Source: Azolla caroliniana (taxonomy: Eukaryota; Plantae; Polypodiophyta). Taken from it: a stretch of DNA of 64,000 nt. The stretch spans positions 7,812,001 to 7,876,000 of the forward strand of contig JBHGNT010000022.1 of the NCBI GenBank assembly GCA_043228905.1, read 5' to 3'. Of this stretch, positions 1 through 64,000 are shown one piece after another (the first letter of the stretch is position 1; each line of letters starts with the position of its first letter). The notes below the pieces were generated by a model. It had not been told where the DNA came from. It worked only from the letters and a program-made list of their open reading frames with translations, and did no database searches. The position numbers were made by a program, and so were the translations under genes.

Positions 1-3000
1 AGTACCCAAAGAGCAGCCATTGAAAGGGGAGGCTAAGTTAATTAGGCCTCAATTAGTTTCAGTCAAAGTATTTCACATAGCATTCATAGCTTCTGCAACT
101 CAATCATGTATTTCGTTTAATTGGTTTTAAATTATGTTTTCACTAGCCATGAACATGAAAGTTAATATGAAAGTGCAGCCCAAGGATATGAGTAGCTATG
201 GTAGGCAAGAATACACACAGAAAAATGTATCTACAAACATCTATTCTTTTGAAAATGTTGTAGTCTTCTCTTTTCAATATTCTCTTTTTAGTTCTAGTCT
301 TAGTATGAATTTAAGTTCTAGTCTTGCTTAGTTTATTAGTAATTGAGTACCCAAAGAGCAGCCATTGAAAGGGGAGGCTAATTTAATTAGGCCTCAATTA
401 GTTTCAGTCAAAGTATTTCACATAGCATTCATAGCTTCTGCAACTCAATCATGTATTTCGTTTAATTGGTTTTAAATTATGTTTTCACTAGCCATGAACA
501 TGAAAGTTAATATGAAAGTGCAGCCCAAGGATATGAGTAGCTATGGTAGGCAAGAATACACACAGAAAAATGTATCTACAAACATCTATTCTTTTGAAAA
601 TGTTGTAGTCTTCTCTTTTCAATATTCTCTTTTCAGTTCTAGTCTTAGTATGAATGTAAGTTCTAGTCTTGGTTAGTTTATTAGTAATTGAGTACCCAAA
701 GAGCAGCCATTAAAAGCGGAGGCTAATTCAATTAAGCTTCAATTAGTTTCAGTTAGAGTATTTCACATGGCATTAATAGTTTGTGCAGCTCAATCATGTA
801 TTTCGCTAAATTGGTTTTAAATTATGTTTTTCACTTGCCATGAACATGAAGGTTAATATGAAAGTGCAGCCCAAGGATATGAGTAGTTATCGTAGGACCG
901 AATACACACAGAAAAATGTATCTACAAACATCTATTCTTTTGAAAATGTTGTCGTCTTCTCTTTTCAATATTCTCTTTTCAGTTCTAGTCTGAGTATGAA
1001 TTTAAATTCTAGTCTTGGTTGGTTTATTAGTAATTGAGTACCCAAAGAACAGCCATTGAAAGGGGAAGCTAATTCAGTTAAGCTTCAATTAGTTTCAGTT
1101 AGAGTATTTCACATGGCATTAATATTTTGTGCAGCTCAATCATGTATTTCGCTAAATTGGTTTTAAATTATGTTTTTCACTTGCCATGAACATGAAGGTT
1201 AATATGAAAGTGCAACCCAAGGATATGAGTAGCTATGGTAGGCGAGAATACACACAGAAAAATGTATCTACAAACATCTATTCTTTTGAAAATGTTGTCG
1301 TCTTCTCTTTTCAATATTCTCTTTTCAGTTCTAGTCTTAGTATGAGTTTTACTTCTAGTCTTGGTTAGTTTATTAGTAATTGAGTACCCAAAGAGAAGCC
1401 ATTAAAAGGGGAGGCTAATTCAATTAAGCTTCAATTAGTTTTAGTTAGAGTATTTTAAATGGCATTCATAGCTTGTGGAGCTCAATCATGTATTTCGTTT
1501 AATTGGTTTTAAATTATGTTTTCACTAGCCATGAACATTCAGGTTAATATGAAAGTGCACCCCAAGGATATGATTAGCTATGGTAGGCAAGAATACTCAC
1601 AGAAAAATGTATCTAGCAACATCTATTCTTTTGAAAATGTTGTAGTCTTCTCTTTTCAATATTCTCTTTTTAGTTCTAGTCTTAGTATGAATTTAAGTTC
1701 TAGTCTTGCTTAGTTTATTAGTAATTGAGTACCCAAAGAGCAGCCATTGAAAGGGGAGGCTAAGTTAATTAGGCCTCAATTAGTTTCAGTCAAAGTATTT
1801 CACATAGCATTCATAGCTTCTGCAACTCAATCATGTATTTCGTTTAATTGGTTTTAAATTATGTTTTCACTAGCCATGAACATGAAAGTTAATATGAAAG
1901 TGCAGCCCAAGGATATGAGTAGCTATGGTAGGCAAGAATACACACAGAAAAATGTATCTACAAACATCTATTCTTTTGAAAATGTTGTAGTCTTCTCTTT
2001 TCAATATTCTCTTTTTAGTTCTAGTCTTAGTATGAATTTAAGTTCTAGTCTTGCTTAGTTTATTAGTAATTGAGTACCCAAAGAGCAGCCATTGAAAGGG
2101 GAGGCTAATTTAATTAGGCCTCAATTAGTTTCAGTCAAAGTATTTCACATAGCATTCATAGCTTCTGCAACTCAATCATGTATTTCGTTTAATTGGTTTT
2201 AAATTATGTTTTCACTAGCCATGAACATGAAAGTTAATATGAAAGTGCAGCCCAAGGATATGAGTAGCTATGGTAGGCAAGAATACACACAGAAAAATGT
2301 ATCTACAAACATCTATTCTTTTGAAAATGTTGTAGTCTTCTCTTTTCAATATTCTCTTTTCAGTTCTAGTCTTAGTATGAATGTAAGTTCTAGTCTTGGT
2401 TAGTTTATTAGTAATTGAGTACCCAAAGAGCAGCCATTAAAAGCGGAGGCTAATTCAATTAAGCTTCAATTAGTTTCAGTTAGAGTATTTCACATGGCAT
2501 TAATAGTTTGTGCAGCTCAATCATGTATTTCGCTAAATTGGTTTTAAATTATGTTTTTCACTTGCCATGAACATGAAGGTTAATATGAAAGTGCAGCCCA
2601 AGGATATGAGTAGTTATCGTAGGACCGAATACACACAGAAAAATGTATCTACAAACATCTATTCTTTTGAAAATGTTGTCGTCTTCTCTTTTCAATATTC
2701 TCTTTTCAGTTCTAGTCTGAGTATGAATTTAAATTCTAGTCTTGGTTGGTTTATTAGTAATTGAGTACCCAAAGAACAGCCATTGAAAGGGGAAGCTAAT
2801 TCAGTTAAGCTTCAATTAGTTTCAGTTAGAGTATTTCACATGGCATTAATATTTTGTGCAGCTCAATCATGTATTTCGCTAAATTGGTTTTAAATTATGT
2901 TTTTCACTTGCCATGAACATGAAGGTTAATATGAAAGTGCAACCCAAGGATATGAGTAGCTATGGTAGGCGAGAATACACACAGAAAAATGTATCTACAA

Positions 3001-5782
3001 ACATCTATTCTTTTGAAAATGTTGTCGTCTTCTCTTTTCAATATTCTCTTTTCAGTTCTAGTCTTAGTATGAGTTTTACTTCTAGTCTTGGTTAGTTTAT
3101 TAGTAATTGAGTACCCAAAGAGAAGCCATTAAAAGGGGAGGCTAATTCAATTAAGCTTCAATTAGTTTTAGTTAGAGTATTTTAAATGGCATTCATAGCT
3201 TGTGGAGCTCAATCATGTATTTCGTTTAATTGGTTTTAAATTATGTTTTCACTAGCCATGAACATTCAGGTTAATATGAAAGTGCACCCCAAGGATATGA
3301 TTAGCTATGGTAGGCAAGAATACTCACAGAAAAATGTATCTAGCAACATCTATTCTTTTGAAAATGTTGTAGTCTTCTCTTTTCAATATTCTCTTTTTAG
3401 TTCTAGTCTTAGTATGAATTTAAGTTCTAGTCTTGCTTAGTTTATTAGTAATTGAGTACCCAAAGAGCAGCCATTGAAAGGGGAGGCTAAGTTAATTAGG
3501 CCTCAATTAGTTTCAGTCAAAGTATTTCACATAGCATTCATAGCTTCTGCAACTCAATCATGTATTTCGTTTAATTGGTTTTAAATTATGTTTTCACTAG
3601 CCATGAACATGAAAGTTAATATGAAAGTGCAGCCCAAGGATATGAGTAGCTATGGTAGGCAAGAATACACACAGAAAAATGTATCTACAAACATCTATTC
3701 TTTTGAAAATGTTGTAGTCTTCTCTTTTCAATATTCTCTTTTTAGTTCTAGTCTTAGTATGAATTTAAGTTCTAGTCTTGCTTAGTTTATTAGTAATTGA
3801 GTACCCAAAGAGCAGCCATTGAAAGGGGAGGCTAATTTAATTAGGCCTCAATTAGTTTCAGTCAAAGTATTTCACATAGCATTCATAGCTTCTGCAACTC
3901 AATCATGTATTTCGTTTAATTGGTTTTAAATTATGTTTTCACTAGCCATGAACATGAAAGTTAATATGAAAGTGCAGCCCAAGGATATGAGTAGCTATGG
4001 TAGGCAAGAATACACACAGAAAAATGTATCTACAAACATCTATTCTTTTGAAAATGTTGTAGTCTTCTCTTTTCAATATTCTCTTTTCAGTTCTAGTCTT
4101 AGTATGAATGTAAGTTCTAGTCTTGGTTAGTTTATTAGTAATTCAGTACCCAAAGAGCAGCCATTGAAAGCGGAGGCTAATTCAATTAAGCTTCAATTAG
4201 TTTCAGTTAGAGTATTTCACATGGCATTAATAGTTTGTGCAGCTCAATCATGTATTTCGCTAAATTGGTTTTAAATTATGTTTTTCACTTGCCATGAACA
4301 TGAAGGTTAATATGAAAGTGCAGCCCAAGGATATGAGTAGCTATGGTAGGACAGAATACACACAGAAAAATGTATCTACAAACATCTATTCTTTTGAAAA
4401 TGTTGTCGTCTTCTCTTTTCAATATTCTCGTTTCAGTTCTAGTCTTATTATGAATTTAAGTTCTAGTCTTGGTTAGTTTATTAGTAATTGAGTACCCAGA
4501 GAGCAGCCATTGAAAGGGGAGGCTAATTTAATTAAGCTTCAATTAGTTTCAGTCAGAGTATTTGACATAGCATTAATAGCTTCTGCAGCTCAATCATATA
4601 TTTCGTTTAATTGGTTTTAAATTATGGTTTCACTAGCCATGAACATGAAGGTTAATATGAAAGTGCAGCCCAAGGATATGAGTAGCTATGGTAGGCAAAA
4701 TACACACAGAAAAATGTATCTACAAATATCTATTCTATTGAAAATGTTGTAGTCTTCTCTTTTCAATTTTCTCTTTTCAGTTCTAGTCTTAGTATGAATT
4801 TAAGTTCTAGTCTTGGTTAGTTTATTAGTAATTGAGTACCCAAAGAGCAGCCATTGAAAGGGAAGGCTAATTCAATTAAGCTTCAATTAGTTTCTGTTAG
4901 AGTATTTAACATGCCATTCATAGCTTGTGCAGCTCAATCATGAATTTCGCTAAATTGGTTTTAAATTATGTTTTTCACTTGCCATGAACATGTAGGTTAA
5001 TATGAAAGTGCAACCCAAGGATATGAGTAGCTATGGTAGGCGAGAATACACACAGAAAAATGTATCTACAAACATCTATTCTTTTGAAAATGTTGTAGTC
5101 TTCTCTTTTCAATATTCTCTTTTCAGTTCTAGTCTTAGTATGAATGTAAGTTCTAGTCTTGGTTAGTTTATTAGTAATTGAGTACCCAAAGAGCAGCCAT
5201 GGAAAGGGGAGGTTAATTCAGTTAAGCTTCAATTAGTTTCAGTTAGAGTATTTCACATGGCATTCATAGCTTGTGCAGCCCAATCATGTATTTCGCTAAA
5301 TTGGTTTTAAATTATGTTTTCCACTTGCCATGAACATGAAGGTTAATATGAAAGTGCAGCCCAAGGATATGAGTAGCTATGGTAGGCAAGAATACACAGA
5401 GAAAAATGTATCTACAAATATTTATTCTTTTCAAAATGTTGTAGTCTTCTCTTTTCAATATTGTTTTTTCAGTTCTAGTCTTAGTATGAATTTAAGTTCT
5501 AGTCTTGGTTAGTTTATTAGTAATTGAGTACCCAAAGAGCAGCCATTGGAAGGGGAGGGTAATTCAATTAAGCTTCAATTAGTTTCAGTTAGAGTATTTC
5601 ACATGGCATTCATAGCTTGTGCATCTCAATCATGTATTTCGTTTAATTGGTTTTAAATTATGTTTTCACCAGCCATGAACATGAAGGTTAATATGAAAGT
5701 GGAGCCCAAGGATATGAGTAGCTATGGTAGGCAAGAATACACATAGGAAAATGTATCTACAAACATCTATTCTTTTGAAAAT
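1..5782. repeat. 345/346-bp satellite array (~16.7 monomers, runs off the left edge) with a 5-monomer 1727-bp higher-order repeat
   Basis: Monomer start AGTACCCAAAGAGCAGCCATT recurs at 1, 346, 691, 1037, 1383, 1728 etc. Identical ORF-track variants recur at +1727 (134/1861/3588; 479/2206/3933; 840/2567; 1186/2913; 1516/3243). Confidence 0.98.
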
Positions 5783-5895
5783 CTATTGAAAACTGTATAA
5801 GATGTAGTATGTATCACATATTAATAGACCCACTAATTTAGTATTTTCTAAATATCTATATTCTATTGATTTGTAGAACATAAAGACTTAGGAAA

Positions 5896-8641
5896 ATGCC
5901 CGCTATTAAGAACAAATATTGGGATATCTATTGTTTCAATGTCACAAGAAGTTAGAGAGGAAATAGAAGTTGTAATTGTAAATTTTGCAACAAACATATG
6001 GACGGGTCAGCAACACGAATGATTGCTCATTTAATCGGAAAACCTAGCCATGGAGTAACGAAATGTATCAATGTTCCCAAGGAATTCTTGATTGACCTCA
6101 CATCTTTATATGGTAATTGTGGAACTCAAACAATTGGTGGAGAAGAAGATATAGTTGCCTGAACAAGGTATTGACAAGAGCCTACATTAGGTGTCATCAT
6201 TAATAATGGCCAAATAATTGTAAATGATTTATCTTGAAATGTTTTCTCTTTTAGGTGTTTCTACCTCAAGCTCATGTACCTTTGTTGGGGAAAGTGAAAG
6301 CATGTCATGTATGGGTGGTGGTAGTCACCAACCATATTCACCAGCAATGATAACGAAACAACAATCATTGCGTAAAGGACATGTGTTACAAATGCAAAGG
6401 AAACAACATGCAAATGTTACGAACGTGAGATGTATCATTGAAGCAAATTTGTCATTTAATCTACTAAAGAAACCATGTTGGCGGAACATGTTAGAAGCTT
6501 TCTCTACAATTGGAGAGAAACATAGTGGAGTCACATATAATTACATGAGGACGAAAGGCTTGAAAAATGAGGTTATATCCTTGCAAGGAAAGTTAGAAAG
6601 GGTAAGAGGATTATGGCCCAAGTATGGTTGTTCTATACTAACAGATGGATGGGTTGATGTTTCTCATAGGCAACTTGTAAATGTCCTCGTATCATCTTGG
6701 TATGGGACAATGTTCCTCAAGTCCATTGATTGCAGCCATGCTAATACAACACCAATAGCTAATAGCTCTTGGTTAGCTGAAAGAATTTCAGAGGCAATTA
6801 GAGAGGTTGGTAAGGAAAATGTGGTCCAAGTCATTTCAGACAATGCATCTAGTTGTGTCTGCATGGGGTCTTTGCTAGAATCAGAGTTCCCTAATATTGT
6901 TTGGACTCCATGTGCAACACATTCTTTGGATCTGCTTTTGGAGGACATTGGTCAGTTGCCTTGGATGAAAAGTATTATGATGGAAGCAAATACTATTGTA
7001 TGTTTTTTTTGCAAGAAGAGGAATGCTAGGAAATTTTTTTCGGCTCACAGTAACCTCGCCATCTTGAGACCTTCCAAGACAAGGTTTGGTGTGATGTATC
7101 TTGTCGTACAACGTTTGCTCAAAGTTTGGCATCCTCTTGAGCAAATAGTGGTGAGTGACATGTGGAGGTCTTGGTTAGATTGCAATAAGCCAGATGCAAT
7201 GAATGTAAAGAACTACATCCTTGGTCCTACTACTGAGTCCTCGTTTCAAGTTGTTTTGACCCTAATGGCACCATTGTATAGTGTTTTACGACTTACTGAT
7301 AGGGAGGGATCCACTATTGGATTGTTATATGAGTTTATGCGAAGAAGCAAAGATATTTTAGCAAAAGGAGTGGAAGAAAACATCCCCCACAAATCCAAGT
7401 AAGTTTCATATTTATTTTAATTTGTTATGGTTTCCTAAAATTAAACCTTCAATTGTTTGTTCATGTTTTAAGATTGATTCATTTGTAAAACCCTTTTAGG
7501 TATGAGGATGTTTTGAAGTTATTTGCTATACGATGGAAATGGTTCAAGAGGCCAATCCACCTTGTAGCTCATTTGTTACATCCGATATGGAGAGAGGAGG
7601 CTACATTTATTAACCCTGAGTTAATGGATGCATGGATGAGTTATGTGGAAAAATTGTACTCGACACTTGAATGTGATATCTTATTTCGTGAATTGCATGA
7701 ATATCGGAATGGTACAGGGACATTTAGTTATGCATTAGCACGTGAGGAGAGATCTATGATGACGCCAGTCACTTGGTGGGAAAATTTTGGTGGAAGAACT
7801 CCAAAGCTCCAAGCATTAGTTGTTCGCATATTATCCCAAGTGTCAAGTGTTGAAAAAATGATCAATTTTATAGTTAAGTTCTGAAATAGTTCACTTTTGT
7901 GTACTACATTTTATTTCATATTTTACTTTTTATTAGGATTGCTCTTCTGGGGCAGCGGAAAGGAATTGGAATGCACATGCTCTCGCACATACAAAAAATA
8001 GAAACAGACTAAAGGTAGCACAACTTGAACAATTGGTATATGTGCGAGAGAACTTACGACTAGTTCGCAAGTTTGAGACTGTGAATGCATCTCCAATGCA
8101 GGTATTGTTTTATTCATTCTTTTTATAATTTATATTCCTCAATATTCTTAAGTACTAATAATTAGTTTCTGCCATCGACACACTAGTTTGTGATACTTAG
8201 AAGTTAAAGCTTTTATAAACTTGTTTGCAGGTGAATCCAAATGAGATAGATGTCTCTAAGACTCCTGATATTCCATCTATTAGCCATGAAAATGATATGG
8301 ATAGAGAATTCTATGAAACTTATTTTCAAGAAACAATGAGCTTGAGAAGAAGGACAAGGAGCATGACAACATCACATATGACAACATCAAGCGATGGAGT
8401 CCCTACTAATCGAATACGAAGGCAAAGGCCAAGAAGAGATGATGAGCGGTCTTCTTATAATAGGAGAATAACACGATCAAGTACATTTGCTTCTTTACCA
8501 CTAGAAGATCAAGATAATGTCAATGCAATAGAAGAAGCAGTTCATACTAATTATGATGATCTTATGGACGAAGAACAAGTGTTGATGTCATCAACTAACA
8601 CAAAATCTGATGATGAAGATGGTGATGAGGACCAGATCTGA
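5896..8641 (+). mobile_element. hAT-superfamily transposase gene (BED finger + DUF659-type core + hATC dimerisation domain), 5 exons; exon 1 disrupted
   Basis: ATG 5896; BED-like W..CKFC..H..C with an in-frame TAG and a frameshift. GT-AG introns ~6168-6254, 7399-7499, 7840-7936, 8102-8230 join the ORFs in frame. Motifs ILTDGW, VISDNA, CATH, WWENFG and (after splicing) SQDCSSGAAERNW. Confidence 0.9.
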
Positions 8642-8879
8642 AGACAAATACTTCTAATTTCTATACGTTATTATTAAGCTCAATAACCTTATGTTACTTG
8701 TCTTTGATCTAAGCTCCATTTTGATACATTGGACATAGTTAGAGTTGTATCAATATCGTATTTTATTAAAGTAAAATTTTCATCATGTGGTTCTTTTTTA
8801 CCTTCATTTACTTTCATGGACCTTGCAATATTTGATGTTATGTCTTGTTAAGGTTTTTGCTCTAAATTTTCTTGTTAGA

Positions 8880-9150
8880 ATGCATTCTATTTCTTTGACC
8901 AAATGCAATGTGAGGGTATCTCAATGAATGGAATCACATTGGTGGGTCTATTGAAAGCTTGTTCCAATGTAGGATCTCTAGCCAAGTGTAAAGAAATTCA
9001 TGTCGAGGTTGCAAAGAAAGGGTTAGAAATAGAAGCTCTTGTGGTGCATTAAATGAAGCACAAGAAATGTTTGAGAGAAATTTGGTTCGAGATATAGTTT
9101 CATGGAGATCACTCATGGCGGGAATCGGGATATGCTGAACATGGACATAA
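8880..9150 (+). pseudogene. PLS-class PPR pseudogene fragment, 5' part (interrupted by the element at 9151)
   Basis: Hand translation gives FFDQMQCEGIS..ITLVGLLKACSNVGSL..KEIHVEVAKKGLE and EAQEMFE..RDIVSWRSLMAG..YAEHGH, typical PPR L/S/P motifs, with frameshifts. Confidence 0.8.
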
Positions 9151-10439
9151 TGTCATGATATGGCAAGACACGAACCCATGACCTTATGGTATATGGGTCG
9201 AGCTCTTAACCATCACACCATCTATTGTAATTCATAGGATATTATTTTCATTTATGTTTTACTATAAGAAAGTAATGTATATTCCAAATTTCTCTGGAAC
9301 ATTCTAGAAGTTTCAGGATTACTCCTGACAACACTATAAAAGAAGGCACTAGGCGTTATGTTGAACCAAATTGGTTCAACGCCAGTCTTAAGCCTCTCAG
9401 TCGCTTGTACTTATCTTTTCACATAAAATATTAGCTGTTGTCATCATCTTTCTCTCTCTCATCCTCGCTATCTCTCTCCTCTTCTCACTTCCTCTCTCGG
9501 GAATCTTACGCAATCCCGTCCTCTTAGTACTAATAGTACTTCTCTTCTTAGTACTAATTCCATCTCTGCTTTAGTGCTATTCCTGACATGGCAAGACTCG
9601 AACCCATGACCTTATGGTATATGGGTCGAGCTCTTAACCATCACACCATCTATTGTAATTCATAGGTTTTTTTTTATTTTTTATGTTTTATTATAAGAAA
9701 GTAATGTATATTCCAGATTTCTCTGAAACATTCTAGAAGTTTCAGGATTACTCCTGACAACACTATAAAAGAAGGCACTAGGTGTTATGTTGAACCAAAT
9801 TGGTTCAACGCCAATCTTAAGCCTCTCAGCCGCTTGTACTTATCTTTTCACATAATATATTTAGCTATTGTCATCGTCTTTCTCTCTCTCATCCTCGCTA
9901 TCTCTCTTTCTCTCTCGGGAATCTTACGCAGTCCCGTCCTCTTAGTACTAATAGTACTTCTCTTCTTAGTACTAATTCCATCTCTGCTTTAGTGCTATTC
10001 CTGACATGGCAAGACTCGAACCCATGACCTTATGGTATATGGGTCAAGCTCTTAACCATCACACCATCTATTGTAATTCATAAGATATTTTTTTTTTTAT
10101 GTTTTATTATAAGAAAGTAATGTATATTCCAGATTTCTCTGGAACATTCTAGAAGTTTCAGGATTACTCTTGACAACACTATAAAAGAAGGCACTAGGTG
10201 TTATGTTGAACCAAATTGGTTCAACGCCAGTCTTAAGCCTCTCAGCCGCTTGTAGTTATCTTTTCACATAATATATTAGCTATTGTCATCATCTTTCTCT
10301 CTCTCATCCTCGCTATCTCTCTCTCTCTCCTCTTCTCACTTCCTCTCTCGGGAATCTTACGCAGTCCCGTCCTCTTAGTACTAATAGTACTTCTCTTCTT
10401 AGTACTAATTCAATCTCTGCTTTAGTACTATTCCTGACA
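9151..10439 (+). repeat. Three head-to-tail LTR copies (9151-9588, 9589-10006, 10007-10439)
   Basis: Each unit ends TATTCCTGACA and contains TATAAAAG and the GTTGAACCAAATTGGTTCAAC palindrome. Confidence 0.95.
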
Positions 10440-10453
10440 GTTTGAACCAATTT
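10440..10453 (+). promoter_or_regulatory. Primer-binding site complementary to the LTR's own predicted +1 region (self-priming type)
   Basis: TTGAACCAATTT (10442-10453) follows the LTR end after GT and is the reverse complement of AAATTGGTTCAA in each LTR (e.g. 9368-9379). There is no TGG tRNA-type PBS. Confidence 0.8.
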
Positions 10454-10483
10454 TTCCTTTCCTCCTACCCTTTTCCCTATACT

Positions 10484-11552
10484 ATGGCTACTGTTAGCGC
10501 CCAAGAATATGAATCCGTTTTCTCCGAGTTACAATGCCTAAAAGAAAAGTTTGTTGCTCTGGAACAAGAAAACCAACGGTTGATAGGGGATCTGCAACAA
10601 ATCGCTCTCGAAAAACAACAAACGCAACAACAACATGGGGAGTTAGCATTACGGGTACAACAACTCGAAGCAACGTTGCAACTACAAGGATGAAGTCCCC
10701 AAGGATTTCATTTAAGAGCCCAATATTGGACTTCCTGTGAAATTTGATGGAACGCGATCGCAATTCTGGGGATTCCTTAATCAGGTACGCTTAGTCATCC
10801 AGATGCATCCTTCCCGATATCCCACTGATGCGTCTCGAGTCGGCCTAATAGGCACGTTACTTAGCGGCTCTGCCTTGGCATGGTTCGCTCAGCTTCTAGA
10901 AAAACAATCACCCTTGCTTAATAACTTTGAATATTTTATTGGTGAGTTTAAATCCTGCTTTGGAGATACTGACAGCATCAGGACGACGATGAAGAAGATC
11001 CGAAGATTGCGTCAAGGCGATCGTCCAGCCTCTGCCTACGCGGCGGATTTCCATCTACTCGCCTCAGATATTCCCTGGGATGATCAGGCCCTCATGAAGC
11101 AGTTTGGCTACGGCTTGCGCAATGATGTCAAAGATCTGCTTTTAACCTTCCCCGAAGAACCAAAGTCGCTTACGGAGGCAATCAGTCGAGCGGTCTGATG
11201 TGACAACCGCCTTTTCAAACGGCGTTCGGAGCGTCAGTTACAAATACCACGCTCTTGGCCGGAACCCACATACGCCTCAGTAACGGCTAAACCGTTTGCA
11301 CGCGATGTACCTCAAGCCAATATTCCGACACCGATGGAGATCGACACCATGCGTCAACACGGCCCGTTATCGGAAGAAGAAAAGCAACGACGACGTGCCA
11401 ATCGATTATCTCTTTATTGCGGTGGACCAAGGCATATCGCCATCAATTGTCCCCATAGGCCAAGAAGACAGGTAAATCAAATCATCGCTTGTACTAAAAC
11501 CGAGTCTATTCTTCCCTTCGGAGTGTCTGATAGTATTAATAGTACTAATAGA
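10484..11552 (+). pseudogene. gag: Degenerate Ty3/Gypsy gag (capsid + CCHC knuckle relic)
   Basis: KFDGTRSQFWGFLNQVRL..SRVGLIGTLLSGSALAWF..LRQGDRPASAYAADF; PMEID; RLSLYCGGPRHIAINCP; several stops. Confidence 0.9.
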
Positions 11553-11553
11553 C

Positions 11554-11997
11554 TGTCAGGAATAGTACTAAAGCAGAGATGGAATTAGTACTAAGAAGAG
11601 AAGTACTATTAGTACTAAGAGGACGGGATTGCGTAAGATTCCCGAGAGAGGAATTGAGAAGAGGAGAGAGAGAGAGATAGCGAGGATGAGAGAGAGAAAG
11701 ATGATGACAACAGCTAATATATTATTTGAAAAGATAAGTACAAGCGGCTGAGAGGCTTAAGACTGGCGTTGAACCAATTTGGTTCAACATAACGCCTAGT
11801 GCCTTCTTTTATAGTGTTGTCAGGAGTAATCCTGAAACTTCTAGAATGTTCCAGAGAAATCTGGAATATACATTACTTTCTTATAATAAAACATAAATGA
11901 AAATAATATCCTATGAATTACAATAGATGGTGTGATGGTTAAGAGCTCGACCCATATACCATAAGGTCATGGGTTCGAGTCTTGCCATATCATGACA
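11554..11997 (-). repeat. Inverted copy of the 9151 LTR
   Basis: TGTCAGGAATAGTACT...CATATCATGACA is the full-length reverse complement of the LTR. Confidence 0.95.
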
Positions 11998-12355
11998 CAT
12001 AATAAGGACTCAAGAGGCATTGGATTGCTTTGAAAAGATGAGGAAACATTGTTGCCTCTTGCCACATGCATTTTCATTGTCTTGTGGGTTGAAAGCTTGT
12101 GGAAGCTTGAGAGATAGACAAAAAGACCGAGAAATACATGCCGACATCGTCAAAATAGGTTTTGAAAAAGATGTCCTTGTTGATAACACAATAGTCAACA
12201 TGTATGTGAATGGTGGGTTATTGTCGATTGCGCACTACTTGTTTAACACTCTAGTGGTGTGAGATGTGGTTTCACTAAACTCATTGATGGTAAGAAATGC
12301 CAAACAAGGGCATAACAAGGAGCCTATTTTTTGTTTTGAGGAGATGGTTTCAAAA
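11998..12355 (+). pseudogene. PLS-class PPR pseudogene fragment, 3' part
   Basis: EALDCFEKM..FSLSCGLKACGSL..REIHADIVKIGFEKDVLVDNTIVNMY..A.YLFN..DVVSLNSLM (ORF 12020..12262). Confidence 0.85.
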
Positions 12356-12646
12356 CGGGGGTTTACATATCCAGCGACTACAGATAGTGTGTGCTTTTTA
12401 CAATATTACAAATATTTTCTTGAAATGTAAATAATTTTCAAATTCTAGAAGTATTTTACGTACTATACGTAAAATACGTATTTTATGTATTTTATAAGTA
12501 TTTAAAATATTACAAAACGTATTTAACGTATTTTTAAATTGGGAGGTATTATACGCGTATTAATACGTTATATATGTATGGTATCCGTACCGTACCTAAC
12601 AACCATGCGAGTGATAATGAATTATCGCATTGCCAATTGATGGCAT

Positions 12647-15600
12647 GTGGCCGATGTGGCAGATAATAAAATTAGGATGACTGTATGGAACTGTAATAGT
12701 GCACTATGGACACACCCTGGCCGTCTAGAGGAGATTTTGAAGGTATCTGATATATTTTTCTTAGTAGAAACACATCAAAGTCCAAATCAAGGACTACATG
12801 AGTTGACGATTTCCGTTGGGAATATGTCTGTAGACAAACCCCACGTTGACACACTACTAGAGGGTCTGGAGGGGTTGCGATACTATTTCGGAGATAGATA
12901 CATAATATGATAGAAATACTAAAGATAGACCTAGAAGCCCATTTTATGTGGGTGAAAGTCCTCACTAGCAAGGACCAAGCAATATTTATCACCGTTTGTT
13001 AGTTCCCCCCGAAAGGATCCCGGTATAATATGGCCGGAGAGGCGATCATAGTTGATGACAGAGCGCCACATGGGCCTTCTCCATACGAACCTTTATCAAA
13101 TGACATAATCCAATATTCTTCTCAAAGGGGAAGTCTTCCTCATTGGAGATTTCAATGTGAGAACCCAATCCCGACAATGCACAACATTTTAGATGGATAA
13201 AAACCTAGAAATGTTTAATGTCGACCCTTTAGCCATAGGCATAACACATACATCAAAAGATCAAGGTGCAGACGCCACAAGCTTTGGCCATCATCTACTT
13301 GAACTTGGAAGTCGACACCAGATGATCATATATAATGGTTTGGCCGAGTGGTCGGGCTTGGAAGAGCTCACATGTTTCCCACATGGAGGAGGGGAAAGCA
13401 GAGTTGATTACCTAATAGGACGCCCTGAAGCTACCCACATGGTTAACTCCATGCCCTATTGGTGCAGACCATAGCTTCCTATACTTTTAGCTAAAATGTG
13501 ACACCTCCAACGCCACCAACTCTAGTCAACCAAACCATCACACCATAATACATTTCACGCATGAGCTCTCTGACATCTACTCCTGACATGTTCAAGCCCA
13601 TCTCTCCTCTTTTGATTCTTCCTTGCCTTTAGAGACCTCACCACGGAACTCACACACATCCTTCACTCAACAGCAATTAGTAGCTTCCCATACACGAAAC
13701 ACTCCAATCACAATAGAATAGGTTCTATGCCACAGAACAAGTGGTATGATGAGGATTGTGGAGACTTGTATAGACAACTTAAAGTGTTGCAACTTAGTGG
13801 TACTATTTCCTCAGTACAGGCTCGCAAAGATATGTGCAAGATGACACGTCATAAAAGACGAGCTTGGGAAGCATCACAATATTGGGTGGTCATGAGTAGG
13901 GACTGCGTCGTTGCATGCAAGAGACTACGGGAACCGAGACCACAAACACCCATCGAGGATCCCAATATTTGGCACACATATACAGAGAGACTCTACCATG
14001 TCTTGAACCAACCACCCATACAATGCCTTCCACACCTCAACCAACCATAGGGAAAATTTTAACGACCTCTAGGGTCACAAAGATCATAAAACAATTACAA
14101 CATAGGAAATCCATGGACCACACAGGGCCGAGCACATCATATATGCTCGAGAGTGCCTAGCCCCCTTTCTCACCCTACTCTTCAATTGTGCTCTCGCCGA
14201 GGGTTTTCCACCACAATGGACCATGAACACAGTGGCCCTTGTACATAAAGGAGGGGACCCAATGGACCCATATACATATAGGACCATTATGATAGGTTAT
14301 ACACGCGCTAAACTATATGGTGCAGTAATGGAAGCAGAGCTCAATTATTATATGGAAACATTAAGTCTTCGAGCACCTGAGCAAGCTGGTTTTAGACAAG
14401 CCTTCTCCACTATTGACCATATCTTCACACTTAGGTTCTTAATTGACCAAACAAAGGCTCATAAGAAGAAACTATATTGTTGCTTTGTGGACTTCTACAA
14501 AGCCTTTGACACAGTTCCTAGGGAAAGGTTGTTTGATAGACTTAAAAGCTTGGAGATACCAAATGACATGATCTGGCCATTTATGCTCTATATGAGCCAG
14601 TCTCTGGGTGCGTAAGATGCCCAAGTGGCCTATCCGATTGCTCTCCTAGCACCATTGGTGTAAAACAGGGTTGCCCCCTATCACCGACTCTTTTTGGGAT
14701 CTACATTGATGAGATCACTGATTTTATTCCTTGTAAGGGAGGCAATTGAGTAAGTTAGTCTCTTACTCTACTCAGACAACATCGTCTTACTATGGGAGTC
14801 TGAACACGACCTACAAAAGCATCTTAATGCCCTAGATGACTTTTGTACACAACGAGGACTGGTAGTGAATCTAGCGAAAACTAAAGTCCTTATCTTTCAT
14901 ACATTGTCCCGAGTTAGGAGTAAATGTCACCTAATCCTCTCTCATAAACCAATTGAGGTAGTTGGATCATATGAATACTTGGGAGTCACTTTTAGTGCTT
15001 GTTTAGGTAAATTCTCAATGACCCAGGCAGCCAAAGATAGGCTAACGAGAGGGTATGCATCCCTCTCACTCTTAAAGGGACAATGCCACCAGGCATACTT
15101 TCAAGAGCCACGGACTAAGGGATGGCTCTTCGACTCATTAGTAGCCCCTTCCCTCATGTATGCATCAGTAGTATGGGCTCCAGGTCTACCATCTTTCATG
15201 TGGACGCAATTACAGAGACCTTTGGTGACGATGTTATCACGTCAACTCTAAAGCAAACCGACAATACCACATGACATTATTAGAGCAAAGTTCAGTTTGC
15301 CCCCGATGTTAGTAGAAGCACTTTTCCAAGTGGTAGTTTTTATTCATCAAATACATAGCCAACCAAAAGATAGGATCTCCCGTCGAGCCTTTGAGGCATC
15401 CCGATCCCTATATGCGTCTAGAAACACTAGCTCTTGGTATAGCACTATAGTGAGTTGGTTACTTGCAAATGGCATAGACATTAATAACCTACCTCCCCTT
15501 AAGTACAACCATGGGACTGATCAAACTTTAATATCTCATGAAGACTGTAATAAAGTAATACACCAAGAAATATAGCAAATTTACACTCGATATACATGGA

Positions 15601-16340
15601 TTACCCCACAAAAGCCACTCCCATCTAAAATGGTGTACTATAAGGAACACTTCTTGGACTTCTCTAAGTCAAGTTTTATTACACAACCAAGATATCTAGA
15701 TACATTCTTATCAAAGGCACTAAGGGTGGCCATTGGAAAACTTAGGATATCATCTCACCAACTTGAGATTGAGAATTGTTGGGCTAATAGAGTCCCTAGA
15801 GAGGAAATGCTATGTAGATTATGTCACCTAGAGATAGAGGATGAGCATCATTTTACATGCAAGTGTCCAACCTATACCGAGATAAGGGCAGAATACCAAG
15901 ACATATTAGGACCCTCTCCCACCCTCTCCAAACTATTAGATACCCCGGATATAAAGAGACGAGGTAGGTATATCTTAGAGCTAAAACAACATAGGGAGAA
16001 TAAGCTACAAATTGTTAACCATAACCCTTTTAATATTCATCAACATGTAAATAGTGTAATTTTTTAGGAACAAGGGGAGACGATGAATATGGATACACTT
16101 ATGCCACATAGCCTCTCTCTTGAGGAAGCAGAAATGCAAAGAACAACCAAACGGCCTCGGATGTTGGTCTTCAAAACAACTTGACGTGGAGTAGAAACAA
16201 TTAAGAAGATAAGGGAGCGTGAGCTACGCCGACTAGAAGCTATGGTTGGGGTACCTTCTACATTGGGACCTGGGGGGGCCACATCCACATCGAAACCCTT
16301 TGACCTCCCGCTTCTTTTCAAGAGACTTGGATGGAAATGA
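12647..16340 (+). mobile_element. Degenerate LINE ORF2 (APE endonuclease-RT-CCHC), RTEX/Crack-like
   Basis: WNCN..DIFFLVETH and GDFNVRT (APE); EQAGFRQAFSTIDHIFTL, CCFVDFYKAFDTV, GVKQGCPLSPTLF, LLYSDN (RT); LRISSHQLEIE..CRLC..EDEHHF..CPTY at the C-terminus. Clade assignment is inference. Confidence 0.88.
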
Positions 16341-17480
16341 AACTAGGCCTAGTATTAAGCCATTTCATTGTAGAACATGTTTGTTATTTTACTAGAACTA
16401 TTTAGCTTAAGCTCAATTTTTATTTTATTTTATTTCACTTTCAATGAATGGGTAAATATCCCATTTTGTTCTAAAACAATTGGCTCATGGGCCAATTTTG
16501 GCCTTAGAAGACGTTAATATATCTTTCTTTCTTTCTCTTCTTTATGTCCCTTGGAAGTTTCTGACTTTCCATATGCAGAATGCAATAATTTAGCATTAAG
16601 CTTCTCAAGATAGTTCCATAAGAAGCGGGGACAACGATCCTAGAGGACGCAAGGATTCCATTTGTAGGTTTGAACAAAGGCCTTGAGATGTGTGATCTTG
16701 CCTGCATCCATGGCTTTTCTTCGTCTTCACACTTCTTCTTCTTAGTTCTCTCTCACCGATTGCTTGTTTCTTCCTTTTCCTTGAGGCCTTCCAGAGGGTC
16801 TTCGGATTTGCGGGGCCATGGATTGAGCCCCTTGGTAGCCTTTCCTTTTCTTGGAAATGAATTTGGAGAGCAAGACTCGTGCGGTGCTAACAAGAGAAGC
16901 TTTGAAGGTGCCATGGGAGAATATATGAATGGTGAGAACAGAGGAGTTGTCTTCATGGACGGAGTCTTCGGGCACCAAGAATTGAAGCTTGGCATTCCAG
17001 GTTGGGTTATGGTGGCCATGACAGGCGGATACATGCATATACATCTTCTTCTGTGGATGAATCCATGCCATGGCCATGTATGTTACGCTCACATGGCATT
17101 GCTCCTTCATCCTCCTCACACCATGAATGTCCTCCATCACACCATATCTCTTCGTAGATTTCTCATTCTTGGAGACTACATCTTGAGTTGACATGATGCT
17201 CACCTGGACTTGAGTCATTACCCTGTATTCATTGCCAAATACGTGGGAATACCACTGCGATAGTTGTCTTCTTGCTCCCGAAACATTGAACTGATTCTTG
17301 TCTTCATGATGTCATCCTCTCCGTCGGATCAAGACCAGAAAATACAAAGAGTATTGTTGTTCTATTGCAGTAAATGGTCGAGATCCATATCAACAACATC
17401 CGCATGTGTAATTCATCGATCAGGAAGAACATAACCATGTGCACCAACATCCTTCCGCCATGAGTAGTTCCTCAACTTCT

Positions 17481-17879
17481 TGTTAAAGGCAGGTCAGCCG
17501 TAGGGCGTGCCAAGTGTTGATTTTCTGGGCTCCACCCCCCTCCCAAGAGGGTTGAGCATGAGGGGAAGAGAGGGAAAGAGTAGAGAGAGACACAATTATT
17601 GAGAGGCAAAAACTACTATTATCATTCATGTCCCCTATGGTGGGGTTATATAGGTACATTACATGAGGATCATAATCCAAGAACATCCAATGAGGCTTGT
17701 AGGTTAATTAAATAACCTTCTATTTTTGCACACATTAACCTAAATGTGTATGTGTTACACATATTAATATACTCACACTTACCCTTGTGCACACTTGCAC
17801 AAATTACAACATTACTTTTAACACAAGACTTTACATTTATCTATCCACATACCAACACACTTATACACTCACCCTTACA
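17481..17879 (-). mobile_element. Probable LTR (unpaired)
   Basis: On the minus strand TGTAAGG...CCTTTAACA ends, a TATATAA box and a CT-rich 3' part; no matching TSD. Confidence 0.45.
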
Positions 17880-17994
17880 ATCCCACGGATAACAGGAAAA
17901 GGGATCACACATCATTGGACGATTCCCTACACTCCAATGCAAAATGGTGTAGCTGAACGAATAAACCAGACGATCCAAGAACGAGTGACGGCAA

Positions 17995-20900
17995 TGTTGT
18001 AATAAACTAATTAGTGTAGAATAAATAAATAGGAAACTAAATAATAAAAACGTAACCTTATGATATGAAAAGGTGCACCCCAAAAATAGGGTGCACCTAT
18101 AACCACCACATTTTCTCTCTGTGTTGTCGGTTGGTTGTAAGAGAGTGACAGAAACTATCATTCAATTAAGTTTTCTTCTTCTCTTTCTCTCTCTTTCTCT
18201 CTCCCTCTCTTTCCATTCCATATTCCCTTATTTTCCACGTGGTATCAGAGTAGTGAAGGAGTCCAACCCCACCAAGAATTGTGTCGCGGTGTTAATAACG
18301 AACGTGTGAATTAAAGAAATGTTTTTCGACCATGTCAAACAGTGGAGTGATAGCAAATGTGGCGGCAAATGCTGCCCAGGTATCGTCTCACACTTATCAC
18401 ATTGAAAAACTAAATGATAAAAACTATCAACCATGGCGTATGACCATGGAAATTATATTAGAACAACATGACTTGTTAAATATCGTCGATGGAACCGACG
18501 TGTGCCCTAACATTAATGTCCCCACAAATGCACTTGACGTTCAAACATGGAAGCGGCGTGATTTAAACACTCGCTTAGAACTTCTCCTTCATATGGAGGA
18601 CACACTTAAGCAAAGTGTGAGAACCTTGACTACCTCCAAACATATATGGGATAGATTAGAGGCTGATTACCTCCATATGGATATTACGTCCCAAGTTGCA
18701 AATTTAAAAATTTAATAAATATGAATATGAATGAAAATGATGATGTTGATACATTTGTTAAAAATTGGAGACTTCGACTTGATGATGTGATCCTTTCAGG
18801 ACTTAGTTTGCCAAGTTCTGTTCAATCTGCCCTCTTGTTAGCCGCCCTACCCCCATCATGGCAACCATTTATAAGTACAAAATCCACATCAGCCAACATT
18901 AGTGTCCCAACATTAGTGGCATCAATCTCACAAGAAAACATACATCGTAGGGCAATAAATCAACCATCCTCATCTCACACCGCACTTTATATCAAACATC
19001 CAAATTACAATAAAAAAACCTTACAATAAACCTAGATCAACATACCAACCTAATAACTCCAAATTTTATTCACGGACTTCTAAATTTAATGATTCAAGGA
19101 ATCATAAAAAATCTAGGTTCCTTAGATCCTTTTGTACAAATTGTCAAAGGAGTGGACATGAAACAAAAGATTGTTATAGGAATCCTAACAATGGGAAAAG
19201 AACATATAAAGAAGACCAATCTTACAATGCATCACGTGATGACTACGATCAAAATAATGACATATGTCATGGTGACCAAAATTCCGATGAGGATAATGAA
19301 GACTCTTTCATTGCCTTCATGGCCCTCACTTCATTTAACAACTCTCCCACTTCAACGTGGATTCTTGATACAGGTGCCACATGTCACCTCACCTCAAGAG
19401 TTGAATGGCTCAAAGACTATAAGGTCTTAGAGCATCCTTTCCCGGTTAGATTTGGGAACAATGGGGTTGAATATGCCCTTGGACATGGGACTGCCCATCT
19501 TGAACTTTTTTATGGGAACTTCATTGAAATCAATGAAGTTTACTATATACCTAACATAGCAAAAAACGTGATATCTGTCAATAAATTCACAAATGATAAT
19601 ACATCCGTCTAGTTTTATCACAAATATTGTATCATTCGTCATAAGACACCCTCTGGACAAGGCTATGTCGTTAACTGTCCCAGACAAGGATGTCTTTACC
19701 TCTTAGGTCGCTCTGTGGTACTTGCCGAAGAAGCTACCACATGGATGATTCAAACACATCCAACTATATGACCTTATTATGGCACTATCGATTAGGCCAC
19801 TTAAACCATCAAACAATGGTTCACATGGCCCGACAACATATAGCAGTTGGTTTTACTCTTCCTAGTAAATCGAAACTATCCCTTTGCGAAGGGTGTATAT
19901 TTGGAAAACTCTCTAACTCGCCATTTCCATCCCATCCTACAACGGCCACTAAACCCCTCCAACTAGTGCACATAGATATATGTGGTCCTTTGTCTACCCC
20001 ATCCCTATCTGGAAATGTATATTTCCTAACATTTATCGATGACTTTACTCGTTTCACGATGGTCACATTTCTCAAGACAAAATGTAGTGATCAAGTCCTT
20101 GAGAAATTCAAAGCCTATCATAAACTTGCAACAAATCAACAAGAATTACCCCTTAAAGTACTCCAATCAAATAATGATGGAGAATTCAAGTCCCAAAACT
20201 TCCAAACGTATTGGCAAAATCATGGGATTCAACAACGATTTACCATTCCATATACACCCCAACACAATTCAAGGGCCGAACGACGAAACCGGTTGTATAT
20301 GGATGCCACTCGTTGCATGCTCGTCGTTGTAAACCTTCCCCGAACATATTGGGAAGAGGTTGTTTTGACCGCTTGTTATATATTCAATAGAACATATAGT
20401 CAATCAATTAGCACAACTCCATTTTCCTTGTGGTTTGGAAAAAATCCAAATTATAAACATCTAAGAATCTTTGGATGTCCATCATATGCACTCGTACCGC
20501 TAGAAACTCGATCAAAATTAGATAATCACGCAGTTTGCACAATATTTGTTGTGTATGGCGAACCTCATGGCTATAAGGGTTATCGTTTATACGACCCAAA
20601 ATACAAAAGATTTATATTTAGCCGACGAGTGATATTTGATGAAGACAGATTGATATCTAATCCTCATTCACATCATGGCTATGAAAAGATACAAGACGCG
20701 ACTACCATGTCTAACACTAAATCCAATAACGAAGTAATATCATCACCTACTAATTCTTGGCGGGCTCCACAAATGTCCTCGGAAATTCAACAAGTCACAA
20801 TTAACTCTCCTCCATTAATGCCCTCATCTCTAGAGGTCCTCCCACAAGTCTCAGGTTCAACCAATGACTCCAACTTATTGCCTTTAATAACCAAACAATC

Positions 20901-22991
20901 CCAACAAATTGATGTACATACTCCAATTTTAAACAGTAACCCCAACCAAAGTAAAAAGAGCCTTAATAATCACCATAGCATTCATAAGGAAAAACTTTTA
21001 GATGGAACACAACTGACTCATATTGATTATTCATGCTCCCATCCTATCAAAAATCTCCTTATTCCACTACGACGATCCTCACATCTTAATGGCAAGTTGA
21101 AAACCATTGGTCACAATGATGCAAAAGTAATTAAAATAGGATGTAGAAATACTTCATATTCCACTAATAATCAACATGTAGAACATACAAATAGTTCTGA
21201 CATTGCGTAATCAACTAGTTCACTTAGCTCTACATCTACTCCAAAGAAAGTTCGTACTATTCAAGATCTTTATGATCAAACAAAAAAAATAGACGCTCTT
21301 GTTGCGGACCATCAATTTGAACCTGAGTTTGCATTTTCGGCTCTTGGTTCCCCCTCAACCACATCAGACATTTCTGATGATCCCTTAACTATCAATGAGG
21401 CATTGCAAAGCCCAGATCATAATGAATGGCAAGCTGCCATGGCAAAAGAACTTGAATCTCTTGAGGCCAACAAAACATGGACCCTAGTACCACTCCCAAT
21501 GGGATGCTCACCTATTTCATGCAAATGGGTGTTGAAGAAAAAACTAAACCCTGATGGTAGTGTTGCACGTTACAAAGCTCGACTTGTCACGCGTGGTTTT
21601 TCTCAAGTTGAAGGACTTCACTATTCTGAGACATTCTCACCCGTTCTTCGCATGGCATCTTTTCGGTGCCTAATGGCTCTGGCCACCATTCTTGACCTCG
21701 AGGTACATCATTTGGATGTATAAACGGCATTTCTACATGGTGATTTACCCGAAGAAATCTACATGTCACAACCTCCTGGGTTTGAGTCACACTCTCAACC
21801 AAACTATGTGCGTCGGTTACATCGGTCGCTTTATGGACTCAAACAATCTCCTAGGTTATGGTTTCAAAATTTTAACAATTTTATGCTCTCACATGGCTAT
21901 TCTAGATTGTTATCAAAACCAAATATATACATTTGACATAATCATACATCTAATCGGTTGTTAGTGGTAGCACTATATGTGGATGACATTCCTATAGTTG
22001 GAACACCATCTGAAATTACTCAAGCAAAGCTAGAACTTTCCAAAGCATTTTCAATAACAGATTTAGGTCCCCTATCTTATTTTCTAGGCATGCAATTTAT
22101 GCGTAATCGTAGTATGGGCACCTTGATCATTCATCAAAATAAATTCATTAATGAAATTTTGAAATCCTTCGGAATGTTAAACATTAAACCTTGCCCTACT
22201 CCCTTATCACTAACATGTAACTTAAGCATATCCGATGGTCCAACCACAAAAAGAGATATTAATTTTATGCAACAATTTCCCTTTAAACAATTCGTTGATT
22301 CTCGAAGATCTACTACTGGTTTTTCTTTTATAATGCCAGGAGCAGCAGTGATGTGACAATCGAAAAAACAAGAATCTGTGACACTCTCATCTGCTGAAGC
22401 TGAATTTGTAGCAGTGGCATTGGCTGCTAAAGAAGGATTATGGTTGCAAACAGTGTTATAAGAACTCCAACTATGTGAACCACTCCAATTGAAAATCTTC
22501 TGCGACAATATATCATGTATCTACTTAACGAAGAATCCAAAGCACTCGGAGAAAACAAAACATGTGGATTTAAAATATCACTTTATACGAGAGTTGGCCG
22601 AAGAAAACAAGCTTACCTTAGAGTTTACATCGACAAATCATATGTGGGCTGATTTTCTAACAAAGGCTCTACCTCCGGACAAATTTGAAGCTTGTTGTGA
22701 AATTTTAGGATTACAACGATTCACAACTAATTAGTTTATGGGGGGTTGTTGTAATAAACTAATTAGCGTAGAATAAATAAATAGGTAACTAAATAATAAA
22801 AACGTAACCTTATGATATGAAAAGGTGCACCCCAAAAATAGGGTGCACCTATAACCACCACATTTGCTCTCTGTGTGGTCGGTTGGTTGTAAGAGAGAGA
22901 CAGAAACTATCATTCAATTAAGTTTTCTTCTTCTCTTTCTCTCTCTTTCTCTCTCCCTCCCTTTCCATTCCATATTCCCTTATTTTCCACA
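17995..22991 (+). mobile_element. Ty1/Copia 'B' with both 245-bp LTRs (17995-18239, 22747-22991), TSD GGCAA; gag-PR-INT-RT-RH decayed
   Basis: PBS TGGTATCAGAG (tRNA-Met) at 18240; G-rich PPT before 22747; motifs IEKLNDKNYQPWR, WILDTGATCH, LWHYRLGH..CEGC, LYVDD, KHVDLKYHFIRE; ~7 LTR mismatches. Confidence 0.96.
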
Positions 22992-25459
22992 GGCAATGCT
23001 CCAACAATCAGGACTAAAGCTACAGTTTTCAGTAGAAGGAAGCATATCTTACCAATTTGTCGTTGTCGAAAGCAGTTAAGCATCAAGTGCCACACGCACA
23101 ATGGTAGAGCTCACAACTAAGCTACAACCGACTTCGCATGTTCGGGTGCGAAGCCTATACTCACATACGAAGGGAAAAATGGACAAAGCTAGCCCCCCAG
23201 TCGAGAAAAAGCATTTTTCTCACAAACGAGACAGATTGGAATTTTGGCTATTGAATTTCGAAGACTAGAAAACTAATTCGAAGCAGTGACATAGTCTTTA
23301 ATGAAGACTCCATTAGCTCAGATCGAAAGCAACCTTGAACTAGCAAGGGAGTCAGTTTTGACTTTTTTCCGACCGAGCTAGAGGACGAAATGCTAGAAAC
23401 TGACCCCGAATAGGCTAGTGAGTCGACCAATTGGGCTGAACTACCACCTGTAGAAAAAATTGTGAGTAACGTGCTGACTGATCGATCTGAACTGGTGGTG
23501 GCACATGCACCTTATGATTCCCTCATGGGAACGAGTTCGTCAAACAACCCCAAAGTAGAAGAAACATATCCTTCTACAATATCTCCATCAAACAAGGGGT
23601 CAAAACATGTTGACTGCACACCCGTACTACTCGAAGAAGATGAACCGACACCAAGGAGATTAGGACGAGTCCGCAAGCTGACATAGTTTTATCGACTAGG
23701 CTTGGACTACGTCAACTATACGGATGCATGTGAACTGTGCTCATATGAAGAAGCCATAGCCACACCAGATGCCGAAACATGGCACAAAGCCATCATATCC
23801 AAGATGGACTCAATCAAATAGAACGACACATGGGAGCTGGTCAAATTACCAGCCGGTAGGAAGCCACTGCCTTGCAAATCGATATACAGATACAAATACG
23901 TATCTGGTTCAAATTAACCCAAGTACAAAGGTCGACTCATTGCAAAGGGATTCAAACAAGAACACTATGTCGACTATGATGAGGTTTTCTCTCTCATATT
24001 GAAGATGACTCTTAGGAGTTGTTGTGACCGAAGATCTAGAGGTTGAACAAATGGATGTAAAGACGGCTTTCCTACATAATGACCTGAACGAAGACATCTG
24101 AATGTCTTAACTGGCAGGCTTCCCAACAACGGGGGAGGAAATTCAGCTCATACTCAAACTGAAGAAAAGCCTTTACGGCTTGAACCAAGCGCTAAGAATG
24201 TGGTACCAAAAGATACCCACATTCGGCAACTCAAATATAGTCAGCCCAACTCCGAATCACGCATGTATGTTCAGGAATTATCCGATGAGTCCAGGATATA
24301 CTTGATCCTTTACTCAACGACATGCTCATTGCAGGCTGTGACAGAGCTGAAATAGGGAAGCTAACGTAGAAACTTCACGAGAAACTCTTGATGAAGGGAC
24401 TTGGAGAAGCCGCACACATCTTGGGCATGAGATAGAGTGGGATAGGACAAAGAAGATCCTACGACTCTCTGAATCCGACTATATCGAAAAGGTGTTGAGG
24501 ATATTCAAACAGGGATAAGTTGAAGCTCGCACTGACACCGCTCCCGACGTTGATTCAACTATCAAATAGAGAATCTCCCTCCATAGAGGTAGAGAAATAG
24601 CAGACGAGAGAAATTCAATACACACCAGCCATAGGAAGTCTCATGTACGCGATGGTAGCTACCCGACCCAACCTTGCTTATGTCGTAGGTGCTACCAACC
24701 ACAACATGTCTAATCCCGGAAAGAAGCACTAAGAAGCAATGAAGAATATATTTTGATATCTTTGGGGAACCAACAAGATGCAGCTAACATTCGGCTCGAA
24801 TCATCTGACTGAAGCGAAGGCTTCATTGTCAAAACTTGTATGATAATACGTGAGTTCATCAAAAGGGATTTAAATTAATCACCGAGATACAATATATATA
24901 TATATAAAGGTATTAATAAAGATTTGAAAAAATATTTACATAAGGGTATTGTCAATTATGCTGGAAAAATAATTACATAAGCCCATGAAATATTAGATAT
25001 TCCACTGAGATAGTAAAGAATATATTATGCAAACAATACTCAAATTTTCAGTATAGTTTTCAGGAATATGGAAGGAAGTCGAACGAGTATGGGAGATACT
25101 GACTAGTATCACTGTATGTCACATCTAGAAGGCTCGATACTCTCTTGTTTTCCATCAACTTAAACATCAGCAACCAAATTGGTTTCAAATATTTGGTTAG
25201 ACATAGTTCATACTTTGAAGGGTCAATGGGCTAGTATAGTTGGAGATTTTGATGCTAAAATTGCTCAACGGCATGAGTTTCTTATCGTCTGGATAGCTAC
25301 TCCATTCATGACATCCAATTACAACACTCCTTATTGGTATTTTTAAGCTCCAAAATGGTTGTTTCCCCCGCCGTTCACAAAGAGTTTAAAATCTTGTAAA
25401 ATGTTTACACTAATGATAGGATATGTTCTTTAAATAAATAAAAATACTCAAATTTGGAG

Positions 25460-25860
25460 TAGCATATATACATACACATGCATGCATCCATATATACCTA
25501 CATTCAAACATTACATCCATGAATATGTATATACATACATTACACTCATTTATACATACATACGGAAATCTAAACATAAATATATGTACAGATATATTTT
25601 AGCATATGTAAATATGTACATACACATACATACATACATTACATACTACATCCATATTATAATCAGCCATATATATTGACATACATATATACATAGTACA
25701 TACATAAAAATTACATATTACATATATATATACACATACACATTCTTACAAACATATTTTATATATTACATATTACACACATATATTATTATACACACAA
25801 TTATATACAAATGCATATATACATACCAAACACAAAAAAATAAATTACATATTATATATA
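25460..25860. repeat. (TA)n/(TACA)n low-complexity microsatellite tract
   Basis: Dense TATA/TACA/CATA repeats. Confidence 0.85.
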
Positions 25861-27174
25861 TTCGAGTGTCAGCACTTTGGTCAGCATATCTGACCCGTTC
25901 TCCTCCGTGTGGATCTTTGTCAGCACGAACTCCTGATCTTCAACTCGCTCCCGGATCCAGTGGTACCTACGCTGGATGTGCTTTGTCTTGGAATGATACG
26001 CCGCATTCTTCGCAAGGTGGATGGCACTTTGACTATCACAATAGAGTCGGTATTCCTCTTGTCGGATCCCTAGCTCTCCGATGAAGTCCTTCATCCATAG
26101 TATTTCCTTGCCGGCTTCCACAACTGCCACGTATTCTGCTCCCGTGGTTGACAACGCAGCCATCTTCTACAGCCTCGACTACCACAAAACAACTCTCCCC
26201 GCGTATGTCATGGCATATCCGGATGTGGACCAGCTGGAATCCGCATCAACCGACATATCTGAATTGGTGAAACCGGTAAGTTGGGGTTTACCGGAGCCGA
26301 ATCGGAGACACATACTTGAGGTGCCTTTCAAGTATCAGAGTATCCATTTTACCGCGTTCCAATGCTCCTTGTCGGGATTGCTCATAAACCGGCTCACCAC
26401 TCCAATTGCATATCCGATATCTGGTCGAGTACACACCATTGCATACATTAAGCTCCCGACGGCAAAGGCATATGGTATCTTCATTATATCTGCCTTCGTC
26501 TTCGGCCTTTGCTTACCGGATAACCTGTAGTTTGTCGGGAGTGTCGATCCGACCAGTTTCGCATTTGACATGTTGAACCACTGAAGCACCTTTGTCACGT
26601 ACTTCTCTTGTGACAGCCATAATTTCTTCTTTGGTCAGTCCCGGATTATATGCATCCCCAGTATCTGTCTTGCCGGACCCAAGTCTTTCATTGAGAAGGT
26701 CCGGTTCAGAGCCTTCTTCAGCGTTCGTATCTTGACTTGGTCTCGTCCGACGATCAACATGTTGTCCACGTACAGGAGGAGTATCAGGAAGTCTCCACCT
26801 TCAAACTTCTTCACAAACACGCAGTGATCGGCCTACATCTTGTGGTATCCTTGATCCGTCATGAAGGAGTAGAACTTCTGGTACCATTGCTAGGGAGCCT
26901 GCTTCAAACCGTAGAGGCTCTTCTTCAACCGGAAAACCAAGTGCTCCTTCCCTTTCTTCACAAATCCCTCTGATTGCTGCATGTAGATCTCCTCTTCGAG
27001 GTCACCGTGGAGGAACGTCGTCTTCACGTCTAACTGCTCTACCTCGAGGTCCATGCTTGCCGCTATGCTCAGCACCATCCGGATGGAAGTAATCTTTACT
27101 ACCGGGGCAAATATCTCGTCGAAGTCCACTCCCTTCTTCTGTTGGAACCCCTTCACCACGATCTTGGCTTTGTA

Positions 27175-27340
27175 CCTTGGGAGGTTGCTAGCATCTCCCG
27201 GTTTCAACTTGTACACCCAATTATTCTGGAGTGCCCGCTTTCCTTTTGGCAACTCCACCTTGGGAGGTTGCTGGCATCTCCCGGTTTCAACTTGTACACC
27301 CAATTATTCCGGAGTTCCCGCTTTCCTTTTGGCAACTCCA
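27175..27340. repeat. 83-bp tandem duplication inside the Copia C RT
   Basis: GAGGTTGCT..CAACTCCA occurs at 27181 and 27264. Confidence 0.9.
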
Positions 27341-28333
27341 ATTCATACGTCTGGTTCTCATGCAGGGAATCCATCTCGTCCTGCATGGCATTCAACCACG
27401 TGCGGCTGTGGGTGTCCTCCTTTGCTTCTTCGAAGCTTTCCAGCTCCCCCTCATCGGTCAGCAACACGCGCTCTGCATCCGGAAATCTCTGGGGGGGCCT
27501 TCTCTCTCAAAGAGAATATCTGTGTCTTTGTTTCCGACAACCGGCTCCTCAGTTTGTTCTTCATCCGAATCCAATTCGGGATCTTGGCCGGTTACGATTC
27601 CTGCTTCCTCTTCTTCTTCTATTGGTTCGGTGTCCTCTCCGTAACCGGTTGGTTCTTCGAGTTTCAACCGACTCTTAGCCGGGTAGGTCCGTATTTCATC
27701 GAATCGGTCCTTTTCGGTCGACTCGGAGTTCATTATCTTCTTCTCCGACTCCCAATCGTCAAGAGTCTTGTCCTCCATGAAGATAATATCTCGACTCCGG
27801 AAAACCTTCTTGTCGACCGGATCCCGCACTCAGTAGCCGAACTCATCATCGTCGTATCCGAGGAATATGTTGTCAAGACTGAGAGAGAGAAAGAGAGAGA
27901 AAAAGAGATCGAGAGATAATTGAAAGAGAATTATTATATTGAAGTGTAAAATGGATTACAAAGAGTAGGCTACAAAATGGCGTTGAACCAATTTAGGTTT
28001 AGGATGGGTGGTAGATCCCTATTAATAAGTAATAGAGAACACTCTAGAATATTCTAGGTTATCCTAGAATATAGAGTAATCTAGAAGATCTCTATAGTAT
28101 TCTAGAAGGTTCTTGTGGTATAGAACACTCTAGAATATTCTAGGTTATTCTAGAATGTAGAGTAATATAGAATATTCCTATGATATTAGATTTCATATTC
28201 TAGGGACTATACATATAAGAATATTAATACAATGGTTAAGGATTTGACATGTGTACAACAAGGTTGTGGGTTTAAATCCTTTCGAGTCATAATGTGAGTG
28301 TCATGATCCTTTCGATGCATGATGTGAGTCTTA

Positions 28334-28579
28334 TCATGACACTATCCCCCTTCTTTGACGACACGTTTCACGGGTTGTAGGGTTTGTATTCGGACCTGGT
28401 TTACAAGGATATTGGCGATGAAATGCATTGACGAGTTCTGCAACATTGGAAAGATTTGCAGCAAGTTCCCAAGTTCGATCATTGGGGGTATAGCCTAGCC
28501 AATCGACTAGGTAATACAACTTTTTGTGCACGATTTTAGAATCGAGAACGGCAGCAACTTCAAATTCAGGCCCGTCCAA
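28334..28579 (-). pseudogene. Integrase C-terminal chromodomain
   Basis: EFEVAAVLDSKIVHKKLYYLVDWLGYTPNDRTWE..NL, with aromatic-cage positions F, W, Y present. Confidence 0.9.
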
Positions 28580-28978
28580 GAACTCGACAGGTGGTGGGGG
28601 TGTCGTATGACGGCTCGAATTGAACTTGTAGTATAAGGTTCCAAAAGGGATACATGAAACACCGGATGAAGATGCATGTGCGGAGGGAGGTCAAGACGAA
28701 ATGCAACATCACTTATCTTACCAGTGATCATGTAAGGGCCAAAACGTTGGTAATCCAATTTACTGCAAGGTCGAGAGGTCTTGATGTTGTGTTGGAGAAG
28801 CCATACATGATCCCCAATGCGGAACTTTTTTGAGGAGTCTAGACAATGATGATCGGCAAGCCTCTTGTCTATAAATTGAGCATCGTGCAAATTGTGGATA
28901 ATGTTAGCTTGAATTTCTTGGAGGCGGCTAAGAAGATCCTCGGCAGCAGGGTTGGTAGGAACTTCTGGATGTGCATTC

Positions 28979-29689
28979 TGACAGGAACAACACGCTTCGA
29001 TGAACACCGCTCGGCCACAACCAAGCTTAGAATCAAACACAGAAAACAGGGAATGAAAAACACGACACAAAGGAGAGAAGAGTACACATGATGTTTAACG
29101 TGGAAAACCATGAGAGGGAAAAACCATGGGAGTCCATAGACTCCAAACTATCACTATATCACAATGATTAAAATAGTGAGCTCACGGAGGCAACGACCTC
29201 TTCCTCTCTCTCTCTCTCTCTCTGTACACTGTTACGCGCTCTCTAGTCTTGCGCCAACAAGAATGACAATAACACTTTACTAAGTTTGCCCTAAGTCATA
29301 TTTATACTAATATGACTTTTTGGCTATTTACAAATATAGCTCCGATGGACTCTTAGAAAACATATTTACGAATATGTCCCTTCATCCAGTGAGCACTTCT
29401 CACCGGGCCTTCACCATCCGGCTGTTGCCGGGTACTCCTCATCCGGTTCTCACCGGGCCTTCACCATTCGGCTCTTGCCGGGGACTCCTCATCCGGTTCT
29501 CACCGGGCCTTCACCATCCGGCTCTTGCCAGGGACTCCTCATCTGGTTCTCACCGGGCTTTCACCATCCGGCTCTTGCCGGGTACTCCTCATCCGGTTCT
29601 CACCTGGCCTTCACCATCCGGCTCTTGCTGAGTTTGCTCATCAATACTGTTCTTCTCACTTCCCATCCGGAGGGACCTTTTTCCTAACA
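28979..29689 (-). mobile_element. Solo LTR (Copia C-related family), TSD CATTC, inside the chromovirus integrase
   Basis: TG..CA ends; CATTC at 28974-28978 and 29690-29694; shares TGGAAAAC..GGAAAAACCA and CCCATCCG..GGGACC..TCCTAACA with 33325-33899. Confidence 0.92.
29396..29628. repeat. 50-bp tandem repeat (~4.7 copies) in the solo-LTR U3
   Basis: CACCGGGCCTTCACCATCCGG (with variants) at 29401, 29451, 29501, 29551, 29601. Confidence 0.92.
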
Positions 29690-32600
29690 CATTCATCGTC
29701 CACCAAGGATGACAGCCCGTATTTGCGAAAAATGGGGAATATACTGTAGAAGAATGGGCTGAGTTGTTGTAAGAGAATTCCGCCAAGTGCAAAAAATCAA
29801 CCCAATCATCTTCTTGATAGTTGATGAAACAACGAAGATATTGTTCCAATGTCTGGTTGGTACGCTCTGTTTGGCCATTTGTTTCAGGATGATAGCCCGA
29901 AGAAAGCTTAACTGAAATGTGGAGAAGTTTGAACAGGTGCTTCCAAAACTTTGAGATGAACTGTGGACCATGATCACTAATAATATCATCAGGCATACCA
30001 TGATGCTTAAATACCTCCCGCATAACGAGATCAACCACCTCTTGACTAGTAATCGACTTTGTACATGGCAAGAAATGTCCATAGCGTGTGCGGAAAGCTG
30101 TGTTCCATTCATCCCCCGGGCGAATCCGAACTAGATTATATGCTCTACGAAGGTCCAACTTCGTGAAATATTTTGCACCATTGAGACGTTCCAAAAGATT
30201 CGGGATTAATGGTAGAGCATATTTATTCCGGATAGTCACTTTGTTTAGCCCTCGATAATCCACGACCAACCGAAGAGTCCCATTCTTCTTCTTAACGAAG
30301 AAGATAGGTGCACCAGCAGGGGATCTAGAATGCTGAATGAATCCATTTACCAAATTCTCATCAATATATTCCCGCAAAGTCTATAGCTCTACAGGGGAGA
30401 GATTATAAATTGGGCCACATGGAGGTTCTTTCCTTGGTTGTAAGTCAATAGGGCAGTCGTATGGCCGATGCTCCAGCAATGTATTGGCCTTCACCTTATC
30501 AAAGACATCTGAAAACTCCTTCTATTTCTCTGGTAGTTTAATGTCCGCTTCACATGAAGTAGATGATGGAGTTGCAATTATTGTGAAGACGAACATGGCC
30601 TCGTTCCCCCCTTCCTCCCGCAACTGTCGTAAAGAGATGCGCGATAACTCTGGGGGATCTATTATCACATGTAGGAGAGAGGGATGCGGGGTTTGTGCTT
30701 TTTTCCCGGGTCTCCTCAATTGTTCTTTTCATCCAATCAAGTGAGTCGAGTTTTTTCAGCACAAGTCGAGCTTTGTAGCCTACTCTTTGTAATCCATTTT
30801 ACGCTTCAATATAATAATTCTCTTTCAATTATCTCTCTATCTCTTTTTCTCTCTCTTTCTCTCTCTCAGTCTTGACAGTTTGAACCAATTTAGGTTTGGG
30901 ATGGGTGGTAGATCCCTATTTATAAGTAATAGAGAACACTCTAGAATATTCTAGGTTATCCTAGAATGTAGAGTAATCTAGAAGATCTCTAGAGTATTCT
31001 AGAAGGTTCTAGTGGTATAGAACACTCTAGAATATTCTAGGTCATTCTAGAATGTAGAGTAATATAGAATATTCCTATGATATTAGATTTCATATTCTAG
31101 AGACTATACATATAAGAATATTAATACAATGGTTAAGGATTTGACATGTGTACAACAAGGTCGTGGGTTCAAATCCTTTCGAGTCATAATGTGAGTGTCA
31201 TGATCCTTTCGATGCATGATGTGAGTGATATCATGACATATGCAAGGCTGGGACTTTGGGTCCAACTTTGCTCTCCGGTCCTTTGCCACATGCACGTAAG
31301 TGAGACACCCGAAAACCTTCAGATGCCGGTAAGACACTTCATTACCGGTCCACACTCTCTACGGCGTGTCTCTGTCCAAGGGCACTGAGGGTGATCTGTG
31401 TATCACGTACGTCGCTGTCAGCAGTGCCTCAGCCCAAAACGTCTTGGGTAACTTTGCATGTGCTAGCATACTCCGGACCCTCTCCATTATGGTCTGGTTC
31501 ATCCTCTGGACCAGCCCATTTAGTTCCGGCGTCTTCGGCATGGTAAATTTGAGCCGGATGCCCTTCGAGCGGCAGTACTCCTGGAAATGCCCCCGCCCGA
31601 TATTCTCCTCCGTTATCTGCTCGAACCGCCTTCAGCTTCCAACCGGTTTTTCTTTCCACTCTCGCGTGGAGCTCCTTGAAAACAGATAACACCTGATCCT
31701 TCGTCTTCAGCAGTGTGGCCCACAGCTTCCAGTTGTGGTCATCTATGAACGTCACGAAGTACTCGATCCGGCATGTGACTTCATGTCCACTGGACACACA
31801 TCGGTATGCACCAACTCTAGTGGTACATTATGTCTCATTGGTGGCCTTGATTGGAAGGAGGTCTGGTTTTTCTCATCGGCCAGGCAGTCGGTGCACTTCT
31901 CAAGGTGCACGTCTTTCACCGGAATGAGGTTGTCATCAACAAGCCTCTTCATCCCCTTCTCATTCATGTGACACATTCTCTTGTGCCACAACTCACCCGC
32001 AATGTCGGATGCAACGTTCACTTCTTTTCAGGATAATCGGGCATTCATTAGGCACAGTGTGTTGACTTTCCGGGCCTGAGCCACTATTAGGCTCCCTTTT
32101 GCAGAACTTCATGACACTGTTCCAGATGCTACCTATGTAGCCTTGATCATCTAGTTGACCGGTTGATATCAGGTTCAGTCGAACCTCCGGAACATGTCGG
32201 ACATCCTTCAGCAGCAACTTGCATCCGGTTGATGTCGTCAACAACACATCTCCTATGCCGATAATTCGGCATGTCCCTTCATTCCTCATCCGGACACAGC
32301 CGTGCTCACCGGCTGTGTACGATGAGAAGCATTTCCGGTCCAGGGTCAGGTGGAACGACACTCCGGAATCGACAACCCACGTTGTCTCGTCGCCGGCAAT
32401 GTTCAACTCACTCTCCTCGGTGATGAGCATCAACTCTTCTTCACTTGCCGCGATTGTTGTCGTTCCCTTTCAGTCCGGTCCCCTCCGATCTTTACCGTTC
32501 CGGTCCGGTGACCGCTTCGAATTAGTACTGTCGGTTTCCTTGTCTTTTCGGAAGTGCCGACAGTTCCTCTAGAAGTGTCCTAGCTTGCCACAATAGAAGC

Positions 32601-35139
32601 AAGTAGGCCTCCCCCTTGACTTTGACCGTGTCCCCGACTTTTCCTGGTTCTGGGGACTACGGTTCCTTTGTCTTCCGCATTCCGATTCGGTAAGGAGCGC
32701 TTTGGAGTCGGAGATCATATCTTTGTCTTTCTGACGCGCCTCCTCATCTAGCAAGCTCAACTTGACTCTTGCTAGGGATAACTGTTTTCCTTCCAGCCCG
32801 GCGTTACCCAAAGTGACAACTAATGTCTCCCAGCTATCCGGGAGGGAACCGAGCAGGAGTAGTGCTAGTACCTGATCGGCTAGAGGTACTTCCAACGATG
32901 TTGCCTGGTGAATCAGCCCCTGGAAGGCATTCATGTGCTTTGCCATACTGGAGCCTTCTTGGTACCGGAGCCTCACTAGCTTCCGAAATACCGAAACCCG
33001 ATTAACAACATTTTTGTTCTGAAACATAATGCCGATCTTCTCCCAGAGTTCATGAGCCTTGCTCTCCTCATTGAAGTTGTTGTACAGGCTCATGTCGATG
33101 AAGCACCAGATGTAAGGTGTTGTCTTCATGTGCATAACCTCCCACACTGTGGCGTCGATCTTGTCTAGTCTTTTGTCCCCGAACTGAGCCGGCAACCAAA
33201 GATCTTTCACAACGAGCATGTCCCTCATCTTCGACTTCCACATTGAGTAGTTGGTGCCGGTGAGCTTGAACATGCCTCCCAACGAATCTTCCATTTTCTG
33301 TGTCGTTTCACTCTAATACCAGTTTGTAGAGAATATGCAGAATAATCTTCGGCCACAATTGAGACTTAGATCACTTAATGATAATTAAACACAGAAGAAA
33401 TGAGAAATGGAAGTAAGTACAGAAACAGAAGAGAATGCACAGGATGTTAACATGGAAAACCCTAAACGGGAAAAACCACGAGAGCCCACAGACTCCAAAC
33501 TATCACTATGTCGAGAGGAATACAACAGGTAAACATGGAGGCAGCGACCTCGTACTCACACTCTTCTTCTGGCGGTGGTTACAACAGAGACTTACTCTAT
33601 TTCTCTCTCTCTCTCTCTCTGTTACGCTCTGTATAGCAGTTACACTCAATAACTCTATACAAAATAATGACAACACACACAGTTACTATTTGCCCTAGGT
33701 CATATTTATACTAATATGACTTTCGGGCTAATTACAAATATAGCCCTTGTGGGCTCTTTGGAACATATTTACATATATGTCCCTTCATCCGATGAGATGT
33801 TCTCATCGGGCCTGCAACATCCGGTTCTCATCGGGCCTTCATCATCTGATTCTCACCGGCCCTTCATCATCCCATCCGAAAGGGACCGAAATCCTAACAT
33901 TAGGATTCATGTCTACCATGCGAAGTTGAAACATATTGAGGTGTGGTTTCATCATATCCGAGAGCTTGTAACAGAGAAGAAGCTTGAAGTCGGGAAGGTC
34001 GACATCAAGATGAGCATCGTTGATTTCTTGACGAAATCAGTCCCATATCAACGCTTCAGAGCATAGAGGTTAATGAGGGGATTAAGACAAGCGACAGAGT
34101 AGAAGAGAGTTGAACAAACAATCGTAGCAAGTAAGTCGATGACCAACTCGATTGGATAAACCGAAGAAGCAAAGTCCAAAGAATCGGAAAGGCAAAAGGC
34201 TAAGGACATAGCCTAGTGCGAGGATGTCAAATGGAAAGAAAACGATCGACGGACGAGCAAAGCCAAAGATAGATCGAGGATCCAACGGGGAGGACAAGAG
34301 CCAGCCGATCAAAACGAACGAGCCGATTTGGATGCAAGACAATTCAAATCCACACGATCCAATTGACCTAATCCTGCCGAACTAGGCTAGATTCTGACTT
34401 TACCTCTACAGACTCGGTGGAATGTTGACTACCTTGTATGTATACAATTGTAACTTTAGATCAAAACTGTAATCTAGGTTCACGGGGGAGATAACCCCAA
34501 TTATTTGTATACATAGGAAGAGTAGACCTTTTAGGGGGGAGTTTGTTGGTATAACAGGCTAACTCCTTCCACTTTGTATACTTAATGTAAACACATCTTC
34601 GAGTTAGGGGTTCTGTATATATATAAGCCCAACTGTAACATTGTGTGAGAGAGTGTTTTTTCATAAGAGAATAAACAGAGTCTCCATTAGAGCTTAACTA
34701 TGTCTATCCTACCTTCTATTTTCTATTTTCATTCATATTCTGTCTGTGTTGTTTGTTGCACACATTTTCTATAGGTCCTCACATATTCTTCTGCACATCA
34801 TATTCTATAATATATTCTATATTGAAGTACATATTTAAACACATCACTTATCATGTGTCTCTTTTTTGCTATTTAAGAATTTTCGCAAGACCAATATCTA
34901 CTACCAATCAAACAACATTTTGGGTGTCCTAAAAGCTCGTAAAAACATGCCTTCTCTAGACATTGGGACAAAGAATTAGGGTGATTACAGAGAGAGCCAG
35001 AGATATGTGCGATAATTTAGATATAATAAGGGTTTCTATGTAGATTTAAATCAATTCCCATAGATTTTGTGGAGATAAGAAATTTGGATGGTTGTCTACC
35101 ACCTCCAATGTGGCTCAATCGCGTTAACTCTTAGTGTTT

Positions 35140-35275
35140 TGGAAGAGGTATTCAAGAATATGATGTGGTGTCATGGATTACTCTAATAGAGGTTTATATC
35201 GAATTAGAGTTCGGTGAAGACGCAGTCCATTGTTTCTATCAAATGCAAAGAGAAGACATATTCTTTAACGTGGCA
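35140..35275 (+). pseudogene. Short PPR relic
   Basis: DVVSWITLIEVYIELEFGEDAVHCFYQMQREDI, a P-type PPR motif. Confidence 0.65.
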
Positions 35276-36467
35276 TCTAATAATGTTGTAATTGAAGGTT
35301 GTGTTAAACATATACGACACAAGATATCCCTACACATATGGCCATATGCAAGGGCAAGGTCTATTGCCCAATCAAACAACATATTTTCTACCCATATATT
35401 TGAACTTTTGGTGAGTGAATTATTTAGTCTTCTAGTTAGCCTAAACATTTTGAAGAATCTTGTTGCACTAATGGTGATAGGCTTATAACTTAGTGGTTTC
35501 CTTTTTTGATTATGGTCCCATGAAAAGAATGGTATATATCTAATTGCTAGTGGTGATCTAGAGTTCAACAGGTATTCTCTTCTCATTTATGTGTAATAAT
35601 CATTTACATATACTATTTAAAATGTTTACATCAATAATGAAAAAAGGAAGAAAGAAAGATAGTTAGAGAGAGAGAGATGGACAAACGTTATGGCTCAAAG
35701 CTAGTTGGGCCATAGTTGAAATGTTTGGTTGTCATCAATCAGAGACCGTGCATAATGTGAATACTGAAATAATTTATGGTGGATGGGAAGCTCTAAAAGA
35801 GAATCAACATGATTTCTGGCACAACAAATAGTGACCTCTCATTGATAGCCTAATCCAATAGCTCTCTAACACATGGTAAATCAAATAAATCCAAAGCTTC
35901 TCGTTTGCATGGTTAACGGTACACAAACAAGGACCTTTGTCTTTTCTACATTTCTAAAATGTGTGTGAGCTCGACAAATGTTACAGCTCAACGCTAGTTG
36001 AAAATTGAAATGTTTGATTGTCATCCGTTGGAGACCGTGCATGATGTGGACACTGAAATAATTTATGGTGCATAGGAAGTAGCTAAATTTAATAGTTTTT
36101 GCAAAACATTGGAACAACAAAATCTCTAAAAGAGAACCAACATGATGATTAAGTGTTGTACTCGGTGAAGGCTTTGCCCCAGGGCAGCATGTACAACCTC
36201 TCCCCTAAGGCATTATTGTCCTCTATATGAATTGGTGAGAACTACATGAATATAGCCAACACGTGAGCATTGTGTAAAGAAAGAAGTACGCAAGATTAGA
36301 CAAGAGAGGGCAATGGAATGGGCGTAACTTGGCGCATCATCGACGAGCACGACAATCGAAAGTCCTCCTAATTTATGGTGCATAGGAAATTAGCTAAATT
36401 TAATAGTTTTCGAACACATGGAAAAGGCAGCACGTACAAACTCTTGCCCAAGGCATTATCCCTCCCC

Positions 36468-36475
36468 TATATAAA
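36468..36475 (+). promoter_or_regulatory. TATA box of the UGT gene
   Basis: CC-TATATAAA 79 bp upstream of ATG 36547; also conserved (CTATATGAA) in the upstream duplicate. Confidence 0.65.
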
Positions 36476-36546
36476 GTGGTGAGAAGTCCATGAATATATC
36501 CAAAGAGTGAGCATTGTGTAAAGAAAGAAGGCTAGACAAGAGGGCA

Positions 36547-38102
36547 ATGGAAGGGGTGTTGGCGCATCATGGACGAGCACGACAACCGCATGTCCTCCTT
36601 TTGCCGTTCCCGGCACAAGGTCACATAAACCCTCTTATCGATTTAGGGGAACGATTGGCCGCTTCGGGCATATTGTCTACACTTGTCCTCCCACGGGGCA
36701 TGTTGTCCAAGGGGCTCGTAGTCCCCGAGAAGCATCTCCTCATCCGCTTCGCGACCCTCGACCTCCCGTCGGAGATTGACGCGAAGCTGTCATCGGGAGA
36801 CCAATCGTGGGAGATGTTTGAGATTGTCGACACCGAGATCCTCGGCCCTCTTAGGACCTTCATGACCGCTTATCGTGCCACCAATTCAGGTGCCAGTGCC
36901 ATTGTAGGTGAGCAGCACCTTGAGATTCTGCCGCCCATTTCTTGCCTCATTTCGGACAGCTTCATGCCCTGGACCGTGGAACTGGCCTGCGAGATGGGCG
37001 TCCCGAGGGTCGAAATGTGGACCGCCTCCGCCACCGCCTACGTCTTCGGCTGTTCCATACTACCACTCATCTCAAAGGGCCTCTTACCCTTCATTCAAGG
37101 TACATTCTCTCTCTCTCTCTCACACACACACTCTCTCTCTCACTCCCTGCATGTCTCCTCATTACTGATTCTTCTCCAACAGGTACACAGGACATTGTGC
37201 TTGACTTTCTGCCTGGCATCTCCACCTCCCGATTGGGTAACGTGCCTGTAGAAACCCTGAAAACAAAGGATCTTACACACCCATTCTTTCAAATCATCGT
37301 TCAATCCTTCTTGCGTGGCGCCGAATCTCAGCGAGTCCTCGTGAACTCTTTTGACGGGGTCGAGGCCGGCGCAATGGAGGCATTGAGAGCAAAGAATGTG
37401 AAGATGACCCCCATTGGCCCAACATTTGGGGTAGGACATAAGAAGGACAGCCCTAGCCTTTTGGATGAGGCTCAATCCAAATGCTTGCAGTGGCTTGATA
37501 AGCAAGCACCCAAATCGGTAGTGTATGTGGCCTTCGGGTCAGCCGGATTCTTGTCGAGGGAGGAGATGCGGGAGTTAGTGGCCGCATTGGAGGCGTTCGG
37601 GAGGCCGTTTTTGTGGGCGATTCGCGATGGCTCCGCCACCGAATCGCTCCCCGTGAGTTTCCGCGCCGGTAACCTTCCTACCGAGAAAGGCCTCATAGTG
37701 TCGTGGGCACCCCAGAGGCATGTATTGGAACATGGATCGGTGGGAGCTTTCGTGAGCCATTGTGGGTGGAATTCCCTGTTGGAGAGTATTTGGAACGGTG
37801 TTCCTGTCGTGGGGTGCCCTCGCATGGCGGAACAAAACACCAACATGTGGCTTGCCCAAGAATGGGGCATTGGGGTGGCGGGTGTGGACACGATGATGGG
37901 CGGCATAGGGAGCCTACGTAGCACCACCCTCGTAAATGCGTTGCAACGTGTAATGGGAACGGTAGGTGTCGACGACGAATCCTTAACTCAGGTTAAATTG
38001 AGGAAGAAGGTGGTTGAGATGGCGGCGATTGCACGTGCTGCCATTTCGCCCTCCGGAACCTCCACCCTGGCATTCCAAGAGTTTGTGGATGAACTCCTTT
38101 GA
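36547..38102 (+). CDS. UGT: Family-1 UDP-glycosyltransferase, 490 aa; exons 36547-37099 and 37183-38102
   Basis: HVLLLPFPAQGHINP (catalytic His), LISDSF (Asp), CLQWLDKQAPKSVVYVAFGS, full PSPG box WAPQRHVLEHGSVGAFVSHCGWNSLLESIWNGVPVVGCPRMAEQ. An 83-bp phase-1 GT-AG intron joins the two ORFs without stops. Confidence 0.95.
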
Positions 38103-38587
38103 GGGTAAAATGCTAGTGAAAGAAGCAAAAGAAAGAAACATGTCTGCAAACCCATGAAATCATGCAATGTTTGAATCAAACTCCATAATGTGCTAATGTG
38201 TTGCTAACTCCATAATGTTTAGGATAAGCCAGCCTTGATTCGCAAACATTGGTATCATCTTTGGTTAAGTCACTGTGTTCTGCTGTGTTGGCTTATATGT
38301 GTTTACTGGTATGTGATTGATGTATTATAACCATGCTTGGCACGTCCACGTTGGTAGAGTTAATGTTCACCATGGCACTTTCAAAGATTGAAAGACCATG
38401 AGGATGATAATAATAGATAATAAAACTAGATGGCATGTGATCCAACAAGCTCCTATAGATACTTAGTCAACACCAATAATTAACTCCAAATATTGATGGT
38501 AGTACATATAGGTCACCAGCTAACCCTCCCTCCACAATGACTCACATCCCTTGAAATGTAATAAAAAACACATTACGTACTACTTAA

Positions 38588-39870
38588 TAGCGATGGGCTT
38601 GGTTCGGTTTATTGGCCGTGAAACTAAATCAAACCATCTATTCATAATAAAAACCCAACCAAACCGTTTAAAAAGTATGAAGCCATTTAAATTGAATTGT
38701 TTAGAACTGAACCGTTTAAGCCGTACTGTATAGAAAGTATGAGAAACCGGGCTTGGTTTAGTTTCTTGGCCTTGAAACCAAACCAAACCATCTATTGATA
38801 ATAAAAACCAAACCATCTAATCATAATAAAAACCAAATCATCTATTCATAATAAAAAACAAACCATCTATTCATAATAAAAACCAAACCAAACCGTTTAA
38901 AAATTATGAAGCCATTTAAATTGAACTGTTTAGAACCAAATTGTTTTAGCTGTATTGTATAAAAAGTATGATAAACCAAACTGTTTCCGCAAAATTTAGA
39001 ACCATAGCAAATTGGTTCATCATAAAAACCAAACCAAATTGTTTAAAAATTATGAAGCCATTTAAATTGAACTGTTTAGAACCGAACTGTTTAAGTTGTA
39101 CTGTATAAAAAGTATGAGAAACCGGGCTTGGTTCAGTTTCTTGGCCTTGAAACCAAACCAAATCATCTATTCATAATAAAAACCAAACCAAACCGTTTAA
39201 AAATTATGAAGCCATTTAAATTGAACTATTTAGAACTAAACTGTTTCAGCTGTATTGTATAAAAAGTATGATAAACCAAACCGTTTCCGCAAAATTTAGA
39301 ACCGAAGCAAACTGGTTTATCCTAAAAACCAAACCATCTATTCATAATAAAAACTAAACCAAACCGTTTAAAAATTATGAAGCCATTTAAATTGAACTGT
39401 TTAAGTTGTACTGTATAGAAAGTATGAGAAACCGAGCTTGGTTCAGTTTCTTGGCCTTGAAACCAAACCAAACCATCTATTCATAATAAAAACCAAACCA
39501 AACCATTTAAATTGAACTGTTTAGAACTAAATTGTTTAAGCTGTATTGTATAAAAAGTATGAGAAATTGGGCTTGGTTTGGTTTCTTGGCCTTGAAACCA
39601 AACCAAACCATCTATTCATAATAAAAACCAAACCAAATTGTTTAAAAATTATGAAGCCATTTAAATTGAACTGTTTAGAACCAAATTGTTTAAAAATTAT
39701 GAAGCCATTTAAGTTGAACTGTTTAGAACCAAACTGTTTAAGCTGTACTGAATAAAAAGTATGAGAAACCAAACCATTTACGCAAAATTTAGAACCAAAG
39801 CAAATTGATTTATCATAAATCAAAACCAAACCATTTGTTACATAATCCAACCAAAAAAGGAACTAGAGCT
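38588..39870. repeat. hAT-type terminus with a long, complex subterminal AAACC/AACCG repeat array
   Basis: Begins TAGCGATGGG (Ac-like TAGGGATG TIR), then shuffled modules such as AAACCAAACCATCTATTCATAAT and AAATTGAACTGTTTAG. Confidence 0.7.
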
Positions 39871-41400
39871 TAAATCAAACCATTTTTGACATAAATTCAT
39901 ATGTATGTTGTCTAAAACAGATCCATAGATTTTAGATAATAAACAGAACCAAAGATTAGACATAATAAACATAACCAAAGATTACACATAATAAACAAAA
40001 CTAGATATTAGTACCAAGGACAAGAAAACATAAATTTACACCGCATTTTTAATGCTTTTTGAAGAAAGATTAGACATAAACGACACAATGCAGTTACTAG
40101 AGTCTCTGGAACATCATAAGAAACGGAAATTTACACCACATTTTCTAATCATATGGAACATTGTTCTCAACTTTTCTGTTGAGGTGAGATAACCCCTAAT
40201 GTTGACTTGATGCCCAACTGAAAACTGTGCACCATACACCTTAACATATGTGAGGGAGCCAAAATTTCCTTACCATGTTCATTTTGTAACAACATGCTAA
40301 ACTCCTTTGCAATTGCTTGTGCATCACTAGCTCCATAAAAAGTTGTTGCTAATAATCGATTGGAAATCGAACTCGACAAAAGAGAGCATGTGCACAATGT
40401 TTCCATGATCCAACACCTGGAAATACATGCACAAAATCCAATATCATTGATCTCGAGCCCTAGGGCCTAAATTTGACAGGTTAATATTAAAGTTTTTTGA
40501 CGACCATTTTTTAAAGATGTATGTCATATGCCATAATAGTGCAAAAACTAACAAGTCATTTGACTAACAAATTTTTAAAATGAAAGGCCTATATAATGCA
40601 ATAAATATTGTTACCCATTTCATCACTATCAAAAGTATGCAAAGATAGACAAATTAGCATAATTATATTACAAAGCTAATGAGACCCATAAAATAAATAT
40701 CATGTTAATGTTTTTTAAGCCAAAGCACAAACAAGCTATGTATCTATTTTTAGGGTAGTGTAAACTTACATATTATAGTGTAATGTTTTTTTCCAAAAAA
40801 TATAGTGTAAAATTAAATATGTACGCTCACACTATGATATTTACTATCCATGTTTCTTTATTAAACGAAAATTTCTAATAAAAGATAGTAATAAGCATGA
40901 CAGAAATAGGTTTAATAGTTCAAACTAAAAAAAAAAACCTAGAGTCTAGACTCTTAGAATATTTAATAAAGGTTTTTCCGTAAATTAAATTTTAAGTTAC
41001 TTTTTTTTTCCAAAAATAAGTTTCAACCAACATTTTTAGTAAAGAATAAAGATTTAAGAATATTGTCATATATGTATGACGTGGCAATTCTTGAACCAAA
41101 CTGATAGTTTGCCAAGATTGATAAAACGGTTAAAGAATGAAACGGATGTAATAGAATACTATAAATAGAAGTACAAACCTGAGGCTAAGGACAGGCTATT
41201 TTGGGGAGAAACAATTCTGTGTATTTTACATTGGTGGAGACGACGGGAGATCAACCACCGGCCACTCTGCACATCGCAACAGCCGCCAAGAAACAGCCGC
41301 CCAGCCACAAATAGAAGAGCCGCCCAGCCACAAATAGAAGAGCCGCCCATAATTGCCCTCACGTTCAGCCCATCAGCCTTCACCACACAAAGTAATCAAA

Positions 41401-42378
41401 ATGCAACAACAGGAAGGCAACGACACAAGCATGCAACCTGAATTCGGCGAACATACGTCGATGCATACAACCATGGAGCAAATGTTCCAAGCAATGTCTA
41501 CAATGATGATTCAGGTAAATCACACAAACCAAGCACTCATGACATGGCTCACCTCTCAATCTCAATCTACAGGAACAATGAATGATCAGAAAAAAGATTC
41601 CCGAATACGTCCAAGATCATTCTCGGGCCTCCCCACAGAGGATGTCCTAGCTTGGCTAGATCATTTTGACCTTGTCGCAGGTTATCACGATTGGAATGAT
41701 CAAAGAAAGGCATTGGAGCTGCGGACAGTATTAGAGCATGTCGCCGCCACATGGTTCATACAACAACCGGAGGAGATCAAGAATGATTGGCCCTATTTGC
41801 GGGAGCAGCTCATACAACATTTCGCCAACAACGACGTGATGCAATCCGCACTACAACAACTGAATAGTCTCCGTCAGCAACCCAATGAGCCGGTGGCACA
41901 ATTCGCCGTAAAGCTAAAGCAACTACTACTTCGAGTCGACCCCAACATGAAGGAGACCATGAAGTTGTACTTCCTACTACCACGGCTGCGACATGATCTT
42001 TATCGGCGCGTTCGAGATCAAGGACCGACATCATTTCATATGGCAATCCAAATCGCTCAACGGATTGAGGCACCCGATTACATAGAGTTACCGCCATCCA
42101 CACAACCCCCGAGCAATAATCATCAGAAACAACCAGATAATTCCTCGGTTTCACCAATGGACATCGACGTACAAAACGTACAGTTCAGTAGGAAAAATAG
42201 CTTACCTGATCGTGATTCTAACGGCAAGCCGCGTTGTTTTTACTGTAATTCATATGGCCATGTTAAGAAACATTGCAGAAAATTGGCGGCATCTAAACAT
42301 CATCAGAATACTCAAGTCCAATTGGCTGATTTGACGTCACTTGCCGAGGTACAGGGAAACCACCAAGCGGGAAACTGA
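41401..42378 (+). CDS. gag: Gag (capsid + CCHC CFYCNSYGHVKKHC), open
   Basis: ORF 41353..42378, first ATG 41401; FSGLPTEDVLAWL, LRQQPNEPVAQF, PMDID. Confidence 0.9.
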   Translation: MQQQEGNDTSMQPEFGEHTSMHTTMEQMFQAMSTMMIQVNHTNQALMTWLTSQSQSTGTMNDQKKDSRIRPRSFSGLPTEDVLAWLDHFDLVAGYHDWNDQRKALELRTVLEHVAATWFIQQPEEIKNDWPYLREQLIQHFANNDVMQSALQQLNSLRQQPNEPVAQFAVKLKQLLLRVDPNMKETMKLYFLLPRLRHDLYRRVRDQGPTSFHMAIQIAQRIEAPDYIELPPSTQPPSNNHQKQPDNSSVSPMDIDVQNVQFSRKNSLPDRDSNGKPRCFYCNSYGHVKKHCRKLAASKHHQNTQVQLADLTSLAEVQGNHQAGN

Positions 42379-45300
42379 TGGAGGAGCAGCTACCGCACAT
42401 TCAAGTCGCAACCTCCTCCAAACGACTGGTATGTTCCACATTAGCACAGATAGATAACACATCACAGGAGGCTCTCTTAGATTCAGGAAGCACAATCTCC
42501 TCTATTAGCATAGATTTAGTCAATTCATTAAACTTACCCACATCCCCAGCAGCACAAATACAAGTAGTTTTTGGCGATAAACAACAAACCTACCGATCAT
42601 CTACACAAGCACATTGTACTTTCTTTTTAGCACAACATAAGTTCCTACATTCCTTTTATGTATTACCACGCCAATTATTTCCCATGACATTAGGATGCGA
42701 TTGGTTTATCAAAACTGGAGCGCAACTACATTTTGATACTCAATCGCTAGTTTTGCCATCCCTTAAGCCGTTCACCACGATTCCCTTGTTTAGCTCACCA
42801 CAACTTAGCAACCACATAATGCATACACAAGTTCATCTAGAATCAACCACGGTACGTACTGCCGACATCCGCCGACTCTTGCGGGAATTCCCGACATTAT
42901 TTCGCAAGACAACGACCACGACGCAAATCAATTTGCCTGTCCAACATACAATCCCGACAACCACAGGACAACCAGTTCGGATGGCTGCCAGACGACGCTC
43001 TCCCTTGGATAATCAAAGGATCAATCAAGCAGTAAGAGACATGCTGGACAAGGATATTATAGAGCCATCGAGTAGTGATTGGGTCTCGGAGCCGCATTTG
43101 GTGCGCAAGGACGATGGCACTTTTCGTTTTTGCATCGATTTCCGTCCTTTAAATAAGATTACCAAGCACGACCTATACCCGCTGCCACGCATAGATGATC
43201 TATTGGATCAAGTCGGGAAGTCCAAATACTTCACATCATTAGACCTCGCATCAGGCTATTGGCAAATCCCATGAAGCCCTCAAGACAAACACAAAACCGC
43301 TTTTAGGACGCAACAGGGTTTATTTCAGTTTAAAAGAATGCCTTTCGGCCTATCTGATGCGGGGAGCACTTTTCAGAGGATTGCGAATTCAATATTTCAT
43401 GACTTGATCCAAGAAGGAGTGGTACTAGTATATCTAGACGATATTCTAATTCATACACCAGAATGGGAACAACACATCCACATTCTGCGGGAGGTTCTAC
43501 ACATGATACAAAAATACAACCTACAACTCCAATTGAAGAAGTGCCAGTGGGGCGCTGCTACATTAAAATTCTTAGGTTTCATCATATCCGCCACAGGGAT
43601 CAGCATGGACCCGGCCAAGATCAAAGCAATTACCAATTATCCGCCGCCAACAAATGTCAAGTCGCTCCAAAGCTTCTTAGGTCTTGTCAACTTCTCCCTC
43701 CGGTTTGTCCCACAACTCGCAACCATCACGCAACCATTACGCCTCTTATTGAAGAAGGACACACCATTCTCTTGGTCCAAGGCTTGCATAGAAAGTTTTC
43801 GACAAATCAAGAGAATTATTCAAGAGGCCGCCCAATTAGCATTCCCAGATTTCAGCAAGGCATTTCGCCTACAAACGGACGCATCAAATTAAGGAATTGG
43901 TGCTGTTTTACTACAGCAGGATCACTCTGATGATTGGCGACCAATCGCCTACATTAGTCGAGCTCTCACAAAGGCCGAACTGAACTATTCAACTACAGAA
44001 AAGGAATTCTTGGCAGTAGTTTGGGCTTTCCAAAAATTTCACCCATATTTGCATGGGACCACAGTTCAGGTCGAAACAGACCATCAACCCTTAGTATCAT
44101 TGATACACAAGAGCCATCCTCCGGGTCGTCTGTTGCGCTGGGCATTAGCATTACAAGAATACAGATTCACCATGACCTACAGACGTGGCATCACTAATAT
44201 AGTAGCTGATTCACTATCTCGCATAGAGCATCAGGCATCCCAGATCAATGAGCAAACCGAGTTACCAATCCATCCACATCAAGTAGCTCAGTTTCAGCAG
44301 CAAGATCCGATGATTAGAGATATTATCTTGCGTCTTCAGTGTGGACGGGATCAACAGGTCAATCGTAACTTCATCATCATCAATAACATATTACACTTTG
44401 TCAGTCAAGGACAACCCCCACGACTTTATGTCCCAGAAGCGCTACGTTCAACATATTTGGAGTTCTATCACAGCAACCAACTAACCGGACACTTTGGTTT
44501 TCATAAATTATTACACCGTATCAGATCTTTATTCTATTGGCCCAAACTTCGCCATTCAATCTCTCGATTTCTACAAGCATGCCCAACATGCCAATCAATG
44601 AAATCACCACAACAAGCATCTGGCATTCTACAACCTATCACAGTCAAGGAACCCTTTGAATTACTGGGCTGGGATCTAATGGGTCCCTTTCCAACTTCAG
44701 TAAATGGTAATAAGTACATTTTGGTCATAACAGAATATCTCACACGTTGGTGTGAAGCAGCCGCATTACCAGATGCCACAGCCCATTCTGTGGCTCAAGC
44801 ATTGCTTCATAAAGTAATCTTCCCTCATGGCTGCCCTCAACAACTTCTATCGGATCAGGGATCACAATTTCGCAGCGAGGTACTTCAAGTGCTCAGCCAT
44901 AGCTTGGGAATTAAGCAAGTGTTTACATCACCCTATCATCCACAAACAAATGGCTTGACGGAGCGCATGAATAAGACAATCAAACAAGTTATTTCCACAT
45001 ATGTGGATCCATTGCATCAGTCGTGGGATCAGGTTTTGCCCTTCGCCGTTCACGCATACAACACCTCGGTCCAAACATCCACCAAAATCAGCCCTTTTCG
45101 AGCTTTGTACGGCCGTGACCCGCGCCTCCCACTGGATATCCATAACGTGAAAGTGCAACCCCAAAGGAATGACGCAACTGAATGGTGGCTTCATCTCCAA
45201 CTCCATCAACCACTGCTTCGACGCGCGCTCCAACACAATTTACGTATGGCACAACAAAGACAAAAGAAATACTATGACGCATCCCATTTGCCGATGGAGC

Positions 45301-45536
45301 TACAGATAGGAGAGAATGTCAGAGTTTATTATCCTATCCGCAAGCCCGGACTCTGCGAATCCCTCATGCACCGTTGGATCGGGCCATACACAGTCATAGC
45401 GCGCATTGGCACACAAACGTATCGTTTGCGGCGGACAACCAATTCATCCGAAACAGTCGCTCACATCAGTCGGATCAAGCGCATACCATCAATCAATGTT
45501 CCCTCATCTGACCATAATTCGAAGGCATCCTCATAG
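42378..45536 (+). pseudogene. pol: Pol (PR-RT-RH-INT) in the -1 frame; two in-frame stops (43272, 43890), no frameshift
   Basis: LLDSGS, FCIDFRPLN, YLDD, LQTDASN, HHCC, SDQGSQF, WIGPY; ORFs 42378, 43338 and 44010 share one frame. Confidence 0.92.
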
Positions 45537-46806
45537 AAAAAATGTAGCAACATCGTCCACCCTTCTTATTCAAAAGGGGGAGGTGTCATATATGTATGAC
45601 GTGGCAATTCTTGAACCAAACTGATAGTTTGCCAAGATTGATAAAACGGTTAAAGAATCAAAAGGATATAATAGAATACTATAAATAGAAGTACAAACCT
45701 GAGGCTAAGGACAGGCTATTTTGGGGAGAAACAATTCTGTGTATTTTACAATATATAGCGTTATTATGTGATATTATTTTTATAGTGTTATATAAAAACA
45801 TATAATATAATACTATATACACTTCATAGTACATACATACATTTACATGTGGTATATATATACATATATATATGCATCACGACATGGAAAATAGAATTTT
45901 AGCATGTCATTTGACAGATATAAAATTTAGGGTCCTTTCACATGAAAATACAAATTTAAACTTTATATGTCACTTAACGGGCATTTTCATTGGGTGTATG
46001 TTTTTTACGGGTAAAATGGCCTTTGACGGGCATGACACCCATCAAATTTTTGCCCTTGATTGTCTCATGACATGCCCAATGCAGTTTCATTGAGTATCTG
46101 AAGCCCTTTCGACTACTATTTGATTAACCATCGAAAGTTCTGGAAAATCTTCATTGGCATTTAGATAGCAAATCTATCACTTGATGATGCAAACCCCATA
46201 CATTTCTAGGATGGAATGTTTAATCGTGCATCTTGTCTTCCCTTGATATCCAGGTACAATTTGTTGTATGAACTCCTTAAATTGAGGGGATTCTACATGT
46301 GCATGGGGTAGTGTTCCCTTCATAATATGCTTCGTCATGGTATCATCAATTTTCTTTACTAAAACACAACATACTTTAGCAGCCTTAATAGAAGATTGAA
46401 AGGGTTGTGATATACTTGAATTTTGGTTTGATCGCCTAATAGATGATTCTTTTTTGCTAAATGCTTTGCTATCGTAGTTATGGATGTTGTCGAAGACCAA
46501 CAAACATGACGATGATGGCGTTGTCGTCGAGGTAATGTGAACATCTGTCCATGATATGTGTTGCCTTTTTTTATGTGCTTGTTGGCTCATGGCTAACATT
46601 AATTGAAGATGAGTCCATTGTTGCATGCGTTTGAGATGATGATTCCATTTAATGTTGCTCCTATAAAACTTAATTAGCTCATATCAATCACTTAATGAAG
46701 ATAATCACTTAAGTTTTATGAGATGTTCACAATCCATAATTCTATGATTTATCAATTTATTTGAACAGATAAGAGATCTATGCATTTCGTTAATAGAGAA
46801 AATCAA

Positions 46807-47840
46807 AGAGAGAAATACTAGAAATCATGCTCGAAAATTTGAAAGGGTATTTTGGACATGATAAAGAAATTATTATTAGATTCAAGATAAAAAAGCTAGG
46901 GCTAACGCTATGAAGATTAACATAACTTGAATGCTCTACATAAAGATATCGTTTCACTTATAAGAATGCAAGGTGAGTAACAGACGGTTCACATGAACTC
47001 TACAATTCTATGACATTTTCACAATCCATAATTCTGTCTATGTATCTGAACAATAATTTGCAATAGATTGTTCAGTAAACATCTAGCTGATGACTGATCC
47101 TCACATTTTGTGGCTCATTTGCAAAGATCCTTTTTAGAATCAAGAAAGAATACAAAGGATTAGGATGGTTAGCAATAGTTAAGCTAACTAAGGTATAAAT
47201 GAGAGAATGAAACCGATTGAAATCCAATATGCTCATAGATATCAGAGTAATATGTAGAATCAATTAATGTAATGTTCTAGACTAGGATAATATCAAGATC
47301 CTTGGCAAAAGAGAGAAATGATAGAAATCATGCTAGAAAAGTTGAAGAGGGTATGCGAGATAGGAAAAAGAAACTTCTACATCAAGATGAAAGCTATAGC
47401 TATCCATATGAAGATAAGGATAGCTTATATGTTCTACATAAGGATATCTTTCCACTTATCAGAATGCAAGTTTGAGCCACAAGAGGTTCACAAGAATCCT
47501 AAAGTTTCATAATGTGTTTGTAATCCATAAATTTGTGTGTATTTGAACAATACTTCATAATAGACTATTTGATCAACATCTAGTAGATGAGAGATGCTCG
47601 CATATTGTGGCTCACTTAACCAAATTAATCAGTTTATGTTTTTGTACATGAACATTGAAAGCTAATATATCGATAAGGCAATCCAATAATACTTTTAAAG
47701 TACATCCTACATAGATGTTGCAAAGATCTTTTCAGAATCAAGCAATATATCATTCTAGACTACAATGGATCGTGATCATCATTTATAGTTAAGCTAATTA
47801 AGGATATAAAACAAAAAAATAATGAAACTGATTGAAATGA
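46807..47840. repeat. Old ~500-bp imperfect tandem duplication
   Basis: AGAGAGAAAT..AGAAATCATGCT, AACATCTAG, GCAAAGATC and ATAGTTAAGCTAA blocks occur twice in the same order. Confidence 0.7.
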
Positions 47841-48837
47841 GGGATCATGGTGAACGTGATAAAGACAGTAGTGCAAACTGCCACCGCCCAGCCTGCCGTC
47901 GCAATTGGCTTACCTGCTGCTGGGAATGGGTTCAACCGTTGCCCAACTGCCTTCAACTGTCACCGTTGACTATTCAGCTTAGGAGTTAGCCTCATCGGTC
48001 ACAGTAGCCGCCGCGAGCAAGCCGGTTACCTCCAGCAGCCTGCCCGCCACAACCAACTCAACTGAGAGCCCAGCTATCGGCTCAGAGCCGTTTCAATAGT
48101 ACAGGAAAGAGCCTTTGCAATCGACTTAGGGTCAAAAATATAAATTTTATATATTATACACAATTATGTGTGTGTATGTATGTGCCTATGTGGATATATA
48201 TACAGGGAGTCGTATGTAGAATAGAGACTGGGATAATAGACGTGTGTGTGTGTGTGCACGAGCGCAAGAGAATAGTGGGAGAGAGAGCAAATGTTGCAAT
48301 GTAAGAACAACTTGCAAGTGTGTTTACGCTCAAGTACAGATCTGCTCGGATTGACGGTTCTGCGAGCTCTGTTCCTGAGCGGCAACAAGGTTTTGTTGCC
48401 ATCTGTTTTTTCTACTGTTCTCTATGTGTGTTTCTGTCTATAGTGTGTGAGATGAAGAGTTATTTTGTCAAGGTTGTGTCCTTGAGAGACTGGGGTTCCC
48501 CTAGTGATCTAGGGAGTTTGACATCTGTTTGTACACTCTCTAAGATGGTGATATTTGGTTCCCAGAGGTTTCCATGTTTTTTTTCCTGGTTAGGGTTTTT
48601 GTTGAGCGAGCAAGCTCAATGTGGGCTTGATTGGCTGAACAAGTGAAGAGCCGGATCCACGTGCCGGATTGGTGAGCCGGATCCACGAGAGCCGATAGGC
48701 ATTTGGAGGCCTACGATCCTAGCATAATAGATGGGCATATTTTTAGGAGTTAGTGTCAGTCGCTAAGTTATGAACATTGAAGTACATGTTGTGTTAAGAA
48801 TCGACCGGTCACAACCGGTTACACGTTCGTATTTGTG

Positions 48838-51403
48838 TGTAGAAACCAAGAACTAATACACATGCAAAAAAACGTGAAGACACTGAGACACCAATATTTT
48901 ACATGGAAAACACGAAATGGGAAAAACCACGGGGGTCCACAAACCCCGAGAAAACATATCACTATAGTAGAGAGGAAGTACAAATACGGAACTCGGAGGC
49001 AACGACCTCGAGTTCACCTTCGTCTAACAGACGGCTATAGAGTTACACTATCTCTCTCACTCACGGTTACAGAGGCAACTACCTCGTTCTAACTTTCAAT
49101 AATGATCGTACACACACATCTATAAAGTTTGCCCTAGCTGCTTATAAACAAAAGCAACTTTCTGGTTATTTACAAGTATAGCCCCCAAGATGCATTTTTA
49201 GACTATTTACAATTATAGTCTTCCGAAATGATTTCAGTTTCGGTTTCGGCCGTGGCCTATAGGCCTCAACCGAGATACTCACCAACACGGTACTTCTCTT
49301 CCCATCCAAATGGACATGTTTCCCAACAAACTCCCCCTTCACACCGGCATGGGGTACTTCACCAAACCGACTCTCTGTCGGCACGCGTTTAGCTTTTCGG
49401 CTGACAACACCTTCGTCAGCATATCTGATCCATTTTCGGCCATGTGGATCTTCACTAGAGCAAACTCCTTTTCTTCTACTCACTCTCAAAGCCAATGATA
49501 TCTTCTCTAGATGTGTTTGGTCCTCGAGTGGTAGGCGGCATTTTTCGCAAGGTGGATGGCACTTTAGTTATCGCAATGGAGTTGGAATTATTCCTACCGA
49601 ATTCCTAGCTCATCGATAAACTCCTTCATCCATATGATTTCCTTACCGGCTTCTGATGCGGCCATATATTCGGCTTCCGTGGTCGACAATGCCATGGCCT
49701 TCTACAACCTTGACTACCATGAAACAACTCCCTTTGCATAAGTCATTACGTACTCGGATGTGGATCGACCGATATCCACATCAATTGACATGTCCAAGTC
49801 ATTATAACCTTCCACTGTGGGGTTACCCTAACCAAAACGAAGACACACGTTCGGGGTGCGTTGTAGGTACCAAAGTATCCACTTCACGACAGCCTAATGC
49901 TCTCTTCCGAGGTTGCTCATATATCAGCTAACCACACCAATTATGTATCCTATGTTCGGCCTGGTACATACCATCGCGTACATCAGGCTTCCGACTGTCG
50001 AGGCATAAGGGACTTTTGACATCTTGACCTTCTTGGTTCTCGATTTTGGACATTGTTCTTTGCTTTGCTTGCAAGTCATCGGCAGTGTCGAGTCGACCGG
50101 TTTCGCGCTTTCCATGTCGAATCTTTGGAGCACCTTTGTCGTGTATTTTTCTTGTGATAGCCACAACAATTTCTTTGTTCGATCCCGAACAACGTGCATC
50201 CCCAAGATTTTCTTTGCCGAACCCATATCCTTCATCGAGAACGATCTGCTAACGGCCTTCTTCAGCACTCGAATCTTCGTATGGTCCTGTTGGACAATCA
50301 ACATGTTGTCCACGTACAACAGGAGGATGAGGAAATATCCTACGTCGAATTTCTTCACAAATATGCAGTGATCGGCTTGCGTTTTGTGATACCCGTTGTT
50401 GGTCATGAAGGATTCGAATTTTCTGTACCATTGCCGAGGTGCTTGCTTTAACCCGTACAAGCTCTTCCTTAATTGGCATACCAGGTTCTCTTTACCTTTC
50501 TCCGCAAATCCTTCCCACTGGTGCATATAGATCTCCTCTTCGAGATCACCGTGCAAAAACGCCGTCTTGACATCCAATTGCTCGACTTCAAGATCCATGG
50601 TGGCCGTGATGCTCAACATAGTTCGGATTGACATCATCTTTACAACCGGGGCAAATATTTCGTCGAAATCGACACCCATCTTTTGCTGAAAGCCTTTTAT
50701 GGCGATTCGTGCTTTGTACCTCGGTGGATTCCCGCCATCTTCTGGTTTCAACTTGTATACCCATTTATTCCGAAGTGCCTTCTTTCCTCTCAGTAGTTCC
50801 GTCAGTTCATATGTGTGGTTCTCATGCAATGAATCCATGTCCTCTTGCATGTCGCTCAACCACTTTTGGTTGTGGGTATCTTCCTTAGCTTCTTCAAAGC
50901 TTTCCGGCTCCCCCTTATCGGTTAGCAGTACACTCTCTTCATCCGGAAATCTTTGGGGGGGCCTCCTTTCTCTAAGGGGCTATCTTCGGCCTCCATTCGG
51001 CATGGTCCGTTCTTCTTTGGCTTCTTCGACCGAGTCGGATTCGGTTCCTTGTTCGGCCGTTTTCCCTCGTTCTTCAGTCAGTTCTCGATTTTGCCGAGTA
51101 TTAAATCGGCCAACTGGCTCATATTCGATTTTGATTGAATCGGATTCTACTCGATTCGGCTGAGCGTCCACTCAGTTCGATTCAGTAGTTGGGGACTTAT
51201 TCTCAACCTCCCAGTCGACTATTGTCTTTTCCTCCATGAAGGCAATGTCATGGCTCCTAATCACTTTCTTCTCAGTTAAGTCCCATAGTCGATAGCCAAA
51301 TTCATCATTGCCGTAGTCAAGAAATATGCATGGCCGAGATTTCGAGTCCAACTTCCCCCTTTGGTCCTTCGCTACATGCACATAAGCAAGATAGTTGAAC
51401 ACC
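48838..51403 (-). mobile_element. Ty1/Copia 'D' (related to C), 3' half: integrase end, RT, RH, PPT and 3' LTR 48838-49328
   Basis: RT ORF 49924..50859 (QLDVKTAFLHGDL, LLYVDN); PPT AAGGGGGAG then TGTTGGG; the LTR shares motifs with 33325-33899. Confidence 0.9.
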
Positions 51404-53757
51404 TATTACCGATTAGGAACACGGTCTACAGTCAATCCTTCGACCTAGACCTCAATACTTAGGGGGATACCTCCCGTATCCTAGTAGCGTATAAGGGGGA
51501 CGACTACAACCGAACTCCTTAGACAGTGGACTAGCAACCACACTGTTACTCACGGCTACACTCTTATGACTGCGCTACGCCACCCAAGAATCACAGACAC
51601 ACAATAGGTGATTCCGCCGTCCGTGGGCTTGCAATAGGTCGCGGCTCTGTTTTGTCCATAATTTCCTCCGTGATGTCAGCCGTAGTCGTACGCTCTGGAG
51701 ACTCGGGTTGGGGTTCCTCTTGGTCCGGAACGTCCTCCTTGATGTCGGCCGTAAGCGTATGCTCTGGTGGGTGGGGTTCCTCTTGGTTTGCGGTTTCACT
51801 GTCTGGTATTGTGGGGGGCTCCGCTTGCCGTTCCGTGCTGTTCACCGTAGTGGTAATTTCCGGTGACATGGGCTGAGGTTCCTCTTGTTCGGTAGTATCC
51901 GGAATTGGTATCGCGATGGATTCCTCGTTTGTTCGCATGCTACCGGCTTGCTTGATCTGGTGAAACTGGTCCTCCTGACTTTCGCCAAAATTATCTAGTA
52001 GCTGTGCGAGTTCCTCAGAATGTTGGTCCGCTAGCGTGCGATAGTCCTACACTAGGTCCTTGTGTACTGCCGCAATGCTTTCCTCATTGAGTTTGTAGAA
52101 TCCTCGGTCGTGCTTCCTTCTGTTCTCCCAGTCCGCCAGGTACATATGCAATTCTGCCTCTTGTGTAGCCCACGCCATCCCTCCTTTGTCTAGCGCCAAT
52201 TTTAATTGCGCCGTAAACCTCTCCTGATTCGTTTGCAGAAGGATGTGCACGTTGTCTGTTATGGCTTGGCAACGGTTGCGTGCTTCTTCTACGGATTTCT
52301 TAAGGTTTGCAATTTCTTGTTGACTAACTGCCGCCGCTTCCTCATAAGTGCTCCTCATTCCTGCCCAGATCTGAGATTCCATCGAATGTAGTTTTTCCAG
52401 TTTTCCCATTTCATTGTTCAGGCGGATTTCTAGCTGATGCCTCCTCTCTTGTTCTCCCACTAGCTGCTCGTCGAACCATGCTTTCTTCTTCTCCAATAAG
52501 GCCTAGAGTCCCACGATTGCAGCTTCTGATTTTTTGCATCCTCCTATAATTGGGCATTTTCTTCTTTCGTCCGGGTGTGCTGTGCTGTCTCCGTTGCGAG
52601 TTTCTCTTCAAGGGTCTTCACTACCTTTCGGCCGTTGGCCCGAATGTCCTTTTCTCTATCCGAGGACTGGCGAAGTTCAGTGCAGAGACGGTCAATCTTT
52701 GATTCCGCCAGTTGCACGACTCGTTTCGCTTTCTAGGCAATGGCGGTCTTAGCTTCAATTTCTTCCCTTAGGGCTTCGACGGCGTTGGTTCTTGGTGGAG
52801 CCGCCTGTTGCGCCGTAGTCGCGTTATTTTCCAACTCCGTGATGCGTTCATTGGCCCTTTGTAGCTCGGCTTGGGTCAGTTTAACCTTTTTCCAAACATT
52901 TTTATTTTTAATCACCATATCCTTGGCGCCCATACTGACCTTTGCCAGTTCCCTATGCACTTCGTCAAGGGCCATGTTTAATGGGGGGTAGTTCCATCCC
53001 CATTCAGAGTATACCGGCATTCCTCTGCCTGTCGACTCTGGCTAGCTGATCCTCATCGTCGCTTTCCGCCGTTTGTGTTAACGCGCACTCGATCATTTGG
53101 TGCTCCGTGTGCTCCTCGGCCATTCGTTGTGAGACTTTCATCTGTTGCGTTGCCAAGAATTCCATGAGTTCAAAAGTGGTTTCAAACTGTAATAGTGCGC
53201 CGAACTCATGGGCCGTGTCCGGAATGTCTGGATATGCCACGACCTCGCTTTCCGCCATCAATACGGCTTTCCCCCGCTGTGACTGGGCTGTAATGATTGG
53301 CCGTGGTTCCTGGATTACTTCGAAGGTGGTGTTGGGCTCCATAGCTACGGAGTTGTCGCCCATGGTTGTTGTCTCCGTCGCTACAAGTGTGTCTTTAACT
53401 AACCCGCACCCATCTTTCCTGTCCAGTGTCCGCCATTTCGGCCTTGGGCTTTCCTATCATGGTTCAGCTTCTGGCTCCTGTGCCGCTTCCTCGGTGCGCT
53501 CAGCCTGCTCTTCCTGTGTTGTTAATCCTTAGGGTCAGACAACAGCCTAACACAGGGTGTCCACTTAAGACACTTCACCAAAGGGTGTTACAGGCCTTTA
53601 TATAGGTCACCGGTGCGAAGTACAAAACGGTGCCAACCGGCACCTATTCGGAATCAGTCCGGATCCGGATTGGCATACCGATTCCGGTCCATCCGTCCAC
53701 ATCTTCTCATATATTCATATATTAAGACTAGTAATTACAACTGATTCCCAAATAACA
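51404..53757 (-). repeat. Putative ~2.35-kb 3' LTR containing a decayed ORF
   Basis: Minus strand: PPT GAAAAGGGGAA then TGTTATTTGG at 53757; TATATAAA ~53600; ends GGTAATA (TAACA with C>T) exactly where Copia D coding (VFNYLAYVHV) resumes. Confidence 0.65.
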
Positions 53758-53769
53758 ATTCCCCTTTTC

Positions 53770-56684
53770 ACACCCTGGTCTTGGCGTCCTTAGCTCCTTT
53801 GCCGGCCGGGTAACACATTGCATGCCCGAGGGACAGTACCTTGTACGTCGAATCCCACACCGGCCCCTTACCCTTCATCCAAGATATCTAGGATGCTTTA
53901 CTCCAGGGTCTCCAGTGGCTCGTCGGGAATCTGTTGTTGTTGTTGTGGCTGCTATTGTTGTGGCTATTGCGACTCCGGCTGTGACTCCGATTGTTGCTCT
54001 GGCACGGGCGTTTCCTTCGTTGTTTCCTCCGTCGGAGTTGTCTCTGGTTGACTTACCCCGGCCTGGTCCCCGTCTGGTCCTTGTACCGGCTACAGTTCCT
54101 CATCATTGAGGATGACCGTTGCCGCCTGCTTTGCTTTTTCTTCCCTAAGCCGGAACCACTCGTAGCTCTCAAACTGGATTTGAGCATCCATCCGATCATT
54201 GTCCAGTTGAGCTATGAGTTGCCGGACCTGCACCAATTGCTCATCCGCCAGAGTTGTGAAATCTTCTACCAGCTCATCCTTTATGGCGGTGAAGTCCTCC
54301 GATGTGAGCATGTAACAGTCGTCACCTTCCTTCCGCCGGTTTTCCGCGTCCGCCCTGAGCAACTGGAGTTCAGCCGTATTCTGCACCCATTTCGTCCACC
54401 ATCGTACGGAGCTCTCATCAATCAAGCGTTTGGTCTTGTTTAGCCATGCCCGGAGGATGCACTGGATCCGGTGGGTTCCCATCTGTGATTTGTTCTCCGC
54501 GGCGTGTCACTCCTCTTTCAATTGCTTGATGATTCTGATCATGTCCGCCTCCTGCTCCCTATAATGCGACAATTGACTTTGATAGGTTGTTTGCAACTTA
54601 TGTAACACCATTGTCGCCCTTCCTTTTCTTCATGGTGCTGCTTGTGGAGCTCCATCTGGTCCCTCGCCGCTTCCTCCAATAGCTTTGTATTCTCAGCCCG
54701 TTCGTCGGCGAGTGCCGTCGTGGCCCGATCAACTTCCTGCTTGACCTCAGCCATCCTTTCCTACTGTTGCTTATGCTCCGTGTCCAAGCTCTTAATGTTC
54801 CGGTGCAGGTGGTCGAAGTCCTTTGTCTTCTGCTTCAGCCTCTAGTTGATTTGCCGGCGAGCGCGGTCTTCCCGGTCCTTTTGTTGATGGAGTTCTTCTT
54901 TCAGCCTTTCGATTTCCGTTTCCGCCATCTATCACAGCTTGTCCTTCTCCTGCAACAATTTTTCTTTTTCCTCCTTTAGCCGGTCGTAAGCTTGATGCCC
55001 TTTCCGCAGATTTTCTTCTGCCCGGCGGAGGTTTTCAACAGTCTTCTTTAACTCTTCTTCTGCCGCTTTCTTCAAATCTCGTTCGCGCTCTGTAGTGCTT
55101 CTTGTGCGGCAAGTTCGTCCCTTCGTTCGGCAAGCTCTAGGGCTTGTGCCACATCTTTCTCTGGGACGGTTTTTGTCTTCAGGGTCTTATTCGTATGTAC
55201 AAGCGTGGTTGTTTCTTTATTCTGTACATCCACCGGAGTTACTGGTGCTTGGATCTGTGTTGCGGTTAAGGCCATTTTGGCCATGTCTTCTGTGACCCGA
55301 TCCAAGTCTTGTTCAAGGCACCGGATCCTTGACCGGGTGGTCTCTAGTTCATCGGTTGTGACTAGCAACCGTTCCATCTGCGCTCGTTCTTCCGCCTCTA
55401 CATACAGTATCACCTTGGCAACTTGCTCTCCTATCCACCGGAGCCATTGGCTGCCGGTGCCCTGTTGTTGCGTCTGCACGGAGGGTTGGCTGATGGGTTC
55501 ACTTGCCAGTGGCCGGTCCCGCCTAACTGTGTCGAGCTACAATTCCGGCTCTGCCTGCTGACCACTTTGTCGTTCAGGTTCCGGTTGTGTTTCGGCTGGC
55601 CGCTCTTGTTCTGCTTGTTCTTGGCCGGCTAAGGAAGGTGGCACATGCCTTACTAGCGCTTGCATTTCGGGCCTTGCCGTTTCCTGACCCGCCGGTATTG
55701 CCTGTTGTGCAGGGGCTTCTGAGACCGGTTCCATCTGAACCGGTTTCGGTTCCTCCCTTGGCGTGGGATTCTCAGTGTGGGGTAAAGGCGTTCCATCCTT
55801 CTGTGGGTCCGAACGCTTCTCGGCTGATTCTGCGGTGCTCGTCGTCGGCCGCCGCTGGAGGTGCTCTGTAGGTTCTTCCTCCGTTTCCTCCTCCTGCGTC
55901 CCGACATTCATTCTTGCCACCAGGGTGTCCGTTTCTTGCTGCACCGGTCGGCGGAGTGTGCTCTTCAAGGGCCATGCCGGTGTCTCCTCCTGCGTGTCCG
56001 TCGGCTACTTCCGGATGGCGCACTCCTTCGCCGCCTGCTCCGTGTCGGCCGTCTTCCCCTTAGTGGTCTTTGTGTCCAACAACTGCTGTCATTTTGAAGT
56101 AGCTTTCGGGGTGCCATCCGTTGCTCTTCCCCACTTCTTGGTTTGGACGGGCTCGACAGGTGGCGCCAATAGGGTGAGCCATTGCGCCACCGCATGCCAT
56201 ATTTTCCGGCCTTCTTTGGCTTCCTTACCTCTTACGGTGTCAATAGCCGCACACAATCCGTCGGCGATCAGCACCGACCAATCCACCTTGACCCCTTCGT
56301 ATGTTACGATGATCAAGCTTGCTCGGTTCTGAGGCATAACGGGGGGTCGAGAGTATACGTGACCAAACTCATGGAGTACACGGGCAATTTCTCGGAATAA
56401 CATATCTTCTCTGCCCTGTGTCCTGTAGCCCTTGCTGGCTAGAGAATACTCGCCGAAGTATTTGATGAGCCGTTCGGAGGTAGGGTTGTCAATAGTATAG
56501 ATGCCCCCCTCCGGAAGGCATGTTAATGCACGGATCGCTTCCTCCGTGATCAACTCAGTGTCAATTTCTTTGATGATCTTGTCGGCTTCTCTGTGTGGTG
56601 GTGCGTCCATGATTGTGAGGAACCCCTCCAATCCCTGCTGTCATAGCCATTTCTTGGCGGCCTCAGAAAGAGTCTAGCAGTCCA
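53770..56684 (-). pseudogene. 3' extra ORF ('env-position'): globular N-terminus, acidic/Pro linker, long coiled coil
   Basis: ORF pieces 56089..56631 (..KVDWSVLIADGL..AQWLTLL), 55537..55968, 55072..55479, 54090..54482 lie between integrase and the PPT. Confidence 0.7.
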
Positions 56685-59600
56685 TCTCTGTGTCGAGGTC
56701 AGACAACGTTGGTGAGGGCTGTGTATGAGGAAGCTTTGTGTGTGGAGGCTTTGTGTGTGTTGGCTCTCTTCTGATGATTTTCAAGCGCCTGTGTGCGTTT
56801 GTGCTCCTTTGTTCGCGAAAGGTGAAGGTCTCGATGCGTGGGGGGTTTTCTCTCTGCATCTTGGCACCTTTTTCGAGCATACGCGTGTGCAGGTCGTGTA
56901 CTATAATAGCATTACGTGCCAGGTGGCGGTGGTTTAATGCCCTATTCATACCCCCCTCGTACCTTTTCGAAGTGCCTCTTTACTCCTCGTTTGCGTGCCC
57001 TTTCACACCACTCCTTTGCATGATTTCTTTGATTCGTTTCGATTTTTTTTAATTTTTTAATTATTATTATTATTATTATTATTTTTAATATCAATTGTTA
57101 GGTTAATTCGTCTCCGGTCCTATCGGACCCTTACCTGAATGAGGAATCTCGCCGGCCTCGTGATGGTTTGCCGTCCTCTTATCCAACCTGTGTGCCGGCT
57201 GTTTGTCCCCCTTACCAGCTTCGTTGTTGCCGATTGTTAATCGGGTTGCCGTTGTTTCCGGTATGCCGATATCTGGTTCGGCATCGGCCTTTCCTTGTTC
57301 AAATGGGTTCCTCGGCATGGGTCCCTTGTATGGCTTTAGTCGAAATCCGTTGACCCACTTACCTAGGACCTCGCCAACAAGTGTCCCTAACCGGTAGGAT
57401 CCATTGAACTCGCGTGTGATCCAGTACGGTCCGGTCCACCGAAACCGTAGTTTCCCTGGCATCTTTCCCATCTGGGTCTGGAACACTAGACCGGCTTGCC
57501 GATTCCAAACATCTTTTCATTTCCTTTTCGGTGGCGATCTACAAACGCCTTTCTTCACCGCTGCTCCAGTTCCAAGTGCATGATACTCGCTAGTCGGTGT
57601 TCTTCTAGTTCACACAGAGCTGCTAACAGAATTGCCTCCGATTCCTTCTCGTTTAACCGTTCCCTAAACTGAATCCGTAAGCTCGGGACTTGGAACTCTA
57701 CCGGCATGATGGCCTCCAATCCGAATGCTAGCCTGAACGGTGTGGTTTCGATGCTTGTTTTGTAGGCTGTCCGGTAAGCCCAGAGTGCGTTGTGCAACTT
57801 CGTATCCCAGTCTGTTCGGTTTTTGTTGACGATTTTCCGAAGGATATTCTATAGCGTTTTGTTCGTCGACTCGGCTAACCCGTTTGCTTGCGTATAGTAT
57901 GGCGTGCTCCGTTTATGTACCACCGCATAGAACGACGTCAAGATTTCTACCACTTGTCTGAGGAAGTGTCCTCCTTGGTCACTTATTAGCTCAATTGGGC
58001 ATCCATACCTACACCAGATGTATTCATACAAGAATTTTGCCATCGATGCCGCGGTGTTGTCGCGCAAGCCTTTGGCTTCTACCATTTCGTGTAGTAATCC
58101 GTTGCGACAATTACATACCGGTTGCCGGTTCTCATCGCCGGTGGTTTAAATGGACCCACAAAATCCAACCCCCATTTCTGAAATGGTTCTAACGGTAATA
58201 CCGGCTGGTGCAACATCCAAGCTTGTTCGGTTGGCTGGCCCATTCGCTGACATAGATCACATTCTTTAGCGTACCGGACCGCGTCTTTCAATGTTGTCAG
58301 CCACCATAGGCCACTCTATCATGTCTTCCTTGGCGTAGCATCTCCGGCGTAATGGCCTCCGACGACTCCGCAGTGTGCTTCTCGTAGTATTATATCCTTC
58401 TCGTCGCTGCGCACCACCCGTCGCCATATACCGTCCGCGCCACGCGTACTAAACAGAAGTGCCGGCTTTGTATCGCCACGCGTTTCCTCTCGTCCCGGTT
58501 CATCTCCTCCGGAGGCAATCCGGTGCTCAGAAATTGTTGCATATTCGTTAGCCACTTATCTTCTTGTGCCACCGTTTCATCTGTTGCCGTTTCCGCGGTG
58601 ACTCGAAATAGCTCAGCATCCGAAAACTCGTCTGGGACTCCGTCACCAGTCTCGCCGGAATCTAATCGGCTCAAATAGTCTGCTACTGCGTGCTATATGC
58701 CGGGTCGGTGGAATATTTTTAACTCAAATTCCTGCAACAGTAACGTCCACCGTGCCAACTTATTGGTTAGTGACGCTTTGGAAACTAAATAGAGGAGCGT
58801 CGAATGATCTACGTGGAAGGAAAATTTCCTTCCCAACAAATAATGTCTAAATTTTGTCACGCTGTAGATCATGCCCAAATCTTCCCTTTCTGTGGTGGAA
58901 TAATTTCGTTCGGGTTGGGATAACTTTCGGCTCGCGTAATACACGGGCCGGTACCACCTTGGCTCCGTAAGTTCCATCAACGCACTTCCGATTGCAATGT
59001 CGGACGCATCCACGAACACATGAAACTCCTTAGCCCAATCCGGGGGTTGCACTACCGGCGCTTGCGACAATAGTACTTTGAGTGCTTGGTACGCCTTGTC
59101 TTCGGTGTCGGTCCACTAGAACTGTGTTCGGTGTGCCGTAGCATGCAGTGGTGTAGCTAGGTCCGCCAAATACCGGAGCATTCAGCTATGCCACCGGATT
59201 TGGCCTAAGAAACGGCTTAATGCTTTGGCCGTTGTTGGTGCCGGTGCCTTCAAGATTGCTTTTACTTTGTCTGGGTCCACGACAATTCCTTCCTTGCTCA
59301 CAGTGTGTCCTAATAGCGCCCCGCTTGACACTCCGAATACACATTTTGCCGGATTCAAGCTTAGTTGGTAAGCCCGACATTTCTCTAGAAACAGTCGGAG
59401 GTGCTGAAAGTGATCTCCTTCCCGGCTATAGACGGCGAAGTCATCCAGAAACACCTGCATGAATGCCGGTATGAATTCTCTGAATATTTCCATGATGATC
59501 CTCTGGAACGTTGCCGACGCCATTTTTAGTCCGAATATCATTACTACGGCAACAAACACTCCCCATTCGGTGACGAAAGCCGTTTTCTCCTGGTCATCGG

Positions 59601-61294
59601 GGTGCATCCGGATCTTGTTGTATCCGCTGAATCCGTCTTAGAAACTATATCGCCGGCGACTGCGTCCAAAACTCCATCCGTAAATGGAAGTGGGAATGCA
59701 TCTGTTACCGTTGCTGCATTAAGCTTACGGTAGTCGATACAAACTCTAATTTTTCCGTTTTTCTTTGGTACGACTACTATCGGGCTCAACCATGTAGATT
59801 TCTTTACTGGGCAGATAAAGCCAACCCTCAGCAACTTGTCGATCTCCTCCTTGACTTTGGCGGCGTAATTTCAATTCATCCGGTACCGCCGCTGTGCTAC
59901 TGGTTTGGCGTCTTTGCTCAAATGTATCTGATGCTAATATAGCTGAGGATCGAGCCCTCGCATATCCTCATAAGACCAAGCAAACACGTCCGGAAATTCT
60001 TTGAGAAGTGTAATCATCGCCGTTTTGTTCTCCGGAGTCATTTCCTTGGCGATGTGCACCGGTCTCGCCTCTTCCGTAGTTCCTAGATTTACCTCCTCTA
60101 GTTGGGATGCTTTAACCCGTTACGATACGGCCATTTCTCTTTCCAGCGCCTCCTGTGCTTGCCGTAGCTCCCAGATCACTTGTTTATTTGGTTCCTCGTT
60201 GGCTCTGTCCGGTGGCAGTATGTATGGCGATACGACTTTCGCTACATCGATTTCGAACAGAGGTACGATCTTCGGATTTTCCTGCAAGTATTGATCTACC
60301 TCTTCGGCTGTCGTCCAGCATATTGACGCATTCGGCATATAGGGGTGTCAATTCCTTCCCGGTACCCGTCCGTGGTTGTGTCGGTACCCGTACTTTTGCT
60401 TTTCCCTACCGGAAGGTGATTATATTCTTCCTCCAGTTTTGTTTAATGTGCGCCGTTTTCAACCACGGCCGCCCCAACAATAGTGGGTAAGCTCCTTGTG
60501 CCTGTAGTTGTAGCACTACTGCAGCGATGCAAAATGTGTGGCCGCCGATCGTTACTTCCAAATCTCGTATCAAGCCGGTCGGTCGCACTGAGCATGTATC
60601 CGCCATCCGTAGCCAGAACGGGCATGGTTCCCACTCTTGGATTCCCAAGGTTTTGCACGTTCGGAGGCTAATCACATTGACGCCGGATCCTCCATCTATT
60701 ACTGTTCCGGGTAACTCATTTCCCTTCACGATGGTTGTGATCGCCGGACTGTTTGTGTCTACTACTGTCGGTCCCTCCTCCGGATTTGAGAAGAATGTTG
60801 GAGCCAATGGTGTTTCTCCTGCCATCATGCCTGTCTTGAGTTCTTCTGTGAGTTTGGGCACTAGCTACAGGAGCCGTCCTAATGGCAACGTGATTTGGCA
60901 TTCCTGCAATGCCTGCCATGTCGCATTTTCAAGCTGACTGCCGCTGGCGAGCTCTTCGGTATTTTCCTTTTGCTGCGCAAGCTCTGCCATGTTTCGCGCA
61001 TTCACCTTTTTTACCCATTTCGTTGCCTGCTTGAGGATGGCCTCTTGCGCCTCCCATTCCGTTGCCTTACCCTTCAATCTTGTGGTTACTTGTTGCAGGT
61101 CTGCGACTTCGGCGACTACCATGTTCACCGCCGGTTGTTTATCATAACTATTTGTCGGGCATTGATTACTCTAATGTCCTTCTTGTCAGCAATAGTAGCA
61201 ATATGCTTTCCGGGTAGTGTTGGATTCGATGTTGTTTCCTACCCCCGGTGGAGGACCTGTGGTAACAGCAAGGCTTTGATCCGGTTGGCTGCTT

Positions 61295-64000
61295 GAGGCG
61301 CCCTTCTCCGATTCCCGTAAGGCGAAAGCCGAGAGGTGTATCTTGGTCGGCTACTCGGACGAGCAGAAGGTTTATAAGTGTTATAATCCTCGCACCAAAC
61401 AAGCACACGTGAGTCGTGATGTTGTATTTCACGAGTCCGCGTCCTGGTACTTGCCTCCGACTGCGGACCTCACCTCCAATCCGAGTTCTGATGATGAGGT
61501 CAGTGAAGCCGAGATGCCCCTGAATGAGCCTGAAATATAGACCCACGAAGAGAGCCTGATTTCATTTCAGTTAAGCGGACCGGATGGACGACTGAGTTGG
61601 TTCGACCAACCCGATGAAGAGCCGGCGAGTAGTGGAGACTCGGCCGTGCATTCCCCGCGTAGGAAGCCAAGGAGACGGTTTATGTTGTCGTGAAGATTTT
61701 CGGCGATAGTGTGAAACTTGTAAGGAACATACGAAATCAAGTGTGGTTCTTCTCACGAAATATAAAACAATAATAGTAAAGATACTATTTTAAATAAGTT
61801 TAATATCTTGGTACAAAAAGATGGAGGTCTTGAAGAGCTTCTCAATGTACTTTACTATGTAGGAAACAAACATCTAAGTGTCAAGTTATGTGGGTATAAA
61901 GTTTGCAAAGAAGAAGAGAAAAATATGTGATATCCCACATAGACAAGACAAATAAGGAACCCGCCATATATAAGGCAGAGCAAAAGCTATTATCTTTGTT
62001 TCTATGTGTGGAGCATGGAAAGGTTAAGTTGTATGACTTAACAAATGGATGTAGCCAAATGCATATAACTATATGTTTTGGACGAATCCAGCGACAGCGA
62101 CCGACGGAAGCAACCAACGGCGGCAATCGACGGTGTCCGACGGTATCCGACGACGACGGGATCCGGCATCCGACATCACTCGGCGACCGCGACCAACGGA
62201 GTTGACGAGCCGACGACCGAACGGAGAAATGCCTTGTAAAAATACATTAATAATAAAAAACATGTGTATATTCAAAAGGAGTGCAAGTGAAGACTTTATG
62301 CTTGCACCTCCACATTGAGAGTCTATAGACTTACCACCAGGCTATGTTATTTCTTTAGAAATGTTTTCCCTATCATTACAATTTACATGTAAATTCTCAT
62401 ATTAGAGCTTAATTGAGTGAGATGTGATGCATGAGCGCCAAATGGCAAACATGCATCACATGCATTCCATGCATTGTATGCATGTCTTGTACGCTCACAT
62501 GCATCATATGCATGGGTGCGTCTATAAAAGGATGGATGAAAAGGATGAAAGGTATGTTGTGTATTATTCATGAATTTAAGAAGAAGAAAAATTCGTTCTC
62601 CAATTGATGGTGTATCTTGTTTCCTAAATCTAAAGCCAAGGGTCCAAACTTAATCTCTCTCTATCTCTCTCACGCCATATCAATCTCTCTCGACCCAAAG
62701 TCGAGCGTTAAAATCTCTCTCTCTTTTACTCTATCTTAAATCCTTTCTCACTAAAGCTAGCGCCAACTTCGAGTCCTTCCGGTCCAAAACCCCAGCGGTT
62801 CCGCCTCACGATCCGCGCGTAGTGATGGATCTTCACGACAACACGCAAAAAAAAGGAAAGAAAAAGGTGTCGGATTAAGGCACGGATAGGAACGAGTCGG
62901 ATTGACGCAAGTCCGACTCCGAGGGAAACGATGACGAGTCTTCGAGAGCGAAGTCCGTGTCGGCTAAGAAAGCCTCAACTTCGGCTAATGAGCAATTACG
63001 CAGATCAACCCGCTAGAAGAACCCTTTTGTGTGGTTCAGTTACAACGAGTACATGGCGCATCACTATGCGTACATGACGCGTGTAACGGAAGTGCGTGAG
63101 CCGGAGTGCCTTGCAGAAGCGGTGAAGGACTCGAATTGGCGTGCCGCAATGGAGGAAGAGATGTGCGCATTAGCGGAAAATGACACTTGGGACCTGGTTG
63201 ACACATCGAAGGGTGTGAAGCCGATCGAATGCAGGTGGGTGTACAAGGTCAAGTACAACACCGACGGATCGGTCAACCGATACAAGGCCCGGTTAGTAGC
63301 AAAAGGCTACGCGTAGAAACACGGCATTGACTACGATGAGACATTTGTGCCGGTCGCGAAGATGACGACCGCCCGTGTTTTGCTCGCAGTAGCTGCGGCA
63401 AAGGGGTGGCACTTACATAAGATGGATGTAAAGAATGCATTCCTACAAGGTGAGCTTGAGGAACAGGTATAGATGGCCCAACCCCCCGGATTTCACTCCG
63501 GAACGAACACTTCGGCGGTGTGCCGATGGAAGAAGTCCCTTTACGGCCTAAAGCAAGCCCCGCGTGCCTGGGCTTTGCGATGTCGAAATCGGACTCCTCA
63601 CTGTTCATCTGGAAAGGTCGACTCGGGACGGTTAGTATTCTACTTTATGCTGATGACTTGGTCATCACTGGCGCTGACCTAAATGAAATAAACCGCGTGA
63701 AGCTCTAGCTTGCAGCATCATTCGATATGAAGGATCTGGGGGATCTTCATTACTTCCTCGGGATCGAAGTGATCCGCACCCCCGAAGGCATATTGTTCAG
63801 GCAACGACATTACATGCTGAGTATGCTCTTCAAATTCGGGATGGCCGACTGTAAGACCGTCTTGACTCCTCTGGATAGAACTGTCAAGCTTCGCCCTGAT
63901 TCTGGAAAGGTATGCGACCCGATGAGGTTCCAGCAGATAGTCAGAAGCCTTATATACTTGACCATCAGTCGACCAGATCTCAGCTACCCGGTCAAGATGA
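61295..64000 (+). mobile_element. Ty1/Copia 'F' fragment (integrase end + RT), runs off the window
   Basis: CILVGYSDEQKVYKCYNP; [27 protein letters not shown]; LLYADD; FDMKDLGDLHYFLGIEV. Confidence 0.9.
61683..62843 (+). mobile_element. 1.16-kb non-coding insertion (solo-LTR-like) with a perfect 15-bp terminal inverted repeat
   Basis: TGTTGTCGTGAAGAT ... ATCTTCACGACAACA; internal TATAAAAG at ~62523 and a CT-rich tail; removal rejoins the Copia F linker. Confidence 0.8.

What the first reader, a model, noticed from the sequence alone, without database searches (positions are those of the whole stretch)
9146..12002. LTR element with an inverted terminal LTR but an intact 5-bp TSD
Seen: both outer ends are U3 ends (TGTCATGA..TCATGACA) flanked by CATAA/CATAA. 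The inverted LTR joins the end of gag precisely at its TG (11554), and pol is absent. Established: normal integration uses one U3 and one U5 end of direct LTRs. Inference: either two cDNAs were co-integrated with swapped ends, or the 3' LTR flipped via its 7/8-bp terminal repeats, or this is a non-autonomous gag-only class with ~440-bp inverted termini. Read-through would form long dsRNA against the family.
Basis: partly seen in the sequence, partly recalled or inferred. Interest (0 to 1): 0.75.

Follow-up and report, generated by a model that had tools for sequence, protein, structure and literature searches.

The report
Dead chromovirus copy with inverted LTR
This 2.85-kb insertion is a truncated copy of a plant retrotransposon that carries the element's left end at both termini; it is likely a dead one-off from a reverse-transcription error that the integrase would still have pasted in, not a new mobile family.

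Summary
In detail: U3 ends face outward on both sides, inside a CATAA duplication. Contigs from 3 of 4 public runs show the empty site with one CATAA, so the block is a single insertion. The left end is three tandem LTRs. The primer site pairs with the element's own R start (Tf1-type self-priming). The inverted LTR joins gag 58 nt before its stop and 2 nt outside the TG, keeping the unprocessed U5 dinucleotide (CA-GT). The family's polypurine tract is absent, so a simple flip of the 3' LTR fails. Retained GT argues against an integrase-made joint. The junction was not bridged in 4 runs and had no match in metagenome contigs, so no mobile class is supported. Most likely a plus-strand strong-stop DNA mis-primed on gag, giving a cDNA with two U3 ends (50%). 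Host template-switch repair after insertion is the main rival (27%). A second self-priming relative in this window also has an inverted U5 that keeps GT. The scan noted two-U3-ended by-products before in other genomes (unchecked notes).

The parts
9146..9150 (.). Left copy of the 5-bp target-site duplication CATAA, in a decayed PPR-like sequence
   Evidence: empty site with one copy in 3 of 4 runs; weak PPR hit on the right flank only, below Pfam cut-off
9151..9588 (+). LTR copy A (full U3-R-U5); supplies the left outer U3 end
9589..10006 (+). LTR copy B, lacking U3 nt 1-10; body shares derived sites with C, last variable site shared with A, so likely made by unequal crossover between A and C
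10007..10439 (+). LTR copy C, lacking U3 nt 1-10; functional 5'-LTR position; TATA at 10180, predicted R start and self-primer AAATTGGTTCAA at 10213-10224
10440..10441 (+). GT dinucleotide between U5 and the primer site, the extension of the unprocessed cDNA end
   Evidence: also in L007, L028, L031; a perfect two-LTR junction CA-GT-AG-TG in run X4 (table 5c)
10442..10453 (+). Primer-binding site TTGAACCAATTT, exact complement of the R start (predicted self-priming)
   Evidence: 12 of 12 pairs, -13.4 kcal/mol, and part of the predicted fold of the leader
10484..11551 (+). Broken, 3'-truncated gag: stops at 10691-10693 and 11196-11198, a frameshift near 10710, cut 58 nt before the family stop
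   Evidence: Pfam Retrotrans_gag, Ty3_capsid, DUF4939; 962 of 1067 nt identical to L007
11522..11551 (+). 30-nt low-complexity gag unit, tandemly repeated in part of the family; resembles the complement of the U5 end
11552..11553 (-). Retained GT (AC on +) of the unprocessed U5 end at the inversion joint
   Evidence: family gag continues CC here in X1, X2, X10 and L007; U5-side contigs match through 11552 and go on into the primer site
11554..11997 (-). LTR copy D, complete and inverted; supplies the right outer U3 end
11998..12002 (.). Right copy of the target-site duplication CATAA

Best explanation
The element is a truncated copy of a high-copy chromodomain Ty3/gypsy family, with three tandem LTRs, a broken gag and an inverted LTR that keeps the unprocessed U5 dinucleotide; it likely arose once during reverse transcription and was likely integrated through two U3 ends. 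Inferred steps: (1) A plus-strand strong-stop DNA (U3-R-U5-GT) that lacked a copy of the primer site could not make the normal second strand transfer. (2) It paired loosely with the 30-nt repeat near the end of gag on a genomic RNA and primed minus-strand synthesis there, which skips pol and the polypurine tract. (3) This chimeric strand reached the primer site and paired with another, normal strong-stop DNA; extension of both gave a linear DNA with a U3 end at each side. (4) Integrase accepted it because U3 and U5 ends match at 7 of 8 bases, leaving the 5-bp duplication. (5) The A/C tandem formed at about the same time through the repeat between U3 nt 3-10 and the U5 end; copy B came later by unequal crossover. 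The copy cannot repeat the cycle, since it has no polypurine tract and no sense R at its 3' end.
For: Both ends of the inverted LTR coincide with the natural ends of a strong-stop DNA: the first base of U3 and U5 plus GT. GT is shown to be the family's cDNA extension by a perfect CA-GT-AG-TG two-LTR junction in 1 of 4 runs (X4, table 5c). The empty allele in 3 of 4 runs, with no intact element seen at the site, fits a single insertion. A, C and D radiate as a near-star against 5 outgroup LTRs, with D almost ancestral, so the rearrangements date to about the insertion. The joint lies next to the joint-best match to the U5 end in the 4841-nt interior of L007 (score 25.5, tied with one other site). 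It sits exactly one 30-nt unit downstream (6 of 8 bases identical at that offset), and a family variant with a second unit exists (P0004; X2 record 23, depth 1293). A second self-priming relative in the window has an inverted R-U5 that also keeps GT and is joined at the primer 12-mer. In Tf1 only about half of the cDNA keeps a full copy of the primer site (PMC11042837, passages).
Against: The homology at the joint is modest: 21 of 200 shuffles reach the same best score. With a 16-nt primer the top sites lie elsewhere. The best tract lies in the retained part of gag, so priming needs the two-unit variant in the parent, which cannot be shown. The terminal microhomology (TGACA) and the same repeat would serve host repair equally well. 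Integration through two U3 ends in vivo is assumed; no paper on it was found. The A/C junction ends at CA without GT, so it needs a different step. None of 45 family loci showed an inverted or tandem LTR like these, though most contigs end inside the LTR.
Confidence: 0.5

Rival explanations
1. Host repair after a normal insertion. A break removed pol and the 3' LTR, and repair synthesis copied the 5' LTR in inverted orientation, switching templates at the TGACA shared by U3 and U5 ends and at the gag repeat. The duplication is then that of the original normal insertion.
For: 5-nt exact and 7-of-8 similarity of the two LTR ends; resemblance of the gag unit to the U5 end. Copy B shows that host recombination has acted at this locus. 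No unusual integrase substrate is needed.
Against: It needs three rearrangements within the time of at most two shared mutations. The inner end stops exactly at the cDNA end (GT), not inside U5 or the primer site. D carries the full U3 start, so it must predate the A/C tandem.
Confidence: 0.27
2. Two separate cDNA pieces (an LTR-gag fragment and a free double-stranded LTR) were ligated end to end by host end-joining, or by integrase, and then integrated through the two free U3 ends.
For: A blunt unprocessed CA-GT end is what end-joining leaves, as in the two-LTR junction seen in X4. The A/C joint ends at CA, as an integrase attack would. Inversion circles from autointegration are known in plants (PMC7197481, passages).
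Against: An integrase-made joint should end at CA and lose GT (established knowledge, recalled). Inversion circles have no free U3 ends. A random break would not be expected beside a top match to the U5 end.
Confidence: 0.12
3. A non-autonomous mobile class with about 440-bp inverted termini and gag only.
For: Clean duplication and long inverted termini. One weak joint, 9825->11752 in 2 of 4 runs at likeness 88, hints at another fold-back LTR in the family.
Against: 0 matches of the 27-nt junction in metagenome contigs (the family copies there are about 86% identical, so the test is weak). None of 32 listed pieces bridges it in X1, X2, X4, X10, where family depth reaches about 1e4-1e5 (966 pieces not shown). 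No polypurine tract; gag has two stops and a frameshift.
Confidence: 0.04
4. The 3' LTR flipped in place through its 7/8-bp terminal repeats and pol was deleted separately.
For: The terminal repeats exist. Gag before the joint ends ATAG, as does the family tract.
Against: The tract is gone. The extra AC is neither gag nor the tract spacer (AG in 5 of 5 loci that show it); it matches the GT that follows only a 5' LTR or a free cDNA end.
Confidence: 0.03
5. Misassembly or a chimeric long read.
For: No read set of the same individual was available; none of the laid runs was shown to carry this insertion.
Against: All four LTR copies have private substitutions, so D is not a mirror of A, B or C. 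The two flanks are truly adjacent in the empty allele. The joint falls on a biochemically meaningful base.
Confidence: 0.04

Closest known systems
Tcn1-clade chromoviruses of mosses and lycophytes, e.g. SM-Tcn1 (PMC2864245, PMC6317226; passages read)
   Same: The parent family (L007) has 444-447-bp TG...CA LTRs, separate gag and pol frames, PR-RT-RH-IN-chromodomain order and a polypurine tract; the window's copy shows the 5-bp duplication. Self-priming is predicted, as reported for most Tcn1 elements.
   Different: This copy has lost pol and the tract, has three tandem LTRs and an inverted 3' LTR. Clade placement by tree was not done. For SM-Tcn1 itself no primer site was found in PMC2864245.
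Tf1/Tj1 self-priming elements of fission yeasts (PMC4600332, PMC10085805, PMC11042837; passages read)
   Same: The primer site downstream of U5 is complementary to the predicted RNA 5' end. cDNA ends are heterogeneous in Tf1, with about half keeping the primer-site copy.
   Different: The Tf1 by-products described in those passages are tandem elements in direct orientation sharing one LTR, not inverted termini with a target duplication.
Autointegration inversion circles (SISYPHUS in Arabidopsis, PMC7197481 passages; Ty1 and retroviruses cited there)
   Same: An LTR end joined in inverted orientation to an internal site of the element.
   Different: Those are extrachromosomal circles made by integrase, with both halves kept. 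This one is chromosomal, lacks the 3' half and keeps the unprocessed GT.
DIRS retrotransposons (PMC7192593, PMC3950715; search listing only)
   Same: Inverted long terminal repeats around gag-like sequence.
   Different: DIRS use a tyrosine recombinase and (recalled) make no target duplication. Here the parent is a DDE-integrase gypsy with direct LTRs, and the inversion is seen in this copy only.

Membership tests
Ty3/gypsy chromovirus (parent family) | Gag, then PR-RT-RH-IN with a C-terminal chromodomain | tested here: met
   L007 Pol: Asp_protease_2 (below cut-off), RVT_1, RT_RNaseH, rve, Chromo in that order; window gag 90% identical to L007 gag
Tcn1 clade / Tf1-sushi group | Primer site complementary to the element's own RNA 5' end instead of a tRNA | tested here: met
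   12 of 12 pairs with the R start 33 nt after the TATA; the start site is predicted, not mapped
Tcn1 clade / Tf1-sushi group | Chromodomain with aromatic cage | tested here: met
   Y, W and Y at the cage positions in the L007 translation, read by eye against the recalled HP1 pattern
Tcn1 clade / Tf1-sushi group | Placement in the Tcn1 branch on RT/RH/IN trees | not tested
   no reference set was fetched; a fungal gag at 58% identity (P0054) is only a hint
Replication-competent or non-autonomous LTR retrotransposon (this copy) | Direct LTRs at both ends, giving a sense R at the RNA 3' end | tested here: not met
   right LTR inverted
Replication-competent or non-autonomous LTR retrotransposon (this copy) | Polypurine tract before the 3' LTR | tested here: not met
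   no run of 5 G on either strand; family tract seen in 5 of 45 loci
Mobile inverted-terminus class (TIR-like or gag-only) | Several dispersed copies sharing the junction | tested here: inconclusive
   0 hits; 0 of 32 listed pieces bridge it; the window's own genome is not held
DIRS order | Tyrosine recombinase and no target duplication | tested here: not met
   5-bp duplication with empty allele; parent encodes an rve integrase
Integrase autointegration product | Joint at the processed CA end | tested here: not met
   GT retained at 11552-11553; the A/B and B/C joints do end at CA

The most novel reading that the evidence does not exclude
Self-priming chromoviruses of non-seed plants routinely produce integrated cDNAs with inverted LTR parts. 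Their strong-stop DNAs mis-prime on their own RNA, and integrase accepts two U3 ends. Such insertions seed long-hairpin loci that silence the family and give raw material for elements with long inverted termini.
Probability: 0.25. Interest if true: 0.65.

Novelty: new variant of a known kind. Interest (0 to 1): 0.42.

Why it matters
As one dead copy it matters little for the host. As a fossil it keeps an unprocessed cDNA end inside a chromosome and suggests that an LTR integrase can use two U3 ends in vivo. Both relatives of this type recognised in 64 kb carry inverted LTR parts that keep GT. If a genome-wide count bears this out, these joints would map reverse-transcription intermediates of plant Tcn1-like elements, for which I found no biochemistry in the searches made. 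They would also point to an overlooked source of hairpin RNA. LTR finders that require direct repeats would miss them (inference).

Tried and rejected
Whole-genome census: no genome is held for this window. Relatives in viral contigs (13 pattern matches, none confirmed) and prokaryote genomes (108, none confirmed). Expression: no RNA holder listed, so nothing can be said on transcription or small RNAs. Tandem U5|U3-nt-11 junction in other loci: 0 of 45; not tested in the sequencing runs. L025 has two opposed LTRs, but with U3 ends facing inward across 414 bp of copia-like DNA and no shared duplication, so it is not a second case. Folding of the junction as single-stranded DNA (z -2.38, 4 of 200 shuffles as good) comes from AGTACT palindromes and was not used. 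The full PPR reading frame across the empty site was not rebuilt; the flanks were translated separately. Two papers that bear on strong-stop DNA and autointegration (PMC1170264, PMC1676259) are not held, so they were seen only as citations. No supplements were read. Sequence and neighbourhood look-ups in earlier notes gave nothing.

Full report
Observation. The window shows CATAA|TGTCATGA at 9146-9158 and TCATGACA|CATAA at 11990-12002. The right 444 bp are an inverted LTR. The left end is not one LTR but three in tandem: A 9151-9588, B 9589-10006 and C 10007-10439. In B and C the CA of the previous U5 is joined to U3 nt 11. After C come GT, a 12-nt site TTGAACCAATTT, and gag from 10484. Gag has stops at 10691 and 11196 and a frameshift near 10710. 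No pol match lies in the element.

Is it one insertion? Contigs of four public runs were laid on 8600-12600. Three of four (X1, X4, X6) join 9144 to 11997 directly, leaving one CATAA, and one X6 contig of 1161 nt covers both flanks. In X2 no joint was listed, but a contig starts at 11997 with 7 letters that do not fit the LTR. So the flanks are adjacent in other samples and the duplication is a true target duplication. None of these runs was shown to carry the insertion, so the assembly was not checked with its own reads. Against misassembly, each LTR copy has private substitutions (K2P A-D 0.018, C-D 0.028, A-C 0.039, B-C 0.030). With a recalled plant rate of 1.3e-8 per site per year this is about 0.7-1.5 million years; the host's rate is unknown.

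Parent family. A 22-nt U3 pattern fetched 45 metagenome loci. L007 is a nearly complete relative with open gag and pol frames and the order PR-RT-RH-IN-chromodomain; its gag is 962 of 1067 nt identical to the window's. The primer site is the exact complement of AAATTGGTTCAA, 33 nt after the TATA. This is the self-priming layout of Tf1 and Tj1 (PMC4600332, PMC10085805, passages), predicted for most plant Tcn1 elements of mosses and club-mosses (PMC6317226, passages). SM-Tcn1 has 440-bp LTRs, separate gag and pol and a 5-bp duplication (PMC2864245, passages). I did not build a tree, so the clade is a likely assignment. The family is very abundant in the runs (summed depth mostly 1e4-1e5 in X1, X2 and X4, against about 1e2 on the flanks).

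The inversion joint. L007 is identical to the window over the last 32 nt up to 11551 and then goes on CCCAAG, 58 nt before its stop. Loose ends at 11551 in X1, X2 and X10 agree. The window has AC there, then TGTCAGG. AC is the complement of the GT that follows U5 before the primer site in L007, L028 and L031. U5-side contigs match through 11552 and continue into the primer site. One contig in X4 holds a perfect two-LTR junction, CA-GT-AG-TG (table 5c, read by hand), which identifies GT and AG as the extensions of the unprocessed cDNA. So the joint keeps a whole cDNA end. Integrase removes that dinucleotide (recalled; also the start of the abstract of PMC8742673 in the listing), so it did not make this joint. 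A flipped 3' LTR would be preceded by the polypurine tract ending ATAG, seen in all 5 of 45 loci that show it. No such tract is in the element.

Why here? The last 30 nt of gag are the joint-best local match to the complement of the U5 end in the 4841-nt interior of L007 (25.5, tied), and second best by duplex energy for a 24-nt primer. However, 21 of 200 shuffles reach that score, and a 16-nt primer prefers other sites. The tract lies in the retained gag, so pairing would need a second unit downstream. The joint is exactly one unit on (6 of 8 identical). A two-unit variant is seen in P0004, in X2 record 23 at depth 1293 and in loose ends of X6 and X10. This is suggestive, not proof.

Order of events. 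Against five outgroup LTRs, D is nearly ancestral, A and C carry separate sets of changes, and at most two sites could group A, B and C against D. B shares four derived body sites with C and its last variable site with A, so B is best read as a later unequal crossover between A and C. The inversion and the A/C tandem date to about the insertion. U3 nt 3-10 resemble the last 8 nt of U5 (6 of 8 here; 8 of 45 loci carry a variant with an exact TGACA), which explains where the tandem joint lies but not who made it.

Mechanism. Best reading (inferred, 0.5): a plus-strand strong-stop DNA ending at GT, without a primer-site copy, primed on gag RNA; the product took a normal second transfer and so had two U3 ends, which match U5 at 7 of 8 bases and were integrated. 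In Tf1 only about half of the cDNA keeps the full primer-site copy (PMC11042837, passages). The normal transfers are as reviewed in PMC6894440 (passages). Main rival (0.27): template-switch repair of a normal insertion using the same microhomologies. End-joining of two cDNA pieces (0.12), a mobile class (0.04), misassembly (0.04) and a flip (0.03) follow.

A second case in the window. At 27871-31238 (minus strand) a related element sits in a copia integrase with a 4-of-5 duplication. Its 3' LTR and tract are normal. Its 5' LTR reads U3, the same 12-mer, then AC and R-U5 inverted, then pol from the end of the protease; gag is gone. The inverted piece again keeps GT and is joined at the primer 12-mer. 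A fold-back of the minus strand onto its own 5' end would give this, and so would inversion between the 12-nt repeats plus a deletion. So 2 of 2 elements of this type recognised in 64 kb are rearranged this way, against 0 of 45 metagenome loci, most of which are too short to tell.

Mobility and RNA. The 27-nt junction had no match in metagenome contigs. None of 32 listed pieces from X1, X2, X4 and X10 bridges it (966 not shown). The copy lacks a tract and a sense 3' R, so the normal cycle cannot copy it. A transcript from C would pair 224 of 229 R-U5-GT bases with D in a predicted fold; no RNA data were available.

Literature. Ten searches were run. Judged from listings and the seven papers read in passages, none describes a chromosomal LTR element with two outer U3 ends and a target duplication. 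The nearest are inversion circles (PMC7197481, passages) and DIRS (listing only). The library lacks much older retrovirology, so this is weak evidence of novelty. Earlier notes of this scan describe two-U3-ended by-products in other genomes and a scrambled chromovirus in this one; they are unchecked and were seen after my reading was set.

Verdict. Real and well defined, but most likely a dead one-off by-product of an ordinary retrotransposon: a new variant of a known kind, interest 0.42.

Noticed in passing
window 27871-31238 (-): Related self-priming chromovirus remnant in a copia integrase, duplication TATGT/TATGC. The 5' LTR has R-U5 inverted (30772-30877), keeping GT and joined at the primer 12-mer; gag is lost, RT is joined to integrase by a second deletion, and about 700 bp of other DNA lies inside.
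   Followed up: partly
window 1-5782: 345-bp satellite, 16.7 copies, with a 5-unit (1727-bp) higher-order repeat whose copies are identical over the 300 nt compared; very recent duplication or assembly duplication.
   Followed up: partly
window 9359-9379 and the same place in copies B-D: The U3/R border is a near-perfect palindrome (10-bp arms) that could hide the self-primer copy at the RNA 3' end; also seen in several family loci.
   Followed up: no
run X4, joint 11998->11752: A perfect two-LTR junction CA-GT-AG-TG of this family at depth 15, giving the unprocessed cDNA ends.
   Followed up: yes
joint 9825->11752 in X1 and X4: Weak hint of another fold-back LTR turning within R; letters between unknown, laid at likeness 88.
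   Followed up: no
window 41064-45750: Gypsy-like element with 167-bp LTRs (98%), a probable 4-bp ATAT duplication and a TGG-type primer site.
   Followed up: no
window 17995-22990: Element with 244-bp LTRs (97.5%), GGCAA duplication and a tRNA-Met-like primer site (recalled motif), probably copia.
   Followed up: no
window 6224-8641: Fragmented hAT transposase (DUF659; weak Dimer_Tnp_hAT hit below cut-off).
   Followed up: no
L031 (5474 nt) and L028: Polypurine tract, LTR, primer site and gag in one run: tandem elements sharing an LTR, or collapsed assembly.
   Followed up: no

What the first reader, a model, noticed from the sequence alone, without database searches (positions are those of the whole stretch)
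9335..10453. tRNA-independent self-priming signal shared by two chromovirus families
Seen: no TGG PBS; the LTR is followed by GT-TTGAACCAATTT, the exact complement of AAATTGGTTCAA lying 33 nt after the TATA start (9335 to 9368). The otherwise dissimilar LTR of the element at 27871-31238 has the same 12-mer at the same 33-nt spacing (minus strand 30924 to 30891) and the same PBS. Established: S. pombe Tf1 primes with the first 11 nt of its own transcript. Inference: these plant Tcn1-like elements self-prime, and the 12-mer is the transcript 5' end.
Basis: partly seen in the sequence, partly recalled or inferred. Interest (0 to 1): 0.8.

Follow-up and report, generated by a model that had tools for sequence, protein, structure and literature searches.

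The report
Self-priming chromoviruses with antisense tRNA-derived promoter
These plant jumping genes and dozens of relatives carry, where a tRNA normally docks, 12 letters that match their own end-repeat and change in step with it, so they likely start DNA copying with the front of their own RNA (already predicted in print for plant relatives of yeast Tf1); their end-repeats also keep a backwards tRNA-like segment that is predicted to be an RNA polymerase III promoter.

Summary
The 12-nt LTR/PBS complementarity is real in element A. In element B the PBS is not in place: its 5' LTR is inverted at the 12-mer, but a family-B relative (95% RT identity) has the same PBS. In 37 copies anchored by position, 28 pair 12/12; eight perfect primer/PBS variants differ at seven positions (171/180 matched cells, permutation maximum 156). 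The primer starts 31-33 nt after TATA, always at an A. RT groups with fungal and vertebrate Tf1/sushi-type elements. Self-priming is well supported but not new: REXdb predicts it for 83% of 1500 Tcn1 elements, and this scan noted it before in two moss-type genomes. Corrections: the two LTRs are homologous, the identical 12-mer looks convergent, and Tf1's side duplexes were not supported. Added finding: U3 carries a conserved antisense tRNA-derived A/B-box cassette (31 of 37 anchored copies; absent in an outgroup), not found in my literature searches for coding chromoviruses. Both window elements are rearranged at the priming site. No RNA data; start site, cleavage and Pol III activity are inferred.

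The parts
9146..9150 (+). Element A left target-site duplication CATAA
9151..9588 (+). Element A LTR copy 1 (TATA 9335; 12-mer 9368-9379)
9589..10006 (+). Element A tandem LTR copy 2, lacks first 10 nt (12-mer 9797-9808)
10007..10439 (+). Element A tandem LTR copy 3, the one next to the PBS (TATA 10180)
10213..10224 (+). Predicted self-primer AAATTGGTTCAA (predicted RNA nt 1-12), preceded by C and followed by conserved C(A/G)CCAGTC
10440..10441 (+). GT spacer between LTR end and PBS, conserved in relatives
10442..10453 (+). Self-priming PBS TTGAACCAATTT
10484..11551 (+). gag of element A, broken (frameshift near 10693-10716, stop at 11196-11198); no pol follows
11552..11997 (-). Inverted LTR plus the GT dinucleotide (11552-11553) without PBS, joined to the end of gag
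11998..12002 (+). Element A right target-site duplication CATAA
9167..9213 (-). Antisense tRNA-derived A box...B box cassette in LTR copy 1 (also 9595-9641 and 10013-10059 on minus)
11935..11981 (+). Same cassette in the inverted LTR (A box 11935-11943, B box 11972-11981)
30892..31238 (-). Element B 5' U3 (TATA 30924); left TSD GCATA 31239-31243; inserted in a copia integrase region
31129..31175 (+). Antisense A/B-box cassette of element B 5' LTR (also 28232-28278 in the 3' LTR)
30880..30891 (-). Element B 12-mer at the inversion breakpoint
30772..30879 (+). Inverted R-U5 plus GT of element B (reads R-U5-GT-PBS on the + strand); stops 6 nt short of the 12-mer
30727..30771 (+). 45-nt inverted piece from the gag/pol boundary; about 14-nt overlap with the forward pol segment that follows
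28346..30726 (-). Deleted pol of element B: RT piece 30506-30072, integrase piece, unrelated insert about 29700-28985, SH3 and chromodomain (28567-28400)
27871..28341 (-). Element B intact 3' LTR (12-mer 27994-27983), preceded by a polypurine tract; right TSD ACATA 27866-27870

Best explanation
Elements A and B are rearranged copies of two related chromodomain-bearing Ty3/gypsy families whose 12-nt primer-binding site is complementary to, and covaries with, a 12-mer in their own LTR, so they likely prime reverse transcription Tf1-style with the predicted first 12 nt of their own RNA. Steps: (1, inferred) Pol II starts at the A 32-33 nt after TATA; (2, shown as sequence complementarity, predicted as a fold) RNA nt 1-12 pair with the PBS; (3, inferred from Tf1) the element's RNase H cuts after nt 12, at the conserved C(A/G)CCAGTC / GACAGT junction, freeing the primer; (4, inferred) minus-strand DNA begins with AC, and the matching GT is the dinucleotide integrase trims. 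Primer and PBS change together, by selection or because the PBS is re-copied from the primer each cycle. The clade also keeps a tRNA-derived A/B-box cassette, antisense, in the first ~100 nt of U3 (shown); I predict it binds TFIIIC and acts as an outward-facing Pol III promoter set back-to-back with the Pol II promoter (untested, about 0.5).
For: Position-anchored test without using the PBS: 28 of 37 copies pair 12/12, 32 of 37 with G-U; pairing extends beyond 12 in 1 of 37 (5') and 0 of 37 (3'); 15 distinct pairs give 171/180 matched cells against permutation mean 133.7, max 156 in 20,000. At least 17 paired changes at 7 positions on a FastTree gag tree. TATA-to-primer distance 32 (21), 33 (15), 31 (1); +1 is A in 37 of 37, -1 a pyrimidine in 36 of 37, the YR rule of PMC2094075. 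Window leader folds with the 12-bp duplex, z -5.75. RT groups with fungal and vertebrate elements, 98% SH-aLRT, apart from angiosperm and algal elements; chromodomain with aromatic residues in place. Control element C has a TGG PBS and only 3-4 nt own-LTR complement. Cassette: a matrix from LTR segments ranks annotated phage tRNAs in 19 of its top 20 hits, at offset 11-15, against 0-5 for 10 column-shuffled matrices; boxes 0.86/0.83 conserved against 0.53 in the spacer; G18-G53 spacing 35-36 in 25 of 25 rows.
Against: No RNA evidence of start site, cleavage or expression. The TATA anchor was part of my search rule (43-46 nt window), so the spacing is partly built in; 17 of 54 loci with a junction gave no anchored primer site, several because the contig lacks the LTR. 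9 of 37 copies mismatch, 5 not rescued by G-U. Tf1's two side duplexes were not supported (1752, 6298, 3616, 9540 of 20,000 permutations as good). Two PBS variants, including the window's, have 10-nt complements in one or more of 42 non-host tRNAs, and the host tRNA set was not available. The relatives come mostly from one set of metagenome assemblies and contigs of repeats may be chimeric. The RT tree is the quick search, without bootstrap and without a named Tcn1 reference. The cassette has no conserved fold and ARAGORN/Rfam do not call it.
Confidence: 0.88

Rival explanations
1. Self-primed, but the primer comes from the 3' R copy or from a second RNA molecule rather than from the 5' end of the same RNA.
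For: The 12-mer is in both R copies; side duplexes that would hold a cis fold were not supported.
Against: Primer start coincides with the expected Pol II start and pairing does not extend into U3; in 15 of 28 distinct U3/R junctions the 3' copy can be tied up in a local hairpin with U3 (no covariation). Cis versus trans was not tested.
Confidence: 0.07
2. A host tRNA fragment ending in the T arm primes, and the LTR match is incidental.
For: TTGAACC complements the GGTTCAA of T loops; 10-nt complements for 2 of 8 PBS variants among 42 phage/locus tRNAs; half-tRNA priming exists in plant copia lineages.
Against: The other 6 variants match only 5-7 nt; the two 10-nt matches would need cuts at different tRNA positions (my reading of T-arm register); it gives no reason for the LTR 12-mer to change in step with the PBS.
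Confidence: 0.03
3. The inverted repeat is kept alike by recombination or template switching in DNA and has no priming role.
For: Element B did rearrange at this very repeat.
Against: Fixed 12-nt length, fixed GT offset, absence of any TGG PBS in the loci listed and membership of a group where self-priming is proven in Tf1.
Confidence: 0.02
4. For the cassette only: a dead SINE or tRNA relic inherited with the LTR, or a TFIIIC-binding barrier that is not transcribed.
For: No fold; decayed in 2 of 25 rows in leave-family-out scoring; B box mutated in B's 3' LTR and A's first LTR; no T4 terminator within the LTR in the four window contexts checked (first at 96-477 nt).
Against: Boxes and spacing are conserved while spacer and flanks drift, out to L075 (gag 50% identical, not in the training set; 26.6 bits). 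Keeping the A box as well as the B box fits a promoter better than a B-box-only barrier (recalled knowledge).
Confidence: 0.45

Closest known systems
Plant Tcn1-clade chromoviruses (REXdb, Neumann et al. 2019, PMC6317226; passages and Additional file 5 read; Additional files 1 and 3 too large to read)
   Same: Chromodomain with aromatic cage, 5-bp TSD, overlapping gag/pol frames (L006), PBS complementary to own LTR within 0-5 nt of the LTR end; self-priming predicted for 83% of 1500 elements.
   Different: Reported from mosses and club-mosses; host here undetermined. The passages read give no covariation analysis and no tRNA-derived U3 cassette. No named Tcn1 RT was on hand for the tree. Novikova 2010 (PMC2864245; section 6 and passages) found no priming signal in SM-Tcn1.
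Tf1/Tf2 (S. pombe), Tj1, Tosmo1-3: Tf1/sushi group (passages of PMC7175516, PMC4600332 and bioRxiv 2022.12.06.519325; primary Levin papers not held)
   Same: PBS pairs with the predicted RNA 5' end; chromovirus pol.
   Different: 12-nt rather than 11-nt primer (10 nt in L064/L070); the three-duplex 'pretzel' is not supported here beyond a conserved 3-bp GTC/GAC contact; cleavage untested.
Helenus / Cassandra / Ajax (TRIMp3; Kojima 2024, PMC10886601; abstract, passages and Discussion read)
   Same: tRNA-derived A and B boxes conserved inside an LTR, no tRNA fold.
   Different: Those are non-coding miniature elements primed by tRNA, proposed to be transcribed from the Pol III promoter; here coding elements with a TATA promoter carry the cassette antisense, so it cannot make the genomic RNA. 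The paper notes in passing that 'not a few' Repbase LTRs resemble tRNA, without describing them in the parts read.

Membership tests
Tf1/sushi-type self-priming chromoviruses | Ty3/gypsy domain order PR-RT-RH-IN with C-terminal chromodomain | tested here: met
   Pfam on family-A relative L006 and on element B pieces; element A itself has no pol
Tf1/sushi-type self-priming chromoviruses | RT groups with fungal and vertebrate chromoviruses | tested here: met
   98% SH-aLRT clade with Ustilago, Berkeleyomyces, frog and fish elements; quick tree; group labels of the named proteins are my inference
Tf1/sushi-type self-priming chromoviruses | PBS complementary to own LTR and not to a tRNA 3' end | tested here: met
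Tf1/sushi-type self-priming chromoviruses | Primer sequence is the transcript 5' end | tested here: inconclusive
   Only TATA spacing and YR initiator; no RNA holder listed
Tf1/sushi-type self-priming chromoviruses | Three-duplex pretzel structure around the PBS | tested here: not met
   Side duplexes not better than permutations or shuffles; single families can form them (L075, L025, L064)
Tf1/sushi-type self-priming chromoviruses | RNase H cleavage releases the primer | not testable with these tools
   Needs biochemistry
Tcn1 clade (REXdb) | RT/RH/INT monophyly with REXdb Tcn1 references | not testable with these tools
   REXdb sequence file too large to read; no named Tcn1 protein among hits
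Tcn1 clade (REXdb) | Chromodomain with aromatic cage | tested here: met
   F, W, Y of element B align with F, W, F of CBX3; naming these as the cage is recalled knowledge
Tcn1 clade (REXdb) | 5-bp TSD; host a non-seed plant | tested here: inconclusive
   TSD met; host is a land plant without close named relative (UGT 32-37% to top named plant proteins)
Helenus / TRIMp3 | Non-autonomous miniature element with tRNA PBS | tested here: not met
   Cassette sits in coding elements with intact gag and pol (L006) and self-type PBS
Helenus / TRIMp3 | tRNA-derived A and B boxes in the LTR | tested here: met
   but antisense to the element

The most novel reading that the evidence does not exclude
A plant clade of protein-coding, self-priming chromoviruses runs two opposed promoters in each LTR: a Pol II promoter whose first 12 nt are the primer, and a captured tRNA-derived Pol III promoter firing antisense that has been kept under selection across the clade, as a self-made chromatin barrier or a source of regulatory antisense RNA; and these elements prime without Tf1's pretzel fold.
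Probability: 0.35. Interest if true: 0.68.

Novelty: new variant of a known kind. Interest (0 to 1): 0.42.

Why it matters
Self-priming in plant Tcn1-type elements rests in the survey I read on a BLAST complementarity rule. Here a natural series of eight perfectly matched primer/PBS pairs fixes primer length and boundaries and supplies ready-made compensatory alleles, which makes the mechanism directly testable in a plant element. The antisense tRNA-derived cassette, if active, would put thousands of Pol III promoters or TFIIIC sites at insertion borders of a very abundant family and show that small-RNA-gene capture is not confined to miniature elements.

Tried and rejected
No whole genome for the window. 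Viral-contig scans by pattern and by gag profile found nothing. No RNA holder listed. Laying contigs on the B junction left 30837-30872 uncovered because repeats were skipped, so it could not test B's PBS. ARAGORN and Rfam do not call the cassette; a single-family Rfam search on loci was not possible. No consensus fold of the cassette. Pretzel side duplexes not supported. U3/R hairpin present in 15 of 28 junctions but own pairings no better than permuted (2912 of 10,000). Similarity of control element C's LTR to A or B is chance level (86 and 89 of 500 shuffles). No A-type or B-type inversion in any of 78 loci. L069 was dropped as a false junction before the count; L010, L064, L070 were not position-anchored and are outside the 37. 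Primary Tf1 papers not held. Host lineage not resolved.

Full report
Observation. Element A spans 9151-11997 between CATAA duplications: three tandem LTRs, GT, TTGAACCAATTT, a broken gag, then an inverted LTR; there is no pol. The 12 nt after GT are the exact complement of AAATTGGTTCAA, 33 nt after the TATA start. None of 20,000 simulated LTRs of the same dinucleotide make-up gave 12 nt. Element B (31238-27871, minus strand, TSD GCATA/ACATA) has the same 12-mer and spacing, but its 5' LTR turns round at the 12-mer: U3, 12-mer, AC, then the reverse complement of U5 and R, a 45-nt inverted piece of the gag/pol boundary, and deleted pol. So B's PBS is not directly in the window. Locus L018, 95% identical to B in RT, has LTR end + GT + TTGAACCAATTT. 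The LTRs of A and B are homologous, not dissimilar.

Relatives. A gag alignment (38 of 59 hits plus query used) fetched 78 metagenome loci (best 80 of 324 matches). I examined the 64 with sequence upstream of gag; 54 junctions remained after dropping L069, window element included. The PBS after the GT varies by family. I located the candidate primer without using the PBS, as the 12 nt before a C(A/G)CCAGTC-type motif 43-46 nt after a TATA; 37 of 54 were anchored. Of these 28 pair 12/12, 7 pair 11/12 and 2 pair 10/12; 32 are complete with G-U. Pairing goes past 12 in 1 of 37 on one side and 0 of 37 on the other. The 15 distinct pairs match in 171 of 180 cells against 133.7 (max 156) in 20,000 permutations. 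A gag tree needs at least 17 paired changes at positions 2-8. A and B lie in different sub-clades with ATTCCGGTTCAA families around both, so their identical 12-mer is likely convergent or exchanged. The primer starts with A in 37 of 37, after a pyrimidine in 36, 31-33 nt after TATA (the range is partly set by my rule), in line with the YR rule (PMC2094075, passages).

Clade. RT of B and of family-A loci falls in a 98% SH-aLRT group with Ustilago, Berkeleyomyces, frog and fish elements, apart from angiosperm and algal ones (quick tree, 28 of 120 listed proteins used). The nearest named gag is from the fungus Cetraspora pellucida, 58%. B has a chromodomain. The host is a land plant with no close named relative; a non-seed plant is my inference. 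No named Tcn1 reference was available, so 'Tcn1-like' is not a tested membership.

Mechanism. Tf1 pairs its first 11 nt with the PBS and RNase H cuts between 11 and 12 (PMC7175516, passage). The same is inferred here with 12 nt; the window leader folds with that duplex. Tf1 also needs two side duplexes (bioRxiv 2022.12.06.519325, passage); four permutation tests did not support them here, only a 3-bp GTC/GAC contact is conserved. The tRNA-fragment rival has some footing, since two PBS variants match a non-host tRNA over 10 nt, but six match only 5-7 nt and it cannot explain the covariation. Both window elements are broken at the priming site. B reads as if a nascent plus strand ending in the 12-mer had annealed to a PBS and copied GT, U5 and R to 6 nt short of the predicted cut; A's right arm is an LTR with the GT but no primer, joined to gag, and the whole was inserted with two U3 ends and a clean TSD. 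Both fit aberrant cDNAs, but genomic rearrangement is not excluded for B, and no second example was found in 78 loci.

Added finding. Read antisense, the first ~100 nt of U3 hold an A box, the AGGTC-like variable loop and a B box at tRNA spacing (35-36 nt in 25 of 25 rows). A matrix built only from these LTR segments ranks annotated tRNAs of two phages in 19 of its top 20 hits, against 0-5 for shuffled matrices; it scored the eukaryote-type tRNA-Asp in L026 weakly (4.5 bits). With families left out (grouped by eye) 23 of 25 rows still score 22-42 bits, opposite strands below 4; boxes are 0.86 and 0.83 conserved, spacer 0.53. It is present in 31 of 37 anchored copies; three misses are contigs that start within 95 nt of the primer, and L046, L063, L076 are unexplained or truncated. 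It reaches L075 (gag 50%) and is absent from the full LTR of outgroup L064. There is no conserved fold. I predict an outward-facing Pol III promoter or TFIIIC site; this is untested.

Known or new. REXdb predicts self-priming for 83% of 1500 Tcn1 elements (PMC6317226), and this scan has two earlier notes of the same in moss-type genomes. For the cassette, Helenus (PMC10886601) is the nearest, but it is non-coding and tRNA-primed. Searches (listings and abstracts' starts seen) and scan look-ups gave no description of an antisense cassette in coding chromovirus LTRs; subscription journals, Repbase entries and REXdb files 1 and 3 were not seen and may hold one. Verdict: self-priming likely (0.88) and largely anticipated; overall a new variant because of the cassette and the missing side duplexes; interest 0.42.

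Noticed in passing
window 9151-12002: Element A has two U3 ends facing outward, tandem 5' LTRs joined at a TGACA/TGATA near-match, gag only, and a perfect 5-bp TSD: an integrated aberrant cDNA rather than a normal element.
   Followed up: partly
window 9359-9380 (and each A LTR): U3/R junction forms a hairpin (GTTGAACCA...TGGTTCAAC) that could hide the 3' copy of the primer; seen in 15 of 28 distinct junctions, without covariation.
   Followed up: yes
loci L010, L011, L023 and window 10213-10229: Primer sequences themselves resemble a tRNA T loop / B box in two different registers; possibly chance, possibly a clue to the primer's origin.
   Followed up: no
window 41064-45750: Third Ty3/gypsy element, 167-nt LTRs, near-intact gag-pol, ordinary TGG PBS; used as internal control.
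   Followed up: partly
window 1-5900: Tandem array of at least 16 copies of a 345-346-nt unit, next to a DUF659 hAT-type ORF at 6224-7402.
   Followed up: no
window 28985-29700: Unrelated LTR-like insert with 50-nt tandem repeats inside element B's integrase; similar to 29031-29467 vs 33383-33870, the LTR region of the surrounding copia element.
   Followed up: no
L064 and L070: Outgroup family with a 10-nt primer/PBS match, longer TATA distance, the same CACCAGT junction motif and no tRNA cassette.
   Followed up: partly
window 36924-38102: UDP-glycosyltransferase with close relatives only among unnamed metagenome proteins; top named plant hits 32-37%.
   Followed up: partly

What the first reader, a model, noticed from the sequence alone, without database searches (positions are those of the whole stretch)
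30772..31238. 5' LTR folds back at the self-primer: reads as primer + minus strong-stop DNA
Seen: on the element strand U3 runs to AAATTGGTTCAA, then continues AC-TGTCAAGACTGAGAG.., the reverse complement of PBS-U5-R (30877-30772), before jumping to the end of protease. Gag is gone, while the 3' LTR (27871-28341) is normal. Inference: this is the chimera expected if the 12-nt self-primer stayed joined to minus strong-stop cDNA, a possible fossil of self-priming. An inversion between the two 12-bp inverted repeats is the alternative.
Basis: partly seen in the sequence, partly recalled or inferred. Interest (0 to 1): 0.8.

Follow-up and report, generated by a model that had tools for sequence, protein, structure and literature searches.

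The report
Self-primer site fold-back in plant retrotransposon
A dead plant jumping gene has its left end folded back exactly at the 12 bases predicted to prime its own copying, and the same join turns up in sequence data from other samples, so it is likely a recurring copying error of self-priming elements rather than a one-off inversion.

Summary
Observation confirmed, interpretation revised. This is a dead Tcn1-like chromovirus nested in a copia element. Its 5' LTR switches strand at the 12-nt primer/PBS inverted repeat and runs back through GT-U5-R; intact relatives confirm the PBS. Both broken ends therefore look like snapped-back single strands joined by 2-nt microhomology. Contigs carrying the primer junction occur in 3 of 4 runs laid, at about 1-3.5% of normal-junction depth, including diverged low-depth contigs (short contigs, no long reads). 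A sibling element in the window has a whole inverted LTR and a perfect target duplication, which points to a pre-integration origin. Best reading (0.55): the plus-strand copy of the retained primer likely paired with the primer site in its own LTR. Host break repair after insertion (0.25) gives the same sequence and is not excluded. The scan noted similar fold-backs in other genomes and one inverted-LTR copia in this one.

The parts
31239..31243 (-). Left target-site duplication (GCATA) in the integrase region of the host copia element
   Evidence: host copia domains
30892..31238 (-). U3 of the 5' LTR, TATA box starting at 30924
   Evidence: 348/359 to the 3' LTR including the primer; TATA 33 nt before primer
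30880..30891 (-). Junction 1: 12-nt predicted self-primer on the minus strand, which is the PBS on the plus strand; strand switch
   Evidence: junction-bearing contigs
30878..30879 (+). GT spacer between LTR end and PBS, present in inverted form
   Evidence: same spacer in 8 of 8 Tcn1-like loci
30772..30877 (+). Inverted R-U5 (LTR positions 366-471)
   Evidence: 104/106 to the 3' LTR
30772..30773 (.). Junction 2: 2-nt microhomology joining the two inverted pieces
30727..30773 (+).
   Evidence: 45/47 to L009 sense 1355-1401
30727..30740 (-). Junction 3: strand switch at a natural 14-nt inverted repeat (13/14 in L009, 334-nt spacer)
   Evidence: longest of 4 inverted repeats found in L009 60-3999
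30073..30740 (-). Protease end and first half of reverse transcriptase, decayed
   Evidence: 93.6% to L009 1703-2369; RVT_1; Ty3 RT best structure match
30073..30082 (-). About 1.5-kb RT-to-integrase deletion at a short direct microhomology (6 nt exact)
   Evidence: L009 2369 to 3886
28979..29689 (-). Later insertion: 711-nt TG...CA solo-LTR-like piece with GAATG duplication
   Evidence: 68% to 33383-33870
28342..28978 (-). Integrase C-terminus (Tf2-1 SH3, chromodomain) and polypurine tract (28356-28342)
27871..28341 (-). Normal 3' LTR, primer motif at 27994-27983
27866..27870 (-). Right target-site duplication (ACATA, 4/5 match)
9151..11997 (+). Sibling family with the same primer and PBS: three tandem LTR copies, PBS, gag, then a whole inverted LTR (11552-11997) beginning at the GT spacer; CATAA duplicated on both sides

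Best explanation
This is a dead Tcn1-like LTR retrotransposon copy whose left end switches strand at the primer/PBS inverted repeat and whose right part switches strand at a second inverted repeat, and both switches likely arose during reverse transcription when free single-stranded DNA ends snapped back. Shown: the three junctions, their homologies, the target duplication and recurrence of junction 1. Inferred steps: (1) the RNA primes itself with its first 12 nt, as in Tf1; (2) the primer stays on the minus strand and is copied into a 3' PBS tail on plus-strand strong-stop DNA; (3) because the primer sequence lies inside the LTR, that tail has a perfect decoy in R of a plus strand (its own or another's), pairs there instead of with the minus-strand end, and is extended back over U3; (4) the minus strand, left without its acceptor, snapped back at the best internal inverted repeat; (5) integrase inserted the two LTR ends, and the two loops were opened and joined at a 2-nt microhomology, losing gag. 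The copy is predicted to be a dead end: it has no PBS downstream of its primer.
For: Junction 1 is exactly the 12-nt primer/PBS pair, invariant in 8 of 8 Tcn1-like loci among 20 pattern hits (the other 12 are unrelated) while primer-to-PBS spacers range from 155 to 247 nt in the 3 loci with a full primer. Tf1 retains a single-stranded PBS copy on about 50% of cDNA 3' ends (PMC11042837 passage), and PBS-tailed plus strong-stop DNA is a dead-end product in Ty1/Ty3 (PMC5371799 passage). Recurrence: X5 record 18 (47 nt, 30862-30908, depth 392), X6 records 27 and 25 (depth 265 and 114), X3 record 9 (57 letters laid, 5 differences, depth 15.7); normal forms would give 18/23 or 21/22 mismatches on one side. 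A further X3 contig of depth about 10.7 laid 30870-30903 with different U3 and U5 flanks (my reading of tables 2 and 7) points to a second subfamily. Junction 3 uses the longest inverted repeat in 3.9 kb; 0 of 200,000 random site pairs reach 13/14. The sibling at 9151-11997 starts its inverted LTR at the GT spacer, joins at the best 8-mer match in 1.7 kb of relative L002 (7/8), ends exactly at the LTR terminus and has a perfect 5-bp duplication, which is what a linear cDNA template plus integrase would give.
Against: DNA folding of 3 intact loci does not favour an intramolecular PBS-primer stem (mean pair probability 0.00, 0.09, 0.00), so pairing would be transient, chaperoned or between molecules. 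Host fold-back repair gives the same letters (PMC7467729 section 6), and this copy was clearly damaged or invaded later (solo LTR, RT-IN deletion). Divergence cannot date the event: U3 11/359 against inverted piece 2/106, Fisher p 0.74. No contig meets the tool's 31-letters-each-side bridging rule (impossible on a 60-base stretch), contig depth is not copy number, X2 showed 0 of 8 junction contigs, only 32 of 140 pieces were listed, and library preparation can make chimeras at inverted repeats (PMC10908179 passages). The reciprocal junction was not tested. 0 of 8 metagenome loci and the junction-specific scans showed the junction.
Confidence: 0.55

Rival explanations
1. Post-insertion repair: a double-strand break in or near gag was resected, each 3' tail folded back at the best inverted repeat, the hairpins were opened and joined by microhomology. 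The primer/PBS pair is then only a passive substrate.
For: The two ends are symmetrical fold-backs at the two best inverted repeats. Resection, hairpin formation, flap trimming and extension are shown in yeast (PMC7467729 abstract and section 6). The copy carries other lesions.
Against: It needs flap trimming at both ends, whereas reverse transcription supplies a natural 3' end at the PBS. It does not explain the sibling, whose fold-back stops exactly at the LTR terminus with a perfect duplication instead of running into flank. Junction 1 at about 1-3.5% of depth seems high for a 12-bp AT-rich stem (judgement, no rate measured).
Confidence: 0.25
2. One reading: the junction copies primer plus minus strong-stop DNA. 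The workable form is a truncated plus strand ending at the primer motif that anneals to the PBS of an RNA, copies U5-R backwards, jumps to upstream RNA and then transfers to the minus strand at the 14-nt repeat.
For: Same letters at junction 1. The inverted 47-nt piece lies upstream of the resumption point, where RNA would still be intact.
Against: The copy ends 6-8 nt short of the predicted cut RNA end. It needs a plus strand that stops exactly at the primer and three template jumps. Direct joining of DNA to the capped primer has no known chemistry (my knowledge).
Confidence: 0.12
3. Ordinary inversion between primer and PBS followed by separate inversion and deletion events.
For: Each junction alone is compatible with it; later deletions are common in this copy.
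Against: It needs three independent events with the deletion ends falling inside both inversions; no reciprocal breakpoint survives in the window.
Confidence: 0.04
4. Assembly or library artefact.
For: No run holds this exact copy; library chimeras form at inverted repeats.
Against: The inverted piece replaces rather than duplicates local sequence, differs from the 3' LTR at 2 sites, and sits in a three-junction structure inside a target duplication. Diverged low-depth contigs carry the junction, which a few-percent library chimera of one locus would not give.
Confidence: 0.04

Closest known systems
Tcn1 clade of plant chromoviruses (Neumann et al. 2019, PMC6317226; Novikova et al. 2010, PMC2864245; passages read)
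   Same: Ty3/gypsy order, chromodomain with aromatic-cage residues, no tRNA PBS, PBS complementary to its own LTR; self-priming predicted for the clade.
   Different: The passages read describe intact elements only; no fold-back copies or primer-site junctions. No phylogeny was built here.
Tf1/Tf2 self-priming of Schizosaccharomyces pombe (bioRxiv 10.1101/2022.12.06.519325 and PMC11042837, passages read; Atwood-Moore 2006 seen only as a cited title)
   Same: 5'-terminal primer pairs with a PBS just after the LTR; retained primer is copied into a single-stranded PBS tail that can anneal to homologous DNA.
   Different: In the passages read the tail targets chromosomal PBS homology and makes tandem elements; snap-back onto the primer site in R is not described ('inverted' has 0 occurrences in PMC11042837). 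The primer here is 12 nt with a GT spacer.
Dead-end plus-strand strong-stop DNA of Ty1/Ty3 (PMC5371799, passages read)
   Same: A displaced plus strand carrying a primer copy at its 3' end.
   Different: tRNA-primed elements have no complement of that tail inside the LTR; self-priming elements always do.
Fold-back inversions through ssDNA hairpins in yeast (PMC7467729, abstract and section 6 read)
   Same: Strand switch at short inverted repeats with extension from a 3' end.
   Different: Host repair of chromosomal breaks, usually giving large inverted duplications; here both ends fold back and are rejoined with a deletion.

Membership tests
Chromovirus, Tcn1 clade | Ty3/gypsy order PR-RT-RH-IN with C-terminal chromodomain | tested here: met
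   RVT_1, rve (below curated cutoff, truncated), SH3_Tf2-1, Chromo; intact pol in relative L009; Ty3 RT best structure match
Chromovirus, Tcn1 clade | Aromatic cage in the chromodomain | tested here: met
   F, W and Y at the cage positions read by eye in the translation; positions recalled, not aligned
Chromovirus, Tcn1 clade | RT-RH-IN phylogeny groups with Tcn1 references | not tested
Tf1/sushi self-priming elements | PBS complementary to the first bases of the transcript, no tRNA PBS | tested here: met
   12/12 pairs, mean probability 0.90-0.92 in 3 of 3 intact loci; constant 33-nt TATA spacing. Transcript start is inferred from the TATA box.
Tf1/sushi self-priming elements | Three-duplex 'pretzel' leader | tested here: inconclusive
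   Only the central duplex is clear in pseudoknot-free folds
Tf1/sushi self-priming elements | RNase H cleavage of the leader and priming from it; primer retained on cDNA | not testable with these tools
   Needs particles or an in vitro assay
Integrase-made insertion | TG...CA ends and 5-bp target duplication | tested here: met
   GCATA/ACATA 4/5; sibling CATAA/CATAA 5/5
Simple inversion between inverted repeats | Both reciprocal breakpoints present | tested here: not met
   Reciprocal PBS-UTR side absent in this copy; later deletion cannot be excluded; not tested in reads
Amplified non-autonomous subfamily | All three junctions shared by many insertions | tested here: inconclusive
   Only junction 1 was examined at high resolution; no listed piece bridged junctions 2-3 (32 of 4053 pieces shown)

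The most novel reading that the evidence does not exclude
Self-priming carries a built-in cost: the primer sequence in the LTR is a perfect decoy for second-strand transfer, so a few percent of integrated copies are primer-site fold-backs. These fossils would record primer length and primer retention in plant Tcn1 elements, where self-priming is only predicted, and the U3 palindrome that masks the primer site in the sibling family would be an evolved guard against the error.
Probability: 0.35. Interest if true: 0.65.

Novelty: new variant of a known kind. Interest (0 to 1): 0.45.

Why it matters
Self-priming in plant Tcn1 elements is predicted from sequence only. A recurrent, base-exact junction would give a genome-scale readout of a reverse-transcription intermediate (the copied primer tail) with no active element needed, and would show that integrase accepts misassembled cDNA ends. 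Such copies would also make long self-complementary transcripts (inverted R-U5 against the 3' LTR) that could feed silencing of the family. If host repair is the cause, it is still a measurable hotspot that self-priming builds into every copy. The copy itself is dead and has no evident function.

Tried and rejected
No own genome is held, so genome-wide counting with target duplications was impossible. Pattern scans: viral contigs 0; TATA-anchored junction in metagenomes 0; junction in prokaryote genomes 0; these collections barely sample the host, so they are uninformative. 12 of 20 general-pattern loci were chance matches with no blast hit to the window and were dropped. X5 record 17 and X6 record 26 cross the primer by only 7 letters with 5-6 differences and were excluded as ambiguous. 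Dating by divergence gave no discrimination. Intramolecular DNA hairpin was not favoured in folding. One search listed one opposite-strand joint in 4 runs, none at U3 palindromes; too weak as a library-artefact control. Literature searches for the junction type found nothing relevant; the library lacks most subscription papers, and the primary Tf1 and Ty papers could not be read. No supplements were opened; those of PMC6317226 (PBS tables) may list this family.

Full report
What is there. The element lies on the minus strand from 31238 to 27871 inside the integrase region of a copia element, with a 5-bp duplication matching at 4 of 5 bases. It has RT, integrase, Tf2-type SH3 and chromodomain remnants, and its RT fragment matches Ty3 RT best among solved structures. 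This fits the Tcn1 chromoviruses of non-seed plants, predicted to self-prime (PMC6317226 passages). No tree was built, so 'Tcn1-like' is the safe label. No genome is held for the window.

The 5' LTR follows the 3' LTR for 359 nt (348 identical), then reads AC and the reverse complement of LTR positions 471-366 (104/106). The LTR-end/GT/PBS 19-mer occurs twice in the window against 0.01 expected, once here and once in normal context in a sibling family at 10435-10453. A metagenome scan returned 20 loci, 8 of them relatives, all 8 with the normal LTR-GT-PBS-UTR arrangement.

The 12-mer is a credible self-primer. It lies 33 nt after a TATA-like box in 3 of 3 intact loci with a full primer and in 6 of 6 window LTR copies. 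In RNA folds of those 3 loci all 12 bases pair with the PBS (mean probability 0.90-0.92) although spacers vary from 155 to 247 nt. This is the Tf1 layout (bioRxiv 2022.12.06.519325 passages). The transcript start and cleavage are inferred.

Against intact relative L009 (93.6% over pol), the inverted R-U5 joins through a 2-nt overlap to an inverted 47-nt piece from just before the protease motif (L009 1401-1355). That piece rejoins forward sequence at L009 1703 through a natural 14-nt inverted repeat, 13/14 matched. It is the longest of 4 inverted repeats found in 3.9 kb, and 0 of 200,000 random site pairs reach 13/14. The structure is therefore symmetrical: two strand switches at the two best inverted repeats, joined in the middle, with gag lost. 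That is what two snapped-back single strands would leave after their loops were opened and joined. The inverted R copy ends 6-8 nt short of the base after the primer.

Recurrence. On a 60-base stretch across junction 1, four runs were laid (32 of 140 pieces listed). X5 has a 47-nt contig at 30862-30908, the span expected for junction-specific 31-mers (my calculation), depth 392; X6 has two (depth 265, 114); X3 has one with 5 differences at depth 15.7 and, by my reading of tables 2 and 7, a second contig of about 280 nt and depth 10.7 with other U3 and U5 flanks and a TATA box at the same 33-nt distance. X2, the shallowest, has 0 of 8. Normal forms would mismatch at 18/23 or 21/22 positions on one side. 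Depth ratios to the normal U5-PBS side are 2.3%, 3.5% and 0.9%. Limits: these are contigs, depth is not copy number, none meets the 31-letter bridging rule, and library chimeras arise at inverted repeats (PMC10908179 passages). The diverged low-depth contigs argue that at least some are genomic loci. No run was shown to hold this exact copy.

The sibling. At 9151-11997 a related family with the same primer and PBS shows three tandem LTR copies, PBS, gag and then a complete inverted LTR that begins at the GT spacer and ends at the LTR terminus, with CATAA on both sides. The join falls at the best match to the LTR-end 8-mer in 1.7 kb of relative L002 (7/8). The inverted LTR differs from the direct copies at 8, 17 and 14 of about 430 columns, similar to the 12-19 among them, so it is old. 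A fold-back in the chromosome would run on into flank; stopping at the terminus with a perfect duplication points to linear cDNA and integrase (inference). So this clade does leave integrated reverse-transcription fold-backs in this genome.

Mechanism. Read on the plus strand of the window, junction 1 is R-U5-GT-PBS followed by U3-complement. That is a plus-sense strand whose 3' end at the PBS paired with the primer site and was extended. Tf1 cDNA often carries such a PBS tail (about 50%, PMC11042837 passage citing a paper I could not read), and Ty1/Ty3 accumulate displaced plus strong-stop DNA (PMC5371799 passages). In a self-priming element the LTR itself holds a perfect complement of that tail. 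I give this route 0.55. Against it: equilibrium DNA folds do not favour the stem (0.00-0.09), and divergence cannot date the event (p 0.74). Host fold-back repair after insertion gives the same letters (PMC7467729; 0.25), and the copy has later damage: a 711-nt solo-LTR-like insertion and a 1.5-kb RT-IN deletion.

Novelty. Six full-text searches found no description of primer-site fold-back copies, in a library that lacks most subscription papers. Earlier notes of this scan report related fold-backs in other genomes, in a self-priming animal Gypsy clade and in tRNA-primed families, and an inverted-LTR copia in this genome; I did not check them, and they suggest misdirected plus-strand transfer is not confined to self-primers. 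Verdict: a real, recurrent defective-copy type at the self-primer site, a new variant of known reverse-transcription errors, with a clear counting test; interest 0.45.

Noticed in passing
window 9151-11997: Sibling Tcn1-like insertion with three tandem LTR copies on the left, joined at a short overlap between LTR end and start, and a whole inverted LTR on the right under one perfect 5-bp duplication.
   Followed up: partly
window 9361-9380, 9790-9809, 10206-10225; L002 sense 776-798; L014: In the sibling family U3 ends with a PBS-like stretch directly before the primer, making a palindrome that would mask the primer site in single-stranded DNA; the finding's family lacks it. Possible guard against fold-back.
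   Followed up: partly
window 28979-29689: 711-nt solo-LTR-like insertion with five to six 50-nt tandem units and a GAATG duplication; 68% like 33383-33870 upstream of the host copia gag.
   Followed up: partly
window 1-5782: Tandem satellite of about 345 nt, copies 92-97% identical.
   Followed up: no
window 17995-22990: LTR element with 244-nt repeats (97.5%) followed by a TGGTATCAGAG-type PBS (tRNA-Met type, recalled) and a 5-bp duplication.
   Followed up: no
window 41064-45750: LTR element with short 167-nt repeats (98%) and a polypurine tract.
   Followed up: no
window 27174-27339: 83-nt tandem duplication inside the host copia RT region.
   Followed up: no
run X3, loose end behind 30888: A contig in which LTR end and partial PBS run directly into the primer motif, like a head-to-tail R-U5 join through a PBS/primer palindrome.
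   Followed up: no
window 8900-9150 and 11998-12400: Flanks of the sibling look by eye like decayed PPR-gene sequence.
   Followed up: no
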